Shown: piece by piece, positions 1-64,000 of the stretch
Layout of the letters: every line of letters begins with the position of its first letter
How positions within the stretch are numbered: the stretch's first letter is position 1
DNA from: Longimicrobiales bacterium
Lineage (GTDB): Bacteria; Gemmatimonadota; Gemmatimonadetes; Longimicrobiales; Gaopeijiaceae
DNA: 64,000 bases
NCBI GenBank assembly: GCA_965202805.1
Contig: OZ241869.1
Coordinates: 1,888,001 to 1,952,000, forward strand
Direction of reading: 5' to 3'
The notes under the pieces: generated by a model
The model's input: the letters and a program-made list of their open reading frames with translations, nothing else
What the model was told of the DNA's origin: nothing
The model's database searches: none
Program-made: the position numbers and the translations under genes

Positions 1-787
1 CCGGGTCAGGCGGGCGCCGCTTGGTGGTGATCTCGATCACGCCGCCCTGGGCCCGGGAGCCGTAGTGGGCCGCGGCGGCCGCGCCCTTGAGAACCTCGAT
101 GCGCTCGACATCCATGGGATCGATCCCGGCGGTGCTGTGGCCCGCGATGATCCCGTCCACGACGACCAGCGGCTGCTGCTCCGCCCCGCCCAGGGTGGCC
201 GGACCGCGCAGGAGAATGTCGGACTCCTGGCCGGGAAGGCCGCTTCCCCGCACCACTCTCCCGCCGGCCATCCCCCGGAGGAGGTTGGCGACGCTGCCGC
301 CGGCCGTCGCGGTGCGCAGCCGGTCGCCGCTCAGCTCCTCCACCGAGAAGGGAAGCTCGGCCCGCGACCGTTCGGAGGGCGTGCCGGTGACGACGAGCTC
401 GTCGAGCGCGAAGGCGCGCGGACCCACCTGCACGGCGACCTCGGTGGCCTCGTCGGGGTCGACCTCGACGGTGCGGGCCGCCAGTTCGCACCCCAGCGCG
501 TAGACCAGCAGCCGGTGCTCGCCGGGACGGACCGCGGCCAGCTCGAACCGCCCCTCGGCGTCGGTGTCCGCGCGCAGTCCCAGCTCGGGAAAGAGGACCT
601 GGACGCCGGGCACCACCGGACCACCGCTGTAGATGACCTGCCCGCTGACGCTTCCGGTGGCCTGCGGCGAGGCATCGACCGGAAGCAGCGCAAACAGCGC
701 GATGCTCGCGACGAGCGGGCTGAGCGGGCTCGACCGCAGGAGCGGGTTCAACCGCAGGAGCGGGTTCAACCGCAGGAGCGGGCTCAT
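1..787 (-). CDS. TonB-dependent receptor (SusC-like), N-terminal carboxypeptidase-like + plug domains; runs off window start
   Basis: Own translation from ATG 787 (not in ORF track, no stop in window): signal peptide, TGSVSGQV, LDELVVTG, QPLVVVDG, IDPMDVERIEVLKGAAAAAHYGSRAQGGVIEITTK plug signature. Confidence 0.88.
   Translation of the reverse strand, partial: MSPLLRLNPLLRLNPLLRSSPLSPLVASIALFALLPVDASPQATGSVSGQVIYSGGPVVPGVQVLFPELGLRADTDAEGRFELAAVRPGEHRLLVYALGCELAARTVEVDPDEATEVAVQVGPRAFALDELVVTGTPSERSRAELPFSVEELSGDRLRTATAGGSVANLLRGMAGGRVVRGSGLPGQESDILLRGPATLGGAEQQPLVVVDGIIAGHSTAGIDPMDVERIEVLKGAAAAAHYGSRAQGGVIEITTKRRPPDP
733..786. repeat. 18-nt tandem repeat x3 in the receptor N-terminus
   Basis: ACCGCAGGAGCGGGTTCA x2 + ACCGCAGGAGCGGGCTCA; encodes (S/N)PLLR(L) repeats on the minus strand. 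Confidence 0.9.
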
Positions 788-800
788 GTCCCGCGGTCCC

Positions 801-1436
801 TCAGAAGTTCAGCAGCAGCGCCGCAGTGAGGATCCGATCCTTGTGCGTGAGGTCTTCACCGAAGCGCGTAAACGATGTCTGGAGCTGCCGGAACTCCCCG
901 CGGAGCCCGATGCGGCTGTCCGCCCCGAAGCGGGCTTCCATCCCGCCCGCAAAGCTCCACGCGCCGTCAAACCCACGCGCATCGGGTCCGCCCTGCGGGT
1001 CGAAGACCCACTTGTACGACTTCCATCCTCCACCGACGGCACCGTAGGGCGAAACCGTCATGGCGCCCGCCGCGAGGGGAAGCCGGACCACGAAGTCGCC
1101 CTGAATGGTCCAGATGCGCGGATCGCGTCCCGATACGATGGACGAGCGGCCATCGGACGCCCCCAGGGTCCCGTGCTCCGTCGACAGGGCGTTGACCTGA
1201 ACGCCCATGTGGCGATGGAACCAGAAGTTGAGGGTGCCCCCGAGCAGAGTGGCGGTGTCGAACCCGCCGCCGTCCCGGAACCGGGTCGTGGGGTTCATCT
1301 GCCCGAAGATCAGACCCACCGATACGACGTCGTCGCCCGGCTCGGCCTGGCCCATGGAGCTGAACAACTGGGCCGAGAGGTCGGTGGCCGGAAGGGCGAA
1401 GAAAGAGAGGAAGGTGACCAACACGACGCGCTTCAT
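801..1436 (-). CDS. outer membrane beta-barrel protein (OmpA-like/porin family)
   Basis: GGAGGG RBS before ATG 1436; signal peptide MKRVVLVTFLSFFALPA; amphipathic strands, PYGAVGGG, C-terminal Phe. Confidence 0.75.
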   Translation of the reverse strand: MKRVVLVTFLSFFALPATDLSAQLFSSMGQAEPGDDVVSVGLIFGQMNPTTRFRDGGGFDTATLLGGTLNFWFHRHMGVQVNALSTEHGTLGASDGRSSIVSGRDPRIWTIQGDFVVRLPLAAGAMTVSPYGAVGGGWKSYKWVFDPQGGPDARGFDGAWSFAGGMEARFGADSRIGLRGEFRQLQTSFTRFGEDLTHKDRILTAALLLNF

Positions 1437-1588
1437 ATCGCCCTCCATGCCGAGAATGTACCGCATTCGCACAGTACGGCGCGGACGAGCGGTTTGTCAA
1501 AGACGGGGGCACGGGACGGCCCCGGGGGAAGATCCCGAAGGACCCTCCTCCCGGGGCCGGGAGACCTCAGCGGCGAGGGCCGGGGACC

Positions 1589-3025
1589 TCAGCCGCCCCG
1601 GTTCGACCGGCTCGCGTCCGTCGCCACGCCCGGGAGCTGCACGAAGCCGATGCCGCGTGCGTCGTCCCACTCGACCACGGTGCCGTGCGGCTCCGAGGCG
1701 TCGATCAGGTCCTGAATGATCTTCCTGCCCAGCTCGCGGTCCGCGAACATCGGTCGGCCGCGCACCGTCGCGGGCTGCCCGAATCCCAGCGAGATGGGGT
1801 GCAGCTCGAGGCTGACCAGCTCCTCGCCCCGGAAGGTGGGCATGGCAACCACCGATTCCCATATCTCTGCCCGCGCGGGGAAACCGATCGTCTCGTTCTG
1901 GTAGCGCACCTGGTTGAAGTCGGCCACCCAGGCGTTCCCGTCGCCCTCCAGTCCAAGGCCGGCGTAGTTGTCGTAGGGAAGCCGCAGCAGCGTCTCGTTC
2001 TGGAAGATGAAGTCGCCCAGCGAGTACAGGATGGGCTTGCCCTGGTAGATGTCGATTCCGGTGAGGTAATGGGGTCCGTGCCCCACGAACACGTCCGCCC
2101 CGGCATCGATCATCGCGTGCGCGAACTTCTTCAGGTACGGGCCCTGGTTGTGCGCGTGGATGGTCACCACCACGTATTCGGCCAGCCGCGAGGCGTTGTT
2201 CACGACCGCCGCGATCTCCGCCATGTCCTCGGGATCCGGGTCGCTGTCGACGCGGGACTCGTCGCCCGGATGAAGCACCGTGCCGAACAGGTTGAGCGGC
2301 TCGCCCGGGGCCCCGAGCTCGTCCCGCTGCCCGAGTGCCTCGAGGTCCATGCCCTGGACCGACCGGCGCAGTTCTTCGAGCTGACCCCGCTCCACGTAGC
2401 GCGTCGTGATCACGTGCAGCGGGTTGAGGCCGGGACGTCCGCGCACTCCGCCCTTGGCCGGACCGGCGACGGAGTGGGGCGGGAAGGCCGACGACACCGA
2501 GATCAGCGCGACGCGGCCATCGTGCGTCTCGAGGAAGCGGGCCTCGCGCGCCTCGGCCAGGTTCTCCCCGGTCCCCGCGGTGAGCAGGCCGGCCGCTTCC
2601 GAGTGCCGGCGGGTGATCCGGTGCCCGTCCGCGGCGTAGTCGCCGGTGTGGTTGTTCGCCATCGACACCATGTCGAACCCGGCCCAGACCAGCTCGTTGG
2701 CCAGATTCGGGTCCGCGCGCATCCAGGTGCCGCCGCTGGAGGCGGCCGGATACGGCTCGTAGTCGTGGAAGAGCACCTCGAGGTTGACGAACGAGGCGTC
2801 CGCGCTCCGCACGAGCTCGATCATGTCGAGGTACATGGGCTCCTTGTAGGGCGAGAGCCGCCGGGTGATGATGGCGTCTCCCGTGAGCGCCACCGTGAAC
2901 ATGCCGTCGGCGGACAGGCTTCCGGACGGATCCTGGGCGGCGGCCTCGGTGGGGCCCGCGAAGGCCATGGGGGTGAACGCGAAGCCGATGATCGCGAAGC
3001 CGAAGAACACGGAACGTTTGAGCAT
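1589..3025 (-). CDS. CapA family (PGA_cap) metallophosphoesterase, exported
   Basis: AGGAGG RBS; signal peptide; TGD, NLE, SMANNHTGDY, AGADVFVGHGPH, YSLGDFIF motifs. Confidence 0.88.
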   Translation of the reverse strand: MLKRSVFFGFAIIGFAFTPMAFAGPTEAAAQDPSGSLSADGMFTVALTGDAIITRRLSPYKEPMYLDMIELVRSADASFVNLEVLFHDYEPYPAASSGGTWMRADPNLANELVWAGFDMVSMANNHTGDYAADGHRITRRHSEAAGLLTAGTGENLAEAREARFLETHDGRVALISVSSAFPPHSVAGPAKGGVRGRPGLNPLHVITTRYVERGQLEELRRSVQGMDLEALGQRDELGAPGEPLNLFGTVLHPGDESRVDSDPDPEDMAEIAAVVNNASRLAEYVVVTIHAHNQGPYLKKFAHAMIDAGADVFVGHGPHYLTGIDIYQGKPILYSLGDFIFQNETLLRLPYDNYAGLGLEGDGNAWVADFNQVRYQNETIGFPARAEIWESVVAMPTFRGEELVSLELHPISLGFGQPATVRGRPMFADRELGRKIIQDLIDASEPHGTVVEWDDARGIGFVQLPGVATDASRSNRGG

Positions 3026-3154
3026 GCCACTCCTCCTGAAAAAATGCCGGCTGCTCGGGAGCCGGTTGGCCCGGCTGCCTCGGACCGGCATAGTAAGGGA
3101 GTAGTGGGTCTTCTGGCGAGTTGAAACCGAGGGAACGCATCCGGGACGAAGCCG

Positions 3155-3496
3155 ATGCTCGGAATGACGACATTCGTGGGAGCCGTCTGGCTCTGGCTGC
3201 TGCTGGTCGCGCGTCACCGGATCGAATCGGGCAGGCCGCCGAGCCACCCCGAGAGCCGGACCTCGCTTGGATGGGTGCGCGCGGCGCATGCCGTGGGCGG
3301 TTTGTTCGGCGGATTCCTGGGAGGATCGTTCGGAGGCTGGTCGGAGACGATCGCTCTCGCCGTGGCCCTGGGCATTTTCTCCGCCGCCCTCGTCCCGCAC
3401 CAGAAGCGCCTCTGGTCGGGCACGGTCCGGGATCTCCGGATCCAGGCGCCCGACGACGAGACGGAACGGGCGTGGGACGCTGATTCTCGGCCGTAG
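3155..3496 (+). CDS. small hypothetical membrane protein
   Basis: 113 aa ORF with about three hydrophobic segments filling the gap between capA-like and MNT genes. Confidence 0.45.
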   Translation: MLGMTTFVGAVWLWLLLVARHRIESGRPPSHPESRTSLGWVRAAHAVGGLFGGFLGGSFGGWSETIALAVALGIFSAALVPHQKRLWSGTVRDLRIQAPDDETERAWDADSRP

Positions 3497-3558
3497 CGGA
3501 CAGCCTGAGGTTCCCTGCTCGATCACATCGCGGGCACGGTTTGATCGGACCTCCGAAG

Positions 3559-3593
3559 AGTAGTATCATCGTGACATGTCGAGTGATACTACT
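3559..3593. promoter_or_regulatory. inverted repeat (probable autoregulatory operator) over the MNT start codon
   Basis: AGTAGTATCA (3559-3568) / TGATACTACT (3584-3593), perfect 10-bp arms, AT-rich; GACATGTC palindrome between them contains the ATG. Confidence 0.65.
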
Positions 3594-4271
3594 GTCGAAT
3601 CCCGGGCATCCCGGGAGGCTCGCGCATCCGGCGCATCCCGGAAAGCCCGCGCATCCCGCGCATCCGGCGAATCCCGGAAAGCCCGCGAGTCCCGCGCATC
3701 CCGGGCATCCCGCGAATCGCGCGCCCCCTCGGGCCGCTTCGTCCTGCGCATCGATCCCGGAGTGCACGGGCATCTGCGGGAGGCCGCGCACGCAGCGGGT
3801 GCGTCCCTTAATGAATACTGTGCGCGCAAGCTGGCGGCGCCCGGGACGTGGCTGGACGAAGAGGCCTCCTCGATCGTCGAGCGCGCCGCATCCATCCTCG
3901 GCGAGGCGCTGGTCGGCGTCGTGGCCTTCGGCTCGTGGGTGCGCGGCGAGCACGATTCGACCTCGGATTTCGATGTTCTCCTGGCCGCGGCCGACGATCT
4001 GCCGGTTTCGCGAGACCTGTACCGGCGCTGGGACGATGCCACCGGGCTCTCCTGGCAAGGCCTTGAGGTGGAGCCCCATTTCGTCCATCTCCTGCCCGAA
4101 GGGGAGGTGCCTTCCGGGCTTTGGGCGGAGGTCGCCACGGATGGCGTGATCCTGTTCGAGCGGGGCTTCGAGGTGTCGCGCCGCCTCGCCGAGGTGCGCA
4201 GGCGGATCGCGGACGGGGACATCGTCCGCCGCCTCGCCCGGGGGCAGCCCTACTGGGTGCGGGCCGGGTGA
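3576..4271 (+). CDS. HicB-like RHH domain fused to minimal nucleotidyltransferase (MNT antitoxin)
   Basis: GRFVLRIDPGVHGHLREAAHAAGASLNEYC (HicB-type RHH); FGSWVRGEHDSTSDFDVLL (GS..DxD nucleotidyltransferase). Confidence 0.85.
   Translation: MSSDTTVESRASREARASGASRKARASRASGESRKARESRASRASRESRAPSGRFVLRIDPGVHGHLREAAHAAGASLNEYCARKLAAPGTWLDEEASSIVERAASILGEALVGVVAFGSWVRGEHDSTSDFDVLLAAADDLPVSRDLYRRWDDATGLSWQGLEVEPHFVHLLPEGEVPSGLWAEVATDGVILFERGFEVSRRLAEVRRRIADGDIVRRLARGQPYWVRAG
3597..3722 (+). repeat. degenerate 9-nt tandem repeat, about 14 units, in-frame
   Basis: GCATCCCGG / GAATCCCGG / AAAGCCCGC units encoding ASR/ESR/KAR. Confidence 0.85.
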
Positions 4272-4702
4272 TGCGAAACCCCGGGCTGGCCCGCGACTAT
4301 CTCCGGCGGGCGAAGATCCGGCTTGCGGCCCTCGACGTTCTGTTCGAAGGGGAGAGCTGGGCCGACGTGGTCCGCGAATCGCAGGAGATCGTCGAGCTCG
4401 CGCTGAAGGGACTGCTGCGGTTCCGCGGCATCGACCCGCCCCGCGCGCACGACGTCTCGGAGGTGTTGCTCGCGGAGCGGGATCGCCTGCCGGTCGGGAT
4501 CGAGCGCGAGGTCGAATCGCTGGCGGACTGGTCCCGGCACCTGCGGCGGGACCGCGAACTCGCGTTCTATGGAGCGGAGGATCTGACGCCGTCCGGCTTC
4601 TATTCGCGGGAGGACGCGGTTCACGCCCGCGCCAGCGCGCGCGGCACGGTCGAGCTGGTGTATCCGGCCGTGATGGATCCCGCGGACTCCGCAGGCGGCT
4701 GA
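4271..4702 (+). CDS. HEPN domain protein (partner of MNT)
   Basis: TGATG coupling to MNT; SQEIVELALKGLL, PPRAHDVSEVL, RRDRELAFYG typical of the HEPN family. Confidence 0.85.
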   Translation: MRNPGLARDYLRRAKIRLAALDVLFEGESWADVVRESQEIVELALKGLLRFRGIDPPRAHDVSEVLLAERDRLPVGIEREVESLADWSRHLRRDRELAFYGAEDLTPSGFYSREDAVHARASARGTVELVYPAVMDPADSAGG

Positions 4703-4916
4703 GTTCCGTCACCGGCCGAGGTCGCGCTCACCGCGATGACGGCCGCGGAAAACCTCCGGGCCGCCCGTTTTTCGGGCATTTGTTAACCAGACGGGCGTAC
4801 CGAACGTTCTACAGGGTGGACTAAGGGGTGCCCGGTGTTGGCGAACGGGGCATCCCGACCCTCCGGCGAGATCCGCTGGAGGATGGCTCTGCAAGCTACC
4901 AGACGAGAGGTGACAA

Positions 4917-5309
4917 GTGGATGACGTAGTGATGACACTGGGACTGTTCGCAGCCGTCGTGGGGATCGTCTGGCTGAGGGCCAGGGTGCATCAGGCTCGG
5001 CTGGCCAGGCAGGCCGAGACCCAGCAGCAATTGCTGGCCAAGTTCCAGTCGGGCAGCGAACTCGTGGAGTTCATCGAAACGGAGGACGGCAAGCAGTTCC
5101 TGCGTCAGTTCGAGTCCGACCCGAATCGCATGATCCTGGTCGTTCTTTCCGCAGGAATCGTCTCGACGGTGCTGGGGTTCGGCCTCCTCGTGCTCATGAT
5201 CTGGGAAGACGGCTTTCTCTTCCCCGGCGTCGGGACGACGGCGCTCGGCGCCGGCCTCATCGCTGCGGCCATCATCTCGAAGAAGCTGTCGGACCAGTGG
5301 CGTCAGTAG
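4917..5309 (+). CDS. hypothetical membrane protein (3 TM), first gene of ECF operon
   Basis: N-terminal TM, charged linker, two C-terminal TMs; stop 3 nt before the sigma factor start. Confidence 0.75.
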   Translation: MDDVVMTLGLFAAVVGIVWLRARVHQARLARQAETQQQLLAKFQSGSELVEFIETEDGKQFLRQFESDPNRMILVVLSAGIVSTVLGFGLLVLMIWEDGFLFPGVGTTALGAGLIAAAIISKKLSDQWRQ

Positions 5310-5312
5310 CGA

Positions 5313-5816
5313 ATGCATGAGGACGAGGCCGCGTTCCGCCGGGTCTACGAGCGTACGGCGCCGCGGCTTCGAGCGTACCTGCATCTGGCGGTGAGGGATC
5401 CGGCGCTGGCGGACGACGTTCTGCAGGAAGCCTACTACCGCCTGCTCCGGGCCGACATGAAGGATGCAGCCATCGGCCAGGTGAGGTCATACCTGTACAA
5501 GACGGCCCGGACGCTGGTTGCCGACCACGGACGGAGAGCGGGTCGCGAGCGAAGACGGCAACGGAGATGGAACTCGTCGGTTTCGGAGAGCCCGAGGCAT
5601 GACCTGACGCTCGACATGCAGCGCCTCTTCGCCCGGCTCTCGGAGAGGGAGCAGACGCTTCTCTGGCTCGCGTATGTGGAGGGTGCCAGCCACCGGGAGA
5701 TCGCAGCTTCATTGGGCATGCGGACGAACAGCGTCCGCGTCGTGCTCTACCGCGCGCGAAAGAGGTTGGCGGAGATTCTGGAGGGCCACGGATGGGGCCC
5801 GGAGGAGGCATCATGA
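5313..5816 (+). CDS. ECF RNA polymerase sigma-70 factor
   Basis: ADDVLQEAY (region 2); LSEREQTLLWLAYVEGASHREIAASLG...VRVVLYRARKRL (region 4). Confidence 0.92.
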   Translation: MHEDEAAFRRVYERTAPRLRAYLHLAVRDPALADDVLQEAYYRLLRADMKDAAIGQVRSYLYKTARTLVADHGRRAGRERRRQRRWNSSVSESPRHDLTLDMQRLFARLSEREQTLLWLAYVEGASHREIAASLGMRTNSVRVVLYRARKRLAEILEGHGWGPEEAS

Positions 5817-6307
5817 TACCGGATCCATGTCCCGGAGCGGAATCCGTGTCTGAAGGGGCACGGGCCGGAAGATCGAGCGAGGAGCTTGCGGCGCACCTGG
5901 CGGAGGGCGATTCGTCCCGGGAGTCCGGCCGAGTGGCTCGATGGATGGCCGAGCTCGCCGAGACGGTGAACGCCCGGGCGACTTCCCTGCCCGATCCCGG
6001 CCTCATCTGGCTCAAGGCGCGGATTCGCAAGCGGTCCGAGGAGTCGTGGAGCACACTGCTTCCGATAGGGGTTGCGTGTGGGGCGGCGGCCATCGGATTG
6101 GGAGCGATTGTCGCACGCCTTCCCGGAGCGATTCTCGCAGGCCTTCCGACGGAGGCCTGGAGGTGGCTCCAGGAATGGCTGCCGAGCGCAGGCATCCCGG
6201 GGTGGGAGCTTCCCAGCCTCGCGCCTCCCGGGCCACTTGCGATCGCGTGGATGCCCGCCGCCATCCTGCTGATGCTTCTTCTGGTGTTCACCGCCAGCGA
6301 AGCGTAA
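5813..6307 (+). CDS. putative membrane-anchored anti-sigma factor
   Basis: ATGA overlap with sigma stop; soluble N-terminus with degenerate ZAS-like HL motif, two TM segments. Confidence 0.6.
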   Translation: MIPDPCPGAESVSEGARAGRSSEELAAHLAEGDSSRESGRVARWMAELAETVNARATSLPDPGLIWLKARIRKRSEESWSTLLPIGVACGAAAIGLGAIVARLPGAILAGLPTEAWRWLQEWLPSAGIPGWELPSLAPPGPLAIAWMPAAILLMLLLVFTASEA

Positions 6308-6396
6308 GCCGGTCCGGGGCCTTGGCCGGTCCGGGGCTCTAACCGGGCTCGGGCTCGGGATGGTGCTCCGGCTGCGCCGGGAGACGTGCCGGGCGC

Positions 6397-7752
6397 TCAC
6401 CGCACGTCGGTCGGCAGCCTCCGCACGACCACGCTTGGCACATCCAGGTCGTCAAGCTCGATAAACGCCGCCAGGCCGTCCGGGCCGAAGGCGTCGGGCA
6501 TACCGGTTTCGCCGCTACCATAGGTGCCGACGTATTCACCGGTGGCGGTCAGTACGTCGATCGGACCATCCTCGAGGACTTCGTCGCCCTCGCGCATGAC
6601 CCATATCCGCCCCTCCCATGTAGTGTGCAGCCGGCGGATTACGGGGATGACCGGATAGAAGGACTCCGCCCGAAGCTCGATGCCGATGCCGCTCGTGGGG
6701 GTGATGGACTGCGATCGCCGCTCTTCCATCTTCCTCCTGTACTCCCTCTCGATCCGCCGCGTCACCGGCTCGGGAGGAAAGGGCCGGATGATCGTCCTGA
6801 CCGTCCGCCCACCGCCGGGACCGGTGATCTTCAATGCATAGGCCGAAGAATCGGCGTAGACGATCGCTCCGTCCGGCAGCGCGGCCATGCGCACGGTCGG
6901 TTCGAAGACGGGAGGGGGAGAGAGTATGCTCGCGCTCGCTTCCAGTTGGCTGCGCAGCTCCCTGGACAAGAGGTCCGACACATCGCCGGGGCCGGTTACG
7001 TTGACGCTGCTCTGTCCGTCGCCGCGTGGGGGATTCCAGGCGCGCACGGCCACGCTGGTTTCGGCATCCTCTCCGCCGAGGCGATGATGCTCGATGGTCC
7101 GGAACCCCAGCCCCGGTTCTTCCGGTGCCGTGCCCTCGGGCGTCTCTGCGTCGCCCAGCGAGTACACGGCCCCACCGCGAGGATCCGCATGGATGGTCCG
7201 CACCACGGTGGACGTCACGGTCAGATTGCCCGCCTGACGGCGCGTCGTCGCCGGGCGCATGCGAACCATGCGCAGGAATTCGCCGGAAGGACCGAAGAGC
7301 TGGTACGCGTTATGCCCCATATCGCTTATGACCACTGTACCGTCGCGTAGAACCGCGTAGCTGCCGGGCCGCCGGAATTCCCCCGGTCCTCCGCCCATGG
7401 ATCCGAAGTCGCGCAGGTAGGCGCCCGAGCTGTCGAAGATGACGACGCGCAGATCCGCACGGGCGACATCGGCCGCACGATCGAACACGTAGAGGTTGCC
7501 CTCGGCGTCGAAGGCCACCCTGGCGATCCATGAGAAGGTCTCCCAGTACGCGCCGTCCACGACGCCGACCCGGTAGACCTCCTCGAACTCGGGGACGATT
7601 CGGTGATCCCGGCCGGGCAGTTCGATGACCGCCTGTGCATGGAGGGCGGGGGACCCGATAGCGAGGATCATCCCCGGGAGGATCATGCCGGGGAGGATCA
7701 GGCCCGCGAGGATCAGGCCCGGAGCGAATTCACGAAGCCGCGTAGGCGTCAT
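6397..7752 (-). CDS. exported 6-bladed beta-propeller (NHL-like) protein
   Basis: Start MTPTRLRE overlaps upstream stop; signal peptide; [24 protein letters not shown] motifs. Confidence 0.82.
7663..7722. repeat. 15-nt tandem repeat x4 in signal peptide
   Basis: GAGGATCA-N7 units; encodes [17 protein letters not shown] on the minus strand. Confidence 0.85.
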
Positions 7753-9167
7753 CGCAGCAGCGCCTCCAGCTCCTCGGGCGATCGCGGCAGCGAGGCGGTC
7801 AGGATTTCCGCGCCGTCCTCGGTGACCAGGATCACGTCCTCCACGAAGACCGCGATGCCGATGTCGTGGTTGTAGTACCAGGGCTCGACGGTGAAGACCA
7901 TGCCGGGCGCGAGCGGCTCGTCCATGAGCGCGGGGTCGCCCGCCGACAGGCCGATGTGGTGGCCGAAGAACGAACCCGTCTGCATGTGGGGCTCCTCTTC
8001 GTCGGGAATGGCGGCGTAGGCCACGGAGGTGAGTTCGCGCAGGGTGACGCCGGGCCGGACCGCGGCGATGATCGCGTCGGCGGCCCGCGTGCTTACCAGC
8101 AGCTTCTCCCGCTGGATGTCCGTGAAGGTCCCGTTTACCGGGAAGGTGCGCCCGACGTCGCTGATGTAGCCGTCCACCTCGCAGCCGACGTCGAGGATCA
8201 CCAGGTCGCCGTCCTCCATTCTGCGGTTGCGGCGGTCGTAGTGGGCCGCCAGCAGACGCCAGGGCCACAGGCTGTTGGGACCTGACTTGATGATGGGCGT
8301 GAAGGGGAGCGATTGGGACCCGAAGGTGCGGCAGGTATTCTCGAACTCCCCCTGAAGCGTGCGCTCGTCGACGCCGGGACGGATGCGCCAGGCGACCGAC
8401 TGGATGCCCGCCATGGTCGCGTCGGCGGCGACGCGCATGTGATCGATTTCGGCAGGGGTCTTGATCATGCGCAGGCGCGCGATGACGTCGAAGGCATTGG
8501 CGATTTCCGCGTCCGGATAGTCGGTGCTCAGCCGGAGGGTGAGCGATGCCGTCGCGTCCAGGCTTCCGATCAGCGGGACGGCCGGGGGCGTGATCTCCCC
8601 GGTCGATCCCGAGTTCACCCGCAGGACCGCTCCGCCACGCACCCGCGTCCCGAGGAAGGCGTCGAGGTCGGCGATGTCCCGGTACTCGTCGATGCCCGCG
8701 ATGCTGCGCAGCTGATAGTCGGTGAGAAGCGGGCGCCCGGGGAAGTCGTTGGGCCGCCCCGGATTCTCGAAACGCGGGTCCCGCCGGGGCATGAAGAGGA
8801 TCGAGCGGTCCCGGTCGGCGTCGAGAACCAGCATGGAATGCACGACCTCGAGGCCGGTCAGGTACCAGAAATCCTCCAGCTGCCGGAAGGTCTCGCCGCG
8901 GGTGACACCATCGGAGGACGGCGTGAGCAGGAGTCCGCCCCCGCTGGCGCGCAGGCCGTCCAGGATGCGCGCGCGGCGGTACGCGTACTCCTGGGCCCGG
9001 AATTCCAGCCGGGTCCAGTCGGTGTAGCGCTGCTCGGGGGTCTGGGCGGCGAGGGGTGCCGCCAGGACCGGGATGCCTCCATCCGGGCCGCTGCCGACGG
9101 ACAGAACGGGGCTCGCGCATGCGAGAATGGGCACGATGACGCCGCGGCGAAGCACTCTGGCCGACAT
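7749..9167 (-). CDS. Xaa-Pro aminopeptidase (M24B), exported
   Basis: [12 protein letters not shown] (AMP_N), [45 protein letters not shown]. Confidence 0.9.
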
Positions 9168-9395
9168 GATTCACGATCCCCTGTCGAAAGACTGATGCGG
9201 TTCCGGGCAACTTGGCAGCCGGGGCGGGCGCCGTCCATGGCGCGCGGCACCGGGGCAGCCGAACGCCGACGGGTCCGTGCGTGTCCGGCAAGGGGAGCGG
9301 GCGTCGGAAATCGGCATCCCGGCGCCCCTACTCCACAGCGTGGGAAGACGGTACACTTTCCCGTCCCTGCACACTATCGCCCGAGGATCACTACG

Positions 9396-12300
9396 ATGGA
9401 CGACCTTCGTTTCCGAACCCGTCAGGCGTGCTCGCGCGCCGGCCGCACGTTCTCCCGCTGCCTCCGTGGACTGCCGGTCTTCGCCGCGCTCGCCGCGCTG
9501 CTCCCGCTTGCGTCCACGGTGGGCCCCCCCGCCTCCTCCGCGGACGGCTTCTCGACCGGGGACCCGCCCCGCGCCGGCGAGGTCGCCCGCTTCCTGCTGC
9601 CCGGTGCGCTCCACGCCCAGGAGGCCGACGCGGACGACCCGGCGGAGCTCAACTCCGGCCTGCTCTCGTCCTTCAGATGGCGGAGCATCGGGCCCGCGGT
9701 TGCATCGGGGCGCATCGCCGACATCGCCATCGACCCGACCGACCGCAGCACCTGGTACGTCGCGGCCTCCTCCGGGAACGTCTGGAAGACCACCAACGCG
9801 GGCACCACCTGGACTCCCATCTTCGACGACTACGGGTCGTACTCCATCGGGGCCATCGCGCTCGACCCGAACGACCATCTCACCCTCTGGGTGGGCACCG
9901 GCGAGAACAACGGCCAGCGCTCGGTGGGCTACGGCGACGGCGTCTACAAGTCGGTCGACGGGGGGCGCTCGTTTGCGAACATGGGACTCGAGACCTCCGA
10001 GCACATCGGCATGATCGCGGTGCATCCCGACGACTCGCGCACCGTCTTCGTGGCGGCGCAGGGGCCGCTCTGGAACGCGGGCGGGGAGCGCGGGCTCTAC
10101 CGGACGCGGGACGGCGGCGAGAGCTGGGAGCGGGTGCTCGAGATCGACGAGCACACGGGAGTGAACGAGGTCTACTTCGACCCGCGCAACCCCGACGTGA
10201 TGTACGCGTCCTCGTGGCAGCGGCGCCGGCACCAGTGGACGATGATCGACGGGGGCCCGGGCTCGGGCATCCACAAGTCCACCGACGGAGGCGAGACCTG
10301 GCGGGCCATCAACCGCGGACTGCCCTCGGGGGACAAGGGCCGTATCGGGATGGCGATTTCGCCGATCAACCCGGACGTACTGTACGCGATCGTCGAGGCG
10401 TCGGGGAACGACGGCGGGACTTTCCGCTCGGAGAACATGGGCGAGAACTGGAGCCGCACGTCACGCTACCAGTCGACCGCGCCGATGTACTATCACGAGC
10501 TCTATGCCGACCCGCATCGCTTCGACCGCATCTATGCCATGGACACGTTCCTGGAGACGTCCGACGACGGCGGCGAGACCTGGAGCCGGCTGCCCACGCA
10601 GAGCGTGCACGTGGACCATCACGCCATCGCCTTCGACCCGGACGATCCCGAGCATCTGATACTGGGGAATGACGGGGGACTGTACGAGACCTTCGACTTC
10701 GGGGAGAACTGGAGCCACTTCACCAATCTTCCTCTCACCCAGTACTACAAGGTCGCGACCTCCAACGACGAGCCCTTCTATTACGTCTATGGCGGGACGC
10801 AGGACAACAATACCATGGGCGGGCCCTCGCAGACGCTGGGGGGCGGCATCCGCAACTCGGACTGGTATGTGACGCTGGGGGGCGACGGTTTCGATCCGGT
10901 CGTGGATCCCGAGAACCCCGACATCATCTATTCACAGTTGCAGCACGGGGTGCTGTCGCGCTTCGACCGGGGGAGCAAGGAGCGGCTCGATATTCAGCCC
11001 CAGGCCGACCCCGGCGGGCCGCCGCTGCGCTGGTACTGGGATGCGGGGCTGATCATGTCGCCGCACGACAATAACCGGCTCTATTTCGGGGCCCAGATCC
11101 TCTTCCGGAGCGACGACCAGGGCTCGAGCTGGCGCGCGGTCTCCGGGGATCTGTCGCGCAATATCGACCGCAATCAACTGGAGGTCATGGGGCGCGTGTG
11201 GAGCGTCGACGCCGTGGGCAAGAACCGGTCGACGTCGGTGTTCGGGCACATTGTGGCGATCTCCGAGTCGCCGCTGGTCGAGGGCCTCATCTATGTGGGC
11301 ACCGACGACGGCCTGGTGCAGGTCACCGAGGACGGGGGCGAGACCTGGCGGGAGATCGCGAGCCTGCCGGGCGTGCCGGACACGAGCTTCGTGCACGACG
11401 TGGAGGCTTCCCTGCACGATCCCGACGCCGTCTTCGCCGTGGTGAACAACTTCAAGCGCGGCGACTTCCGCCCCTACGTCCTGAAGTCGGAGGACCGCGG
11501 GCGGAGCTGGACCTCGATTACCGGCGGCCTGCCCGACAACAGCCCCTCCTTCTCGATCGTTCAGGACCACGTCGAGCCCGACCTCCTCTTCCTGGGGGCC
11601 GAATTCGGGGCCTTCGTGTCGGTGGACGGGGGCGAGTCGTGGATGGAATTCGACAGCGGGCTGCCCACGATTCCCGTGCGCGACCTGGAGATCCAGCAGC
11701 GCGAGGGCGACCTGGTGGCGGCGACCTTCGGGCGCAGCTTCTACGTCGTCGACGACTACACGCCGCTGCGCGAGCTGGCGCGGGGGTCGGAGGCCATCCT
11801 CGCGTCCGGGGGACACCTGTTCGAGGTGGCCGATGGTGACATGTACGTGCCCTGGAACCCCGGCGGGGCGAACGGGGCCGACTTCTATGCCGCGGACAAT
11901 CCGGAACTGGGCGTGACCTTCACCTACTGGGTCGGCGAGACGCTGCGCACCCGGCGGGCCGAGCGGCAGGCCGAGGAGAGGCGGGCCGCGGGGCGGGGCG
12001 AGGACACCCCGTACCCGTCCTGGGAGGAGCTGCGGGAGGAGGACCGCGAGGAGGCGCCGCGCGTGTTCCTTACGGTGCGCGACGGCGGCGGCGAGGTGGT
12101 GAACGTGGTCGGCGGCTCGACGTCGCGGGGCGTCCACCGGGCGGTCTGGAACTACCGCTACCCCGCGTACACGCCCGTGACCGGCGGAGGTGGCGGGGGC
12201 GGCTTCGGCGGCGGCAACGGGCCGATGGCGCTGCCGGGCAGCTACACGGTGTCGCTCGCGCAGCGGGTGGACGGGGAGGTGACCGAGCTGGCCGGCCCGG

Positions 12301-12830
12301 TCCCCTTCGAGATCGCCCCGCTCGCCACGCCCGTCATCGCCGCCCAGGACCGGGCGGCCGTGCTGGCCTTCCAGCGCGAGACCGGTGAGCTCCTGCGCGC
12401 CGTCACGGGTTCGCAGCGCGCGGCCGCGGGGGCCGCCCAGCGGATCGGCGCCGTCAAGCAGGCGCTCGAGCGCTGGCCCGCCGCGCCGGACGGGCTCATG
12501 GGCGAGGCTCGGACCCTGGAACTGCGCCTGTTCGACCTGCGCGAGACCCTCGACGGCTCACGCACGCGGGCCTCGCGCGCCGAGCCGGATCTGCCGGGGA
12601 TCGCCGGGCGGGTCAACCAGGTCGTGCGCGGGCACTGGAACGGCACCCACGGGCCCACGGGAACCCACCGCGAGCAGTACCGCGTCGCGCGCGAGGCCTT
12701 CAGCGCCATGTACCCCGAGCTGCAGCGGCTGGTCGAGACCGACCTTCCCGCGCTGGAGGGGCGGCTGGAGGCGGCGGGGGTGCCGTGGACGACCGGGCGC
12801 GCGCTGCCGAGCTGGCCGCCGGGGGGTTAG
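9396..12830 (+). CDS. VPS10/sortilin-like BNR-repeat beta-propeller (glycosyl hydrolase-like), exported
   Basis: WRSIGPAVASGRIADIA, many SxDGGxTW Asp-boxes, HVDHHA, GGTQDN, GGDGF. Confidence 0.88.
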   Translation: MDDLRFRTRQACSRAGRTFSRCLRGLPVFAALAALLPLASTVGPPASSADGFSTGDPPRAGEVARFLLPGALHAQEADADDPAELNSGLLSSFRWRSIGPAVASGRIADIAIDPTDRSTWYVAASSGNVWKTTNAGTTWTPIFDDYGSYSIGAIALDPNDHLTLWVGTGENNGQRSVGYGDGVYKSVDGGRSFANMGLETSEHIGMIAVHPDDSRTVFVAAQGPLWNAGGERGLYRTRDGGESWERVLEIDEHTGVNEVYFDPRNPDVMYASSWQRRRHQWTMIDGGPGSGIHKSTDGGETWRAINRGLPSGDKGRIGMAISPINPDVLYAIVEASGNDGGTFRSENMGENWSRTSRYQSTAPMYYHELYADPHRFDRIYAMDTFLETSDDGGETWSRLPTQSVHVDHHAIAFDPDDPEHLILGNDGGLYETFDFGENWSHFTNLPLTQYYKVATSNDEPFYYVYGGTQDNNTMGGPSQTLGGGIRNSDWYVTLGGDGFDPVVDPENPDIIYSQLQHGVLSRFDRGSKERLDIQPQADPGGPPLRWYWDAGLIMSPHDNNRLYFGAQILFRSDDQGSSWRAVSGDLSRNIDRNQLEVMGRVWSVDAVGKNRSTSVFGHIVAISESPLVEGLIYVGTDDGLVQVTEDGGETWREIASLPGVPDTSFVHDVEASLHDPDAVFAVVNNFKRGDFRPYVLKSEDRGRSWTSITGGLPDNSPSFSIVQDHVEPDLLFLGAEFGAFVSVDGGESWMEFDSGLPTIPVRDLEIQQREGDLVAATFGRSFYVVDDYTPLRELARGSEAILASGGHLFEVADGDMYVPWNPGGANGADFYAADNPELGVTFTYWVGETLRTRRAERQAEERRAAGRGEDTPYPSWEELREEDREEAPRVFLTVRDGGGEVVNVVGGSTSRGVHRAVWNYRYPAYTPVTGGGGGGGFGGGNGPMALPGSYTVSLAQRVDGEVTELAGPVPFEIAPLATPVIAAQDRAAVLAFQRETGELLRAVTGSQRAAAGAAQRIGAVKQALERWPAAPDGLMGEARTLELRLFDLRETLDGSRTRASRAEPDLPGIAGRVNQVVRGHWNGTHGPTGTHREQYRVAREAFSAMYPELQRLVETDLPALEGRLEAAGVPWTTGRALPSWPPGG

Positions 12831-12837
12831 ATCTCCC

Positions 12838-14484
12838 TCACCCGATCAGCTGCTCGTTCCCCGCACCGCGCTTCTTCAGGAGCCCGACGGCGACCGCGCG
12901 CGCGTCATCGAGCGTCCTCACGACCTGCTTCCGGGGCACGCCGTCCAGGATATCCAGGGTCCTGAGCGTCTCCGCCGGCTTGCCCGAGAGCCCCATCACG
13001 ATGACCTCGGTCTCCTCGCGCCCGGCGACGTCCAGGAGCTGCAGGATGAGCATCGCGGCGCTGTCGTCGAGGTAGGACACGTTGGTGAAGTCGAAGATGG
13101 TGACTTCGTGCTCCTTGATGTCTCCGCCGATCACGGCAACCAGCTTGTGCGCGGACGCGACGGTGAAGCTCCCCTTCAGGGCGACCAGGCCGACCCGGGC
13201 CGAGTACCAGTCCATGACCGCCGGATCCTCGTGTTCGGCGAAGAACATCTGATCGAGCAGGGGCACGGACACCACGCTGTCCAGCTCCAGGCTCTCCAAC
13301 TGCTGTGAATGGGCCATGCCGGCCACGATGAGCCCGATCGCGACGCCGGTCATCAGGTCCACGAACACCGTCAGCCCCAGCGTGACCAGCATGACGATCA
13401 TGTGCTCCCGCCGGAGGTGGTGGATGCGGGCGAGCATGCGCCAGTCGATGATGTCCCACCCCACCTTGATCAGGATGGCGGCGAGGACGGCGTGGGGAAT
13501 CGGCTCCACGAACTGGCCCAGCCCCAGGAGAAGACCCAGGACCAGCGCCGCGCGCAGGGCGCCGGAGACCGGTGTGCTGCCCCCGGCCCGGATGTTGACC
13601 ACCGTGCCCATGGTCGCCCCGGCGCCCGGCAGCCCGCCGATGAGCCCGGAGGCGATGTTGCCGATGCCCTGCCCGACCAGTTCGCGGTTGGCCTCGTGGC
13701 GAGTGCCGGTGATGGAGTCGGCGACCAGCGACGTCAGGAGGCTGTCCACCGAGCCCAGGATCGCGAGAATGAGCGCCGGCTGAACCGCGCTCACCAGGAA
13801 TCCCAGGGACGGCATCGTGAACTGAAGCGTCGGCAGGCCCGTCGGTATCTCGCCGATGACGGGGATGCCTCCCAGCCACAGGACTCCCGCCGTGGTTCCC
13901 ACGACGAGTGCGACCAGCGGGGGCGGGATCAGCTTCGCGTAGCGCTTCGGCCACACCAGGCTGGCTGCCAGCGTGAGCACCCCGATCGCCACCGCGGTCG
14001 TGTTCGCGGTCGCAAGCGCCTCCGGCATGGCCCGCAACGCGCCCATCGCCCCGCCGGCAGCCGGGGGCAGTCCGAGGAACGGCAGGCTCTGAATCATCAT
14101 GATGATGATGCCGATCCCGGACATGAAGCCGGACACCACCACCGCCGGCGTATAGGCCACGAAGCGCCCGATCCTGAGCACGCCCATGGCGATCTGCAGC
14201 AGCCCCGCCATGATCACGACGATCATGGCCTCCGCGAGCGTGGCGGAGTGCGTGGTGAGGATCGCCGCCATGGCGACGGTCATGGGCGCCGTGGGCCCCG
14301 AGATCTGTGATCGCGTGCCGCCGAACACCGCCGCGAAGAACCCCACCGCGATCGCGCTGTAGAGCCCCGCGGCCGCTCCCAGCCCCGACGCCACGCCGAA
14401 GGCCAGCGCCACCGGCAGCGCCACGATGGCCGAGGTGACCCCGCCGAAGAAGTCCCCGCGCAGCCTCTGATAGTCGTATGTCAT
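12838..14484 (-). CDS. SulP family inorganic anion transporter with STAS domain
   Basis: [42 protein letters not shown]-terminal [17 protein letters not shown]. Confidence 0.93.
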
Positions 14485-16295
14485 GCAGTCCCCCGCTCCG
14501 CCTTGGCGATCACGGCCAGAAAGTCCTCACCGTAACGCTCCAGTTTGGTTTCGCCCACCCCGGTAATGCCAGCCAGCTCCTCCGGCGTGCCCGGACGGCG
14601 CTCGACCATCTCGCGCAGGGTGGCGTCGTGAAAGATGACGTATGGCGGCACACCCTGGGCCCGCGCCAGTTCCAGACGATGGGCGCGCAGCGCCTCCCAC
14701 AGCCCTTCATCCCACGTCGCCGGGTCGGGAGGCGGCCGCTCCGCCCGGGGCTTGCGCTTGCGGCTGGCCGCCGGCGGGCGCACGTCCCGGCGCATGCGCA
14801 CCGGCGTCTCGCCCCGCAGCACCGGCCAGCTCTCGTCGGTGAGCCGGATCGAGCCGAATCCCTCCATGTCGACCCACAGCAGGCCGCGCGCGACGAGTTG
14901 GCGGAACACCGAGCGCCACTCGTAGGGACCCAGGTCGGCGCCTACCCCCCAGGTCGGAAGGCGGTCGTGCCCGAAGCGCCGGATGCGGTCCGTTTCCCTG
15001 CCCCGCAGGACATCGATGAGGTACGCGGCGCCGAAGCGCTGGCCGGTGCGATACACGCACGACATGGCCTTCTGGGACGCCTCCGTCGCATCCCAGGTAT
15101 CGACCGGCGTCAGGCAGTTGTCGCAGTTGCCGCAGGGCTCGGGCATGGTCTCGCCGAAGTACGCGAGCACGGTCTGGCGGCGGCAGGTGGTGAGCTCGCA
15201 GTAGCCCAGCATCGCATCGAGCTTGCGCACCTCCAGCCGCTTGCGCGCCTCGCCCGCTTCCGATCCCTCCACCATGTTGCGCAGGGTCACGACCTCCTGA
15301 AGCCCGTACACCATCCATGCGCTGGCGGGGAGCCCGTCGCGTCCCGCGCGTCCCGTCTCCTGGTAGTAGGCCTCGATGCTTTTCGGCAGGTCGAGATGGG
15401 CCACGAAGCGGACGTTGGACTTGTCGATGCCCATGCCGAAGGCGATGGTCGCCACCATGACCACGCCCTCCTCGCGCTGGAAGCGGTCCTGGTTGCGCCG
15501 GCGTTCGGCGGCCCCGAGCCCCGCGTGATAGGGGAGGGCGTCCACCCCCTCGCCCTTAAGCCATTCCGCGGTGGCGTCCACCTTCTTCCGCGAGAGGCAG
15601 TAGACGATGCCCGCGTCGCCCCGGTGATGCATGTCGAGGAACCGACGGAACTGGGCGCGCGCATTGTTTTTCGGGACGACGCTGTAGCGGATGTTGGGGC
15701 GGTCGAAGCCGCTCACGAAGACGGGGGCGCCCCCGAGCCCGAGGCGGTCGACGATCTCGCGCCGGGTCAGCTCGTCGGCGGTGGCGGTGAGCGCGATGCG
15801 GGGCACGTCGGGGAAGTGCTCGCGCAGGGTGGAGAGCTGGAGGTACTCGGGGCGGAAATCGTGCCCCCACTGCGACACGCAGTGCGCCTCGTCGATGGCG
15901 AAAAGGGACAGCCGGGCCCGGGCCAGGAGGTTGAGCGTGCGCTCGCCGAGCAGGCGCTCGGGGGCGACATAGAGCAGATCCAGCTGCCCCGCGCGCACGG
16001 CGGCTTCCCCGTCCAGCACCTCCCGGTAGGAGAGGGAGGAGTTGAGGCAGGCGGCGCGCACCCCCAGTTGGCGCAGCGCCTCCACCTGGTCGCGCATCAG
16101 GGCGATGAGGGGCGAGACCACGACCCCGGTGCCCTCGCGCACGATGCCGGGAATCTGGTAGCAGAGGGACTTGCCGCCTCCGGTGGGCATGAGCACCAGG
16201 CAGTCGCCCCCGTCCACCATGTGGCGGATGATCTCCTCCTGCTGCCCCCGGAAGTCGGGGTAGCCGAAGGTGCGCTCGAGGACCGTTCGGATCAT
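14481..16295 (-). CDS. recQ: ATP-dependent DNA helicase RecQ
   Basis: [57 protein letters not shown] domain. Confidence 0.97.
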
Positions 16296-16390
16296 CCCGG
16301 CCTCATCGCCGAACGGGCGCCGCCCCGGCAGTCAGCGTCACCTGAGCCGCCGGACGACATCCCCGCCGGCGCGACCCGCTACGCGACCGG

Positions 16391-17980
16391 TCAGGGGTTC
16401 ACCAGCTCCGGGAACCCGGGCGGCGGGCGCCGGTGGCGCGTTCCCTGCTCGTAGGCGTAGGCGAGGCGGAAGAGCAGGCCCTCTTCGTACGGGCGCGCGA
16501 GGATCTGAAGCCCCGCCGGATGGGCGCCTTCCGTGAACCCCATGGGCACGGTGATGGCGGGCATCCCGGTGGCGGGCGCGACCCGCTGGCTGTTGTCGCC
16601 GCTGTACTCCTCGTTGCTGCGGTCGATGTGCGCGGGCGGGCTCAGCCAGGTGGGATAGACGACTGCGTCCAGCCCGGCGGCGTCCATCGCGCCCGTCAGG
16701 TCGGCCAGGTAGCCCTGGCGCTGTTCGTTGTCGAGGTAGTCCGGGCAGGGCGGATCCCATTCGGCCGGGGGGACGTCGAGCGGCATCCCCTCCGAGCGGC
16801 GCAGCCCGCTTTCCGCGTCGCCGCCGAACTCGCCGGTCTCGAGCACGGCCAGCACGTCGGTGAACGGGGCCGCGTCTCCCAGCGACTGCAGGTAGACGTA
16901 CATGTCGTAGCGGAAGCGGCGGCAGGACATGCCCTCGCGCTCCAGCTGCGCCTGCACGTCGAAATCGAAGGGATCGACGATCTCGGCGCCGAGCCCCGCC
17001 AGCTCCCCGAGCGCGTTCTCGAAGACGGCCACGACCTCCTCGTCGGCGTCCTCGGTGTCCACCAGGGCGCGCAGGACCCCGATGCGCGCGCCCGCGAGGC
17101 CGTTCGCATCCAGGAACGCGGTGTAGTCGTCCTCCTTGCGCCCCTGCCCCGCCTCCGTGTAGGGGTCGGCCGGGTCGTAGCCGGCCACCACGTTGAAGAG
17201 CCGGGCCACATCCTCAACGGTGCGCCCCATCGGGCCGGCGATGTCGCGGTCGAAGGCCAGGGGCACGACGCCGTCCCGGCTGGTGAGCCCGATCGTCGAG
17301 CGGATCCCCACCAGCGCCAGGCGCGAGGAGGGCCCGCGGATGGAGTTGCCGGTGTCGCTGCCGAGCCCGATCAGCCCGAAGCCGGCCGCGACCCCCGACG
17401 CGGTGCCCCCGCTCGACCCGGCCGGCACCCGGTCCGGGGCGTAGGCGTTGCGGGTCGTGTCGAACGACGAGCTCACCGACTGGCGCGGGCTGAACGCCCA
17501 CTCGGCCATGTTGGTCTTGGCCACCACGATGGCGCCCTCCTCGCGGATGCGGCGCACCATGAAGGCGTCGTCGGGCGGCACGCTCGCGGCCAGCCCGATC
17601 GAGCCCGCCGTGGTGACCATGTCGTGGGTGTCGAAGTTGTCCTTCACCAGCACGGGGACGCAGAAGAGCGGGCCGGGCTCCTCTCCGGCGGCCAGCGCCG
17701 CGTCCAGCTCGCCGGCGCGGTCGAGGGCGGCGGGGTTCACCACCGTGATCGCGTTGATGCGGTCCTCGTAGGCTTCGATGCGGTCGAGGTGGGCCCGGAC
17801 CACCAGGCGGCAGGTGGTTGCGCCGGAGAAGATGGCCTCCTGCACCCCGGCGATGGTGGCTTCCACCACGTCGATGGGGCCGGGAGGGGCGGCGCAGGCG
17901 GTTGCGGCGAGGGCTGCGGCCAGGGCGATGGCTGTGGGTGCGCATGCGCCCGTGCGGGCTGGTCCTGTCTTCCCTTCCAT
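16391..17980 (-). CDS. amidase (amidase signature family), probable lipoprotein
   Basis: KDNFDT, AGSSGGT, GSDTGNSIRGP; coupled to upstream stop; hydrophobic signal ending ATAC. Confidence 0.9.
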   Translation of the reverse strand: MEGKTGPARTGACAPTAIALAAALAATACAAPPGPIDVVEATIAGVQEAIFSGATTCRLVVRAHLDRIEAYEDRINAITVVNPAALDRAGELDAALAAGEEPGPLFCVPVLVKDNFDTHDMVTTAGSIGLAASVPPDDAFMVRRIREEGAIVVAKTNMAEWAFSPRQSVSSSFDTTRNAYAPDRVPAGSSGGTASGVAAGFGLIGLGSDTGNSIRGPSSRLALVGIRSTIGLTSRDGVVPLAFDRDIAGPMGRTVEDVARLFNVVAGYDPADPYTEAGQGRKEDDYTAFLDANGLAGARIGVLRALVDTEDADEEVVAVFENALGELAGLGAEIVDPFDFDVQAQLEREGMSCRRFRYDMYVYLQSLGDAAPFTDVLAVLETGEFGGDAESGLRRSEGMPLDVPPAEWDPPCPDYLDNEQRQGYLADLTGAMDAAGLDAVVYPTWLSPPAHIDRSNEEYSGDNSQRVAPATGMPAITVPMGFTEGAHPAGLQILARPYEEGLLFRLAYAYEQGTRHRRPPPGFPELVNP

Positions 17981-18954
17981 CACTTGATCTCCTCCAGCAG
18001 TTCCACGTTGCGCAGGCCCTCGCGCGCGTCCACCGCCGGAGGGCGGCCGTTGCGCACCGCCGCGGCGAAGTCCGTCAGCTCGCCCACATAGGGGTTCTGG
18101 ACGACGTAGGGCACCATTCCCGCCCTGGTGAAGACCGTCCCCGCGCCCCGCGGCCCCAGGGTGTGGTTGCCGATCACGTATCCCTGGTCGCCGTAGACCT
18201 CCACCCGCGAGGGCGACTCGAACTGCACCGAGGAGCAGAACTCCGCGGTGGCCCCCGACTCGAAGGTCACCGCCACCAGGGCGCTCTCGTCCCGGGGCCC
18301 GCCCCACACCGCGTTGCTGGTCATGGAGCGCACCTCCACGACCTCGCCGCAGCCCGGCATCATGAACCAGCGGATCATGTCGAGGCAGTGGGTGCCCACC
18401 CCGGCCAGGCTCCACCAGCGCCCCACATCCGACCCGGCGCGCCAGTTGGAGTCGTCGGGCGCCGGCCAGGTCCACTGCACCCGCATGTGCCGGAGCGCCC
18501 CGAGCGCCCCGCCCCTGATGAGCCGCTCCATGGCGCGGTGGCCGCCGTGCCAGCGCAGGTGGTAGGCAACCCCCACGGTGACGCCTGCGGCCTCGGCGGC
18601 CTCCGCCACCCGGCGCCCGTCCGCCGACGAGGTCACCATCGGCTTCTCCACGAAGACGTGCTTGCCCGCCGCGATGGCCGCGAGCGCCTGGTCGGCGTGA
18701 AGCGCGTCCGGCGTGGCGATCAGCACGGCATCGAGTCCCGGATCGGCGAGCATCTCATCCAGGCGCTCGTAGCCCGGATGCGGCGCCCTCGCCCGATGGC
18801 GTCGCGCGAAGTCGCCCGCCCGCCCGCGGCTCCGGCTCAGCACGCTCCACAGTCGAAGCCCCGAGGCCGAGGCCAGGGCCGGGGCCAGCTGGGTCTCGGA
18901 GATGCGCCCGGTGCCCAGCAACGCCACCCTGAGGGGCTTCGGCTTCATGCTCAT
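17980..18954 (-). CDS. Gfo/Idh/MocA family oxidoreductase
   Basis: LRVALLGTGRI, DAVLIATPDALH, GKHVFVEKPM. Confidence 0.92.
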   Translation of the reverse strand: MSMKPKPLRVALLGTGRISETQLAPALASASGLRLWSVLSRSRGRAGDFARRHRARAPHPGYERLDEMLADPGLDAVLIATPDALHADQALAAIAAGKHVFVEKPMVTSSADGRRVAEAAEAAGVTVGVAYHLRWHGGHRAMERLIRGGALGALRHMRVQWTWPAPDDSNWRAGSDVGRWWSLAGVGTHCLDMIRWFMMPGCGEVVEVRSMTSNAVWGGPRDESALVAVTFESGATAEFCSSVQFESPSRVEVYGDQGYVIGNHTLGPRGAGTVFTRAGMVPYVVQNPYVGELTDFAAAVRNGRPPAVDAREGLRNVELLEEIK

Positions 18955-18955
18955 G

Positions 18956-20134
18956 TCAGCGGACCGCCATCATCTGAATCTCCACGCCGAGGCGCCCCAC
19001 CAGCGGCAGGCCCGCCACCGTCGGCTCCGGTGCCCCTTCCGGCATCACTTCGCCCAGGACTTCCAGCACCGCTTCCGCGTCGCGCACGTCCGTCAGGTAG
19101 ACCCAGACGTTCCGCACGTTGGAAAAATCCATCTCAGCAGCTGCCAATGTTGCATTTAACCTGTCCAGCGTGTTGCGCGTCTGCGCGGGGATGTCCTCCC
19201 CCGCCGCCAGCATCCCCGCCAGCCAGAGACGAGCCCCAGTGTCGATGGCCGGCGAAAGCGGCGCGCGGCCCGGACCCTGGCCCGCGGGGCGGACCACCGC
19301 GCGGGCATCGGAGCTCTCGGCGACGCACTGGATCTCGACCAGGAAATCGGAGTTCATGAGCCCGCCGCGCACCGCTGCCCGGGCCGGCGGATCCTCCGCG
19401 GTGACGAACTCGCGGTAGGCCTCGTTCATGTCGCCCCACAGGCGCACGTCGTCCAGGAAGACCTGACAGCTCACGAGATCCCCGTAGTCCATGCCCGCCG
19501 CCTCCAGAACCATCCCGATGTTGCCGAACACGCGCCGGGTCTGCGTCTGCACGTCGCCGCGCACCGGCTGGTAGGTCTCCGGGTCGCGGCTGGTGGCGCC
19601 CGCGACGAAGAGGACGTCGCCCGCCCGGATCCCCCACGAATAGGGGAGCGCCGGCGACTGCAGCCCGGAGGGCGAAATGACCTCGGTGTCGTCGGGCGTG
19701 GCCACCGCCGAGATCTGGATCAGCGCGTCCACGTCGGGCAGGTCGGCCTCCACGGTGGCGCGCGTGGGCGGATTCTCGGCGAAGTAGGTCCGGTAGATGC
19801 CGTTCATCCCCTGAAAATGACGGGGGTCGCGCAGGAACACGTTGACGGCGACGACGTCCTCGTATCCGAGCCCGTGCCCGGCGAGCTCCGCTCCCAGCGC
19901 ATCCAGCGTCGCCGTGGTCTGCTCCTCGATGGTGGTGAGCGCGACGTCGCCGTCCGAGGTCCCCGTGAGGTTGGACAGGAAGACGAGCTCCGGCGCCTGC
20001 GCGGAGGCCCCGGGCGCGCACGACAGCGCGAGCGGCAGGGCGAGCAGGACCAGTGCGGGGACGGCGGCGCGGCCGGCGCGGACACGCGATCCCGGGCTGC
20101 GGACATCGAGGAAGCGCGAACGGGACAGGTTCAT
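18956..20134 (-). CDS. RidA/YjgF family protein with three tandem Rid domains and signal/lipobox
   Basis: GGAGG RBS; LALSC; PPTRATV...LIQISAVA, PYSWGIRAGD...PPARAAV...VEIQCVA, PLSPAID...VEIQMMA. Confidence 0.85.
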   Translation of the reverse strand: MNLSRSRFLDVRSPGSRVRAGRAAVPALVLLALPLALSCAPGASAQAPELVFLSNLTGTSDGDVALTTIEEQTTATLDALGAELAGHGLGYEDVVAVNVFLRDPRHFQGMNGIYRTYFAENPPTRATVEADLPDVDALIQISAVATPDDTEVISPSGLQSPALPYSWGIRAGDVLFVAGATSRDPETYQPVRGDVQTQTRRVFGNIGMVLEAAGMDYGDLVSCQVFLDDVRLWGDMNEAYREFVTAEDPPARAAVRGGLMNSDFLVEIQCVAESSDARAVVRPAGQGPGRAPLSPAIDTGARLWLAGMLAAGEDIPAQTRNTLDRLNATLAAAEMDFSNVRNVWVYLTDVRDAEAVLEVLGEVMPEGAPEPTVAGLPLVGRLGVEIQMMAVR

Positions 20135-20405
20135 GGGATGACCTCCGGATGGGCGATGGAAGGCTCGCAGCCCTGATGGTAGCCGCGCCGGGCGCGCGCG
20201 CAAAGGGAACCGGGTGAAGTCGTCCCGGACGCCCCGGAATGCGCCCATCGGCCCGTCGGCTTGACTTGATCCGGCGCCCTCCCTACATCCAACCCACATC
20301 ACCGCCGGGACCTTCCGGGAGGGGCATCCACGCCCCCCGGCGTGCCTCCGTTTTCTCGACGGGGCACGGTGCGAGGCGGCACCGTCGCGGAGGATCGGCG
20401 CGCGC

Positions 20406-21776
20406 ATGGCAGACTCGACGACGCAGGATCAGGGCATCGCGGCACGCCTCCTCAACATGGAGCGCGGCGAACTCCCGCTCGCCGTCCTCTCCGCGATCTT
20501 CTTCTTCTTCGTGCTCTGCGGGTACTTCTTCCTGCGGCCGGTGCGCGAAGCCATGGGCGTGGCCCGCGGAATGGACGAGCTGCGCTGGCTCTTCGTGGTC
20601 ACCTCGGTCATCTCGCTGGCGGCGGTGCTCGCCTTCGGCGGGGTGGTGGCGCGCATGAACCGGCGCCGCTTCATCCCCGTGGCCTTCCTCTTCGTGATCG
20701 CCTGCCTGTTCGTCTTCTCCGGGCTGATCATCCAGGACGTGAGGGCCGGCGGCGGGCTAATCGGCACCGATGCGGAGACCACCCTCGCGCGCGGCGTGGG
20801 CTACACCTTCTACGTGTGGCTGACGGTGATCAACCTCTTCACCACCAGCCTCTTCTGGGCCTTCATGGTCGACATCTTCGACGTGGACCAGGGGAAGAGG
20901 ATGTTCGCCTTCATCGGCATCGGCGGCACCCTGGGCGCGCTGGCCGGGGCCGAGGCCACGAGCATCATCAGCGGGATGACGGAGTCGTCGTACCTGCCTG
21001 CCGGGCTCATGCTGCTCGCCTGCGGCTGCTACTGCATCGCGATCGCCACGATGCTGTGGCTGGACCGGAGGGCGGTCCGCTCGCGCGCGTCGCGGCTGGA
21101 GGGGCTCACCAAGGGCGGCCGCGACGCCGCCGGGCCCGACGGCAGCAGCAGGATCGGGGGCACCTTCTGGGAGGGAGCCAGGGCGGTCGTGGCCTCCCCG
21201 TACCTGCTGGGGGTCGGGCTGTGGGTGGTGTTCATGGCCATCTCCAACACCATGATCTACTTCACCCAGGCCAACATCATCCAGCAGGCCACCGACACCT
21301 TCAGCCAGCGGGTGGGGAGCTTCGCCAACTTCGACTTCCTGGCCCAGTTCGCGACCCTCCTGACCCAGATCTTCATCACGACGCGCATCATCAAGAAGCT
21401 GGGCGTGGGCTGGACGCTGGCGATCCTGCCGCTCGTGACCGTCGCCGGGTTCGCGGTGCTGGCGGTGTGGCCGCTGTACGGGGTCATCCTGATCTTCCAG
21501 GCGGTGCACCGGGCGACCCGCTACGCCATCTCGCGGCCCTCGCGGGAAACGCTCTTCAGCGTCGTCACGCCCTCCGAGAAGTACAAGGCGAAGCCGGTGG
21601 TCGACGTGTTCCTGTACCGCGCGGGAGATGCCACGGGGGCCGGAATCGACGCCACCTTCGCCGCCCTCGGCATGACGCTGGCGCTGGTGGCCGCGTCGAC
21701 CGTGCCGCTGGCGGGCATCTGGATCGCGCTCTCGATCGGGCTGGGTCGGGCCCAGGCCAAGCGAGTCGCGGAGTAG
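20406..21776 (+). CDS. Npt/TLC (ATP:ADP antiporter-like) MFS transporter
   Basis: YFFLRPVREAMG, SLFWAFMVDIFDVDQGKRMF, RPSRETLF...EKYKAKPVVDVFLYRAGD. Confidence 0.85.
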   Translation: MADSTTQDQGIAARLLNMERGELPLAVLSAIFFFFVLCGYFFLRPVREAMGVARGMDELRWLFVVTSVISLAAVLAFGGVVARMNRRRFIPVAFLFVIACLFVFSGLIIQDVRAGGGLIGTDAETTLARGVGYTFYVWLTVINLFTTSLFWAFMVDIFDVDQGKRMFAFIGIGGTLGALAGAEATSIISGMTESSYLPAGLMLLACGCYCIAIATMLWLDRRAVRSRASRLEGLTKGGRDAAGPDGSSRIGGTFWEGARAVVASPYLLGVGLWVVFMAISNTMIYFTQANIIQQATDTFSQRVGSFANFDFLAQFATLLTQIFITTRIIKKLGVGWTLAILPLVTVAGFAVLAVWPLYGVILIFQAVHRATRYAISRPSRETLFSVVTPSEKYKAKPVVDVFLYRAGDATGAGIDATFAALGMTLALVAASTVPLAGIWIALSIGLGRAQAKRVAE

Positions 21777-21780
21777 GCGA

Positions 21781-21832
21781 CGGCCGGTCGGCGACCGAGG
21801 TGCGGGCCGGCGGCCGGTCGGCGACGAGGTGC
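21781..21832. repeat. 22/23-nt direct repeat between convergent genes
   Basis: CGGCCGGTCGGCGAC(C)GAGGTGC at 21781 and 21811. Confidence 0.6.
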
Positions 21833-21850
21833 CTGGCCGACGCCCTGCGA

Positions 21851-22909
21851 CTACCGATACAGCCCGAAGAAGACCTTCGCCGCCACCTTCCGGAACACAC
21901 TCCGGGTGAGCAGCCCGGCTTCGAGTGCCCGCGCCACCGGCAGGCGGTCGTAACCCCAGCGCGCGGCGTGCTTCCACGCCAGCTTGGGATACGCGCGCCG
22001 GACCACCGGACCGGGATGCGCGCCGCCCGCCAGGTGGTCCGCGATGGCGTCTCCGGCGATCTTCCCGAACCGCCAGGCGTGGTGGATGCCCCCGGCCGTC
22101 AGCGGTGACACCATGCCGGCGGAGTCCCCGATGAGCATCACCCGTTCCCCGTAGAAGTTGCGAAGCAGACCACCATAGGGGATCACGCCGCCCCGCTTCT
22201 CCACCACCCTGCCGCCGGACAGCCCGAAGAGGGGGTCGAGCTTCGCGACGAACCCGGGCAGGTCGGCCCGCCGGTCGCGGTGCAGCGCCAGCCCGACCTG
22301 CGTCGTCGCCACGCCCGGCACCACCCACCCGATGTAGCCGGGCGCGTACTCGGGATCGATGAAGCAGTGCAGGCAGTCGGCGACGCCGTCCAGGGGCTCG
22401 AACTCCCATTCGACCCCCTTCAGGAGGCGGCGGTTGCGATCGAGGCCGAAGCCCCCGGCCACTCCGGAGCGCGCGCCATCGGCCCCGACCAGGAAGCGAC
22501 AGGCGACGTCGGAGCCCTGAAGCCGCAGGACGGATCTCTCCGGGGCCGCGCCCCGATACCGCTCGCCGAACCGGATCTCGACGCCCGCGCGCTGCGCCTC
22601 GCGCGCCAGGTGGCGCATGAGCCGGGCGGTATCGGTCGCCATGAAGAAGTAGCCGTCCCGCTCCAGATCGATATGGTCGTGGGCGGGCGTGTAGACCCGG
22701 ACGCGGCTGATCCGGCGAACCAGCCGGGCCGGCACCCTCCACTCGGCCCACGCTTCGTGCACGAGAATCCCGGTGGTGTGGATGCGCTCGCCGGGTTCGG
22801 ACTGCCGCTCCAGAACCAGGACGGAGAGGCCCCGCCGGGCGGCCTGACGCGCGCAGGCGAGACCGGCAAAGCCGGCCCCCGCCACCACCACATCATGGTT
22901 CTCCGCCAA
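21851..22909 (-). CDS. FAD-dependent oxidoreductase (geranylgeranyl reductase-like)
   Basis: DVVVAGAGFAG, LVGADGARS, IGDSAGMVSPLTAGGI; TTG start chosen from GGAGAGG RBS. Confidence 0.85.
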   Translation of the reverse strand: MAENHDVVVAGAGFAGLACARQAARRGLSVLVLERQSEPGERIHTTGILVHEAWAEWRVPARLVRRISRVRVYTPAHDHIDLERDGYFFMATDTARLMRHLAREAQRAGVEIRFGERYRGAAPERSVLRLQGSDVACRFLVGADGARSGVAGGFGLDRNRRLLKGVEWEFEPLDGVADCLHCFIDPEYAPGYIGWVVPGVATTQVGLALHRDRRADLPGFVAKLDPLFGLSGGRVVEKRGGVIPYGGLLRNFYGERVMLIGDSAGMVSPLTAGGIHHAWRFGKIAGDAIADHLAGGAHPGPVVRRAYPKLAWKHAARWGYDRLPVARALEAGLLTRSVFRKVAAKVFFGLYR

Positions 22910-23046
22910 GCCACCTCTCCTCGTGCGTGGAACGCCGACCGAACCCCTGCGTCGAACGCTGACCGAACCCCGCATCCCGGCGCCCGGCGCGACCCCAAAC
23001 TTGCGGGGCGGTCGCGACACCGCCACACAAGATATGTCACGGATGA

Positions 23047-23180
23047 TTCGGGGTTCCTGATCGAAGAGGGTTCGGGGTTCCCGATCACGCAGGGTTCGAG
23101 GTTCCTGATCACGCAGGGTTCGGGGTTCCCGACGAGAGAAGGTTCGGGGTTGCCGATCACGCAGGGTTCGGGGTTCCTGA
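23047..23180. repeat. 24-nt tandem repeat, about 5.5 units, between divergent genes
   Basis: consensus TTCGGGGTTCCCGATCACGCAGGG at 23047, 23071, 23095, 23119, 23143, 23167. Confidence 0.9.
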
Positions 23181-23265
23181 ACGGCTTGCGGGGACCTCGC
23201 CGCGTGGGCCACCTTCACGCGCATTCGTCATCCCGCCTCCCCGGAGCTCGTCCCAGGAGCCAGCC

Positions 23266-25803
23266 ATGAACGCGCACAGCCGCTTGCGATCATCGACCTC
23301 GACACTGGTGGCCGGTCTGATTCTGACGCCCCTCTTTCTGACATCGCCGCTCATCGCCCAGGAGGCCGGCGACGGCCTCGACATCGACCGGGGATACATC
23401 CTCCCCGACCAGGTCATCCAGGACCTCTTCGCCACCGATCCGAACTACGCCACCCTGGACCACGTCAGCCCGGACGGCGACCACTTCGTGGTTCCGCTGT
23501 CGACCGAACTGTCGACGCTGGAGGAGGTGGGGGAGGAGACGCTGCGCCTGGCCATGCTCGAACTCCGGGCCGCCACCGACCGGCCCTGGCACCTCGACAT
23601 CTACGGGCTCTACGGGTTCCGCTTCTATTCGCTGAGCGAGCGGTCGTTCACGGATGTGGAGCTGCCCGACGGGATCTACGTGAGCGACCTGATGTGGTCG
23701 CCCGACGGCGCGCGGCTGGCCTTCCTGGCGCACCTGGAGGAACGGACCGAGGTCTGGATCGCATCGGCCGGGGACGGCAGCGTGACCGCGGCCGGCGACG
23801 CGCGCGTGATCGCCACCCTGGGCACTTCCTCGCGCGGTCAGGGATCGGCGCCGTCCCAAATGCTCCAGTGGACGCCCGCCGGCTCGGTCATCACCCTGGC
23901 GGAGCCGGCGGACCGCGGCGCCGAGCCTCCCGCGCCCGTCCTCCCCGCCGGGCCCACCATCCGGCACACGCGCTCGGCCGCGACGCCCACGCGCACGATG
24001 CCCTTCCTGCTCGAGGGCGAGCACGACTCGGACCTGTTCGAGTACTACACGCGCAGCCAGATCGTCGAGCTGGCGCCCGGACGGCCTCCCCGCCCCATCG
24101 GGGACGCCGGGATGTACGAATCGGTCTCGCTCAGCCCCGATGGACGCCACCTGATCGCCACCCGCATCGAGCGGCCCTTCTCGTTCATCGCCAGCTACAC
24201 CGGCTTCCCGCGCGTGACCGAGGTGCTGGACGCGGAGAGCGGCGATGTGCTGGCGACGCTCGACGAACGCGGGCTGCGGGAGGGCCGGGGCGGCGGAGGC
24301 GGCGGCGGCCCGCGCGACTGGCAGTGGCGCCCGGACGGGAGCGGCGTCGCGTATCTGCATCGCGCCGCCCCCGACGACGCGGGCGACCCGGACGCGCCCC
24401 GCCCCGACCGCATCATGCTGCTGCGCGCGCCCTTCGGCGACGGCGACGAGGTCGAGGTGGCCTCGAGCGACGATCCGATCACCGAGGTCACGTACTCGCT
24501 GGACGGGCGCCACGCCTTCGCGTCGGTGCGCCGGGACGGAGAGAACGGGCTCGCCCACTTCGCGCTGGACGATGGTGCCCAAGGCAACATCATCGTGCCC
24601 TTCCACGACCCCGCGGACGCGGTCTCCCTCCCCGGCGACCTGCTCACCGCGCGCACCGCCAACGGGCTCGACCACGCCTGGGTCTCCTCGGACGGCGAGA
24701 GCGCCTATCTGCGCGGCGCGGGACTCAAGGAGGACTTCCGCCCCCAGCCCTTCGTCGACCGGGTTTCCCTCTCCAACGGATCCACCGAGCGGCTCTTCGA
24801 GGGCTCGCGGGACAGCTTCGACCAGCCGCTGGTGCCGTTGGACCCCGACCTCGAGCGCATGATCGTGAGCCGCGAGGGCAGGAACACCTTCCCGGACAGC
24901 CATCTCTGGACCGGGGGCGGCGAGATGGAGAATCTGACCCGCAACGCGGACCCCTTCCCCCAACTCACCGCCGCGCGCCGCATCGACTTCGAGTTCACGC
25001 GCCGGGACGGGCTCGAGATCCAGGGACGGGTCTCGCTCCCCATCGACTATGTCGAGGGCACCAGGGTGCCGGCCATCTTCTGGACCTATCCACGCGAGTA
25101 CAGGAGCGAAGAGGCCTTCACCAACGCCACCATCCGCGCGCGCAATCACAATGCGTACACCGGCCTGACCTGGCTCCGCTGGTCGGACATCTGGCTCACC
25201 CAGGGATACGCGCTTGTCTATCCGGACATTCCCATCGTCGGCGAGAACTATAACGACTACTATATTTCAAATATGGTCGACGGGATGTACGCCGCGATGC
25301 GCGCGGTCGATGGCCTGGGCGTGATCGACATGGACCGGATCGGGCACGGGGGCCACAGCTACGGCGCCTTCGCGACCGCCAACTTCCTGGCCCACACCCC
25401 CTTCTTCAAGGCGGGCATCGCGGGGGACGGCGCCTACAACCGCTCGCTCACGCCCATGGGCTTCCAGGCGGAGCCGCGCGACATCTGGGCGGCGCCCCAC
25501 GTCTACATGGAGATGTCCCCCTTCTTCAAGGCGGACCAGATCAACACGCCGCTGCTCCTCTACCACGGGGCCGACGACAATAACTCGGGCACCTATCCCA
25601 TCCAGTCGAGGCGGATGATCCAGGCGCTCACCGGGCTGGGCAAGACGGCGGCGCTCTTCGAGTACCCCTTCGAGTCGCATACCCCGCGCGCGATCGAGAA
25701 CAACCTCGACATGTGGGCGCGCTGGGTGGGCTGGTTCGACACGTACGTGAAGGGCGAGGGGGCGGATGCGCGCCCGGTGTCGGATGGAGGTTCGAGGCGC
25801 TAG
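23266..25803 (+). CDS. S9 prolyl oligopeptidase-family serine peptidase, exported
   Basis: AGGAG RBS, signal peptide, propeller region, GGHSYG nucleophile, HGADDNN, FESH. Confidence 0.9.
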   Translation: MNAHSRLRSSTSTLVAGLILTPLFLTSPLIAQEAGDGLDIDRGYILPDQVIQDLFATDPNYATLDHVSPDGDHFVVPLSTELSTLEEVGEETLRLAMLELRAATDRPWHLDIYGLYGFRFYSLSERSFTDVELPDGIYVSDLMWSPDGARLAFLAHLEERTEVWIASAGDGSVTAAGDARVIATLGTSSRGQGSAPSQMLQWTPAGSVITLAEPADRGAEPPAPVLPAGPTIRHTRSAATPTRTMPFLLEGEHDSDLFEYYTRSQIVELAPGRPPRPIGDAGMYESVSLSPDGRHLIATRIERPFSFIASYTGFPRVTEVLDAESGDVLATLDERGLREGRGGGGGGGPRDWQWRPDGSGVAYLHRAAPDDAGDPDAPRPDRIMLLRAPFGDGDEVEVASSDDPITEVTYSLDGRHAFASVRRDGENGLAHFALDDGAQGNIIVPFHDPADAVSLPGDLLTARTANGLDHAWVSSDGESAYLRGAGLKEDFRPQPFVDRVSLSNGSTERLFEGSRDSFDQPLVPLDPDLERMIVSREGRNTFPDSHLWTGGGEMENLTRNADPFPQLTAARRIDFEFTRRDGLEIQGRVSLPIDYVEGTRVPAIFWTYPREYRSEEAFTNATIRARNHNAYTGLTWLRWSDIWLTQGYALVYPDIPIVGENYNDYYISNMVDGMYAAMRAVDGLGVIDMDRIGHGGHSYGAFATANFLAHTPFFKAGIAGDGAYNRSLTPMGFQAEPRDIWAAPHVYMEMSPFFKADQINTPLLLYHGADDNNSGTYPIQSRRMIQALTGLGKTAALFEYPFESHTPRAIENNLDMWARWVGWFDTYVKGEGADARPVSDGGSRR

Positions 25804-25833
25804 CAGCTGCACGCGGGGGGGAGGAGAAACGGC

Positions 25834-27588
25834 ATGGCATCGCACGACGGCAGGTCCGCATCGACCGTCCGCTACGAGCCCGACGAGCGGCCGCCGTGGC
25901 CGCTGGCGGTGGGGCTCGCGCTCCAGTACAGCATCCTGGCGCTCGGCGGCATCGTCCTGACGGTTGCGATCGTGCTTCGGAGCGCCCAGAGCGGCGAGGC
26001 CTACCTCGCCTGGGGGGCGTTCGGCGCCCTCATGGTCTGCGGGCTCGCCAGCATCGTCCAGGTAATGCGGCTGGGGCGCATGGGGTCCGGGTACGTGCTC
26101 ATCATGGGCACGTCGGGCGCCTTCATCGCGGTATCCGTGGCCGCGCTCGTGCAAGGGGGCCCCGCCCTGCTGACGACGCTGGTGATCGCGTCATCGCTCT
26201 TCCAGTTCCTGCTCGCGGGGCGCCTGTCGATTCTGCGCCGGATCATCACGCCGACGGTCGCCGGGACGGTGATCATGCTGATCGCGGTCAACGTGATGCC
26301 CTTCCTGTTCGATTTTCAGGACAACGTGCCGCCCGGCGCCTCGCCGCTCGCAGCACCCGTCACCGTGCTCGCCACGCTCATCGCGACCCTGGCCATCATG
26401 CTCAAGTTCACCGGGCCGGTGCGGCTGTGGGGACCGCTGATCGGGATCGGGGCCGGTTGTGCGGCCGCGTCGTACTTCGGTCTGATCGATACCACCACCC
26501 TGGCGCAGGCCGCCTGGGTCGGCGTGCCGGCGGCCGGCTGGCCGGGGCTGGGCCTCGACTTCAGCGCCGCCTTCTGGGCGATTCTGCCGGCCTACACCTT
26601 CGTCACCCTCGTGGGCGCGATCGAGACCGTCGGCGACGCGGTCGCCGTCCAGCGCGTCTCCTGGCGGGAACCGCGGGCCACGGACTATCGGGCGGTCCAG
26701 GGGGCGGTGGCCGCAGACGGCCTGGGCAACCTCCTCTCCGGACTCTTCGCCACGGTGCCCAACACGACCTATTCGAGCAGCGTCTCCATCGTCGAGATCA
26801 CGGGGATCGCGGCGCGCCGGGTGGGCGTGTGCATCGGGCTCATCTTCTGTGCGCTGGCCTTCCTGCCCAAGGTGACGGCGCTGCTGCTCATCATTCCGGA
26901 TCCGGTGATCGGCGCCTACGCCATGGTGATCATCGCCGTGCTCTTCGTGCTCGGCGCCAGAATCGTCGTGCAGGACGGCATGGACTACCGCAAGGCCACG
27001 ATCGTGGGCGTGTCCTTCTGGGTCGGGGCCGGGTTTCAGAGTGGAGCGATATCGACTGAAGGGCTGACGCCGTTCCTGCAACAGATGCTCAACAACGGGA
27101 TGACGTCGGGCGGGCTGACCGCGCTCGCGCTGACGGCGTTCATGGAGCTGACCGGGCCGAGGCGCGTGCGCATGGAGACCGCGCTCGAGGTCGGGTCGCT
27201 GCCGAAGATCCAGGAGTTCCTGGAGGGGTTCGCGAGCCGCAAGCGCCTCGGGGCGGAGACCGGGCTCCGGCTGGGGCACGCCGCCGAAGAGACGCTCCTG
27301 CTGCTCATCGAGGACGGCGAGGGCGAAGCGTCGGCCGGACAACGCCGGCTGCGCCTGACCGCGCGCACCGATTCGGGCGGGGTCGAGATGGAGTTCCTGG
27401 CCGCCAGCGGCGAAGGCAACATCGAGGACCGCATGGCGGTGCTCGGCGGGCACGCCGCGGAGGAGCCCGGGGAGCACGAGATCTCGCTGCGGCTCCTGCG
27501 GCACCTCGCGACATCCGTGCATCACCACAAGTACCAGGACGCCGACATCGTGACGGTGCGGGTCGAGGCGGCCACGGCGACGGGGTAG
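25834..27588 (+). CDS. NCS2 (uracil/xanthine) permease with C-terminal degenerate RsbW-like ATPase domain
   Basis: RYEPDERPP, GTSGAF, IETVGD, PNTTYSSS; soluble tail ...AAEETLL...ISLRLLRHLATSVHH. Confidence 0.85.
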   Translation: MASHDGRSASTVRYEPDERPPWPLAVGLALQYSILALGGIVLTVAIVLRSAQSGEAYLAWGAFGALMVCGLASIVQVMRLGRMGSGYVLIMGTSGAFIAVSVAALVQGGPALLTTLVIASSLFQFLLAGRLSILRRIITPTVAGTVIMLIAVNVMPFLFDFQDNVPPGASPLAAPVTVLATLIATLAIMLKFTGPVRLWGPLIGIGAGCAAASYFGLIDTTTLAQAAWVGVPAAGWPGLGLDFSAAFWAILPAYTFVTLVGAIETVGDAVAVQRVSWREPRATDYRAVQGAVAADGLGNLLSGLFATVPNTTYSSSVSIVEITGIAARRVGVCIGLIFCALAFLPKVTALLLIIPDPVIGAYAMVIIAVLFVLGARIVVQDGMDYRKATIVGVSFWVGAGFQSGAISTEGLTPFLQQMLNNGMTSGGLTALALTAFMELTGPRRVRMETALEVGSLPKIQEFLEGFASRKRLGAETGLRLGHAAEETLLLLIEDGEGEASAGQRRLRLTARTDSGGVEMEFLAASGEGNIEDRMAVLGGHAAEEPGEHEISLRLLRHLATSVHHHKYQDADIVTVRVEAATATG

Positions 27589-27678
27589 CCCTCGAGCGGT
27601 GTGCGAGCGGCGCGGGTGGAGGCGGCCTGGCCCTCGCGCGGATCGAGCGTAGCGCGAGCGGTGCGGACCCGCGCCCGC

Positions 27679-28518
27679 TCAGGGAATCCTGATGGCCGCG
27701 CCCACGCCGGCGAAGAAGTCCTCCGCGGCATCGTTCAGCCCGACGCCGACCCGGATGTCCCATTGCGCATCATCGGCCGTGAGCCAGGTCAGGCCCGCGT
27801 TGAAGTAGTGCTCCTTCGGGGCATCGGTCCCCACGGGCAGAAACGCGTACCATTCGCCGTACACGCCGCCGCGCGTTCCGAGACCGGCTCCCGCGACCGC
27901 CGACTGGGCCCATTCGGGGTAGCCGTCGCCGCCCTCCGCGACGGCCAGGTTGACCTGCGTGCTGCCCGCCAGGGAGAGGCCTCCGGGCACATCCCAGCCG
28001 TAGGCGAGGTTCACGCCCGGCAGCACGCGTCCGCCGGAGAACAGGGTGCTGCCCGTGGGCAGGGTCATCTGCGGCACGAGCGCGAGCGCCGGAATGCGAC
28101 CCGCCTGCCGGGTGAGTCGGAGCTTGGCGCCCAGGTAGAGGTCTTCGATCCCGGTCTCGCTGGCCCCGTTCGCCTCCGAATCCACGCGGGTCACCGGGGT
28201 GGCCGCGACCCGGAATTCGAGCCAGTCCGCCGCGACACCCCTGCGCAGCAGCATTTCGCCCAGCTTGTGGGTGTGGACCGAATTGCCGCCGGACCAGTCG
28301 CCGCTGAACGCGTAACCGAACTCGATCTGAAGCACGCCCCGGCCCACGGTGGAAGTCCCCTCCGTGAAATCCGGCCGTTCGGCGGCCAGGGGGCGGGACG
28401 CCGGGGAGGTGGCCGGTGCCCGGGCAGGCTCCTGCGCGGATCCGTCCGCCGGGTGCCCGAGCATCGTGCCACCGGTCAGGGCGGCGAGCAGGCACGCGAG
28501 AATCAGTCGAGTGGTCAT
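27679..28518 (-). CDS. outer membrane transporter (putative MetA-pathway/phenol-degradation beta-barrel)
   Basis: signal peptide; ERPDFTEGTSTVGRGVLQIEFG; C-terminal DFFAGVGAAIR. Confidence 0.8.
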   Translation of the reverse strand: MTTRLILACLLAALTGGTMLGHPADGSAQEPARAPATSPASRPLAAERPDFTEGTSTVGRGVLQIEFGYAFSGDWSGGNSVHTHKLGEMLLRRGVAADWLEFRVAATPVTRVDSEANGASETGIEDLYLGAKLRLTRQAGRIPALALVPQMTLPTGSTLFSGGRVLPGVNLAYGWDVPGGLSLAGSTQVNLAVAEGGDGYPEWAQSAVAGAGLGTRGGVYGEWYAFLPVGTDAPKEHYFNAGLTWLTADDAQWDIRVGVGLNDAAEDFFAGVGAAIRIP

Positions 28519-28647
28519 GGCATCATCAAGGTAATCGGTCTGCCGGTTTGGCAGGCTTCCCCGGCGAAACCCGTCCGGGCCGAGTTGCGGCGGTGGGCAG
28601 ACCACCCCGGTTTTCCCGCCCGCCGCAATTGCCGCTAGTTTCAGGGC

Positions 28648-29925
28648 ATGAACAACGTCATCCGGGCATCCGTCCAGAGCCGTGGCCTTCCGCGCATCCT
28701 GCGAGGCTCCCTCGTGGTCGCGGCCCTGGCCGCCTGCGACGACCTCGGCCCCCAACCGCCCCTGGGATCTCCCGCGCGCCGTGCCGCGGTGCTCGCCATC
28801 TCCCCCGAGTCGGCGACGCTCTCGTCGCTGGGTGAGACGACCACGTTCAGCGCCGCCCTCACCGACCAGTTCGGGGAGGCGTTCGCGGGCACCGTCGGGT
28901 GGTCGAGCAGCGACCCGGGCGTGTTCACCGTGACCCCCACCGGAGTGGTCAGCGCCGTCGCGAACGGATCGGGTACGGTGACCGCGTCGTTCGAGGCGCT
29001 GAGCGCGACCGCGCAGGTGGTGGTGGCGCAGGCCCCCGCGGCCGTCGTGGTCGTGTCGGGGGGCGGGCAGGAGGGGATGGCGGGCGGCACGCTCGCCGAG
29101 GCGGTGGTGGTGCGGGTGGACGACGGGGGCGGCTCGCCGGTCGAGGGCGCCACCGTGACCTTCTCGGCCGCCGAGGGGCACGGGTCGGCCGACCCCGCCA
29201 CCGCGGCCACCGACGCGGCCGGCCTTGCCCGCACGACCTGGACGCTCGGCAACGCGGCCGGCGCGCAGACCCTCACGGCGGCGGCGGCCGCAGGAGTGTC
29301 GACCGACATCCGCGCGGCCGCGGGCGAGCTCCCCACCCCGCCCGACTCGGCCGCCTACAGCGTCGTCTTCGACGCCACCTGGAGCGCCGCCACCCACCCG
29401 AGGGACTTCCCGCGCAGCGCCCACTTCTCCGCGCTCATCGGGGCGGTGCACAACGACGGCGTCCGCTTCTGGGCAGGCGGCGAGACGGCCAGCGCCGGGA
29501 TCGAGAGCATGGCCGAGACCGGCGGGACCAGCACGCTCAGGTCGGAGATCCGCGCCCGGATCCCCGGCAACGCCCTCTCGGTCATCAGCGGACCCGGCCT
29601 CGGCACCAGCCCGGCCCGCGCGACCCTCTCCCGGTTGGTCGTCCGGGTGGAATACCCCCTCGTCACCCTGGTCACCATGATCGCCCCGAGCCCGGACTGG
29701 TTCGTGGGCGTGTCCGGGCTTTCGCTGATGGACGAGTTCGGGCAGTGGGTGGAGGAGATCGAGTTCACCCTCTACCCGTACGACTCCGGCACCGACGACG
29801 GCACCAGCTACAACTCCGCCAACGCCGACTCCTCCCCCAGACAGCCCATCCACAGCCTCCGCGGCGAAGCCCCCTTCTCGAGCGCGCCCATCGGAACGTT
29901 CACCTTCACGCGCATCGGGAGTTAG
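28648..29925 (+). CDS. lipoprotein with two bacterial Ig-like domains and a C-terminal spondin_N domain
   Basis: LAAC lipobox; WSSSDPGVFTV (Big_2); TDAAGLARTTWTLG (Big_1); ATWSAATHP, HFSALIG, MIAPSPDWFVG, YDSGTDDG (spondin). Confidence 0.88.
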   Translation: MNNVIRASVQSRGLPRILRGSLVVAALAACDDLGPQPPLGSPARRAAVLAISPESATLSSLGETTTFSAALTDQFGEAFAGTVGWSSSDPGVFTVTPTGVVSAVANGSGTVTASFEALSATAQVVVAQAPAAVVVVSGGGQEGMAGGTLAEAVVVRVDDGGGSPVEGATVTFSAAEGHGSADPATAATDAAGLARTTWTLGNAAGAQTLTAAAAAGVSTDIRAAAGELPTPPDSAAYSVVFDATWSAATHPRDFPRSAHFSALIGAVHNDGVRFWAGGETASAGIESMAETGGTSTLRSEIRARIPGNALSVISGPGLGTSPARATLSRLVVRVEYPLVTLVTMIAPSPDWFVGVSGLSLMDEFGQWVEEIEFTLYPYDSGTDDGTSYNSANADSSPRQPIHSLRGEAPFSSAPIGTFTFTRIGS

Positions 29926-30013
29926 CGGGCTCGGGTGCAGATCGGCGCCGTAGCGCGTATTATTTCACCAGTGTGCGCGACAACGCTCCCCCAACTCCGA
30001 CCGACCCACCGGC

Positions 30014-33000
30014 ATGAGCCCGAACGAACGCAATCACGGCGAGCCCGGCGGCCCGATCGCCTACATGGCGAGCAACGGCATTGCGGCCAATCTCCTGATG
30101 ATGGGCATCATCGCCGCCGGACTCGTGTCGCTGACGGGCCTCGACCGGGAAGCCTGGCCTACCACCCCCTTCTACCATATCGAAGTCTCGATGGCCTATC
30201 CCGGTGCCACGCCGGAGGAGATCCAGGAGTCGATCGTCGTCAAGATCGAGAATCAGGTCAGCGGGCTGGATGACGTGAGGGCGGTCAAGTCTGTAGCGGC
30301 CCCAGGCATGGCTTCCGTGCGGGTCCAAATGGATTCCCGTACAGACATGGCTCTGGCCCTGGACGATATCGAGTCTGCCGTCAATCGCATACAGTCCTTC
30401 CCGCTCGGCGCCGAACGTCCCCGGTTCCAGGAGATGGACAACCGCATGAGCATGATGCGGCTCATTGTCCACGGCGACATCTCCGAGCGCTCGCTGAAGG
30501 AGATTGCGTATCAGATCGAAGACGACCTCACCGCGCTGCCCTCCGTCTCCAAGGTCGAGGTCAGCGGCGTCCGGAACTACGAGATCTCCATCGAGGTGCC
30601 GCTTCGCCGCCTGAGAGCCCTCGGACTCACGCTCACCGATATCGCAGGTGCGATTCGACGCAGTTCGCTGGACCTGTCGGCCGGCAGCATCAATACGCGG
30701 GAGTCCCAGGTTCGGGTGCGAACCCTCGGGCAGAACTATAACCAGCAGGATTTCGAGGAGATCGCGGTTCTCAGCAGCCGCGACGGCACGGTCGTGCGCC
30801 TCGGCGATATAGGCAAGGTCCGCGACGGCTTCCAGGAAGCGGACCTGATCGTCCGCCATCAGAACCATCCCGCCCTTTTTGTCGAGGTCTATCGGGCCGG
30901 TGGCGAACATGTGATGGACGTGGCCACGACCGTCCGCGAGCACCTGGCGAACGAGGTGATTCCGGCACTGCCGGACGGCGTGGGCATCACCATTTGGAAC
31001 GACGAATCCCAGGCGTACGAGGAACGCGCCGATATTCTCCTGAAGAACGGTATCCTGGGCCTGTTGCTGGTGCTGATCGCCCTCAGCCTGTTCCTCCAGA
31101 TCCGGCTCGCCCTGTGGGTTGCCGTGGGCCTCGTCGTTTCGGGTATCGGCGCCCTCGCCGTAATGATGGCCTTCGACGTGGCGATCAACACCATCAGCCT
31201 GTTCTCCTTCGTCCTCGCCATAGGGATCGTCGTCGACGACGCCATCATTGTGGCCGAGCACATACAATCCGAACGCAGTCGGGGGGTACCCGGCGTCGCC
31301 GCGGCGATCCGCGGTGTCCGGAGGATCAAGGTACCACTGACGTTCGCAGTGCTCACCTCGGTAGCAGCCTTCGTCCCGCTGCTGTTTATCCCGGGCGGTG
31401 TCGGTGACGTATGGCGGGCCTTGCCGATCATCATGATCGCCATGCTGATGGTTTCCCTGGTGGAATCGCTGCTGGTGCTGCCCAACCACCTGTCGCACCT
31501 GCCCGGCCCGAACTGGGTGCCGGCCAATGCGTTCGACCGATTCTTCTCGCGGCTCCAGAGTCGCGTCGACTCGAGGCTGAGCCGGTTCGTGCAGGGGCCC
31601 CTCGACCGGGCCCTGCGGTACGCCACGGATCGGCCCGGCGTGACGATGTCGGGTGCCGTCGGAATACTCGTGCTGAGCATCGCCCTGCTGCCCGCGGGGA
31701 TCGTTCCCACGACGCTGGCCGACGACGTGGAAGGTGATTTCGTGACGGTCGTTCTGGAGATGCCCGATGGGGCCACCGCTCCAAGAACGTACGAAGTGGC
31801 GCGGGAGCTGGAGGCGGCGGGCCACCGGGTCATCGAACGGCTTTCCAGCGATCGGCCTGCGGATGCGCCACCTCTGCTGACCGGCGTTACGGTGACCGTC
31901 GGACTGGGATCGAGAATGGAGGGCGGACTCAACCCGGAGCCCACTCTCAATCCGCAGCCCAATATCGCCACCATCGAGTTCAAGCTCCTCGGCGCGCAGC
32001 AGAGACGGATCTCCACCGGAGAGGTCGTGCAGGCGTGGCGGGAGGAGGTGGGTGTCCTGCCCTACGTGCGCGGCATCACTTTCAGCGGCGAGATCTTCAC
32101 CCTGGGGAACCCGGTCGAGGCCGTACTGTCTCATCCGGACCCGGAGCGCCTCACACTGATCGCAGACTCGGTAGTAAGCGGACTCCGCAGGGTGGAAGGG
32201 GTATACGACATACGGTCGGATCACGCCCCGGGCATCCCGGAAGTTCAGCTGGCGTTGCGCCCGGAAGCCCGTAGCCTCGGTCTCACCCCGGAAGACCTGG
32301 CGAGACAGACGAGGGCGGCGTTCTTTGGCGCAGAAGCCGTTCGGGTGCAGCGCGGCCGTGAAGAGGTAAGAGTCTACGTGCGCCTGCCCGAGGACGAGCG
32401 GAACTCCATTACCGATATCGAAGGCTACCTGGTCCGCACGCCGGGCGGGGACGAGGTGCCGATCATCAGTGCGGCCTCGCTGGGCCCCGGCTTGTCGCCG
32501 TCGGCCCTCCGGCGCAGGGATGGCCATCGCGTCGTCACCGTCACGGCCGATGTGGACGCTTCGGTGATTTCCGGCGACGAAGCCAACGATATCCTGGCCG
32601 GTTCGATCCTCGCGGATCTGACCGCCGCGTACCCGGGCCTGACATACACGTTCGGGGGTGAGCAGCAGCAGCAACTGGAGTCCATCGACTCGCTCTACCG
32701 TGGGTTCGCGGTCGCGCTGATCATGATTTTTGCGCTCCTCGCCATCCCGCTCCGTTCATATACCAAGCCCTTCATCATCATGGCCGTGATCCCGTTCGGG
32801 TTCATCGGTGTGATCCTGGGCCACTGGATCCTGGGAGTAGCCCTGAGCGCCGTATCCTTCATGGGGATCTTCGGCCTCAGCGGGGTGGTGGTGAACGATT
32901 CCCTGGTGATGATCGACTTCATCGACCAGAAACTCAGGTCGGGGGTCGCGCCGAAGACGGCGATCGTGGAGGGTGCCAAGGGACGCTTCCGTCCGATCAT

Positions 33001-33208
33001 GCTCACTTCCGTGACCACGTTCCTCGGCTTCACGCCCCTGATCCTGGAGCGCGCAATCCAGGCCCAGTTCCTGATTCCCTTTGCGGCGTCGCTCGGTTGC
33101 GGCATTCTCTTTATCACGGCCATTCTCATGATGGTTGTTCCGGCGCTATACACCCTTCATCTGCGTCTGGTGCTTTCGTGGCGTCGATCCGGCGGCGTTG
33201 CCGCGTAG
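30014..33208 (+). CDS. RND efflux transporter permease (AcrB/AcrD/AcrF family)
   Basis: 1064 aa; YPGATPEEI, GIVVDDAIIVAE, GVVVNDSLVM, RFRPIMLTSVTT. Confidence 0.93.
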   Translation: MSPNERNHGEPGGPIAYMASNGIAANLLMMGIIAAGLVSLTGLDREAWPTTPFYHIEVSMAYPGATPEEIQESIVVKIENQVSGLDDVRAVKSVAAPGMASVRVQMDSRTDMALALDDIESAVNRIQSFPLGAERPRFQEMDNRMSMMRLIVHGDISERSLKEIAYQIEDDLTALPSVSKVEVSGVRNYEISIEVPLRRLRALGLTLTDIAGAIRRSSLDLSAGSINTRESQVRVRTLGQNYNQQDFEEIAVLSSRDGTVVRLGDIGKVRDGFQEADLIVRHQNHPALFVEVYRAGGEHVMDVATTVREHLANEVIPALPDGVGITIWNDESQAYEERADILLKNGILGLLLVLIALSLFLQIRLALWVAVGLVVSGIGALAVMMAFDVAINTISLFSFVLAIGIVVDDAIIVAEHIQSERSRGVPGVAAAIRGVRRIKVPLTFAVLTSVAAFVPLLFIPGGVGDVWRALPIIMIAMLMVSLVESLLVLPNHLSHLPGPNWVPANAFDRFFSRLQSRVDSRLSRFVQGPLDRALRYATDRPGVTMSGAVGILVLSIALLPAGIVPTTLADDVEGDFVTVVLEMPDGATAPRTYEVARELEAAGHRVIERLSSDRPADAPPLLTGVTVTVGLGSRMEGGLNPEPTLNPQPNIATIEFKLLGAQQRRISTGEVVQAWREEVGVLPYVRGITFSGEIFTLGNPVEAVLSHPDPERLTLIADSVVSGLRRVEGVYDIRSDHAPGIPEVQLALRPEARSLGLTPEDLARQTRAAFFGAEAVRVQRGREEVRVYVRLPEDERNSITDIEGYLVRTPGGDEVPIISAASLGPGLSPSALRRRDGHRVVTVTADVDASVISGDEANDILAGSILADLTAAYPGLTYTFGGEQQQQLESIDSLYRGFAVALIMIFALLAIPLRSYTKPFIIMAVIPFGFIGVILGHWILGVALSAVSFMGIFGLSGVVVNDSLVMIDFIDQKLRSGVAPKTAIVEGAKGRFRPIMLTSVTTFLGFTPLILERAIQAQFLIPFAASLGCGILFITAILMMVVPALYTLHLRLVLSWRRSGGVAA

Positions 33209-33239
33209 TGCATCCCGGATGCGGGGAGGCGAGAAAACG

Positions 33240-35273
33240 ATGACTGACAAAGCGGAGAGTCCGGGGACTGAACCCCTGAGCCTGGTCGACGAACTCATCC
33301 TGATGCTTCTCGACGACAAGAGCGGTTACTTTCACCAGGTATCCGGCTGGCAACTGAACTGTGCCGTAGTCGGCGGAGTGCTGGCGGAACTCTCCTTCCG
33401 GTCGCGGCTCGACTCGGACCTGGAATCCCTGTTCGTCGTGGACCGGGCCGAAACGGGAGATCCCGTCCTGGACCCCATTCTGAAGGAAGTTGTGGACGAG
33501 CCGGGCCAACACAATGCCCGGTACTGGATCGAACGTCTCGCCCCCCTTGCGGAGTCGGTCATCGAGCTGACTCTGGCGCGCCTGGTTGAACGGGAGATCC
33601 TCCAACACCACGACGGCGATTTCTGGACGCTGGCTCCCACCGTCCTGCATGGGCAACAGGACGGGATGTCTGCCGAAGACGCGTCCAACTCGTTCATCAA
33701 GGTGCGCATCGGCCAGGTTCTCTTCGGCGACGAGATTCCCACCCCGCGGGACATCGTCATCGTATGCCTCGTCAACACGTGCGACCTCTTTCGCACGATT
33801 TTCCAACTCGATGAAAGGGTGGAGGAGCGGATCCAGCACATCTGCCAGATGGACTTGATCGGTCGGTCCATCGCCGATGCGGTCTCTCGGAACCTCGTCG
33901 GCCCGATCCGCAGACGTTCTCCTCTTGCCAGGAGGATTCCGACGGTTCGACTGTCCAGGCTGCTGGGGAACCCGCATGTCCGAGACGGCAACCTGAGCGC
34001 CTTGTTCGGGAATCTCGCGGAGGAGTACGGCCCCGTGTTCCGCATCCGCCCTCCCCTGGCAAAGCCCATGATCTTCCTGGCCGGACTCGAGACGAACCGC
34101 TGGGTGCAGAAGCACGGGCGTGCGTACCTTAGAACGAGGGACTACTTCGGTGACTTCGAGAGAGTGTACGGCGCGGCCGGCGTCCTGCCCGCCCTGGACG
34201 GCGCCGATCACTTCCGGCTTCGCAAGTTCCTGTCGCCGGCCTATTCTCGCGCGAGGCTGGAAGGTCAGGTGGACAAACTCTACGACAAGGGGCGCGCGTA
34301 CATGGCGACCTGGACCGTTGGGGATTCCTACCGCGCCACGTCCTTGTGCCGGGCGCTGATCAACGCCCAGCTTTCGCCGCTGTTCATCGGCGTCGATACG
34401 CAGGATCTCATGGACGACCTGATGGTGTACAAGGAACGCGCCCTCAGCGTGCACATCGCCAGAACCCTGCCCAAATTCACACTGAATACCCCAGGCATGA
34501 AACGCCGGGCGAGAGTCCTGGACACACTGATGCAACGGGTGTTGCAAGCCAATCCGCCCGCCCGCCGGGCCGAGCCCCCGCAGAACCTGGTGGACGACTA
34601 CCTCAGCCTGCACGCGAGCGACCCGCAGTTTCTCCCGGAGTCCAACCTGCTCTTCGCTTTTTCGGCAGCCCTGATTGCCAGCGTGTACCTCGGTGATACG
34701 TTCAGCCTCACGGTCTACGCCATGGCGTCGCAGCCGGATCTTTACGCCAGGATCCAGGCCGAAGCAGATGCCCTGTTCGCCAACGGCGATCCCGAGAAGG
34801 AGGATTTCACCCCCGCCAGCATCGATGTGACGCGCCGCTTCCTAATGGAGTGCGTGCGCATGTACCCGATTGTGCCCATGTCCATTCGGAACGTGATGAA
34901 TACCTGCATGGTCGAGAACCACGAGCTGCCTTTGGGGGAACGGATCCACGTCGCCATGACCGCCACACACTACATGAGCGAGGTCTTTCCCGAACCCCAC
35001 AAGTTCGACATCGACCGCTTCCTGCCGTCGCGCCGTACGCATGACAGCCTCGGGTTCGCTCCGTACGGGCTGGGCACGCACAAGTGCCTTGGCACGCGGT
35101 GGATGGAGATGCACCTGGCGGTCAACCTTCTGATGCTCGCGCACTACTTCAAGATCGAGGTGTCGCCGGCGAAGTACGTGCGGAAGCTCCGATTCAATCC
35201 CTTCCCGTCGATGAAGCCGAGCAAGAAGCTGAGGTTCCGCATCTCGGAGCAGCGACGCGAACTGCCCGCCTGA
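33240..35273 (+). CDS. GPP34/GOLPH3-like domain fused to cytochrome P450
   Basis: N-terminal LSLVDELILMLLDD...GGVLAELSFRSRL...TGDPVLD...LARLVEREIL; ECVR (ExxR), FPEPHKFDIDRF, YGLGTHKCLG heme Cys. Confidence 0.88.
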   Translation: MTDKAESPGTEPLSLVDELILMLLDDKSGYFHQVSGWQLNCAVVGGVLAELSFRSRLDSDLESLFVVDRAETGDPVLDPILKEVVDEPGQHNARYWIERLAPLAESVIELTLARLVEREILQHHDGDFWTLAPTVLHGQQDGMSAEDASNSFIKVRIGQVLFGDEIPTPRDIVIVCLVNTCDLFRTIFQLDERVEERIQHICQMDLIGRSIADAVSRNLVGPIRRRSPLARRIPTVRLSRLLGNPHVRDGNLSALFGNLAEEYGPVFRIRPPLAKPMIFLAGLETNRWVQKHGRAYLRTRDYFGDFERVYGAAGVLPALDGADHFRLRKFLSPAYSRARLEGQVDKLYDKGRAYMATWTVGDSYRATSLCRALINAQLSPLFIGVDTQDLMDDLMVYKERALSVHIARTLPKFTLNTPGMKRRARVLDTLMQRVLQANPPARRAEPPQNLVDDYLSLHASDPQFLPESNLLFAFSAALIASVYLGDTFSLTVYAMASQPDLYARIQAEADALFANGDPEKEDFTPASIDVTRRFLMECVRMYPIVPMSIRNVMNTCMVENHELPLGERIHVAMTATHYMSEVFPEPHKFDIDRFLPSRRTHDSLGFAPYGLGTHKCLGTRWMEMHLAVNLLMLAHYFKIEVSPAKYVRKLRFNPFPSMKPSKKLRFRISEQRRELPA

Positions 35274-35284
35274 GGCGCCACGGA

Positions 35285-36331
35285 ATGCGGCTGGGCGAAC
35301 TGTCGAAAGCGCTGTGGGATGCGTCCCGGGGATCGGGCGTCGCGCGTCGCGTGCGACACTTCGACGGCTGGGTCAACCGGGCGGTGCCGGAGGCCGGAGG
35401 CGCGGGCGGTTACGACCACGCGGAAACGGTCAGGGACTACTACGAGCTTTGCAACGGCTTCATGGTGTGGAGCTGGGGCGAATCCCTGCACTTCGCGCCC
35501 CTTTCGCCCAACGAAAGTCTGGAGGAGTCCAAGGTCCGGCACCAGCGCGCGATGATCTCCAGGTTGGAGCTGGAACAGGGCATGACGGTGGTCGACATTG
35601 GTTGCGGCGTCGGCGGCCCCTTGCGCCGTGTCGTTCGCGAGGCCGGCGTCAGGGTCGTGGGAATCAACATCAATGAGATCCAACTGGCGGAGGCGAAGAG
35701 GTTGAACGCCGAGGCGGGGCTCGATCATCTGGTGGATTTGAAGAGGTGCAGCTTCATGGACATGAGCGCCCTTGAGGACGACACCTTCGACCGGGGCTAC
35801 GCCATGGAGTCAACATGCCATGCGCAGGACAAGCAACGCGCCTTCGCGGAGATACTCCGCGTGCTGAAACCGGGTGCCCTGTTCTGGGGTCAGGAAATGT
35901 GTCTGACGGACCGGTTCGATCCGACGGACGGACGGCACCGGGCTGTCAAGCAGGATCTCATGCGCGGTATTGCGCTGCACGATATCGCCACGTTCGGGGA
36001 AGTGAACCGCGCGCTCGAAGCCGCGGGATTTCAAGTCATCGAGGGAAGGGACTGGAACGTCCAGGAGGGACCCTCCACGCCCTGGTATCAACCAATGGAG
36101 AGTCGCCACGGGACATTGGGGAACGCCCTGCGAAGGCTTCCCTGGGGCCGCAAGGCGATCATCGCGGGATCGAAGCTGGCCGAGGTATTGCGGATTTTTC
36201 CGAATGGTTCGACGGAAGTCGTTCGGCTCCTCGATCGAACCGCGGAGGCGTACGTCGCGGGCGGCAAGACGGGTATCTTCACGCCGCTGTACTGTTTCCT
36301 GGCTCGCAAACCCCCAGACTCGACGGGCTAG
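35285..36331 (+). CDS. sterol C-24 methyltransferase-like (ERG6/SMT family) SAM methyltransferase
   Basis: YYELCNGFMVWSWGESLHFAP, DIGCGVGGPLR, AMESTCHA, ILRVLKPG, GGKTGIFTPLYCFLARKP. Confidence 0.85.
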   Translation: MRLGELSKALWDASRGSGVARRVRHFDGWVNRAVPEAGGAGGYDHAETVRDYYELCNGFMVWSWGESLHFAPLSPNESLEESKVRHQRAMISRLELEQGMTVVDIGCGVGGPLRRVVREAGVRVVGININEIQLAEAKRLNAEAGLDHLVDLKRCSFMDMSALEDDTFDRGYAMESTCHAQDKQRAFAEILRVLKPGALFWGQEMCLTDRFDPTDGRHRAVKQDLMRGIALHDIATFGEVNRALEAAGFQVIEGRDWNVQEGPSTPWYQPMESRHGTLGNALRRLPWGRKAIIAGSKLAEVLRIFPNGSTEVVRLLDRTAEAYVAGGKTGIFTPLYCFLARKPPDSTG

Positions 36332-37424
36332 GTCGCTCGATCCGTTCCTCTTTCCGTGCTCCTTTTCGAGATCGCATCGTCGCCACGCCCAGACTTAATT
36401 CCGGATAGAACTGACGGCAATACAGGCGGTACTTGCCGATCGGGCCGTCGGCCCGGCAGAGACGCGGCGGAGACCGGTAGCGCTTCCGCTCCCAGATGAC
36501 CACGTCCTGCGCCACGAACCGTCTCTCTTCATGCATCACCATGCGGTTCATCAGCCTGTTGCGGAGCTTCCTCGGCAGGAATCCCATGCCCACGATGTAC
36601 CGCCCCGGCTTCCGGACCTCCCGCGCCTGGCTGACCAGGGTCAGCTCGACGAACTCGCCGTCGACGGGGGTCGAGAGGACCCACAGCCTGGAGTCCATGC
36701 CGATCGTCTTCTCGTGGAATTCGACGAACGAGTAACCCAGTCCATGGACATGCGTGACGGTCGACACATCGGAGACGACGTCGATCAGCCCCGCGATGGT
36801 GTGGACGCTCCTGAAGTCGAAGCAGCTCTTCAGGTACGCGCCGTCGATCGAGAAGGCCGTCGGTTCCACGTCGTGGTAGCCGTGCGTGTACTCCAGGTGC
36901 TCCACGTCCACCGAGTTCTCGGTCGTTTCCTGCGGATGGCCCCGGAAGCGCATGGTGGCGAATCGCAGTCCGCTCCAGTCCGCGCCCGCGGGTGGCTCTT
37001 CCGGCAGGCGCCACTGCGGTTCCCGTCCGCCGGCGCCATACCAGGCGAAGACCATGCCGAGGATCTCGGTGGTCTCGTAGAGCTTCAGCTTCGCGGCCCG
37101 GGGCGGCGGGGCGTTGGGCGTGGCGACGCACTGGCCGGTGGTGTCGAAGGTGAAGCCGTGGAAGGGACAGACCAGGCAGCCGTCCCGGATGGTGCCGCCG
37201 GCCGCCGGCCCCAGGTGCGAGCCCAGGTGGGGGCAGAACGCGTCGGCCACGCAGACGCGGCCGTCGTCGTCGCACCAGGCGACGATCTCCTCGCCCATCC
37301 AGGTCTTCTCGATGAGCTTCTCTTTCCGCAGGGTCTCGCGGGTCGCGATGAAGTACCATCCCTCCGGGAACGGAGGAAGTTCATCGAGGCGGCGCGGGAC
37401 CCGGCCATTGCTGTTGCCGATCAT
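36279..37424 (-). CDS. Rieske non-heme iron oxygenase, KshA/Neverland (steroid 9alpha-hydroxylase / cholesterol 7-desaturase)-like
   Basis: FPEGWY, CPHLG...CPFHG Rieske; ENSVDVEHLEYTH iron site; QDVVIWERK...DGPIGKYRLYCRQFY. Confidence 0.85.
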   Translation of the reverse strand: MIGNSNGRVPRRLDELPPFPEGWYFIATRETLRKEKLIEKTWMGEEIVAWCDDDGRVCVADAFCPHLGSHLGPAAGGTIRDGCLVCPFHGFTFDTTGQCVATPNAPPPRAAKLKLYETTEILGMVFAWYGAGGREPQWRLPEEPPAGADWSGLRFATMRFRGHPQETTENSVDVEHLEYTHGYHDVEPTAFSIDGAYLKSCFDFRSVHTIAGLIDVVSDVSTVTHVHGLGYSFVEFHEKTIGMDSRLWVLSTPVDGEFVELTLVSQAREVRKPGRYIVGMGFLPRKLRNRLMNRMVMHEERRFVAQDVVIWERKRYRSPPRLCRADGPIGKYRLYCRQFYPELSLGVATMRSRKGARKEERIERPSPSSLGVCEPGNSTAA

Positions 37425-37762
37425 CTGGCTCCGCCCCGGTGGAGTGGCGAATGGCGGCCGATCAGACTCATGGGACCCCCCGTAAAGGCTCGTGTGACCC
37501 AAGCTAACTGTTGCTGCCTTCGGCTCCTGCGGCCTCCGCAAATGTCGCGCCACGCGCGCAGTTTGGCAAACACCTGCGACATAATGCTGAAATTATGCGA
37601 CGATTTCGTGTGACGGCACCTGATTCATCCGCAAGATGTTGCCCGAACGTCACGCCGCACTCACCGTCATGTGGATGGTGCAGCCGCAACGCTGTGGAAT
37701 GGTGCAGCCGTGACGCCTGTGGAAGCGGCTGGCGGGGCCCAACTGACCGTAGGAGGTGACTC

Positions 37763-39457
37763 ATGTCCGAGATGAATCGACGCACGTTTCTGGGTGCGGG
37801 CGCGGCGGCTGGCGCCCTGGCCGCGTTTGGCGGCTGCACTGCTCCGGGCGGGGAGGCCGGTGCGGATGGTGACGCGAGTGCGGGGAGCGGTGGCGGGGGC
37901 CAGGAGAGCGCCCCGGGCGGCGTGCCGGACTTCGCGCTGGACGAGATCACGATCGATGAGGTCCACGAGGGCATGCGGACGGGCGAGTACACCTGCCGTT
38001 CGATCACGGAGATGTACCTCGATCGCATCGAGGCGCTGAACCGCCAGGGGCCGCGGCTGTTCGCGGTCCTCGAGGTGAACCCGGACGCGCTCGAAATCGC
38101 CGACGCCCTCGACCGCGAGTTCCAGGCCTCGGGGCCGCGGGGTCCGCTGCACGGCATCCCCCTTCTCCTGAAGGACAACATCGATACGGCGGACGGGATG
38201 ACGACGACCGCCGGGTCGACGGCGCTCGCGGGGTCGATCGCGCCGCAAGACGCCTTCGTGGCCGCGCGGTTGCGGGAGGCGGGCGCGCTCCTGCTCGGCA
38301 AGGCCAACATGAGCGAGTGGGCGGGCTGGAAGTCGTTCGAGTTCGGGGCGTCGGGCTGGAGCGGCCGCGGCTGGGACGGCGGACGGGGCGGCTTCTGCAG
38401 GAACCCCTACGCGCTCGACCGCACCCCGGGCGGGTCCAGCTCCGGGTCCGGGTCCGGCGCGTCGGCCAACCTGGCGGTGGCGGCGATCGGCTCCGAGACC
38501 GACGGCTCCATCGTCGGCCCGTCGTCGCGCAACTGCCTGGTCGGCATCAAGCCCACGATCGGGCTGCACAGCCGGGGCGGCGTCATCCCCATCGCCCACA
38601 GCCAGGACAGCACCGGCCCGATGGCGCGCACCGTGCGCGACGCCGCGATCATGCTCGGGACGATGGTCGGCGTCGACCCGCGCGACCCGCTGACCGCCGC
38701 GAGCGCGGGCAACTTCCTGACCGACTACACCGGGGCGCTGGACCCGGCCGGGCTGGGCGGCGCGCGCGTCGGCGTCCTGCGCGAGTACGCCGGCTTCGAC
38801 AGCCGCGTCGACGCCCTCTTCGAGGAGGCGCTCGAGGTCATGCGGGCGGAGGGCGCGACGGTGGTCGACCCCGTGACGCTCCCCGGGGAGCTGCGCTTCG
38901 GCAACGAGTACGAGATGGAGGTGCTGTACCACGAGTTCAAGGCCGACCTGAACGCCTATCTCGCCTCGCTGGGTCCCGACGCGCCGATCAAGTCGCTCGC
39001 CGAACTCATCGAATACAACGAGGCGAACGCCGACCTGGAGCTCGCCCTCTACGGGCAGGAGCTTCATGTGCGCTCCCAGGAGCGGGGGCCGCTGACCGAC
39101 CAGCGCTACATCGACGCGCTCGCCGCGAGCCACCGCCTTTCGCGCGACGAGGGGATCGACCGGGCGATGGACGAGCACCGGCTGGACGCGCTCGTCGGGA
39201 TAAGCTCCGGCATCCCCGCCATGCAGGACCCGCTCGACGCGTCCGGCGGGGGAGGCGGCGGATGCTCGACGCCCCCGGCCATGGCGGCCTATCCCAACAT
39301 GTCGGTGCCCATGGGGTTCATCCACGGGCTCCCGATCGGGATGTCGCTCTGCGGCCGCGCCTGGAGCGAGGCGACGCTGATCCGGCTCGCGTACGCCTTC
39401 GAGCAGGCGACGAACGTGCGGCAGCCGCCGACGTTTCAGGCGACGGTGCGGGTGTGA
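37763..39457 (+). CDS. amidase with Tat signal peptide
   Basis: AGGAGG RBS; NRRTFLG; KDNIDT, GGSSSGSG, GSETDGSI. Confidence 0.92.
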   Translation: MSEMNRRTFLGAGAAAGALAAFGGCTAPGGEAGADGDASAGSGGGGQESAPGGVPDFALDEITIDEVHEGMRTGEYTCRSITEMYLDRIEALNRQGPRLFAVLEVNPDALEIADALDREFQASGPRGPLHGIPLLLKDNIDTADGMTTTAGSTALAGSIAPQDAFVAARLREAGALLLGKANMSEWAGWKSFEFGASGWSGRGWDGGRGGFCRNPYALDRTPGGSSSGSGSGASANLAVAAIGSETDGSIVGPSSRNCLVGIKPTIGLHSRGGVIPIAHSQDSTGPMARTVRDAAIMLGTMVGVDPRDPLTAASAGNFLTDYTGALDPAGLGGARVGVLREYAGFDSRVDALFEEALEVMRAEGATVVDPVTLPGELRFGNEYEMEVLYHEFKADLNAYLASLGPDAPIKSLAELIEYNEANADLELALYGQELHVRSQERGPLTDQRYIDALAASHRLSRDEGIDRAMDEHRLDALVGISSGIPAMQDPLDASGGGGGGCSTPPAMAAYPNMSVPMGFIHGLPIGMSLCGRAWSEATLIRLAYAFEQATNVRQPPTFQATVRV

Positions 39458-39472
39458 GGGAGGGCGGTCCTT

Positions 39473-39511
39473 AACGGGAAAAACGAAAGTTGCGCTTTTG
39501 ATTTTCCCGTT
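39473..39511. promoter_or_regulatory. inverted repeat upstream of DUF4143 ATPase
   Basis: AACGGGAAAA ... TTTTCCCGTT, ending 12 nt before the ATG. Confidence 0.55.
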
Positions 39512-39523
39512 TATGTTGTCTTC

Positions 39524-40678
39524 ATGATTCCCCGGCCCCGTCACGAGGCGCGCCTACGCCGCCTCCTGACCCAGTTCCCCGTAGTCGGGCTCGTGGGTGC
39601 CCGGCAGGTGGGCAAGACGACTCTGGCCCGCAGCCTGGCCGCTCGCGAGCATGGCCGGATTACGTTCTTCGACCTCGAAAATCCGACCGACGAGGCACGT
39701 CTTGCGGACCCCAAGCTCGCGCTCGAGTCGCTGGACGGCCTTATCGTCATCGATGAGGTGCAGCACGCCGAAGGGCTGTTCCGGCTGCTTCGCGTCCTCG
39801 TGGACCGACCTTCCAACAGGGCCCGATTCCTGGTGCTGGGCAGTGCCGGCCCGGAGCTGCTGCGGCAATCCTCCGAGTCGCTCGCCGGCCGGATCGTCTA
39901 CCACGAACTGCCTCCCTTCCGAACGGATGAGACGGGCACCGAATTCATCGATCGGCTGTGGATCCGGGGTGGATTCCCGCTCTCGTTTCTTGCGGCTGAC
40001 GAAGCGGAGAGCGCAACGTGGCGGACCGCCTTCATCCGCACCTTTCTCGAGCGCGATCTGCCTCAGCTCGGCATCGCCGTGCCGGCCACCACGATACGGC
40101 GTTTCTGGACCATGGTGGCGCACTATCACGGCGGCCGCTGGAACGCTGCCGAAGTCGCGCGTTCCCTGGGGTTGAGCGCTCCAACGGTCAACTCCTATCT
40201 CGACGCGCTTGTCGATTCTCTGCTCGTGAGGAAGCTGACGCCCTGGTTCGAGAACCTGAAGAAGCGCCAGGTCAAGGCTCCGAAGGTCTACCTGACAGAT
40301 ACCGGCCTGCTGCACTCGCTGCTGAGGCTCAACACCGGGTCGGCACTCCTCGGCCACCCCGGGTCGGGCGCTTCCTGGGAAGGGTTCGCGATGCACGAGG
40401 TGGTGCGGATTCTGTCCGTCGACTGGGAGGATTGCTACTACTGGGCGACCCACCGCGGCGCCGAAATCGATCTGCTGGTCTTCGATGGCGGGCGCCGGAC
40501 CGGAGTGGAGTTCAAGCGAACCAGCACTCCGGGGATGACGCGGTCGATGCACTCGGCGCTGACGGATCTCAGGCTCGACCGGATCTTCGTGATCCATCCC
40601 GGCGGTGACCGCTTTCGGCTGCACGAGCGCGTGGAGGCGGTGGGGTTGGCGCGGGCTTGCGATGAAGGGCTTGAGTGA
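39524..40678 (+). CDS. AAA+ ATPase with DUF4143 (wHTH + PD-(D/E)xK-like C-terminus)
   Basis: GARQVGKT, IDEVQ, SESLAGR, KAPKVYLTDTGL, EIDLL...VEFK. Confidence 0.92.
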   Translation: MIPRPRHEARLRRLLTQFPVVGLVGARQVGKTTLARSLAAREHGRITFFDLENPTDEARLADPKLALESLDGLIVIDEVQHAEGLFRLLRVLVDRPSNRARFLVLGSAGPELLRQSSESLAGRIVYHELPPFRTDETGTEFIDRLWIRGGFPLSFLAADEAESATWRTAFIRTFLERDLPQLGIAVPATTIRRFWTMVAHYHGGRWNAAEVARSLGLSAPTVNSYLDALVDSLLVRKLTPWFENLKKRQVKAPKVYLTDTGLLHSLLRLNTGSALLGHPGSGASWEGFAMHEVVRILSVDWEDCYYWATHRGAEIDLLVFDGGRRTGVEFKRTSTPGMTRSMHSALTDLRLDRIFVIHPGGDRFRLHERVEAVGLARACDEGLE

Positions 40679-40695
40679 GGGCCGGTCGGACGTGA

Positions 40696-40773
40696 CGCCC
40701 GTTCCCAGAATTCTTCGTCCAGCTCGGGGATGTCGCTGAAGTCGATGTCCTCGTCCTTCCTCAGGTCGTCCTC
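40696..40773 (-). pseudogene. BrnA-like antitoxin N-terminal fragment
   Basis: reads EDDLRKDEDIDFSDIPELDEEFWERA, then loses similarity; no RHH tail, no toxin. Confidence 0.55.
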
Positions 40774-40936
40774 TACTGCACAAGCCTTCGGGCGCAGCAA
40801 GACGCTGAGGTAAGGGCTCCGAGGCAACCGACCTCGGGGCTCTTGTGTTAAATGGCCCGCCCAAGGTGCTCTCCCGCGCGCTACACCGGTGTCTTGTCCC
40901 CGAAACGGCCCCGGTAGCATCCCCGTACGTTCCCCC

Positions 40937-41854
40937 ATGCAAGCTGGAAGATCGCCTGGCCCCGCACTCGCCAGTCTCTCGCGCGTGACGCACCGGTACG
41001 GGCCGGTGGTCGCGCTGGACGGGCTCGATCTGGAGGTCCGCCGGGGCGAGGTGCTGGGGGTGCTGGGGCCCAACGGCGCCGGCAAGACCACCGCCATCAG
41101 CCTCCTCCTCGGGAGCCTGGGGGTGCAGGAGGGAGCGGCGAGCGTGTTCGGCCTGGCACCCGGAGCGGCCGAAGTGCGGGTTCGGCGGGGCGCGATGCTC
41201 CAGATCTCGGGCATCTCCACGAATCTGACCGTGCGCGAGCATATTGAGCTCTTCCGCGCGTACTATCCGGCGCCGCTTCCGGCTGCACGCCTGCTTTCCA
41301 TGGCGGGCCTCGAGGATCTCGCCCGGCGCCGGTACGGAAAGCTCTCCGGAGGTCAGAAGCAGCGGGTGATGTTCGCGCTGGCGCTGGCCGGCGATCCCGA
41401 ACTCCTGTTCCTGGACGAGCCCACCACGGGGCTCGACGTCGATGCGCGGCACCGGCTGTGGAGCGAGATCCGGGGCCTCAGGGAGTCCGGGCGCACCGCG
41501 GTCCTCACGACGCACAACCTGGACGAGGCGGACGCGCTGGCCGACCGCGTGGTGGTCATCCACAACGGGCGGCGCATCGCGGAGGGCACCCCGGCGGAGA
41601 TCAAGTCGCGCACGGCGGGGCGTCTCGTGCGCTGCGTCACCCGGATCCGGCCCGACGAGGTCGCGAACCTGCCCGGCGTGATCGAGGCCCGGACCCGCGG
41701 ACGGCATCTGGAGGCCCTGACGACGCAGCCCGAGGATCTGGTCCGGGAGCTGCTCGCGCGCGACGAGGAGCTGGCGGATCTAACGGTCGTGGCCGCCGGG
41801 CTCGAAGATGCGTTTCTCGCGCTGACGCGGGATGGGAAGGAGGGCGCGCGATGA
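40937..41854 (+). CDS. ABC transporter ATP-binding protein
   Basis: GPNGAGKT, LSGGQ, LFLDEPTTGLD, TTH. Confidence 0.93.
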   Translation: MQAGRSPGPALASLSRVTHRYGPVVALDGLDLEVRRGEVLGVLGPNGAGKTTAISLLLGSLGVQEGAASVFGLAPGAAEVRVRRGAMLQISGISTNLTVREHIELFRAYYPAPLPAARLLSMAGLEDLARRRYGKLSGGQKQRVMFALALAGDPELLFLDEPTTGLDVDARHRLWSEIRGLRESGRTAVLTTHNLDEADALADRVVVIHNGRRIAEGTPAEIKSRTAGRLVRCVTRIRPDEVANLPGVIEARTRGRHLEALTTQPEDLVRELLARDEELADLTVVAAGLEDAFLALTRDGKEGAR

Positions 41855-41906
41855 GCGGGGGGTCGGCAACGCGGCAGACGCGGCAGCCCCTGGCGCGGGC
41901 GCGTTG

Positions 41907-42707
41907 ATGCAAGTTCGCGACGCCCGTCGCCTCGGCCCCGGCCGGCGCTTCCGGATCTACCTGCTGGAGGCGCGCTTCCAGGTCGTGGAGACGCTGCGGG
42001 AGCCCATGTTCGCCATCCCCACGCTGACGTTCCCGCTCATCTTCTACCTGTTCTTCGGCGTGATCATGGGCGCGCGCGGGGTGTCGCTGGCCGTGCCGAC
42101 CTACGTGCTGGCGACCTACGGCGTCTTCGGCGTCCTGGGCCCGGCGCTCTTCGGCTTCGGAGCCGGGCTCGCGAACGAACGCGACACCGGCGTCCTGCTC
42201 CTGAAGCAGACCACGCCCATGCCGGCCGGCGCCTACCTGTTCGCCAAGGTCATGGCGGCGCTGATCTTCGGCGCGGTCGTCGTGGCGGCCCTGTTCCTGA
42301 TGGCCGCGCACGCGGCGGGGGTGGCCCTCTACCGATGGCAGTGGTTCGCGCTCGCCGGGGTCCTGCTCGCCGGCGTGATCCCGTTCTGCGCCCTGGGCCT
42401 GGCAATCGGCGCGTGGGCCAGGGGACGCTCGGCCGTCGCCGTGGTCAACCTCGTCTTCCTGCCCATGGCCATGCTCTCCGGGCTCTGGCTCCCCATCTAC
42501 ATGTTCCCGGACGTCATGCAGGACATCGCGCTCGCGCTTCCCGCCTATCACCACGCGCAGCTCGCGCTCGGGGTCATCGCGATGGACGCCGGGCAGCCGG
42601 TCCGGATGCACCTCGCGGTTCTGGCGGCCGAAACGCTCGTCTTCCTCGCGGTGGCGGCGCTCGGGTTCCGCCGCGCGGACAGTTTCTCGATGAGGAGATC
42701 CCGATGA
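41907..42707 (+). CDS. ABC-2 type permease (start may be 41851 across a G6 slip)
   Basis: 6 TM segments; ERDTGVLLLKQTTPM; LSGLWLPI. Confidence 0.88.
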   Translation: MQVRDARRLGPGRRFRIYLLEARFQVVETLREPMFAIPTLTFPLIFYLFFGVIMGARGVSLAVPTYVLATYGVFGVLGPALFGFGAGLANERDTGVLLLKQTTPMPAGAYLFAKVMAALIFGAVVVAALFLMAAHAAGVALYRWQWFALAGVLLAGVIPFCALGLAIGAWARGRSAVAVVNLVFLPMAMLSGLWLPIYMFPDVMQDIALALPAYHHAQLALGVIAMDAGQPVRMHLAVLAAETLVFLAVAALGFRRADSFSMRRSR

Positions 42708-44524
42708 GGAGTGCACGTCATCTCGTTGGCCGCAGCCTGACCTGGCTCGTGATCGGCGTCGCGGTCTTCACCGGCGTGCTCGCGACGCTGCCGGTGCCGC
42801 AGGCCGCAGAGGGCCCGGCCCGGGGCGTTCCCGAGGAAACGTTCGCGATCGTGGATGTCACAGCCTTCGACGGGGAGGCCTTCCGGCAGGGATGGGACGT
42901 GTGGGTCGAGGACGGGAGGATCCGGCACGCCGGCCAGAGGCTCGACCTGCCCGACGACCTCCCGCGCCTGGACGGGCGGGGCCACACGCTGATCCCGGGG
43001 CTGATCGACGGCCACGTGCACAGCTTTCCGTCCACGCTGGGGGACGCGCTGCGCTTCGGGGTGACCGCGGTGATGGACCAGTCCACGGACCCGGCCTTCG
43101 CCGCGGCGATGCGGCCCGCGCGCGAGGAGGTGGGGCGCGGCGCCGGGGCGGACCTCTTCTCCGCCGGCATGACCGCGACCGCCCCGGAAGGGCACGGCAC
43201 GCAGTACGGGATCCCCGTGGAGACGCTGACCGGCCCGGACGAGGCCGCGCAGTGGGTGAGGGCGCGCAAGGCCGAGGGCTCCGACTGGATCAAGATCATC
43301 TACGAGGACGGCAGCGCCTTCGACATGGAGATCGCGTCGCTCGACGGAGAGACGGTCGCCGCGGTCGTCGAGGCCGCGCACGCGGAGGGACTCGCCGCCG
43401 TGGTGCACGTGAGCACCCTCGAAACGGCTCTCGAAGCGATGGCCTTCGGCGCCGACGGCCTGGTGCACGTTTGGCGCGACGAGGTCGTCTCCGAGGCGGA
43501 TGCCCGGCGCTTTGCGGAGGCCGACATCTTCGTGGTCCCGACGCTCTCGGTGATGGTTCCGGCCGATGACTCCGACGTGGCGGAACTGGTGCGCGAGACC
43601 GACGAGGCGATGCTCTCGGCGATTCAGCGGCAGACGCTCACCGCTCGCTTCCCGGGCGGCCTCGCGGAGGGCGGAGACGTGGCGATGGAGAACGTCCGCA
43701 GGCTGCGCGCGGCCGGAGTGCGGCTGGTCGCGGGCACGGACAGCCCGAACCCGGGAACCGGGACGGGAATCTCCATGCACGGGGAGCTGCGCCTGCTCGC
43801 GCGCGCCGGCATGGGAAGCGCGGAGGCGCTGGCGGCGGCGACTTCGGTGGCGGCGGACGCGTTCGGCGTCGCGGAGCGCGGCCGGATCGCCGAAGGCCAT
43901 CTCGCCGACCTGGTGCTGGTGCGCGGCGACCTCGAGGAAGACGTGTCGCGCAGCCACGACATCGTCGCGATCTGGAAGGATGGGTACCTGGTGGATCGTG
44001 CTGTTGGCTCCGAGGGCGCCGGGCCTCAGGCCGAGATCGCGGCCGCTCCCGCGGAAACCCTGGTCGCGGACTTCGAGGACGGGTTCGAGGCGAGCTTCGG
44101 CGAGTGGGACGTGACGACGGACCAGATGACGGGCGGTGCGTCCAGCGCCAGCGTGGCCGTGCGGGACGGCGCGCTGGTGGTCACCGGCGAGATCGCCCCG
44201 GGAGTCGCCTTCCCCTGGGCCGGCGTGATCTGGATGCCCGGCGCGCAGCCCATGCAGCCCGTGGACTTCTCCGGCCGGGAGGCGATCCGCTTCCGGACGC
44301 GGGGAGATGGGCGGCAGTACTCGGTGATGCTGATCAGCAGCGCGCAGCCGGCCGGGCCGCCGCCTACCGTGACGTTCGTCGCCGGCGACCAGTGGGCCGA
44401 AGTGGAGATTCGGCTGGAGGACTTCCTGACGGCCACGCCGGAAGTCATTGCGGGGCTGGCGTTTGTGGCGGAGGGGCCGGCTGGGGTGTTCGCGTTCGAG
44501 GTGGATGAGGTGGAGGTTAGGTGA
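42704..44524 (+). CDS. amidohydrolase family protein with C-terminal CIA30-like domain
   Basis: ATGA coupling; LIPGLIDGHVH, AGTDSP, GRIAEGHLADLVLV; TDQMTGGASS...IRFRTRGDG tail. Confidence 0.85.
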   Translation: MRSARHLVGRSLTWLVIGVAVFTGVLATLPVPQAAEGPARGVPEETFAIVDVTAFDGEAFRQGWDVWVEDGRIRHAGQRLDLPDDLPRLDGRGHTLIPGLIDGHVHSFPSTLGDALRFGVTAVMDQSTDPAFAAAMRPAREEVGRGAGADLFSAGMTATAPEGHGTQYGIPVETLTGPDEAAQWVRARKAEGSDWIKIIYEDGSAFDMEIASLDGETVAAVVEAAHAEGLAAVVHVSTLETALEAMAFGADGLVHVWRDEVVSEADARRFAEADIFVVPTLSVMVPADDSDVAELVRETDEAMLSAIQRQTLTARFPGGLAEGGDVAMENVRRLRAAGVRLVAGTDSPNPGTGTGISMHGELRLLARAGMGSAEALAAATSVAADAFGVAERGRIAEGHLADLVLVRGDLEEDVSRSHDIVAIWKDGYLVDRAVGSEGAGPQAEIAAAPAETLVADFEDGFEASFGEWDVTTDQMTGGASSASVAVRDGALVVTGEIAPGVAFPWAGVIWMPGAQPMQPVDFSGREAIRFRTRGDGRQYSVMLISSAQPAGPPPTVTFVAGDQWAEVEIRLEDFLTATPEVIAGLAFVAEGPAGVFAFEVDEVEVR

Positions 44525-44644
44525 TATCGGCGCCGGGGTTCCGGCCCGGCTCGGGGCCCGGGCAACCGGCGGGCCGGCCGGAGCCATCAAATGCATTGGC
44601 TGGTCGAAGACATCGATCACTCAAACATGAGGACACGACCAACC

Positions 44645-45724
44645 ATGACCGACCCGGGATCCCGTGGCCACGCCGGGGCCAGGCAATTGTCACTGCTGGT
44701 TGCCGCGGTGTTCTCGTTCAGCTGCGACCAGGAGCCGCGGACCGCGACCGACATACAATGCGGCCCCCATCCGGAGGACATCGCCATACGGGACTTCGCG
44801 AGAGCGTTCACCCCACTTGAGCCTCTGGTGTACGGCGCTACCGGCCCCGCCGCCGTGCTATCCATCAGGACGCTGAGCGTGTCGCCGTCCGGCCAACTCC
44901 TTCTGACAGACAGCCGCAGCCTGAACCTGAAGGTTGCCGACGGCGAAGGGCGGATCGTCCAGGTGATCGGGGGTGAGGGCGAGGGTCCCGGCGAATTCAC
45001 GGCTCTCATGGGCGCCGTCTTCCTGTCGGACGACCGGATCCTGACCCTCGATGCCGGCAGAGTGCTCGCGACGCTTTTCGACGCGACGGGCGAGGTCCTG
45101 GGCACCTTCCCGCTTCAGGACCAGTTGGACCCGAGAACCGTGGTGGCCATCGATGCGTCCACCTTCCTCATCGGAGGCATGGTCAGCACGCCCGGGGAAG
45201 GGAATGACATGGCCAGGATCTATTCCCTCGACGGAACCAGCTCGGAATCGTTCCTTCCCGCCGACCAGCTCCTCTTCGATACCCGGATGATCGTCGATGG
45301 TGTTTGGGCGGTCGCCCTGCCGGGCGGCTCGCTGGCCCTAGGGCTCGATGTTACACCGGCGGTTCATCTGTTCTCCGAGACCGGCACGCACATCTGCACG
45401 CAGGCGTCGGAGCCGCCTCAGTGGTCGCAGTTGCTGCCGCGCGACGAGCCGGTGGCCATGGATCAGGCGACACGCGAATGGATCCAGCAAGCGACCACGA
45501 CCATCGGCGCCGCGTATGTCGGCGGCAGCCTGTACAGACAGTACCGGAGTTCTGGAGACAACGGCGTGTCGTTGCTTGCCGAGTATGATGCCGATCTGAA
45601 TCTGCGAAACGTCTACACTGCGGTTCCGGGCCGGTTGGTCGGGGGCGATGACGAAACGCTGTTCTTTCTTGGCGGTGAGTCCGTTGATGAGACACGAGTT
45701 GGGAGATTTCGAGCGTCGCAGTGA
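44645..45724 (+). CDS. 6-bladed beta-propeller protein, probable lipoprotein
   Basis: hydrophobic stretch ending FSFSC; IGGEGEGPGEF motif; start uncertain. Confidence 0.7.
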   Translation: MTDPGSRGHAGARQLSLLVAAVFSFSCDQEPRTATDIQCGPHPEDIAIRDFARAFTPLEPLVYGATGPAAVLSIRTLSVSPSGQLLLTDSRSLNLKVADGEGRIVQVIGGEGEGPGEFTALMGAVFLSDDRILTLDAGRVLATLFDATGEVLGTFPLQDQLDPRTVVAIDASTFLIGGMVSTPGEGNDMARIYSLDGTSSESFLPADQLLFDTRMIVDGVWAVALPGGSLALGLDVTPAVHLFSETGTHICTQASEPPQWSQLLPRDEPVAMDQATREWIQQATTTIGAAYVGGSLYRQYRSSGDNGVSLLAEYDADLNLRNVYTAVPGRLVGGDDETLFFLGGESVDETRVGRFRASQ

Positions 45725-45776
45725 CAATAGGTCATCCGTGGAGGTGAGTTGAGGCGAAGGACCCCGGCGCGGTCCT

Positions 45777-48059
45777 CTAGAAGAACGCGCCGTCCAGCAA
45801 GTGCAGCCTGAGAACGGCTTCGGGGCCACCCTGCCTGCCGCGACGCAGCCCTCTGGCCGCATCCAGCCGAATGAGGCCGTCCATGAAGACGAGTCCGGCG
45901 CCCAGCGCGTAGAAGTCCTCGCCTCCGGTTGAGGCCCAGTCGGTGAACAGGGAGAGGCGGAGGAAGCGGATCGGCCGCTGCAGATCCAGCCTGGCCATCC
46001 GGATTCGAGACGCCCGCACCGCTTCCGCGTGACCTCGCAGCCAGTTTCCGCTGCCACCGATCCGCCACAGATCCTGGAGCGCCGGGTCTCCCCACACGCG
46101 CGCGGCCGCGGCCTGCATTCCCAGGGACATGCGGGAGGGGAGCGGGATCAGCAGCGCCCCCTCGACGACCGCCCTTACATGCGGGTTGTCACCGGCGCTG
46201 GCCCGGACGCTGGCGCGGCCGCCCCCGCCGAACGATCCGCTTGCGAGGCCGCCCCACCAGGGCCTCCATGCTACACCGGCACCGACCCGGTTGCGCCTGT
46301 CGTCGGTCCCGATGTCGGCGTCCTGTTCGGCAAAGACACGGAGGGACAGCCAGTTCCGCTCGCTCGCGGGCGGCAGGATCCGGATCGCGGCGCCGTGCGA
46401 CCAATGGAAGTCCGCGGGGTCTCCGGTCACGTAGAGACCGGGTGTGCCGGTGCCTCCCTGCCCCGGGTCGGAGTCCCGCAGCGCGCGGTAGAACGAGACG
46501 AACATCCTGTGGCCGGGACGGTCGTGCAGCAGCGTAAGGTCGATGTCCGGCAGCTCCAGGCGCGCGGTGCCGACCCTCGCCGTCAACGCCGCCCGTCCCC
46601 AGCCGAAGTCGCGCTGCAGACGGGTTCCCACGGACAGATGTTCCACGGGATTGTAGCGCAGGAGCCTCAGTGTCGTGCCCGGAGAGTCGAAGATCCAGGG
46701 ACTCGGTGCTTCCGCCGGGTCACCTCCCTCTCCGGTGCCGATGGCGGCGAGTTCCGACGCGATCTGCTCGAGGGTGGCGTCGTCGACTCCACGATCATCC
46801 TCCCAATAGGTCGGGGGCAGCAGGTCGCTCGATGCCAGGGCCTGCCGGTCCGCGGGCGTGATCGTGACCGTCCCGCCGGGATCCGTTTCCTCCAGCACCC
46901 CGCTGATGCTGTCCCCCTCCTGGCGCCAGAGCCGCACCGCTTCCGCAGCCGTTGCCGGGATGCCGGGGGCGGCTTCCGCACCGCGTTCACGGACATTCTC
47001 GATTTCCACGGTCCAGTCGATCGTCCCGGGAATGGGCGGGGGCAGGTACCCGGTGGCGGTGACGCCCTCATCCGCGGTCATGTAGCCCCTCCATGTCACG
47101 CTGAGGGGCAACCAGTGCCGCAGCTCCCACAGCCCGTAGTCGGCGACCACCGTCGAGATGTCCCACTGGAAGCGGGGCAGCGCGCTGTTGAACGCTCCAT
47201 TGACCAGCCGGTCGACGAAGCCCGGACGAGCGTCGGCCGAATCCGATTCGAGCGCGCTGTCAGAGGGATCGGCCGGGCCGGTGTCCAGACGCATTCCCGG
47301 CCGCCAGCGTCCGCCCCTCCGGAGCTGCCAGGACACTTCCCGGTCGATCCGCTTGGCCAGCCGGTAGGCGACGCGGGCCAGCCTGGACGACTCCGGGTCG
47401 ATCCACATGATCGCGGAGACGAGACGGATGCTTCGGTAGCGCGGAATCACGGTGACGGAGACCACTCTCAGCGTGCGATCATCGCTGAGCCGCACTGAAA
47501 GCGTGTCTCCGGAACGAAACTGGTAGTGGCGCTCGGAGCCCGGCTCCAGCGGACTTCGCGTGATGGGATCCGCCTCCTGAGGCTGCCCGAGGGCCGCGAA
47601 GGCGTAGTGGAAGGGATCACCCAGCGGATCGGCCGCAAAGCGCTCCACCCGCGGCCCGGGGAAGTACTCCGCACGGTCCGGGCCAAGGGTCGGATCCCGG
47701 AACCCCGCCCCGAGGACGTGTACGACGGTGGGTTCCTCACGAGACCACCTGAAACGGGCAGTGCGCCCGCCATCCAGCCACGGCCGGTTCCGTCGGTCAC
47801 CAGGCAGCTCGAGGGCCATCCGCTCCTGGATCACGGCCGTATACGCGTCGATGCCCAGGCGAGCTGTGTCGCGGGTGGCTTTCAACCCAAGTACAAGTCG
47901 ACGGGCCGTGTCGTCGAGGTATGCGTCCCCGGCAAGTGCGAGGGGAAGGGAGTCGCGAGAGACGGCTTCAGGCGTCTGTGCGGCGACCGTGCCGTGCATG
48001 GCGGCGGCCACGAACAGGGCGTGGATCGGCCGCAACGTCCGCCCGGTGGAGTCGGTCAT
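45777..48059 (-). CDS. exported hypothetical protein with probable C-terminal beta-barrel
   Basis: signal peptide; RYNPVEHLSVG, LRGH, IRLDAARGL, C-terminal FF. Confidence 0.7.
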   Translation of the reverse strand: MTDSTGRTLRPIHALFVAAAMHGTVAAQTPEAVSRDSLPLALAGDAYLDDTARRLVLGLKATRDTARLGIDAYTAVIQERMALELPGDRRNRPWLDGGRTARFRWSREEPTVVHVLGAGFRDPTLGPDRAEYFPGPRVERFAADPLGDPFHYAFAALGQPQEADPITRSPLEPGSERHYQFRSGDTLSVRLSDDRTLRVVSVTVIPRYRSIRLVSAIMWIDPESSRLARVAYRLAKRIDREVSWQLRRGGRWRPGMRLDTGPADPSDSALESDSADARPGFVDRLVNGAFNSALPRFQWDISTVVADYGLWELRHWLPLSVTWRGYMTADEGVTATGYLPPPIPGTIDWTVEIENVRERGAEAAPGIPATAAEAVRLWRQEGDSISGVLEETDPGGTVTITPADRQALASSDLLPPTYWEDDRGVDDATLEQIASELAAIGTGEGGDPAEAPSPWIFDSPGTTLRLLRYNPVEHLSVGTRLQRDFGWGRAALTARVGTARLELPDIDLTLLHDRPGHRMFVSFYRALRDSDPGQGGTGTPGLYVTGDPADFHWSHGAAIRILPPASERNWLSLRVFAEQDADIGTDDRRNRVGAGVAWRPWWGGLASGSFGGGGRASVRASAGDNPHVRAVVEGALLIPLPSRMSLGMQAAAARVWGDPALQDLWRIGGSGNWLRGHAEAVRASRIRMARLDLQRPIRFLRLSLFTDWASTGGEDFYALGAGLVFMDGLIRLDAARGLRRGRQGGPEAVLRLHLLDGAFF

Positions 48060-48138
48060 GGATACACCATTCAGTAGAACCTACACTTCAGTTTCAGAAT
48101 CTCGTCCGGGTATCGGGTAATCAAGGAGGCGATGGACC

Positions 48139-49041
48139 GTGACCGAGGAAAACGGAGCGTCGGCCGCGCGCGACACGGCCGCCTACTGGGACACGCTGGC
48201 GCCGCATCACTGGCGCCTCGAAGACAACTACCTGAACGTGCCGAGCGTGCGTCTGATCCTGGGCGACATTCGCCCACCCGTCATGGTCGTCGGTTCCGGG
48301 CAGGGGCTGATCGTCGAGGAGCTTCGGCGTCAGGGGCTGCGATGCGACGGCATTGATCTGAGCGCCGAGATGATGGAATACGCCAGGTTGCGCAGAGGCC
48401 TGACGCTGGTTCGCGCGAATGCGACCGCGATACCGTTCGCTGACGGGACCTATGAGACGGTCATCGTTGCAACCGGCGTCATCGACTTCATGGCCGATGT
48501 GCAGCAGATCGAGACGGTCCTGCGCGAAGCGAACCGGATCGTTTCGGGGACGGGCAACGTCTTCGTCGCGTTCTACAGATACAGTGCGGCGCAGCAGCGC
48601 TTCCTGACCTCGCTTGGACTCCTTCGGGATGGCACGTTGCACATCCGGTCGGCAATGGTGCTGAGTCGCCTCGGCTTCGGTGCGCTGGTGGCGTGGGTGG
48701 CGAAGACGGCCGGGATCAGCACGTTCCAGGCCACCCTGTTGTGCATCAGCACGGCCCTCGGATCGACGCAACGGGAGCGCGCAGTAGGTCTCGCGATTCG
48801 GCGGGTGCTCGCTCAGACCGGGGATCCCGACGCCCTCGTCGAAGCAACGCCGGAGACGCAGCCGTACCGCGACAAGGCGGCGGTCGGACGCCTGTTCGAC
48901 AGCCTGTCGATGAGAATCGAGGACTGGCAGTCATCGAGCAGCTGCCATCTGGCGCGGGTGTCGCGGGAGGGAGGGTCACCACCACCGGTTACGGGGAATC
49001 GGCCGGCAGGATGCGATACTGGAAGGACACGCCCAGGCTGA
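48139..49041 (+). CDS. class I SAM-dependent methyltransferase
   Basis: GGAGG RBS, GTG start; VVGSGQG, GIDLSAEMM, ANATAIPFADGTYE. Confidence 0.8.
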   Translation: MTEENGASAARDTAAYWDTLAPHHWRLEDNYLNVPSVRLILGDIRPPVMVVGSGQGLIVEELRRQGLRCDGIDLSAEMMEYARLRRGLTLVRANATAIPFADGTYETVIVATGVIDFMADVQQIETVLREANRIVSGTGNVFVAFYRYSAAQQRFLTSLGLLRDGTLHIRSAMVLSRLGFGALVAWVAKTAGISTFQATLLCISTALGSTQRERAVGLAIRRVLAQTGDPDALVEATPETQPYRDKAAVGRLFDSLSMRIEDWQSSSSCHLARVSREGGSPPPVTGNRPAGCDTGRTRPG

Positions 49042-49158
49042 TACGCGCGGCCGGATCGGCTGATGATCACGCCGGGTCTTGCGGTCGTGCTGCACGTTCC
49101 AGCGAATCATCTGGGCCAGGAATCCCATGGACGCCCAAGCGGGGGTCAGCGGTGGGGA

Positions 49159-49773
49159 CTACAGAATCGAGTCGATCACATCGCGTAGGCTCTCGTATCC
49201 GACTGCACCCCGTCCCGTAGTCCGCTGCACCATCGTCTGTAGCGGCCCCAGGCTGATCGTCTTCTGCTGCGGAACCTCACGGTTCAGAACGGCTGTCGGA
49301 AGCACGTAGAACTGCCATTGGGAAACGTCGAGGGGATCGGGGTTCAGGTCGGTCTTTCGGCCGAGAACGCAGAAGACATAGATCTTCGCTGGGCGACGCG
49401 GCGGATCGAGTCTCCTGTATTCGTTGGTCTCCGGATTCCACAACCGGCGGACTGGAGCGATTCGGAACTGGATAGTCGACGGACGATCCTGCGCCCAGCT
49501 TTGCCGGTAGGCCGCGCTCTTGACCTCGATCTCGTCGCCGTTCTGATTCACGACATCGCAGGAAGCCCACTCGTCGCGGGGTCGTACCACGGCCCTGAGC
49601 GCCGCAGCGACCAAGTACTCGGCCAATACTCCCCTCTGCGTGTTGCTCAGCAGATCCGATGCGGACCACCGCCAGTAGTCAAGCACCGTTGGTCCGATCG
49701 GTTGCCCCTCCGCATGGAATGGCTCGGTTCCAGCCTTCAAGGAGGGACGGGATCTTGGTGAATTGGCAGTCAT
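49159..49773 (-). CDS. PD-(D/E)xK restriction-endonuclease-like protein
   Basis: SDLLSNTQRGVLAEYLVA ... DVV ... IEVKSAAY. Confidence 0.7.
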   Translation of the reverse strand: MTANSPRSRPSLKAGTEPFHAEGQPIGPTVLDYWRWSASDLLSNTQRGVLAEYLVAAALRAVVRPRDEWASCDVVNQNGDEIEVKSAAYRQSWAQDRPSTIQFRIAPVRRLWNPETNEYRRLDPPRRPAKIYVFCVLGRKTDLNPDPLDVSQWQFYVLPTAVLNREVPQQKTISLGPLQTMVQRTTGRGAVGYESLRDVIDSIL

Positions 49774-49825
49774 TGTCCCTGATCCTGGCGTTGAGTGTCG
49801 AGAGTGCGTGTCGCCCGCCCTGATC

Positions 49826-50323
49826 CTACGCTTCGTCACCTTCTACATCGAATACCTCGGAGAGTTGTCGCGCCATCGCGGCCCGCGCTTCTGGATCCGC
49901 TTCTTCCTCGATGAACGAGAGCAGGATCCAGAACATGCGGTCGAACACGGTCAGGACGATTCGGTGGTAGGTGTCGGGTGCCGGTTCGGTATGGATGAAC
50001 CGGATGGCGTGGTCAACGACCAAGCTGATGCCTTCAAGCAGGCTCTCGTCGCTCTCGTCCCTCGTGACCCCGCGCGCCATCGCCGTCCAGCGCTCCAGCC
50101 AATGCTCTACGGTGTCCGACACGGAATAGACGGTCGTTCGTCCACCGCGCTCGATCCAGAACCGCGAGTCGGACCTCAACCAGTTGGGCATCCCGGCTTC
50201 CCCAAGCGCCCGAGAGATTGGGTTCAAGCCGGGGTCCTCCGGCACGAACGGGCTAGCGTCGCCAGAATGCGGATCGATCCAGATTCGGTCCAGGTCGTTG
50301 TCGACCGAGCTGAGTTCGCCCAC
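49826..50323 (-). CDS. hypothetical protein in defence island
   Basis: AGGAGG RBS before GTG; 165 aa acidic, helical; co-oriented with mcrBC. Confidence 0.6.
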   Translation of the reverse strand: MGELSSVDNDLDRIWIDPHSGDASPFVPEDPGLNPISRALGEAGMPNWLRSDSRFWIERGGRTTVYSVSDTVEHWLERWTAMARGVTRDESDESLLEGISLVVDHAIRFIHTEPAPDTYHRIVLTVFDRMFWILLSFIEEEADPEARAAMARQLSEVFDVEGDEA

Positions 50324-50577
50324 GAATCGCCTCCTGCAGCAGTGGTTTCGGTGCGAGACGCGTGTGTACTGAGTCAGCTGCGTTGGAGTCGGAACCTCCA
50401 GTCAAGGAAGGTTCAAAGGCGTTTCGTCTCACGATGAACATGACGCGGAGCATGCCACGAGGCCGCTTCCCGGTCAAGAACCGTGTCAGAATCTCTGTGT
50501 CGGAGGGGTGGATTGGCGGGTTTAGGGTTCGAGGTGGATCAGGTGGAAGGGTGGTGAATGATGGGGGGACAGGACTC

Positions 50578-51660
50578 TCAGTTCAGTGCGTGACTCGATG
50601 ACTCGTCGTCGATGGTGTCGAGCATTTCGCTGTGAATACCTTGCCAATCATCGTTGAGATTGACCGTCCGCGCTTGGATGCGGAAGCTCTCAAGACGGAT
50701 ATCGGCCCTGAGGGGTTCGTCCACCAGCGGGTACAACAGAATGCCTTCGTGCTTTGGCCCCTGGGGCTGTGTGGCCTCCCGGTTTCTCAAGTATGCCAGG
50801 AGCTGGTACAGGTTGGGGGAGTGCAACTTACCGATGTGGGACCCACCCCTGCCTGACACCGGGCTGCTATAGTACTTCGTGTCCAAGATGATTCGGCGTA
50901 AGGGTGACTCCAGGATGACGTCCGCCTCCATGACAGGGATCCTCGATCGATCTGCGGAAGTCGCGCCGCTACTGCCTGCCCACGCGATCCGACGCCCCCC
51001 GCGGTTCACGCGATAGACATTCTGTTCGCGGCGATAGAATCCAGTTACAAAGTCCTCGAAGAGACGCCACATCTGAGCCTCATCACGCCGAAAATCAACG
51101 AACCGGACGTGACCGGTCTTTTCGTCCACGACTTGGCTCTCGTACAGGAGCTTGCAAACAGAGAGCAGGAACTGGTAGAGCCGCCGGTTTCCGCCAAGCT
51201 GGAGCCGACCAAAGGTATTTCGGTCGAGTGGAACGCGGGACACCCCATCCATCCTAGTGTGCGCCGACCGTACCTCCTTCCGGATCTGATTGTCCAGCCC
51301 AGTCTTGCCGGAGAGCAACCTACGCAGCGATGTACGGAGGATGCGATTCGACAAGATGTCCACCGAGAGCTCTTCGAAATCGCAGGCCGCTCGGCCTCTG
51401 GCCCGCAGCGCACGCTTGGCCATCTCGCTGATCGCCAGCTTGCCGCGAATCCCCGCGAGATCCTCCCGCCTCTCGACGTAACCTCGATCAATGCCACGCC
51501 GCAGAAGGTGGTTGACCCCGCCGGCAAGTACCTTTCCCAAGAGGTCTTGTGGAGCCGACAGGTGGCTGAGCGCGGATAGGCGCGCGACATCACAGTCTTG
51601 AGCGCGTCCCCACGCATAGCAGAGGAGGTAGTAGACGTTGAGGATCGGGATGTTCTTCAA
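50578..51660 (-). CDS. mcrC: McrC-like restriction nuclease subunit
   Basis: IPILNVYYLLCYAW, LFEDFV, ADVIL...ILDTKYY, NLYQLLAYL; 4-nt overlap with mcrB. Confidence 0.9.
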   Translation of the reverse strand: MKNIPILNVYYLLCYAWGRAQDCDVARLSALSHLSAPQDLLGKVLAGGVNHLLRRGIDRGYVERREDLAGIRGKLAISEMAKRALRARGRAACDFEELSVDILSNRILRTSLRRLLSGKTGLDNQIRKEVRSAHTRMDGVSRVPLDRNTFGRLQLGGNRRLYQFLLSVCKLLYESQVVDEKTGHVRFVDFRRDEAQMWRLFEDFVTGFYRREQNVYRVNRGGRRIAWAGSSGATSADRSRIPVMEADVILESPLRRIILDTKYYSSPVSGRGGSHIGKLHSPNLYQLLAYLRNREATQPQGPKHEGILLYPLVDEPLRADIRLESFRIQARTVNLNDDWQGIHSEMLDTIDDESSSHALN

Positions 51661-52883
51661 GGCTGACCGTTGCCGTTGAGCGCCGCTACGGCCTTCTCGA
51701 CATCGTCGGGCGAATCGAACCAGTACTCCCGGAGAAGCGGTTCGATTTGGGTATCGACGATGTGAGTGTACCGGGCTTCCGAAATGCCCTCTCCATCGTC
51801 GGGAACGAAATAGCTGTGCCCGATCTCGAAGCCGGGACCGAGTTCGGGGTCTTCTTCGATCTTCCGGTTCAGCGCGCCCATGCGTTCAACGATGCGGCTG
51901 ACGAGGGTCGGTTCGGTTCCTTTCGACTCCAGGTATCGTTTGAACTCTGGCCGGCTGTATCCCGGTTCCAGCGTCTCAAACGCAAAGCGCCGGCGAAGCG
52001 CATAGTCCACTAGGGCTAGCGACCTGTCGGCAGTGTTCATCATTCCCAGGATGTGAACGTTCTCCGGAACGTGGAACCATCTGTCGGAATAGGTGAGGGA
52101 AACGGCGAACTTGTCGCTACGTTTGTCCGCTTCGATCAGCATGAGGAGTTCGCCGAAGATGCGCGAGAGATTGCCCCGGTTGATCTCGTCGATGATGAAG
52201 ACATGCGGTGTTCCCGGGTCGTCCAGCGCGCGCTGGCAGAAGCGGTAGAAGACGCCATCCTTGAGGTCAAAGCCGCCGTCGTCCGTGGGTCGGTACCCCT
52301 GGACAAAGTCCTCGTATGCATAGGACTGGTGGAACTGTACCATCCCGATGGGATCAGAGTTCTTGTACCCAATCAGACACCACGCGAGTCGGCGGGCGAT
52401 GAACGTCTTACCTGTCCCTGGCGGTCCCTGAAGGATGAGGTTTTTGCGCGTTCGGATTGACTCGAGGAGACGCTCGAAGCGGTCACGAGGGAGGAAAAGG
52501 TCCTCGTGGGCATCATCGATCGTGTAGGGTTCCAGCGCGCCGACGCGGCGTAGTATAGCGTCAGCTGCACGACGAAGCTTGCCTCGGTCGATCCTCGCGA
52601 ACTCGTCCCAGATTTCCTTGTCCAGCTTGCCGCCCTGACTCAGGCCTCGTCCCTCATATTCCGGATCGAAGGGCAGGAAGTTGCCGAGCTTCATCGCGAC
52701 TCCGTTAGGATTCCGGAGGTATCCCTCCTTGTCGTGCGAGGGATGAACGGGGAATCCGTTTAGCAGAGCGCTGAGCTTCTTGACTCCGGGGTGGGTCTTG
52801 CTACCACGGGCACGTGGCTCACGGAAGTACAAATCCAGCGCCAGAATCAATTCGTCACGACACCAGTTCGGGCTTTTCGGCAT
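51657..52883 (-). CDS. mcrB: McrB-like AAA+ GTPase with atypical N-terminal domain
   Basis: GPPGTGKT, QFHQSYAYEDFVQG, IIDEINRG, MNTADRS, DYALRRRF, IGHSYF, PLLREYWFD. Confidence 0.92.
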   Translation of the reverse strand: MPKSPNWCRDELILALDLYFREPRARGSKTHPGVKKLSALLNGFPVHPSHDKEGYLRNPNGVAMKLGNFLPFDPEYEGRGLSQGGKLDKEIWDEFARIDRGKLRRAADAILRRVGALEPYTIDDAHEDLFLPRDRFERLLESIRTRKNLILQGPPGTGKTFIARRLAWCLIGYKNSDPIGMVQFHQSYAYEDFVQGYRPTDDGGFDLKDGVFYRFCQRALDDPGTPHVFIIDEINRGNLSRIFGELLMLIEADKRSDKFAVSLTYSDRWFHVPENVHILGMMNTADRSLALVDYALRRRFAFETLEPGYSRPEFKRYLESKGTEPTLVSRIVERMGALNRKIEEDPELGPGFEIGHSYFVPDDGEGISEARYTHIVDTQIEPLLREYWFDSPDDVEKAVAALNGNGQP

Positions 52884-53665
52884 TTGCGACGAGCCTCCAT
52901 CCTATCGGGTCTTGGACCGCAACGGCGGTCTCCTTCTACGTGTTGAGCGATAGGCCCATCTCCCGAATATTAATCGTTTTTTGCGTTGTAAACCATACGG
53001 TTAGTTGCCTCCGCTTGCCGGTGACTCTCGAAGTCCGGACACTGCGTCAGTGTCGAGTTCACCCGCCCTGCGGGGTGCGCTTCCCCGGTAGGGTGAAACG
53101 CTGGCGACTAGGACGAGATGGCCCGGCGAGCGAGAACAACCCACATCAGCCGTCTTCTTCGCAGGACGGCGACAAAACACCTTCGCCCAACAGACGCAAA
53201 CAACCACATGCGTCCGATCCGCGATCAGCGAAAGCGCCCCACCAAACCATCGGCCACAGAGGCACAACCGCGCCGCAGCCCCTGACCTCGGCTATTACGG
53301 GTGTCGGATGTTGTCGCGTAGCCACGACATCGTCGCCACCTCGCCGAGGCAAGATTCCGCGAATGGGATATGCCGACGGACCGCCAGACCGGCCGTTCCT
53401 CCCCGGCTGCCTTGGTCGTCTCCGACGGCGCTGCCGTTCACCCGCGACATCACCCTCCAACTCCCCATACCGCAGCCGGGCGTCCCTTGGATGGATGCCC
53501 CGGCGACCACCGCACGCCGTCCACAGATTGCCTCTTCGGTCCCGCGCGGCTCCATCGCATTAGTTGCCGAGGTCACGCTGCCTCGGAGGGCACGCTGTAT
53601 TCGATCATCATGAGTCGCTCAACTCGACGCATCTATTTCATTGAGCACATCATTAGGCGATCTCG

Positions 53666-55900
53666 TCATTCCTGTCCGTGTTGTGACGGCTGGTGTTGAA
53701 TGATCCAACCTCGAGCCAACCGTCCCGGTGTCCAAACGGCAATAACCGGAACGCCTCTAGTATGTGAGCGCCCGTTCATTCGAAGGTCAAGCATGTGAAT
53801 CTGTACGGTCACCTTATCGTGATGCCTTAGATATCGATCACCCCGATACACCTTCCCACGATTCGGCAACTCGACGGGGTATTCTCCTTGAAACAACTCA
53901 CTGACTTTTCCTTCCTCATTGATTTCCCGCGTCCGTCGGGCACTCGGGCTGATGCGATATACGATACACAACTCGTCCGGACATTCTGCCAGCGCGCGCT
54001 TAAGTAGGAGTAGCATTCCAATATTCCGCTCTGAGTCGCGAGCGGAGGTAACTCGGATGCCGACGAGCAACTCTTCGAACACTTGCCGAAGCGGAATGTC
54101 ACTACAAATCTCGTGGCGCTGTACCGGTCGGCGCTCTGGATGCCCCACGTCGGGCGTAAATGAAAGGGTCTGAATGAAGGAGTCCACGATCTTTCTGTTT
54201 GATCGCATGACCGACGGTGACGCCAAAACAACGCGCGGTGATGTCCAATTTGCCGATGTCCCACCTCGAATATAGCCATATTCCAGCACCTGTCTTCGGC
54301 AGGGGCTGAGGGCTGGGTCAAGCATGAAACTACGCTTCCAGTCCGTCAGAGGTTTGCCTGACTGATCATGCTCTTGCAACTGCTCTCGCATATCCTCTTC
54401 GTGATCAATGTAGTTCCGAAACGCATCAATGGTAGCCTGTTCCAGGTAGATGCGACAGAATCCCAGATACGGCCGCTTATATCCAAAGAACCGGCCACGC
54501 TGTTGCACGGTGTCTGCGTTTCCCACGCCGACTCCCCGTGGCATATAGGTTACGGTGAGACCTTCCACCGTGAAACCCCGGTTCATCGCTTGGCCTCCGA
54601 CAAGCACCCACGCGTACGTGCTGGACCAATCCACCTCCGGCGTCTTCCCACCCGTTCGGGCATTCACCTCCAGAATGCCCGTGTTCCGGAGCGCCACGGA
54701 TAGAAACGGCGCTAACTCCGAGAATTCTGGTAAAGACGACCCCACCGTGTATTGCAATTCCTGATGCGCCGTCATGAAATCGTCCAGGAGCGCCTGCTTA
54801 TCTGCCTCGAAATCGGGCAACCCCAATATCCGCTGCCATTCCCCTAATATGTCGTTAACCCACGTGTAATATCGCTCGTGTTGGCACGTCCGAAACGATG
54901 GGTGCACAAGCATAGACCGGTTGCCGCTGTCATCACTTGCAATAAACCCGGCGGTGACGCCCATCATGAACACGCGCATTGCGTCCAGTAGACTCTCCGG
55001 CGGGTCGATTCTGGGAACCGATCCTACAGGTACATCGTCGTCGGGAATCAATCGGATATAGTGGGACGCTGGCCCGAAAAACTCCCGGCCGCCTACATAG
55101 TCTTCACCCGGCTCAAGGACGGTTACAAAACTGGGCGAGAGGGAATCAATGATACTAATAAGAAGAGGTGCTTGTGGTGTTGCCGTATACTGAAGAAACG
55201 TGTGCAATGGTAACGCGTCGCGGACTTCCATCAAGCGCCGATAAGTAGTGCTTTCTCTGCTGCGCGTCACAGCCGCATTGAGGCTCGCCTGGTCCGCCTC
55301 GTCGTCTATCACGAGGCTGGGAACGCCCCGCATTTCCAACGTGCACAGTAGGTCCCCGAGAGCCTGGAGGCGCCGGTGATGCTTAAGAACCGTGATCAGA
55401 ATAGTTTTCCGGAATCCCGCCGGCGTGCTGACGTCGCGCCAGTCTGCGAGCACGTTGCGGAGCCGCCCGCGAGTACTATCGTCATTGGCGGGATTCTGGA
55501 AATGCAGCCAACGTCGCGATCTCCCTGGATCATCGAGTCCGAGATCGCGACGGACTCGGTCCGTGGATTGCTCCAGTAGCGGAGTGGAGGTGCCTGCAAT
55601 GACAATGATCATTTGAAATTGATTATCACATGCCAAAGCCGCGACCGTCTCAAACGACATAGTTTTACCACTTTGCACGTAACCGACTACAAGTCCGGTT
55701 TCTTGCCGTTCTGAGGACGAATCGTTTGGGTTGATTCCTCGGGCGAGCACACCAGCAGCTGTGTCGACAATAACATCGCCGCTCCTGATGGACTTGACCC
55801 TCCTTAGAAGATCGGTTGCCTCCTTCCCCCGCCTTGGTTGCCAACGCCGCTGACTGGCGCCGTTAGAATCTGTTTCTACGATTGTGGGATCGTCGGTCAT
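53666..55900 (-). CDS. Z1 domain-containing SF2 helicase-like protein
   Basis: GYVQSGKT, IDDEADQASLN, YTATPQA, RGFTVEGLTVTY, QRGRFFGY. Confidence 0.92.
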   Translation of the reverse strand: MTDDPTIVETDSNGASQRRWQPRRGKEATDLLRRVKSIRSGDVIVDTAAGVLARGINPNDSSSERQETGLVVGYVQSGKTMSFETVAALACDNQFQMIIVIAGTSTPLLEQSTDRVRRDLGLDDPGRSRRWLHFQNPANDDSTRGRLRNVLADWRDVSTPAGFRKTILITVLKHHRRLQALGDLLCTLEMRGVPSLVIDDEADQASLNAAVTRSRESTTYRRLMEVRDALPLHTFLQYTATPQAPLLISIIDSLSPSFVTVLEPGEDYVGGREFFGPASHYIRLIPDDDVPVGSVPRIDPPESLLDAMRVFMMGVTAGFIASDDSGNRSMLVHPSFRTCQHERYYTWVNDILGEWQRILGLPDFEADKQALLDDFMTAHQELQYTVGSSLPEFSELAPFLSVALRNTGILEVNARTGGKTPEVDWSSTYAWVLVGGQAMNRGFTVEGLTVTYMPRGVGVGNADTVQQRGRFFGYKRPYLGFCRIYLEQATIDAFRNYIDHEEDMREQLQEHDQSGKPLTDWKRSFMLDPALSPCRRQVLEYGYIRGGTSANWTSPRVVLASPSVMRSNRKIVDSFIQTLSFTPDVGHPERRPVQRHEICSDIPLRQVFEELLVGIRVTSARDSERNIGMLLLLKRALAECPDELCIVYRISPSARRTREINEEGKVSELFQGEYPVELPNRGKVYRGDRYLRHHDKVTVQIHMLDLRMNGRSHTRGVPVIAVWTPGRLARGWIIQHQPSQHGQE

Positions 55901-55908
55901 GGGTCTTG

Positions 55909-57438
55909 TTACCCCTCCGAAAGTGCGTGTCGAAGAATGTCATTGATGTTCCTGCGAACTGTACCGGCGTACCGTACGCCGGCGTCTCGTGCCAATACTT
56001 CGGCGATAGCGATCGCCGCTGCCACCCGGAGTAGCGCCTCTACATTTTCTCGATCGCTTTGCGCAAACCGCACCATGAATGGGTGCGCGATCGACACCCT
56101 GATCGAGAGACAACGTGGCTCGGACTGCCTCGACGGTACGTCAGTGATGGCCAACCACTGCCCTTCCGACGGATCTCCGGTGATGTGCACCTCAACCCTC
56201 CACATCTTGTCCCGAAATGATATATCGAAGCGTCGGCCCGCTATTGCCGTTGGTATGGGCTCACTTACCCTGGGCGTTTCGACCGGTTCTGCGTCCACAA
56301 CACTTGGGAGGACCGCTGGCAGGTTTTCCTCAATAGCGGCCGCGGTCGTAGTGACCGCCTGGTTGGCGATGTCCGTGATCCGCGAGACCGGTTCGCGAAC
56401 CCGATACCCTTCAGCCTGTCGTAGCATTGGCAGGTCGTCGTCGTCGAGGTGCTCACGAAGCAATTCAAGAAACGGTCGCTCATTATCGTCCCAGCGAAAG
56501 CCGTCTTTGGTGTGGCTCACAGCGAATCCACGAAGGTGGAGTTCGCCGAACAATCGTTGATAGCAGTACCTGTTGGGGCTGCCAAAAATATATCGTGGTC
56601 GGTATTTCTCATCGGCGCTACCCTCAATCACACGATTCCTGCGAAACAACGAAAAGCCAGCTCTTGTAGTACTCCCCGTACGCCGGAGCGCAGCGAAACC
56701 ATGTACCGACAGGCCATCGCCGAAGTCAAAATCAATTTCTGTACGCCACGTCTGTGCAGGGCCCTCTTTGTTCTTGTAGTACGGAGCCGCCAATATTTCG
56801 GGTTCGTTGTAGGATAACGAGTCTCCGTTGAATCTCAGATCGAGAACTTCCTGTCGAATGAACTCTCGATAAATGTCCGTCAGATGTTCCTTGAGCTTAC
56901 CGATGGTACGCCCGACAGGGACGTGGAAGACATCTTTCAGCCAAATCTCCGTGTAGTGATGGGCAACGTCTTCAGAATCTTGAAGAATGTGAAGTTCCCG
57001 AATGTCGTCATCAACTATGTTCTGGATGTCAAAATCGATGGTGCGAACTACTGGCTCACCGAAAGCGGACGTTCGGACCGTCCACCTCGGTGCAAACCAG
57101 CACGCTGCACTTTTCATTCCCATACCGAATTCCGCGAGGCCCGTGCGATCTGCCGGCAATGATGCTGGCCGAAACGCCCGCGTATACTCATCCTCGTGGA
57201 TCCCGGCCGCATTGTCTCGGACGGAGATAGATGCAGGCGGAGTTGAGTCGATATCGATGTCGACAACAAGTCGCGAACCACTTGGGTGTGCCCGCCCCAA
57301 TGCATCCTGATGGGTCAGAAAACTTTCTAGGGAGTTGTCCACGAACTCCGCGAGTGCATACCAGGGACGGTAGTTAAGATGTCGCAAGACGGCGAGGACG
57401 CTAACGCCAGGCCGGATGTCGACCGTTTGGGGACCCAT
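55909..57438 (-). CDS. MORC-type GHKL ATPase (HATPase_c_3)
   Basis: ALAEFVDNS, VRDNAAGI, FGMGMKSAA; later S5-like GFSLFRRNRVI, RLFGELH. Confidence 0.9.
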   Translation of the reverse strand: MGPQTVDIRPGVSVLAVLRHLNYRPWYALAEFVDNSLESFLTHQDALGRAHPSGSRLVVDIDIDSTPPASISVRDNAAGIHEDEYTRAFRPASLPADRTGLAEFGMGMKSAACWFAPRWTVRTSAFGEPVVRTIDFDIQNIVDDDIRELHILQDSEDVAHHYTEIWLKDVFHVPVGRTIGKLKEHLTDIYREFIRQEVLDLRFNGDSLSYNEPEILAAPYYKNKEGPAQTWRTEIDFDFGDGLSVHGFAALRRTGSTTRAGFSLFRRNRVIEGSADEKYRPRYIFGSPNRYCYQRLFGELHLRGFAVSHTKDGFRWDDNERPFLELLREHLDDDDLPMLRQAEGYRVREPVSRITDIANQAVTTTAAAIEENLPAVLPSVVDAEPVETPRVSEPIPTAIAGRRFDISFRDKMWRVEVHITGDPSEGQWLAITDVPSRQSEPRCLSIRVSIAHPFMVRFAQSDRENVEALLRVAAAIAIAEVLARDAGVRYAGTVRRNINDILRHALSEG

Positions 57439-57457
57439 TTTCTATTCCGTGTCGTGA

Positions 57458-58987
57458 CTAAATAAAGTTCTGCTGTTGAAGTTGCCGCCGGTCCTCGGAC
57501 GCGGACGCTGGCAAGGGGCGTGACGGACGGGATGTCGTCGATGTTGTGGGTATCGGAGTCGGATGTGCCAACAACGCTTTCGCTATTCGCCGGACGACAT
57601 CGACATTGACTGCATTTCCGAGCGCCTTGAAGGACGCTGTTTGGCTGTCAGGCAGATGCGGAAGGGTGTCCATACTCTGGAGTCGGCTGCATTCCCGAGT
57701 AGTCATATACCGGCGCTCCCAGGCGACGACCGGTACTTGGCTGGTGGTCATCGCGACCAGAGACGGCGCCGCGGCTGGTCGCTTCACTCTTATGCCGGAT
57801 GCCCGGAACTGAATGAGATACTGCCAGATGTTGCGCTCTTCTCCCTTGCAGTTCCATTCGAGCTTTTGGAAGCTCGGGGCAAAGGAACGTATCGACGAAA
57901 GCCAATCGTCGATCCAACGACGGTGGCGCTGGTACAACGACCGATTTTGGCGAATGAAGGTGACCTTCCACCTAGGAAAAGGTGACTTCTTGTTACGAGC
58001 ATACGGTGGAAGATGGGAGGCGAGTTGGGATTTCGAAACGTTTGCCAAGGGTTGCCCGAAGCTTCCACGAAAACGGCGGAGGTGGGAGTGCTTTACACGG
58101 AGCGGAGCGGAAAAGACGTATGGATAGGTTGCGCCGAATTCCATGGCCCAGATCGGAAATGATGGCAGTTCTTCGTTCTTCGGAAACCGATTTAGGAAGT
58201 CCTGCCACGCATCTAAATAAGCGACAAAGGATGCCGGCAACAGGCGCGCATCCGCCGGGCTTTTATCGAGAACGGAATGAACCGCAAGAGTGGGATGAGG
58301 AGTGGACACTGAGGGCCACGAAAAGCCACGCAATCCATCGCGACAGCCTACGATGAAAGCACGCTGTCGGATCTGGGGAATGCCAAAGTCGTGGGGCGAG
58401 AATAATCGGCTTTGTACGCTGTAGCCAATCCCCTCAATACGCTCGCGAATCTGGCGCCACGTTGCTCCGTGTTCATGACGCACCAAATTGGGTACATTCT
58501 CGAAAAGAAAGAAGCGAGGCCTGTGAGTTGTTAGGATGTCAATGACATAGTCGATCAAGTCGCCCCACTGAGGGCACGCAAGACCCTGCTGCGTCCCCGC
58601 TTTGGAAAACGGTTGACAAGGAAAACCCGCGCAAAGCACGTCGTGAGCGGGAATGGCGTGGATGTTGAGACTACGGATATCGCCGTGCGGACGAAGACCG
58701 AAATTGCGGTAATACAGAGTGGCGAGGGGATCATCGATTTCGCACGCGAACACGCATTGGTGGCCGAGATCTCGAAGAGCAAGGTGAAATCCCCCAAGCC
58801 CAGCGAAAAGGTCAACGAAGCGAAGTGAGCTTTGGTAAGGTCCGGGTAGCGAGTCCGGGCAGTTCCGTGGTGCCGATGAGTCGAGACGCTCTCGGTTGCG
58901 TGGGTTGACGTCCAGCCCGGCCAGTTGGGCATCGGAAATCGTCGCGTCCTGAAAGTCCAGCCCGGGGCGGCGGTCGGGTGTCCTCAT
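57458..58987 (-). CDS. DNA (cytosine-5)-methyltransferase
   Basis: DLFAGLGG (I), AGFPCQPFS (IV), ENV (VI), PQIRQR (VIII), RECSRLQ (IX), LGNAV (X); start uncertain. Confidence 0.95.
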   Translation of the reverse strand: MRTPDRRPGLDFQDATISDAQLAGLDVNPRNRERLDSSAPRNCPDSLPGPYQSSLRFVDLFAGLGGFHLALRDLGHQCVFACEIDDPLATLYYRNFGLRPHGDIRSLNIHAIPAHDVLCAGFPCQPFSKAGTQQGLACPQWGDLIDYVIDILTTHRPRFFLFENVPNLVRHEHGATWRQIRERIEGIGYSVQSRLFSPHDFGIPQIRQRAFIVGCRDGLRGFSWPSVSTPHPTLAVHSVLDKSPADARLLPASFVAYLDAWQDFLNRFPKNEELPSFPIWAMEFGATYPYVFSAPLRVKHSHLRRFRGSFGQPLANVSKSQLASHLPPYARNKKSPFPRWKVTFIRQNRSLYQRHRRWIDDWLSSIRSFAPSFQKLEWNCKGEERNIWQYLIQFRASGIRVKRPAAAPSLVAMTTSQVPVVAWERRYMTTRECSRLQSMDTLPHLPDSQTASFKALGNAVNVDVVRRIAKALLAHPTPIPTTSTTSRPSRPLPASASEDRRQLQQQNFI

Positions 58988-59192
58988 ATGTTTACGTTAG
59001 CCGATGCTGATGGCGTGAGCAAGGCTGAGTACACCGCTCTGTGTGGGCGAAAGGACCTAACGCTACCCACGCTTACCGTCGAGAAGTAACGCGGCTTGAT
59101 CTTCTCTCGTGAAGCGGGTGCCACCGCCATCGGAAGCGGGTTGAGGCGTGCGGCATGCATGCCGCCCATCGGCCTCCCCGGCAAGGATGGCC

Positions 59193-59572
59193 TCACCACC
59201 TCCCCTCCCCCACCCCAAACCCCTCCACCCCCCACTTCCCCTCATCCCCCAGGCAGAAGTCCGCCATGATGCGGCCGATCACGCTGCAGAACTTGTAGCC
59301 GTGGCCGGAGAGGCCGGCGGCGATGAACGCGTCGTCCATGGCCGGGTGGCGATCCAGGATGAAGTGCTCGTCGGGGCTGGTGGTGAACATGCACGCCACC
59401 ATGCGGCGGGTGGGGCCGTTCGCCTGCGGGAAGTAGGCCGCGATTCCCTCGCGCACGCCGGCTTCGTCCTCCGGTGAGCATTCCCGGTCCAGGCGGTCCG
59501 GGTCGGGCACGGGCTGCACGCGAAGATGATACTTGCCGATCTTGAACCCCTCGCCGCGGTCGTTGGGAAGCC
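59193..59572 (-). pseudogene. duplicated 3' fragment of solA (direct repeat of about 60396-60776)
   Basis: about 380 nt near-identical to the solA 3' end; about 12 differences by manual alignment, mostly third positions; no 5' part. Confidence 0.92.
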
Positions 59573-59783
59573 GGCGGCGGCACTCCAGCCGCTACGAACG
59601 CGCCGTCCAAGGCATTTAATCTGCGTGTCGAAATCACACGTTTCTCCTCCCTGTCTCGTTCTCGAGTCGGCGTGAGGGATCTCCTTGTCTGCGTACTGCG
59701 AATGTAGTACCATCCCGCATGGGATTCTCGGCGGCGAAGGCGGCGGTGGTGGCGGCCCTTCACAAAGGGCGCAGGGAACTGAG

Positions 59784-60380
59784 ATGAAGATCTTGCGGGA
59801 AGGAGATCGCGGGTACGCTCTGGCGCCGGAACGCGGGCGCGTCGAGATCGTTTACGAGTACAGAACGATCGAACTCGAGAGGTCGAAGGCCACGGTCAGG
59901 AACGTGCTCGTCGGCGTGGATACCGAAACCGGAGAAGTTCTGACGGTGCCGGCCCAATCGACGCCGAAACTGAAAGCAGCAAGGGAAGCGAAGAAAGAGG
60001 AGGTGATGAGCGTCCGGATGCCACGGGAGCTCGACGACGTACTTCATCTCGTGGCGGACCGCTATCGCGTGGCGCCCAGGCAGTTCGCTCCCGCGGTAAT
60101 TCGTTACTACCTGACGCTGGCTCGCGTGGATGCCGGCATGGCTCGTCGGCTGAACACGCTCTCCAGGAGCCGCTTGGCGACGGGGAGGTGTCGGAAGGAC
60201 CTGCGCTTGAGGGTACCGCCGAAGCTTCTTGCGTGGTTACGCGACATCGCGGTCACTACAGAAGGAGCCACCAGGAGTGCAATGGTTCGAGGCGCAATCG
60301 TGGCGGCGAAGGAAGACGTGCTCGACGATCGCGCAAGACAGCGGCAACGGCATCTGGAGGCGATTGCCCGGGCCGTTTAG
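59784..60380 (+). CDS. hypothetical antitoxin/regulator-like protein (Zn-ribbon-like N-terminus without Cys, two RHH-like segments)
   Basis: VRNVLVGVDTETGEVLTVPAQSTP; MSVRMPRELDDVL; LRLRVPPKLLAWL...TRSAMVRGAI. Confidence 0.65.
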   Translation: MKILREGDRGYALAPERGRVEIVYEYRTIELERSKATVRNVLVGVDTETGEVLTVPAQSTPKLKAAREAKKEEVMSVRMPRELDDVLHLVADRYRVAPRQFAPAVIRYYLTLARVDAGMARRLNTLSRSRLATGRCRKDLRLRVPPKLLAWLRDIAVTTEGATRSAMVRGAIVAAKEDVLDDRARQRQRHLEAIARAV

Positions 60381-60395
60381 GTCCGAGACCAACAC

Positions 60396-61523
60396 CTACC
60401 ACCTCCCCTCCCCCAACCCGAACCCCTCCACCCCCCACTTCCCCTCCTCTCCCAGGCAGAAGTCCGCCATGATGCGACCGATCACGCTGCAGAACTTGTA
60501 GCCGTGGCCGGAGAAGCCGGCGGCGATGAAGGCGTCGTCCATGGCCGGGTGGCGGTCCAGGATGAAGTGCTCGTCGGGGCTGGTGGTGAACATGCACGCC
60601 ACGATGCGGCGGGTGGGGCCGTTCGCCTGCGGGAAGTAGGCCGCGATTCCCTCGCGCACGCCGGCTTCGTCCTCCGGTGAGCATTCCCGGTCCAGGCGGT
60701 CCGGGTCGGGCACGGGCTGCACGCGAAGATGATACTTGCCGATCTTGAACCCCTCGCCGCGGTCGCTGGGAAAGCCGTAGTAGCGTCCCAGCGGGGCCTG
60801 CAGCACGAAGATCGGGAACCGCTCCGGCTCGAACGGCGCCGCGTTCAGGGGCTCCGTCCAGAGCATCGTCTGACGCTCGGGCTGGCACAGGGGCGCGAGC
60901 TCCGGCACCAGCCGGCCCGCCCACGCACCGGCGGTGAACACCAGTTTCCCGGCCTCGTAGGTGCCGCTGGCCGTCTCCACCCGGAAGCCGGACGCGCGTT
61001 TCTCCCACCTGCGCACCGGCGACTCGGTCACGATCTCCGCGCCCAGCTCCCGCGCCGCGGCGGCATGCGCCCGGATCGCCACCTCCGAGCGCACGTAGCC
61101 GGCGTCCGCCTGGTAGATGGCCCTGAGCGATTCGGGGATCCGGTAGCCGGGGAAGCGCCGGTTGACCTCCGCGCCGTCGAGCTCCTCGAAGGGAATGCCG
61201 TGCTCGAGGCACGAACGCCGGGAGTTCTCGACCTTGGGGCTGTCGGGCGGCCCGATGTCGAGACCGCCGGTCACCACGAGGATCGACTCGCCCGAGACCT
61301 CCTCCAGCTCCCTCCAGTATCGATACGCGGCCCGGAGCAGCGGGACGTACTGCGGCCCCTCGGAGTACGCCAGGCGGATGATGCGCGTGGACCCGTGCGA
61401 GGAGCCGAACGCGTGCGGGACGGTGAACTGCTCCAGGCCCAGCACCCTGCATCCGCTCCGCGCGAGCTGGTAGACCGTGGCGCTGCCCATCCCGCCCACG
61501 CCGATCACGATGACGTCGTACAT
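60396..61523 (-). CDS. solA: N-methyl-L-tryptophan/sarcosine oxidase family
   Basis: YDVIVIGVGGMGSA, GSSHGSTRIIRLAY, ACMFTTSPDEHFILD, GFSGHGYKF. Confidence 0.92.
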   Translation of the reverse strand: MYDVIVIGVGGMGSATVYQLARSGCRVLGLEQFTVPHAFGSSHGSTRIIRLAYSEGPQYVPLLRAAYRYWRELEEVSGESILVVTGGLDIGPPDSPKVENSRRSCLEHGIPFEELDGAEVNRRFPGYRIPESLRAIYQADAGYVRSEVAIRAHAAAARELGAEIVTESPVRRWEKRASGFRVETASGTYEAGKLVFTAGAWAGRLVPELAPLCQPERQTMLWTEPLNAAPFEPERFPIFVLQAPLGRYYGFPSDRGEGFKIGKYHLRVQPVPDPDRLDRECSPEDEAGVREGIAAYFPQANGPTRRIVACMFTTSPDEHFILDRHPAMDDAFIAAGFSGHGYKFCSVIGRIMADFCLGEEGKWGVEGFGLGEGRW

Positions 61524-61694
61524 GCTCTCCCTTTCCCGTCGTCGGGGTTCCGTGCTTTGTTGAAATTGTAAAGTGCCGGTCTGGATCGCGCTGGTTCGGT
61601 CGACCGGCCGGGCCTCTCGATGAGCAGGTCGCGCAGAACCCGGGGCGGCCGACGACATCCGCGCCACATGGATCAACACGGCGAGGCAGGGACC

Positions 61695-62198
61695 ATGAAA
61701 GGGAAGATCCTGATACGGGGAGTCCTGGCGGCGGCCATGATGATCGCCACGCCCGCCGCGGCGCAGGTGGGCTTCCAGGCCGGCGGGCTCGTGTCGTGGC
61801 TCTACGAGTTCGAGCGGTCGACGAGGGTTGGATTCCAGGCAGGCGTGCACTACGACCTGCACGACCGCGTTCAGGTCGGCGTGCTCTACGTCAACAAGGG
61901 AGAGGATTGCTGCGCGGTGCACAGCATCGAGGTGCCCATCACCTACAGGCATCCGGTCGGCGAGATCGCGCATGTGCTCGTCGGTGTGGCGCCCGGCCAC
62001 GACGACCACGGCGATTGGTCCGAACCGATCGAGGTGAGCGCGCTGGTCGGCCTGGGCGCCGAGATGCTCCGCACGGACGAGCGCCTCATCTTCCTCGAGA
62101 TTGCGTTCACGCACGGCCTCATCGGCGCCCGGCACGATACAAGTTGGGAAACGAGACACTACAAGACGATCCGGGTCGGCCTGAACGTGCGCCGCTGA
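61695..62198 (+). CDS. exported hypothetical protein, small beta-barrel-like
   Basis: signal peptide ending PAAAQ; amphipathic strands GFQAG, IEVPITY, IRVGLNV. Confidence 0.6.
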   Translation: MKGKILIRGVLAAAMMIATPAAAQVGFQAGGLVSWLYEFERSTRVGFQAGVHYDLHDRVQVGVLYVNKGEDCCAVHSIEVPITYRHPVGEIAHVLVGVAPGHDDHGDWSEPIEVSALVGLGAEMLRTDERLIFLEIAFTHGLIGARHDTSWETRHYKTIRVGLNVRR

Positions 62199-62233
62199 AC
62201 TGAACCGATGACGATACCTGAAAGGGATCCCGC

Positions 62234-62625
62234 ATGAAGACACTGAGGGTTGGCATCGCCGACTACGACCAGATGAAGGCACGCACCATGGCGATTGCCC
62301 GCGGGGAGCGCGCGCCAGCGAAGGGTGAGCCCAGGTCTGGTTCACCTCGATCGAGAGCTTCGCGAGGCTGCTGTCCGAGCACAACCGACATCTCTTGGAG
62401 CTGATCGCCCGTGAGCAACCACGTTCGCTAACGGAGCTTGCGACGCTGGCCGGGCGCAGCAAGTCGAACCTCTCGCGAACTCTGAAGACGATGTCCCAAT
62501 ACGGACTCGTGGAATTGCAGAAGGGCGCGCGTGGTACGCTGGTGCCTAGCGTGCCCTACGACCAGGTGAGACTCGATGTCTCATTGACGGGGACGAGGGG
62601 TGAGTCGGTCGGTGTCAGGCCGTGA
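62234..62625 (+). pseudogene. wHTH antitoxin-like regulator (HVO_A0114-like), 1-nt frameshift near 62333
   Basis: MKTLRVGIADYDQMKARTMAIARGE...GEP continues in another frame as VWFTSIESFARLLSEHNRHLLELIA...SNLSRTLKTM. Confidence 0.8.
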
Positions 62626-62772
62626 AGGCGATCCGGGTCCCGCCCCTGATCGCGGGCGGCAACAGCTACGGTTTTCTTGATCGCAAACCCGCCAAATCAC
62701 TTGCCGATCCTTCAAGTTATTGATCTGCAATAACTTGCTTTCTTGACGGGTGTTTGATTGGTGGTCCTTTCT

Positions 62773-62809
62773 ATTCATGTTATGAATGATTATCATTCAC
62801 GTCATGAAT
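62773..62809. promoter_or_regulatory. nested palindrome at start of DUF4143 ATPase
   Basis: TGAATGAT-T-ATCATTCA (62783-62799) inside ATTCATG...CATGAAT. Confidence 0.6.
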
Positions 62810-64000
62810 GGTTTGTCGCTTCCCCGGGCCGTTTCCGGCACCCTCGACGCCATGATGCGGGTCATGCCCGCAGTCGTCGTGGCCGGGGCCCGTCAGACGG
62901 GAAAGAGCACGCTCGCGCGCGCGTTCGGCCAGCCGGTGGAGTTAGCCGGGCCCAAGCATGCGGCTCGGGAAGCCCGCCGCTACCTGTCCCTCGACGACCT
63001 GGACGTGCTCGATCTCGCGCGGCGCGACCCCGATGCGCTGGTCCAGGCTCGCCAGCCGGTAACGCTCGACGAGGTGCAGCGCGAGCCGGACCTCCTGAGC
63101 GCCGTCAAGCGAGAGATCGACCGGGAGCGCCGACCGGGACGCTTCCTCCTGACCGGATCCGCCAATCTGCTCCTGATGCGGAGGGTGTCGGAGTCATTGG
63201 CGGGCCGCGCCAGCTATCTGACCCTCTGGCCGATGACGCGAAGAGAGCAACTCGGCCTTGGCCAGTGCGGCATCTGGGAGAACCTGGTCAAGTCTCCTGA
63301 CCAGGATTGGCTCGATGTCGTGGCGGAGCACCCCGGCGATCCCGAGGACTGGCGGGCGCTCGCGCGGCGCGGCGGCTTCCCGGTTCCGGCCGTTCATCTC
63401 GACGCTCCCGCCGAGCGGGCGATCTGGTTCGACGGGTACGTGCGGACCTATCTCGAGCGCGACCTGCAGGCCCTTTCCTCGATCACGGCTCTTCCGGATT
63501 TCCGGCGGCTCATGCGTGCGGCGGCCCTGCGCCTCGGTGCGTTGCTCAATCAGACGGAGGTGGGCCGGGACATCGGCCTCCCGCAGCCGACGGTGCATCG
63601 CTGGCTCAACCTGCTCGAGACCTCCTACCTGCTCGTGCGGATTCCCGCGTATTCGGTCAACCGCACCAAGAGGCTGATCAAGGCTCCAAAACTGTACTGG
63701 AGCGACACGGGTCTGGCGATGCACCTCTCCCAGGAAGAGGAGCCCCGGGGCGCCCATCTGGAGAACGTCGTACTTCAGGACCTGCTGGCGTGGCGCGATT
63801 GCCGAACCGGGCGCGCCGAAGTGCTGCACTGGCGCACGACCACCGGCGAGGAAGTGGACTTCGTGATCGAGGCGAAGGGCTCGGTGCTGCCCATCGAGGT
63901 CAAGACCACCAGTCGGCCCCGCCTCCGCGACGCGGCCAACCTGCGTGCGTTCCACGCGGAGTACGGCCGGACCGCGCGCGCCGGTCTGCTCCTGCACGGC
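62804..64000 (+). CDS. AAA+ ATPase with DUF4143, runs off window end
   Basis: Own translation: GARQTGKST, LDEVQR, LLTGSAN, SESLAGR, TYLERD, KAPKLYWSDTGL, EVDFV...IEVK. Confidence 0.9.
   Translation, partial: MNGLSLPRAVSGTLDAMMRVMPAVVVAGARQTGKSTLARAFGQPVELAGPKHAAREARRYLSLDDLDVLDLARRDPDALVQARQPVTLDEVQREPDLLSAVKREIDRERRPGRFLLTGSANLLLMRRVSESLAGRASYLTLWPMTRREQLGLGQCGIWENLVKSPDQDWLDVVAEHPGDPEDWRALARRGGFPVPAVHLDAPAERAIWFDGYVRTYLERDLQALSSITALPDFRRLMRAAALRLGALLNQTEVGRDIGLPQPTVHRWLNLLETSYLLVRIPAYSVNRTKRLIKAPKLYWSDTGLAMHLSQEEEPRGAHLENVVLQDLLAWRDCRTGRAEVLHWRTTTGEEVDFVIEAKGSVLPIEVKTTSRPRLRDAANLRAFHAEYGRTARAGLLLHG

Follow-up and report, generated by a model that had tools for sequence, protein, structure and literature searches.

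A divergent sterol methyltransferase-family gene in a probable steroid-tailoring cassette of a sponge-associated Longimicrobiales bacterium

Does an SMT-family gene in a Longimicrobiales genome encode a sterol 24-C-methyltransferase, or an enzyme that methylates something else? The original prediction was a eukaryote-type sterol 24-C-methyltransferase in a bacterium, with a divergent specificity or number of methylation rounds. SMT-family genes in bacteria are already in print, and Brown 2023 (PMC10070321) bears out the statement that active SMTs have been reported from bacteria. The question for this locus is its substrate. The window, the whole stretch of 64,000 nucleotides that was analysed, holds densely packed bacterial genes, among them the following features.

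30014..33208, plus strand: AcrB-family RND transporter, 1064 aa (Pfam); 31 nt separate its stop from the P450 fusion
33240..35273, plus strand: GPP34 (GOLPH3-like)-cytochrome P450 fusion, 677 aa (Pfam); 11 nt separate its stop from the start of the SMT
35285..36331, plus strand: divergent SMT-family SAM-dependent methyltransferase, 348 aa, here P0001 (frame, Pfam, residues, tree, AlphaFold2)
35459..35494, plus strand: region I, FMVWSWGESLHF, P0001 residues 59-70, yeast F80-F91 (translation, alignment)
35594..35620, plus strand: SAM-binding region II, D104-P112, yeast D125-P133, intact (translation, alignment)
36131..36313, plus strand: Sterol_MT_C domain (PF08498), P0001 residues 283-343 (Pfam)
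36279..37424, minus strand: Rieske [2Fe-2S] + KshA_C oxygenase, 381 aa (Pfam); convergent, overlapping the SMT 3' end by 53 nt

Domains, clade and altered residues of the methyltransferase

The P0001 frame runs from an ATG at 35285 to a TAG at 36331, with a single terminal stop. A longer GTG frame from 35084 was rejected: it overlaps the P450 gene, and the 35285 start is favoured because close homologues align from residue 1. Pfam placed Methyltransf_11 at residues 103-200 (E 1.9e-17, above its cut-off), and Sterol_MT_C scored 57.5 bits where 21.7 is the cut-off (E 1.5e-15). The recognizable SMT regions described originally were thus confirmed, including the C-terminal tail GGKTGIFTPLYCFLARKP (residues 326-343, 36260-36313), with both motifs where they had been placed; the lack of a Sterol_MT_C hit was one part of the refutation named for the prediction, and the hit is there. 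The region II pattern DXGXGXXGP is complete (D104, G106, G108, G111, P112), and the residues equivalent to yeast E195 and G217 are E175 and G197. P0001 shares 31% identity with a named fungal Erg6 (P0280, Cladosporium) over 329 columns (E 2e-58), and it groups among SMTs. Its AlphaFold2 model, from an 81-row alignment, has a pLDDT of 91 and a pTM of 0.90, and its Foldseek matches are class I SAM methyltransferases. No SMT structure is among the listed Foldseek matches, and the PDB sequence and fold searches returned no true SMT structure; PDB 6f5z, labelled '24-sterol C-methyltransferase', was set aside, as it matches the P0001 core only (E 1e-8). P0001 is an intact SMT-family methyltransferase, predicted to bind SAM. 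No NCBIfam family exceeded its cut-off for the SMT, P450, Rieske or RND proteins, and a promoter and terminator scan gave no signals above shuffled sequence.

To place P0001, the best 80 of at least 556 related GTDB stretches were analysed. Locus counts and the Mantel test given below are not independent, because these carriers were picked by likeness to the query and are mutually related. A quick IQ-TREE run used 116 rows, all SMT-family: 27 of the 80 loci, 7 canonical paralogues, P0001 and full-length representatives, with partial rows excluded. The tree was midpoint-rooted, carries SH-aLRT support only and has no outgroup, and therefore shows a clade but not its root. P0001 falls in a clade of 32 rows (SH-aLRT 100) with a stem of 0.74 changes per column, placed among bacterial symbiont SMTs with weak support (87). 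The phylogeny that had been proposed as a check thus puts P0001 in a long-stemmed clade beside bacterial symbiont SMTs. The label 'eukaryote-type' goes too far, since the nearest relatives are these symbiont SMTs, the deep nodes of the tree being weak. A protein search with P0001 listed 120 matches that share 76-92% identity and whose sources are named as Gemmatimonadota, Nitrospira and Gammaproteobacteria. One listed homologue (P0087, 477 aa) carries both SMT and KshA_C Pfam domains, as a fusion or an assembly read-through.

Residues were compared in yeast numbering, carried over through a fungal proxy (P0200) whose 90% cluster holds the Cladosporium Erg6 and which matches all 25 anchor residues published by Brown & Welander. 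According to their preprint (bioRxiv 10.64898/2025.12.19.695621), all functional SMTs share 25 residues, 14 of which are kept by every tested SMT. P0001 keeps 22 of the 25 and departs at T78N, G84S and F89L, so that it lacks the full set shared by functional C-24 SMTs (Brown & Welander 2025). S84 and L89 break the region I motif 84GWGXXFHF91. Within region I, M81, V82, W83, S84 and L89 are off the functional consensus, while W85, G86, H90 and F91 are kept. Relative to canonical SMTs, P0001 shows T78N, D79G, Y81M, E82V, G84S, F89L, Y153I, Y223Q, W225M and I249.

Most of these changes belong to the clade. Among the best 80 of at least 556 GTDB stretches, Y81M, F89L, Y223Q and W225M occur in 80/80 loci, I249 in 79/80 and E82V in 75/80; the first four are found in only 1-3 of 108-114 other SMT rows, and F89L in none of the 7 canonical SMTs from the same loci as clade genes. 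L89 together with M81 was present in all 70 metagenome rows covering region I. The positions changed are conserved and mostly aromatic, and M81/L89/Q223/M225 offers a simple marker set that separates the P0001 clade from other SMTs. G84S was dropped as a clade trait, since 5 of the 80 loci have S84 and 72 keep G; the preprint text mentions no S84-bearing SMT as assayed. H90, D125, G129, P133 and E195, cited in the preprint as essential in yeast, are kept in 80/80 loci.

The preprint credits region I aromatics with carbocation stabilisation and finds residues 81 and 249, by docking, close to the side chain; the pocket-lining role of the changed residues rests on that docking for these two positions only. 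It also reports that a G249I mutant of Chl_SMT makes C28 sterols only. The published propylating (24-isopropyl) signature is G249 with F81 and/or F83, and P0001 has I229 (=249), M60 (=81) and W62 (=83). Met81, Leu89 and Ile249 suggest a site shaped differently, with at most one methylation. The proposed change in the number of methylation rounds was therefore abandoned as regards extra rounds, given I249, M81 and W83, while divergent specificity is judged likely from the fixed residue changes. P0001 is probably not a canonical C-24 SMT: the family and the sponge-associated bacterial source of the original prediction stand, and its C-24 label is probably wrong (22/25 residues, F81/F83 absent, I249).

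Cassette and host genome

The genes around P0001 suggest a context in steroid oxidation. The GPP34-P450 fusion has its heme-Cys region and ExxR motif, and its best PDB sequence match is CYP51, a weak one (E 4e-18). The oxygenase downstream has its Rieske and non-heme iron ligands, and its best PDB match, again weak, is KshA (E 4e-21); its affinity may be to KshA or to Neverland/DAF-36. These matches leave the substrates of both enzymes unfixed. Beside the cassette RND gene, no MFP or OMF gene was found in this genome; an OMF-MFP-RND set lies elsewhere (L090, G000:C1:73785-76477), with 56% identity to cassette MFP/OMF proteins.

Counted within 8 kb of the SMT in the 80 loci (the best of at least 556), the partners are GPP34 in 73, P450 in 72, Rieske in 69 and RND in 49; these counts, at E 1e-5, include some paralogues or partial matches, and short contigs are among the loci. 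A flavoprotein of the amine-oxidase family is near the SMT in 40 of these 80 loci, and two MMPL families with sterol-sensing-domain matches occur in 9 loci each. Among 76 JGI metagenome loci, retrieved with the Nitrospirales orthologue L050 as query, the 34 loci of at least 11 kb have P450 in 19, Rieske in 16 and RND in 6, and these lower counts indicate that the linkage loosens with distance. SMT divergence covaries with that of the partners (Mantel rho 0.42 for P450, 0.64 for Rieske and 0.57 for RND, against a shuffled maximum of about 0.2), a correlation to which shared host ancestry contributes. The order of the cassette is shuffled between loci, and the Rieske gene lies on the strand opposite to the SMT.

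The cassette block has a GC content of 0.637 against 0.684 for the genome, a value as low being reached by 4.5% of 536 windows of 7.5 kb. Its GC3 is 0.79-0.86, compared with 0.92-0.95 in four flanking genes, and two other nearby genes are also low (0.81 and 0.86). In the Longimicrobiales relatives L009 and L010 the cassette has the same spondin-domain and amidase genes on its two sides as in the window (28648-39457); there the RND, P450 and SMT genes are inverted and partly swapped for paralogues (RND 71%; L010 GPP34-P450 41-42%), a pattern that suggests repeated exchange at one site. The flanking gene at 28648-29925 encodes a predicted lipoprotein with bacterial Ig-like domains and Spondin_N, a eukaryote-like domain. 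A second probable island lies at about 49000-59000 of the window (GC 0.55-0.61 against 0.68 for the genome).

The host genome is a single contig of 4.02 Mb, 98% complete, and carries one SMT. Searches of this 98%-complete genome found no squalene/oxidosqualene cyclase C-domain (PF13243) and no squalene epoxidase (PF08491), and only a sub-threshold fragment of ERG4/ERG24 (PF01222). Of the genes of a de novo bacterial sterol cluster (OSC, squalene epoxidase and ERG24), none was thus found over cut-off in cluster or genome, and de novo synthesis was dropped as an explanation; by its gene content the host appears unable to build sterols. In 'sponge metagenome' sequencing runs from 2 studies, 67-88% of sampled cassette words were present, rows with a small share being left out; no RNA run was among those listed.

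Other loci of the host genome are of related kinds. A relative of the cassette flavoprotein (L089:6889-8505, G000:C1:462897-464288) shares 75% identity with the copy in L050. The genome also has a second GPP34 gene, short and unfused (L091:6704-7567, G000:C1:1060751-1061350), with 42% identity to the fused domain. On the minus strand of L092:4546-13792 (G000:C1, about 268.5-277.8 kb), a same-strand run holds three P450s, an MpaB/Lcp-type oxygenase, a sulfotransferase, a PAPS-reductase-domain gene and a CysN/APS-kinase gene; its gene content suggests a cluster that makes a sulfated, oxidised metabolite and supplies its own PAPS.

Spread across phyla and previously assayed orthologues

A phylum was named for 69 of the 80 loci (the best of at least 556), 11 phyla in total, mostly from sponge-associated MAGs. 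In a search of 5 genomes, RecA of the host shares 97% identity with its counterpart in a Longimicrobiales (Gemmatimonadota) MAG, and 69-72% with the RecA of one Rhodothermales, one Bryobacterales and one Nitrospirales MAG. The SMT is 92% identical to a Rhodothermales gene (dS 0.13; RecA 71%) and 88% to a Bryobacterales gene (dS 0.23; RecA 69%). High SMT identity combined with low RecA identity points to recent transfer of the gene between phyla. Among 60 relatives, 10 have a clade-type SMT (66-92%), 9 of these being among the 18 same-genus genomes; in four same-genus genomes that are 96-100% complete no SMT match was found. None of the 10 relatives with a clade-type SMT has a cyclase match.

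A full-length cyclase C-domain was found in 23 of the 80 carrier genomes (9 OSC-like, 14 SHC-like only) and in none of the other 57, a figure for 'no cyclase found' that is inflated by incompleteness, the carriers being MAGs of unstated completeness. The OSC-like cyclases score 184-196 bits, mostly in long frames, with the SMO-OSC gene of L093 as the reference that defines the class. The clade gene adjoins a full sterol pathway in 2 Nitrospirales loci and in L094/L095. A canonical SMT stands beside it in 7 of the 80 loci (the best of at least 556), and this co-occurrence suggests a different job for the clade gene. Canonical paralogues with G249 lie near the clade gene at L058:1896-2912, L061:1425-2318, L094/L095:4115-5143 and L096:2-631; with F81 in addition, those of L058, L094/L095 and L096 carry the signature published for candidate 24-isopropylating enzymes, and that of L061 has Y81/Y83.

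Two clade members could be matched to genes tested in Brown 2023 (PMC10070321), using contig size, gene order and residue number. In that paper, both 'Nitrospira sp., coral reef' SMTs are on a 70,077-bp contig, with IMG ids ending ...279 for SMO-OSC, 278 for CYP51, 277 for ERG24, 276 for sdmA, 275 for sdmB, 274 for SMT1 and 270 for SMT2. L050 is a 70,077-bp Nitrospirales contig whose gene order agrees with the ids ...279 to ...270, a flavoprotein, a porin and a KshA-type Rieske gene lying between SMT1 and SMT2. On these published details, we identify L050:8001-9035 as the 'Nitrospira sp., coral reef 2 of 2' SMT (IMG 2682229270). Its product is 77% identical to P0001 over 343 aa without gaps. 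It carries T78S, F89L, D189N and L341M. Each of these changes falls within the 11 positions that some tested SMTs lack, so that the protein cannot belong to the functional set as the preprint gives it; most likely it had no activity on desmosterol or 24-methylenecholesterol. Such inactivity fits the 2 of 14 environmental SMTs reported inactive in PMC10070321. The lysate assay also showed no activity for four SMTs that keep every conserved residue, and a negative lysate assay may for that reason reflect expression.

The second match is indirect, since L095 comes from another assembly (Ga0209021_1000731) than Brown's. Its clade gene (L095:6001-7035) is 78% identical to P0001, has L89 and lies two genes from a canonical SMT; that SMT has its position-249 glycine at residue 225, in agreement with what is published for Ap_sym_SMT. 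The order OSC, SMT1, one gene (a Rieske fragment) and SMT2 fits Brown's gene numbers 12, 11, 10 and 9, and L095:6001-7035 is probably the 'Aplysina aerophoba JGIcombinedJ30088_10000835 2 of 2' SMT.

P0001 might still be an ordinary single-methyl C-24 SMT that needs another nucleus (4-methyl, Δ7 or stanol) or is poorly expressed in E. coli. It keeps 22 of the 25 functional residues, including all five cited as essential, its Sterol_MT_C domain is above cut-off, and the authors of bioRxiv 10.64898/2025.12.19.695621 allow inactive SMTs other substrates. We consider this fairly unlikely: F89L and Y81M are fixed throughout the clade, a canonical SMT is already present in 7/80 loci, and the gene is linked to oxygenases and not to OSC.

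The probable inactivity of the assayed orthologue L050 would also suit a paralogue in decay, or a protein that binds sterol or SAM without catalysis. Measured against the window gene, dN/dS has a median of 0.21 and a maximum of 0.415 (57 of the 80 loci being comparable without gaps), and the P0001 clade is under purifying selection. An intact frame, a dN/dS of about 0.2, and a SAM motif, H90 and E195 invariant in 80/80 loci make loss of catalysis highly improbable.

Candidate substrates and comparison with known systems

We hypothesize, at about even chances, that P0001 methylates a scavenged, probably oxidised steroid rather than a Δ24 bond, and that the product is exported. The sponge, or a nearby symbiont that makes sterols, would supply the sterol, and the Rieske oxygenase and P450 would oxidise it. 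The methyltransferase would then add one methyl at a different double bond, or at a new hydroxyl or carboxyl group; a different site is proposed because the aromatics thought to stabilise the C-24 cation are replaced. The RND pump would export the product, with MMPL-type transporters in this role in some other lineages. A steroid substrate is inferred because the partners resemble steroid oxygenases, the alternative transporters match sterol-sensing domains and the Nitrospirales cassette abuts a sterol pathway. Against the oxidised state, the sterol pathways of the Nitrospirales and L094/L095 loci fit a sterol, though not necessarily an oxidised one.

The substrate might instead be a non-steroid lipid or isoprenoid, for example a small natural product, a linear terpene or the double bond of a fatty-acyl chain. 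Among solved structures, the nearest are natural-product O-, N- and C-methyltransferases (MitM, RebM, AtmM and TleD), and MitM and RebM have L at the region I position equivalent to 89. Botryococcus TMTs, which descend from SMTs, methylate squalene and botryococcene, and OSC was not found in 71 of the 80 carrier genomes. We rate this possibility unlikely, as those structures are only about 20-26% identical and the PDB matches include no competing SMT, while the Rieske partner has a KshA_C domain, the alternative transporters have sterol-sensing-domain matches, and the cassette adjoins complete sterol clusters in Nitrospirales.

Another sterol reaction to weigh is C-26 (Δ25) methylation, in which P0001 would extend codisterol-type sterols to precursors of aplysterol and 26-methylstigmastane. 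Brown 2023 (PMC10070321) describes the C-26 enzymes as undiscovered and (epi)codisterol as their would-be substrate, and assayed each SMT on desmosterol and 24-methylenecholesterol only. If the C-26 role is true, it would have been missed because members were assayed on Δ24 substrates only. The L050 clade gene lies four genes from 'Nitrospira 1 of 2', the source of the codisterol spectrum, and clade genes occur in metagenome records with prefixes that Brown assigns to A. aerophoba and P. ficiformis. The major sterols of these two sponges are aplysterol and petrosterol. Clade genes are, on the other hand, also found in records assigned to Sarcotragus foetidus, in MAGs whose names refer to Ircinia or Rhopaloeides as host and on the Nitrospira contig from the coral reef, and OSC was not found in most carriers. 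The P450, Rieske oxygenase and exporter would be unneeded for such chemistry, and loss of the aromatics would be hard to square with a carbocation reaction; we think a C-26 role quite unlikely. No report of a C-26 SMT was found in the openly searchable literature. Were the C-26 role true, the enzyme would be carried by symbionts of 11 phyla, and those lacking a cyclase would remodel sponge sterols into 26-methyl skeletons, which are used as evidence for the earliest animals, and the GPP34-P450, Rieske oxygenase and pump would form a symbiont-to-host sterol-editing module.

SMT genes of sponge symbionts are being read as 24-alkyl sterol capacity, a reading that bears on the sponge biomarker debate. 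A large share of these genes may belong to the P0001 clade (at least 556 GTDB stretches), probably with another function. The cassette provides a likely metabolic setting for the sponge-specific GPP34-P450 fusion, and points to a few enzymes and substrates (Δ25 and oxidised sterols) for asking which organisms make unusual sponge steroids, the C-26 question included. A paper describing the P0001 clade or its cassette was not found in the openly searchable literature. Beside the sponge SMTs in print, the clade is probably an orphan, widely exchanged paralogue in a probable steroid-tailoring cassette.

Comparison of P0001 with canonical SMTs (Erg6, plant SMT1/SMT2, Chl_SMT and Ap_sym_SMT) shows the same domain architecture, SAM motif, H90, E195 and W286, and the same C-terminal G352/F357/P359; unlike them, P0001 belongs to a separate long-stemmed clade that is not tied to OSC. 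Among the closest published counterparts is 'Nitrospira 2 of 2' (L050), a member of the same clade with M81/L89/Q223/M225/I249 and GPP34-P450 and Rieske-KshA_C neighbours. That gene, unlike P0001, has retained G84 and borders a complete sterol cluster that includes a canonical SMT, whereas P0001 has S84, an RND pump in its cassette and a host genome in which no cyclase was found.

The ERG24-CYP51-LSS clusters of Ircinia symbionts (PMC9531527) share with P0001 the sponge-symbiont setting and horizontal spread, and SMT1/ERG6 homologues are reported as enriched in those symbionts. That operon serves de novo synthesis; the window, by contrast, holds none of its three core genes, and the P0001 cassette is mostly without an OSC match. 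The upstream gene has the GPP34 + P450 architecture of the GPP34_L proteins of sponge symbionts, an architecture reported only from such symbionts in that study (Microbiome 2025, PMC11706023). The words 'sterol' and 'methyltransferase' occur 0 times in its main text, and the link to an SMT is absent there. For GPP34_L that study proposes phagosome modulation, unlike the steroid reading given here.
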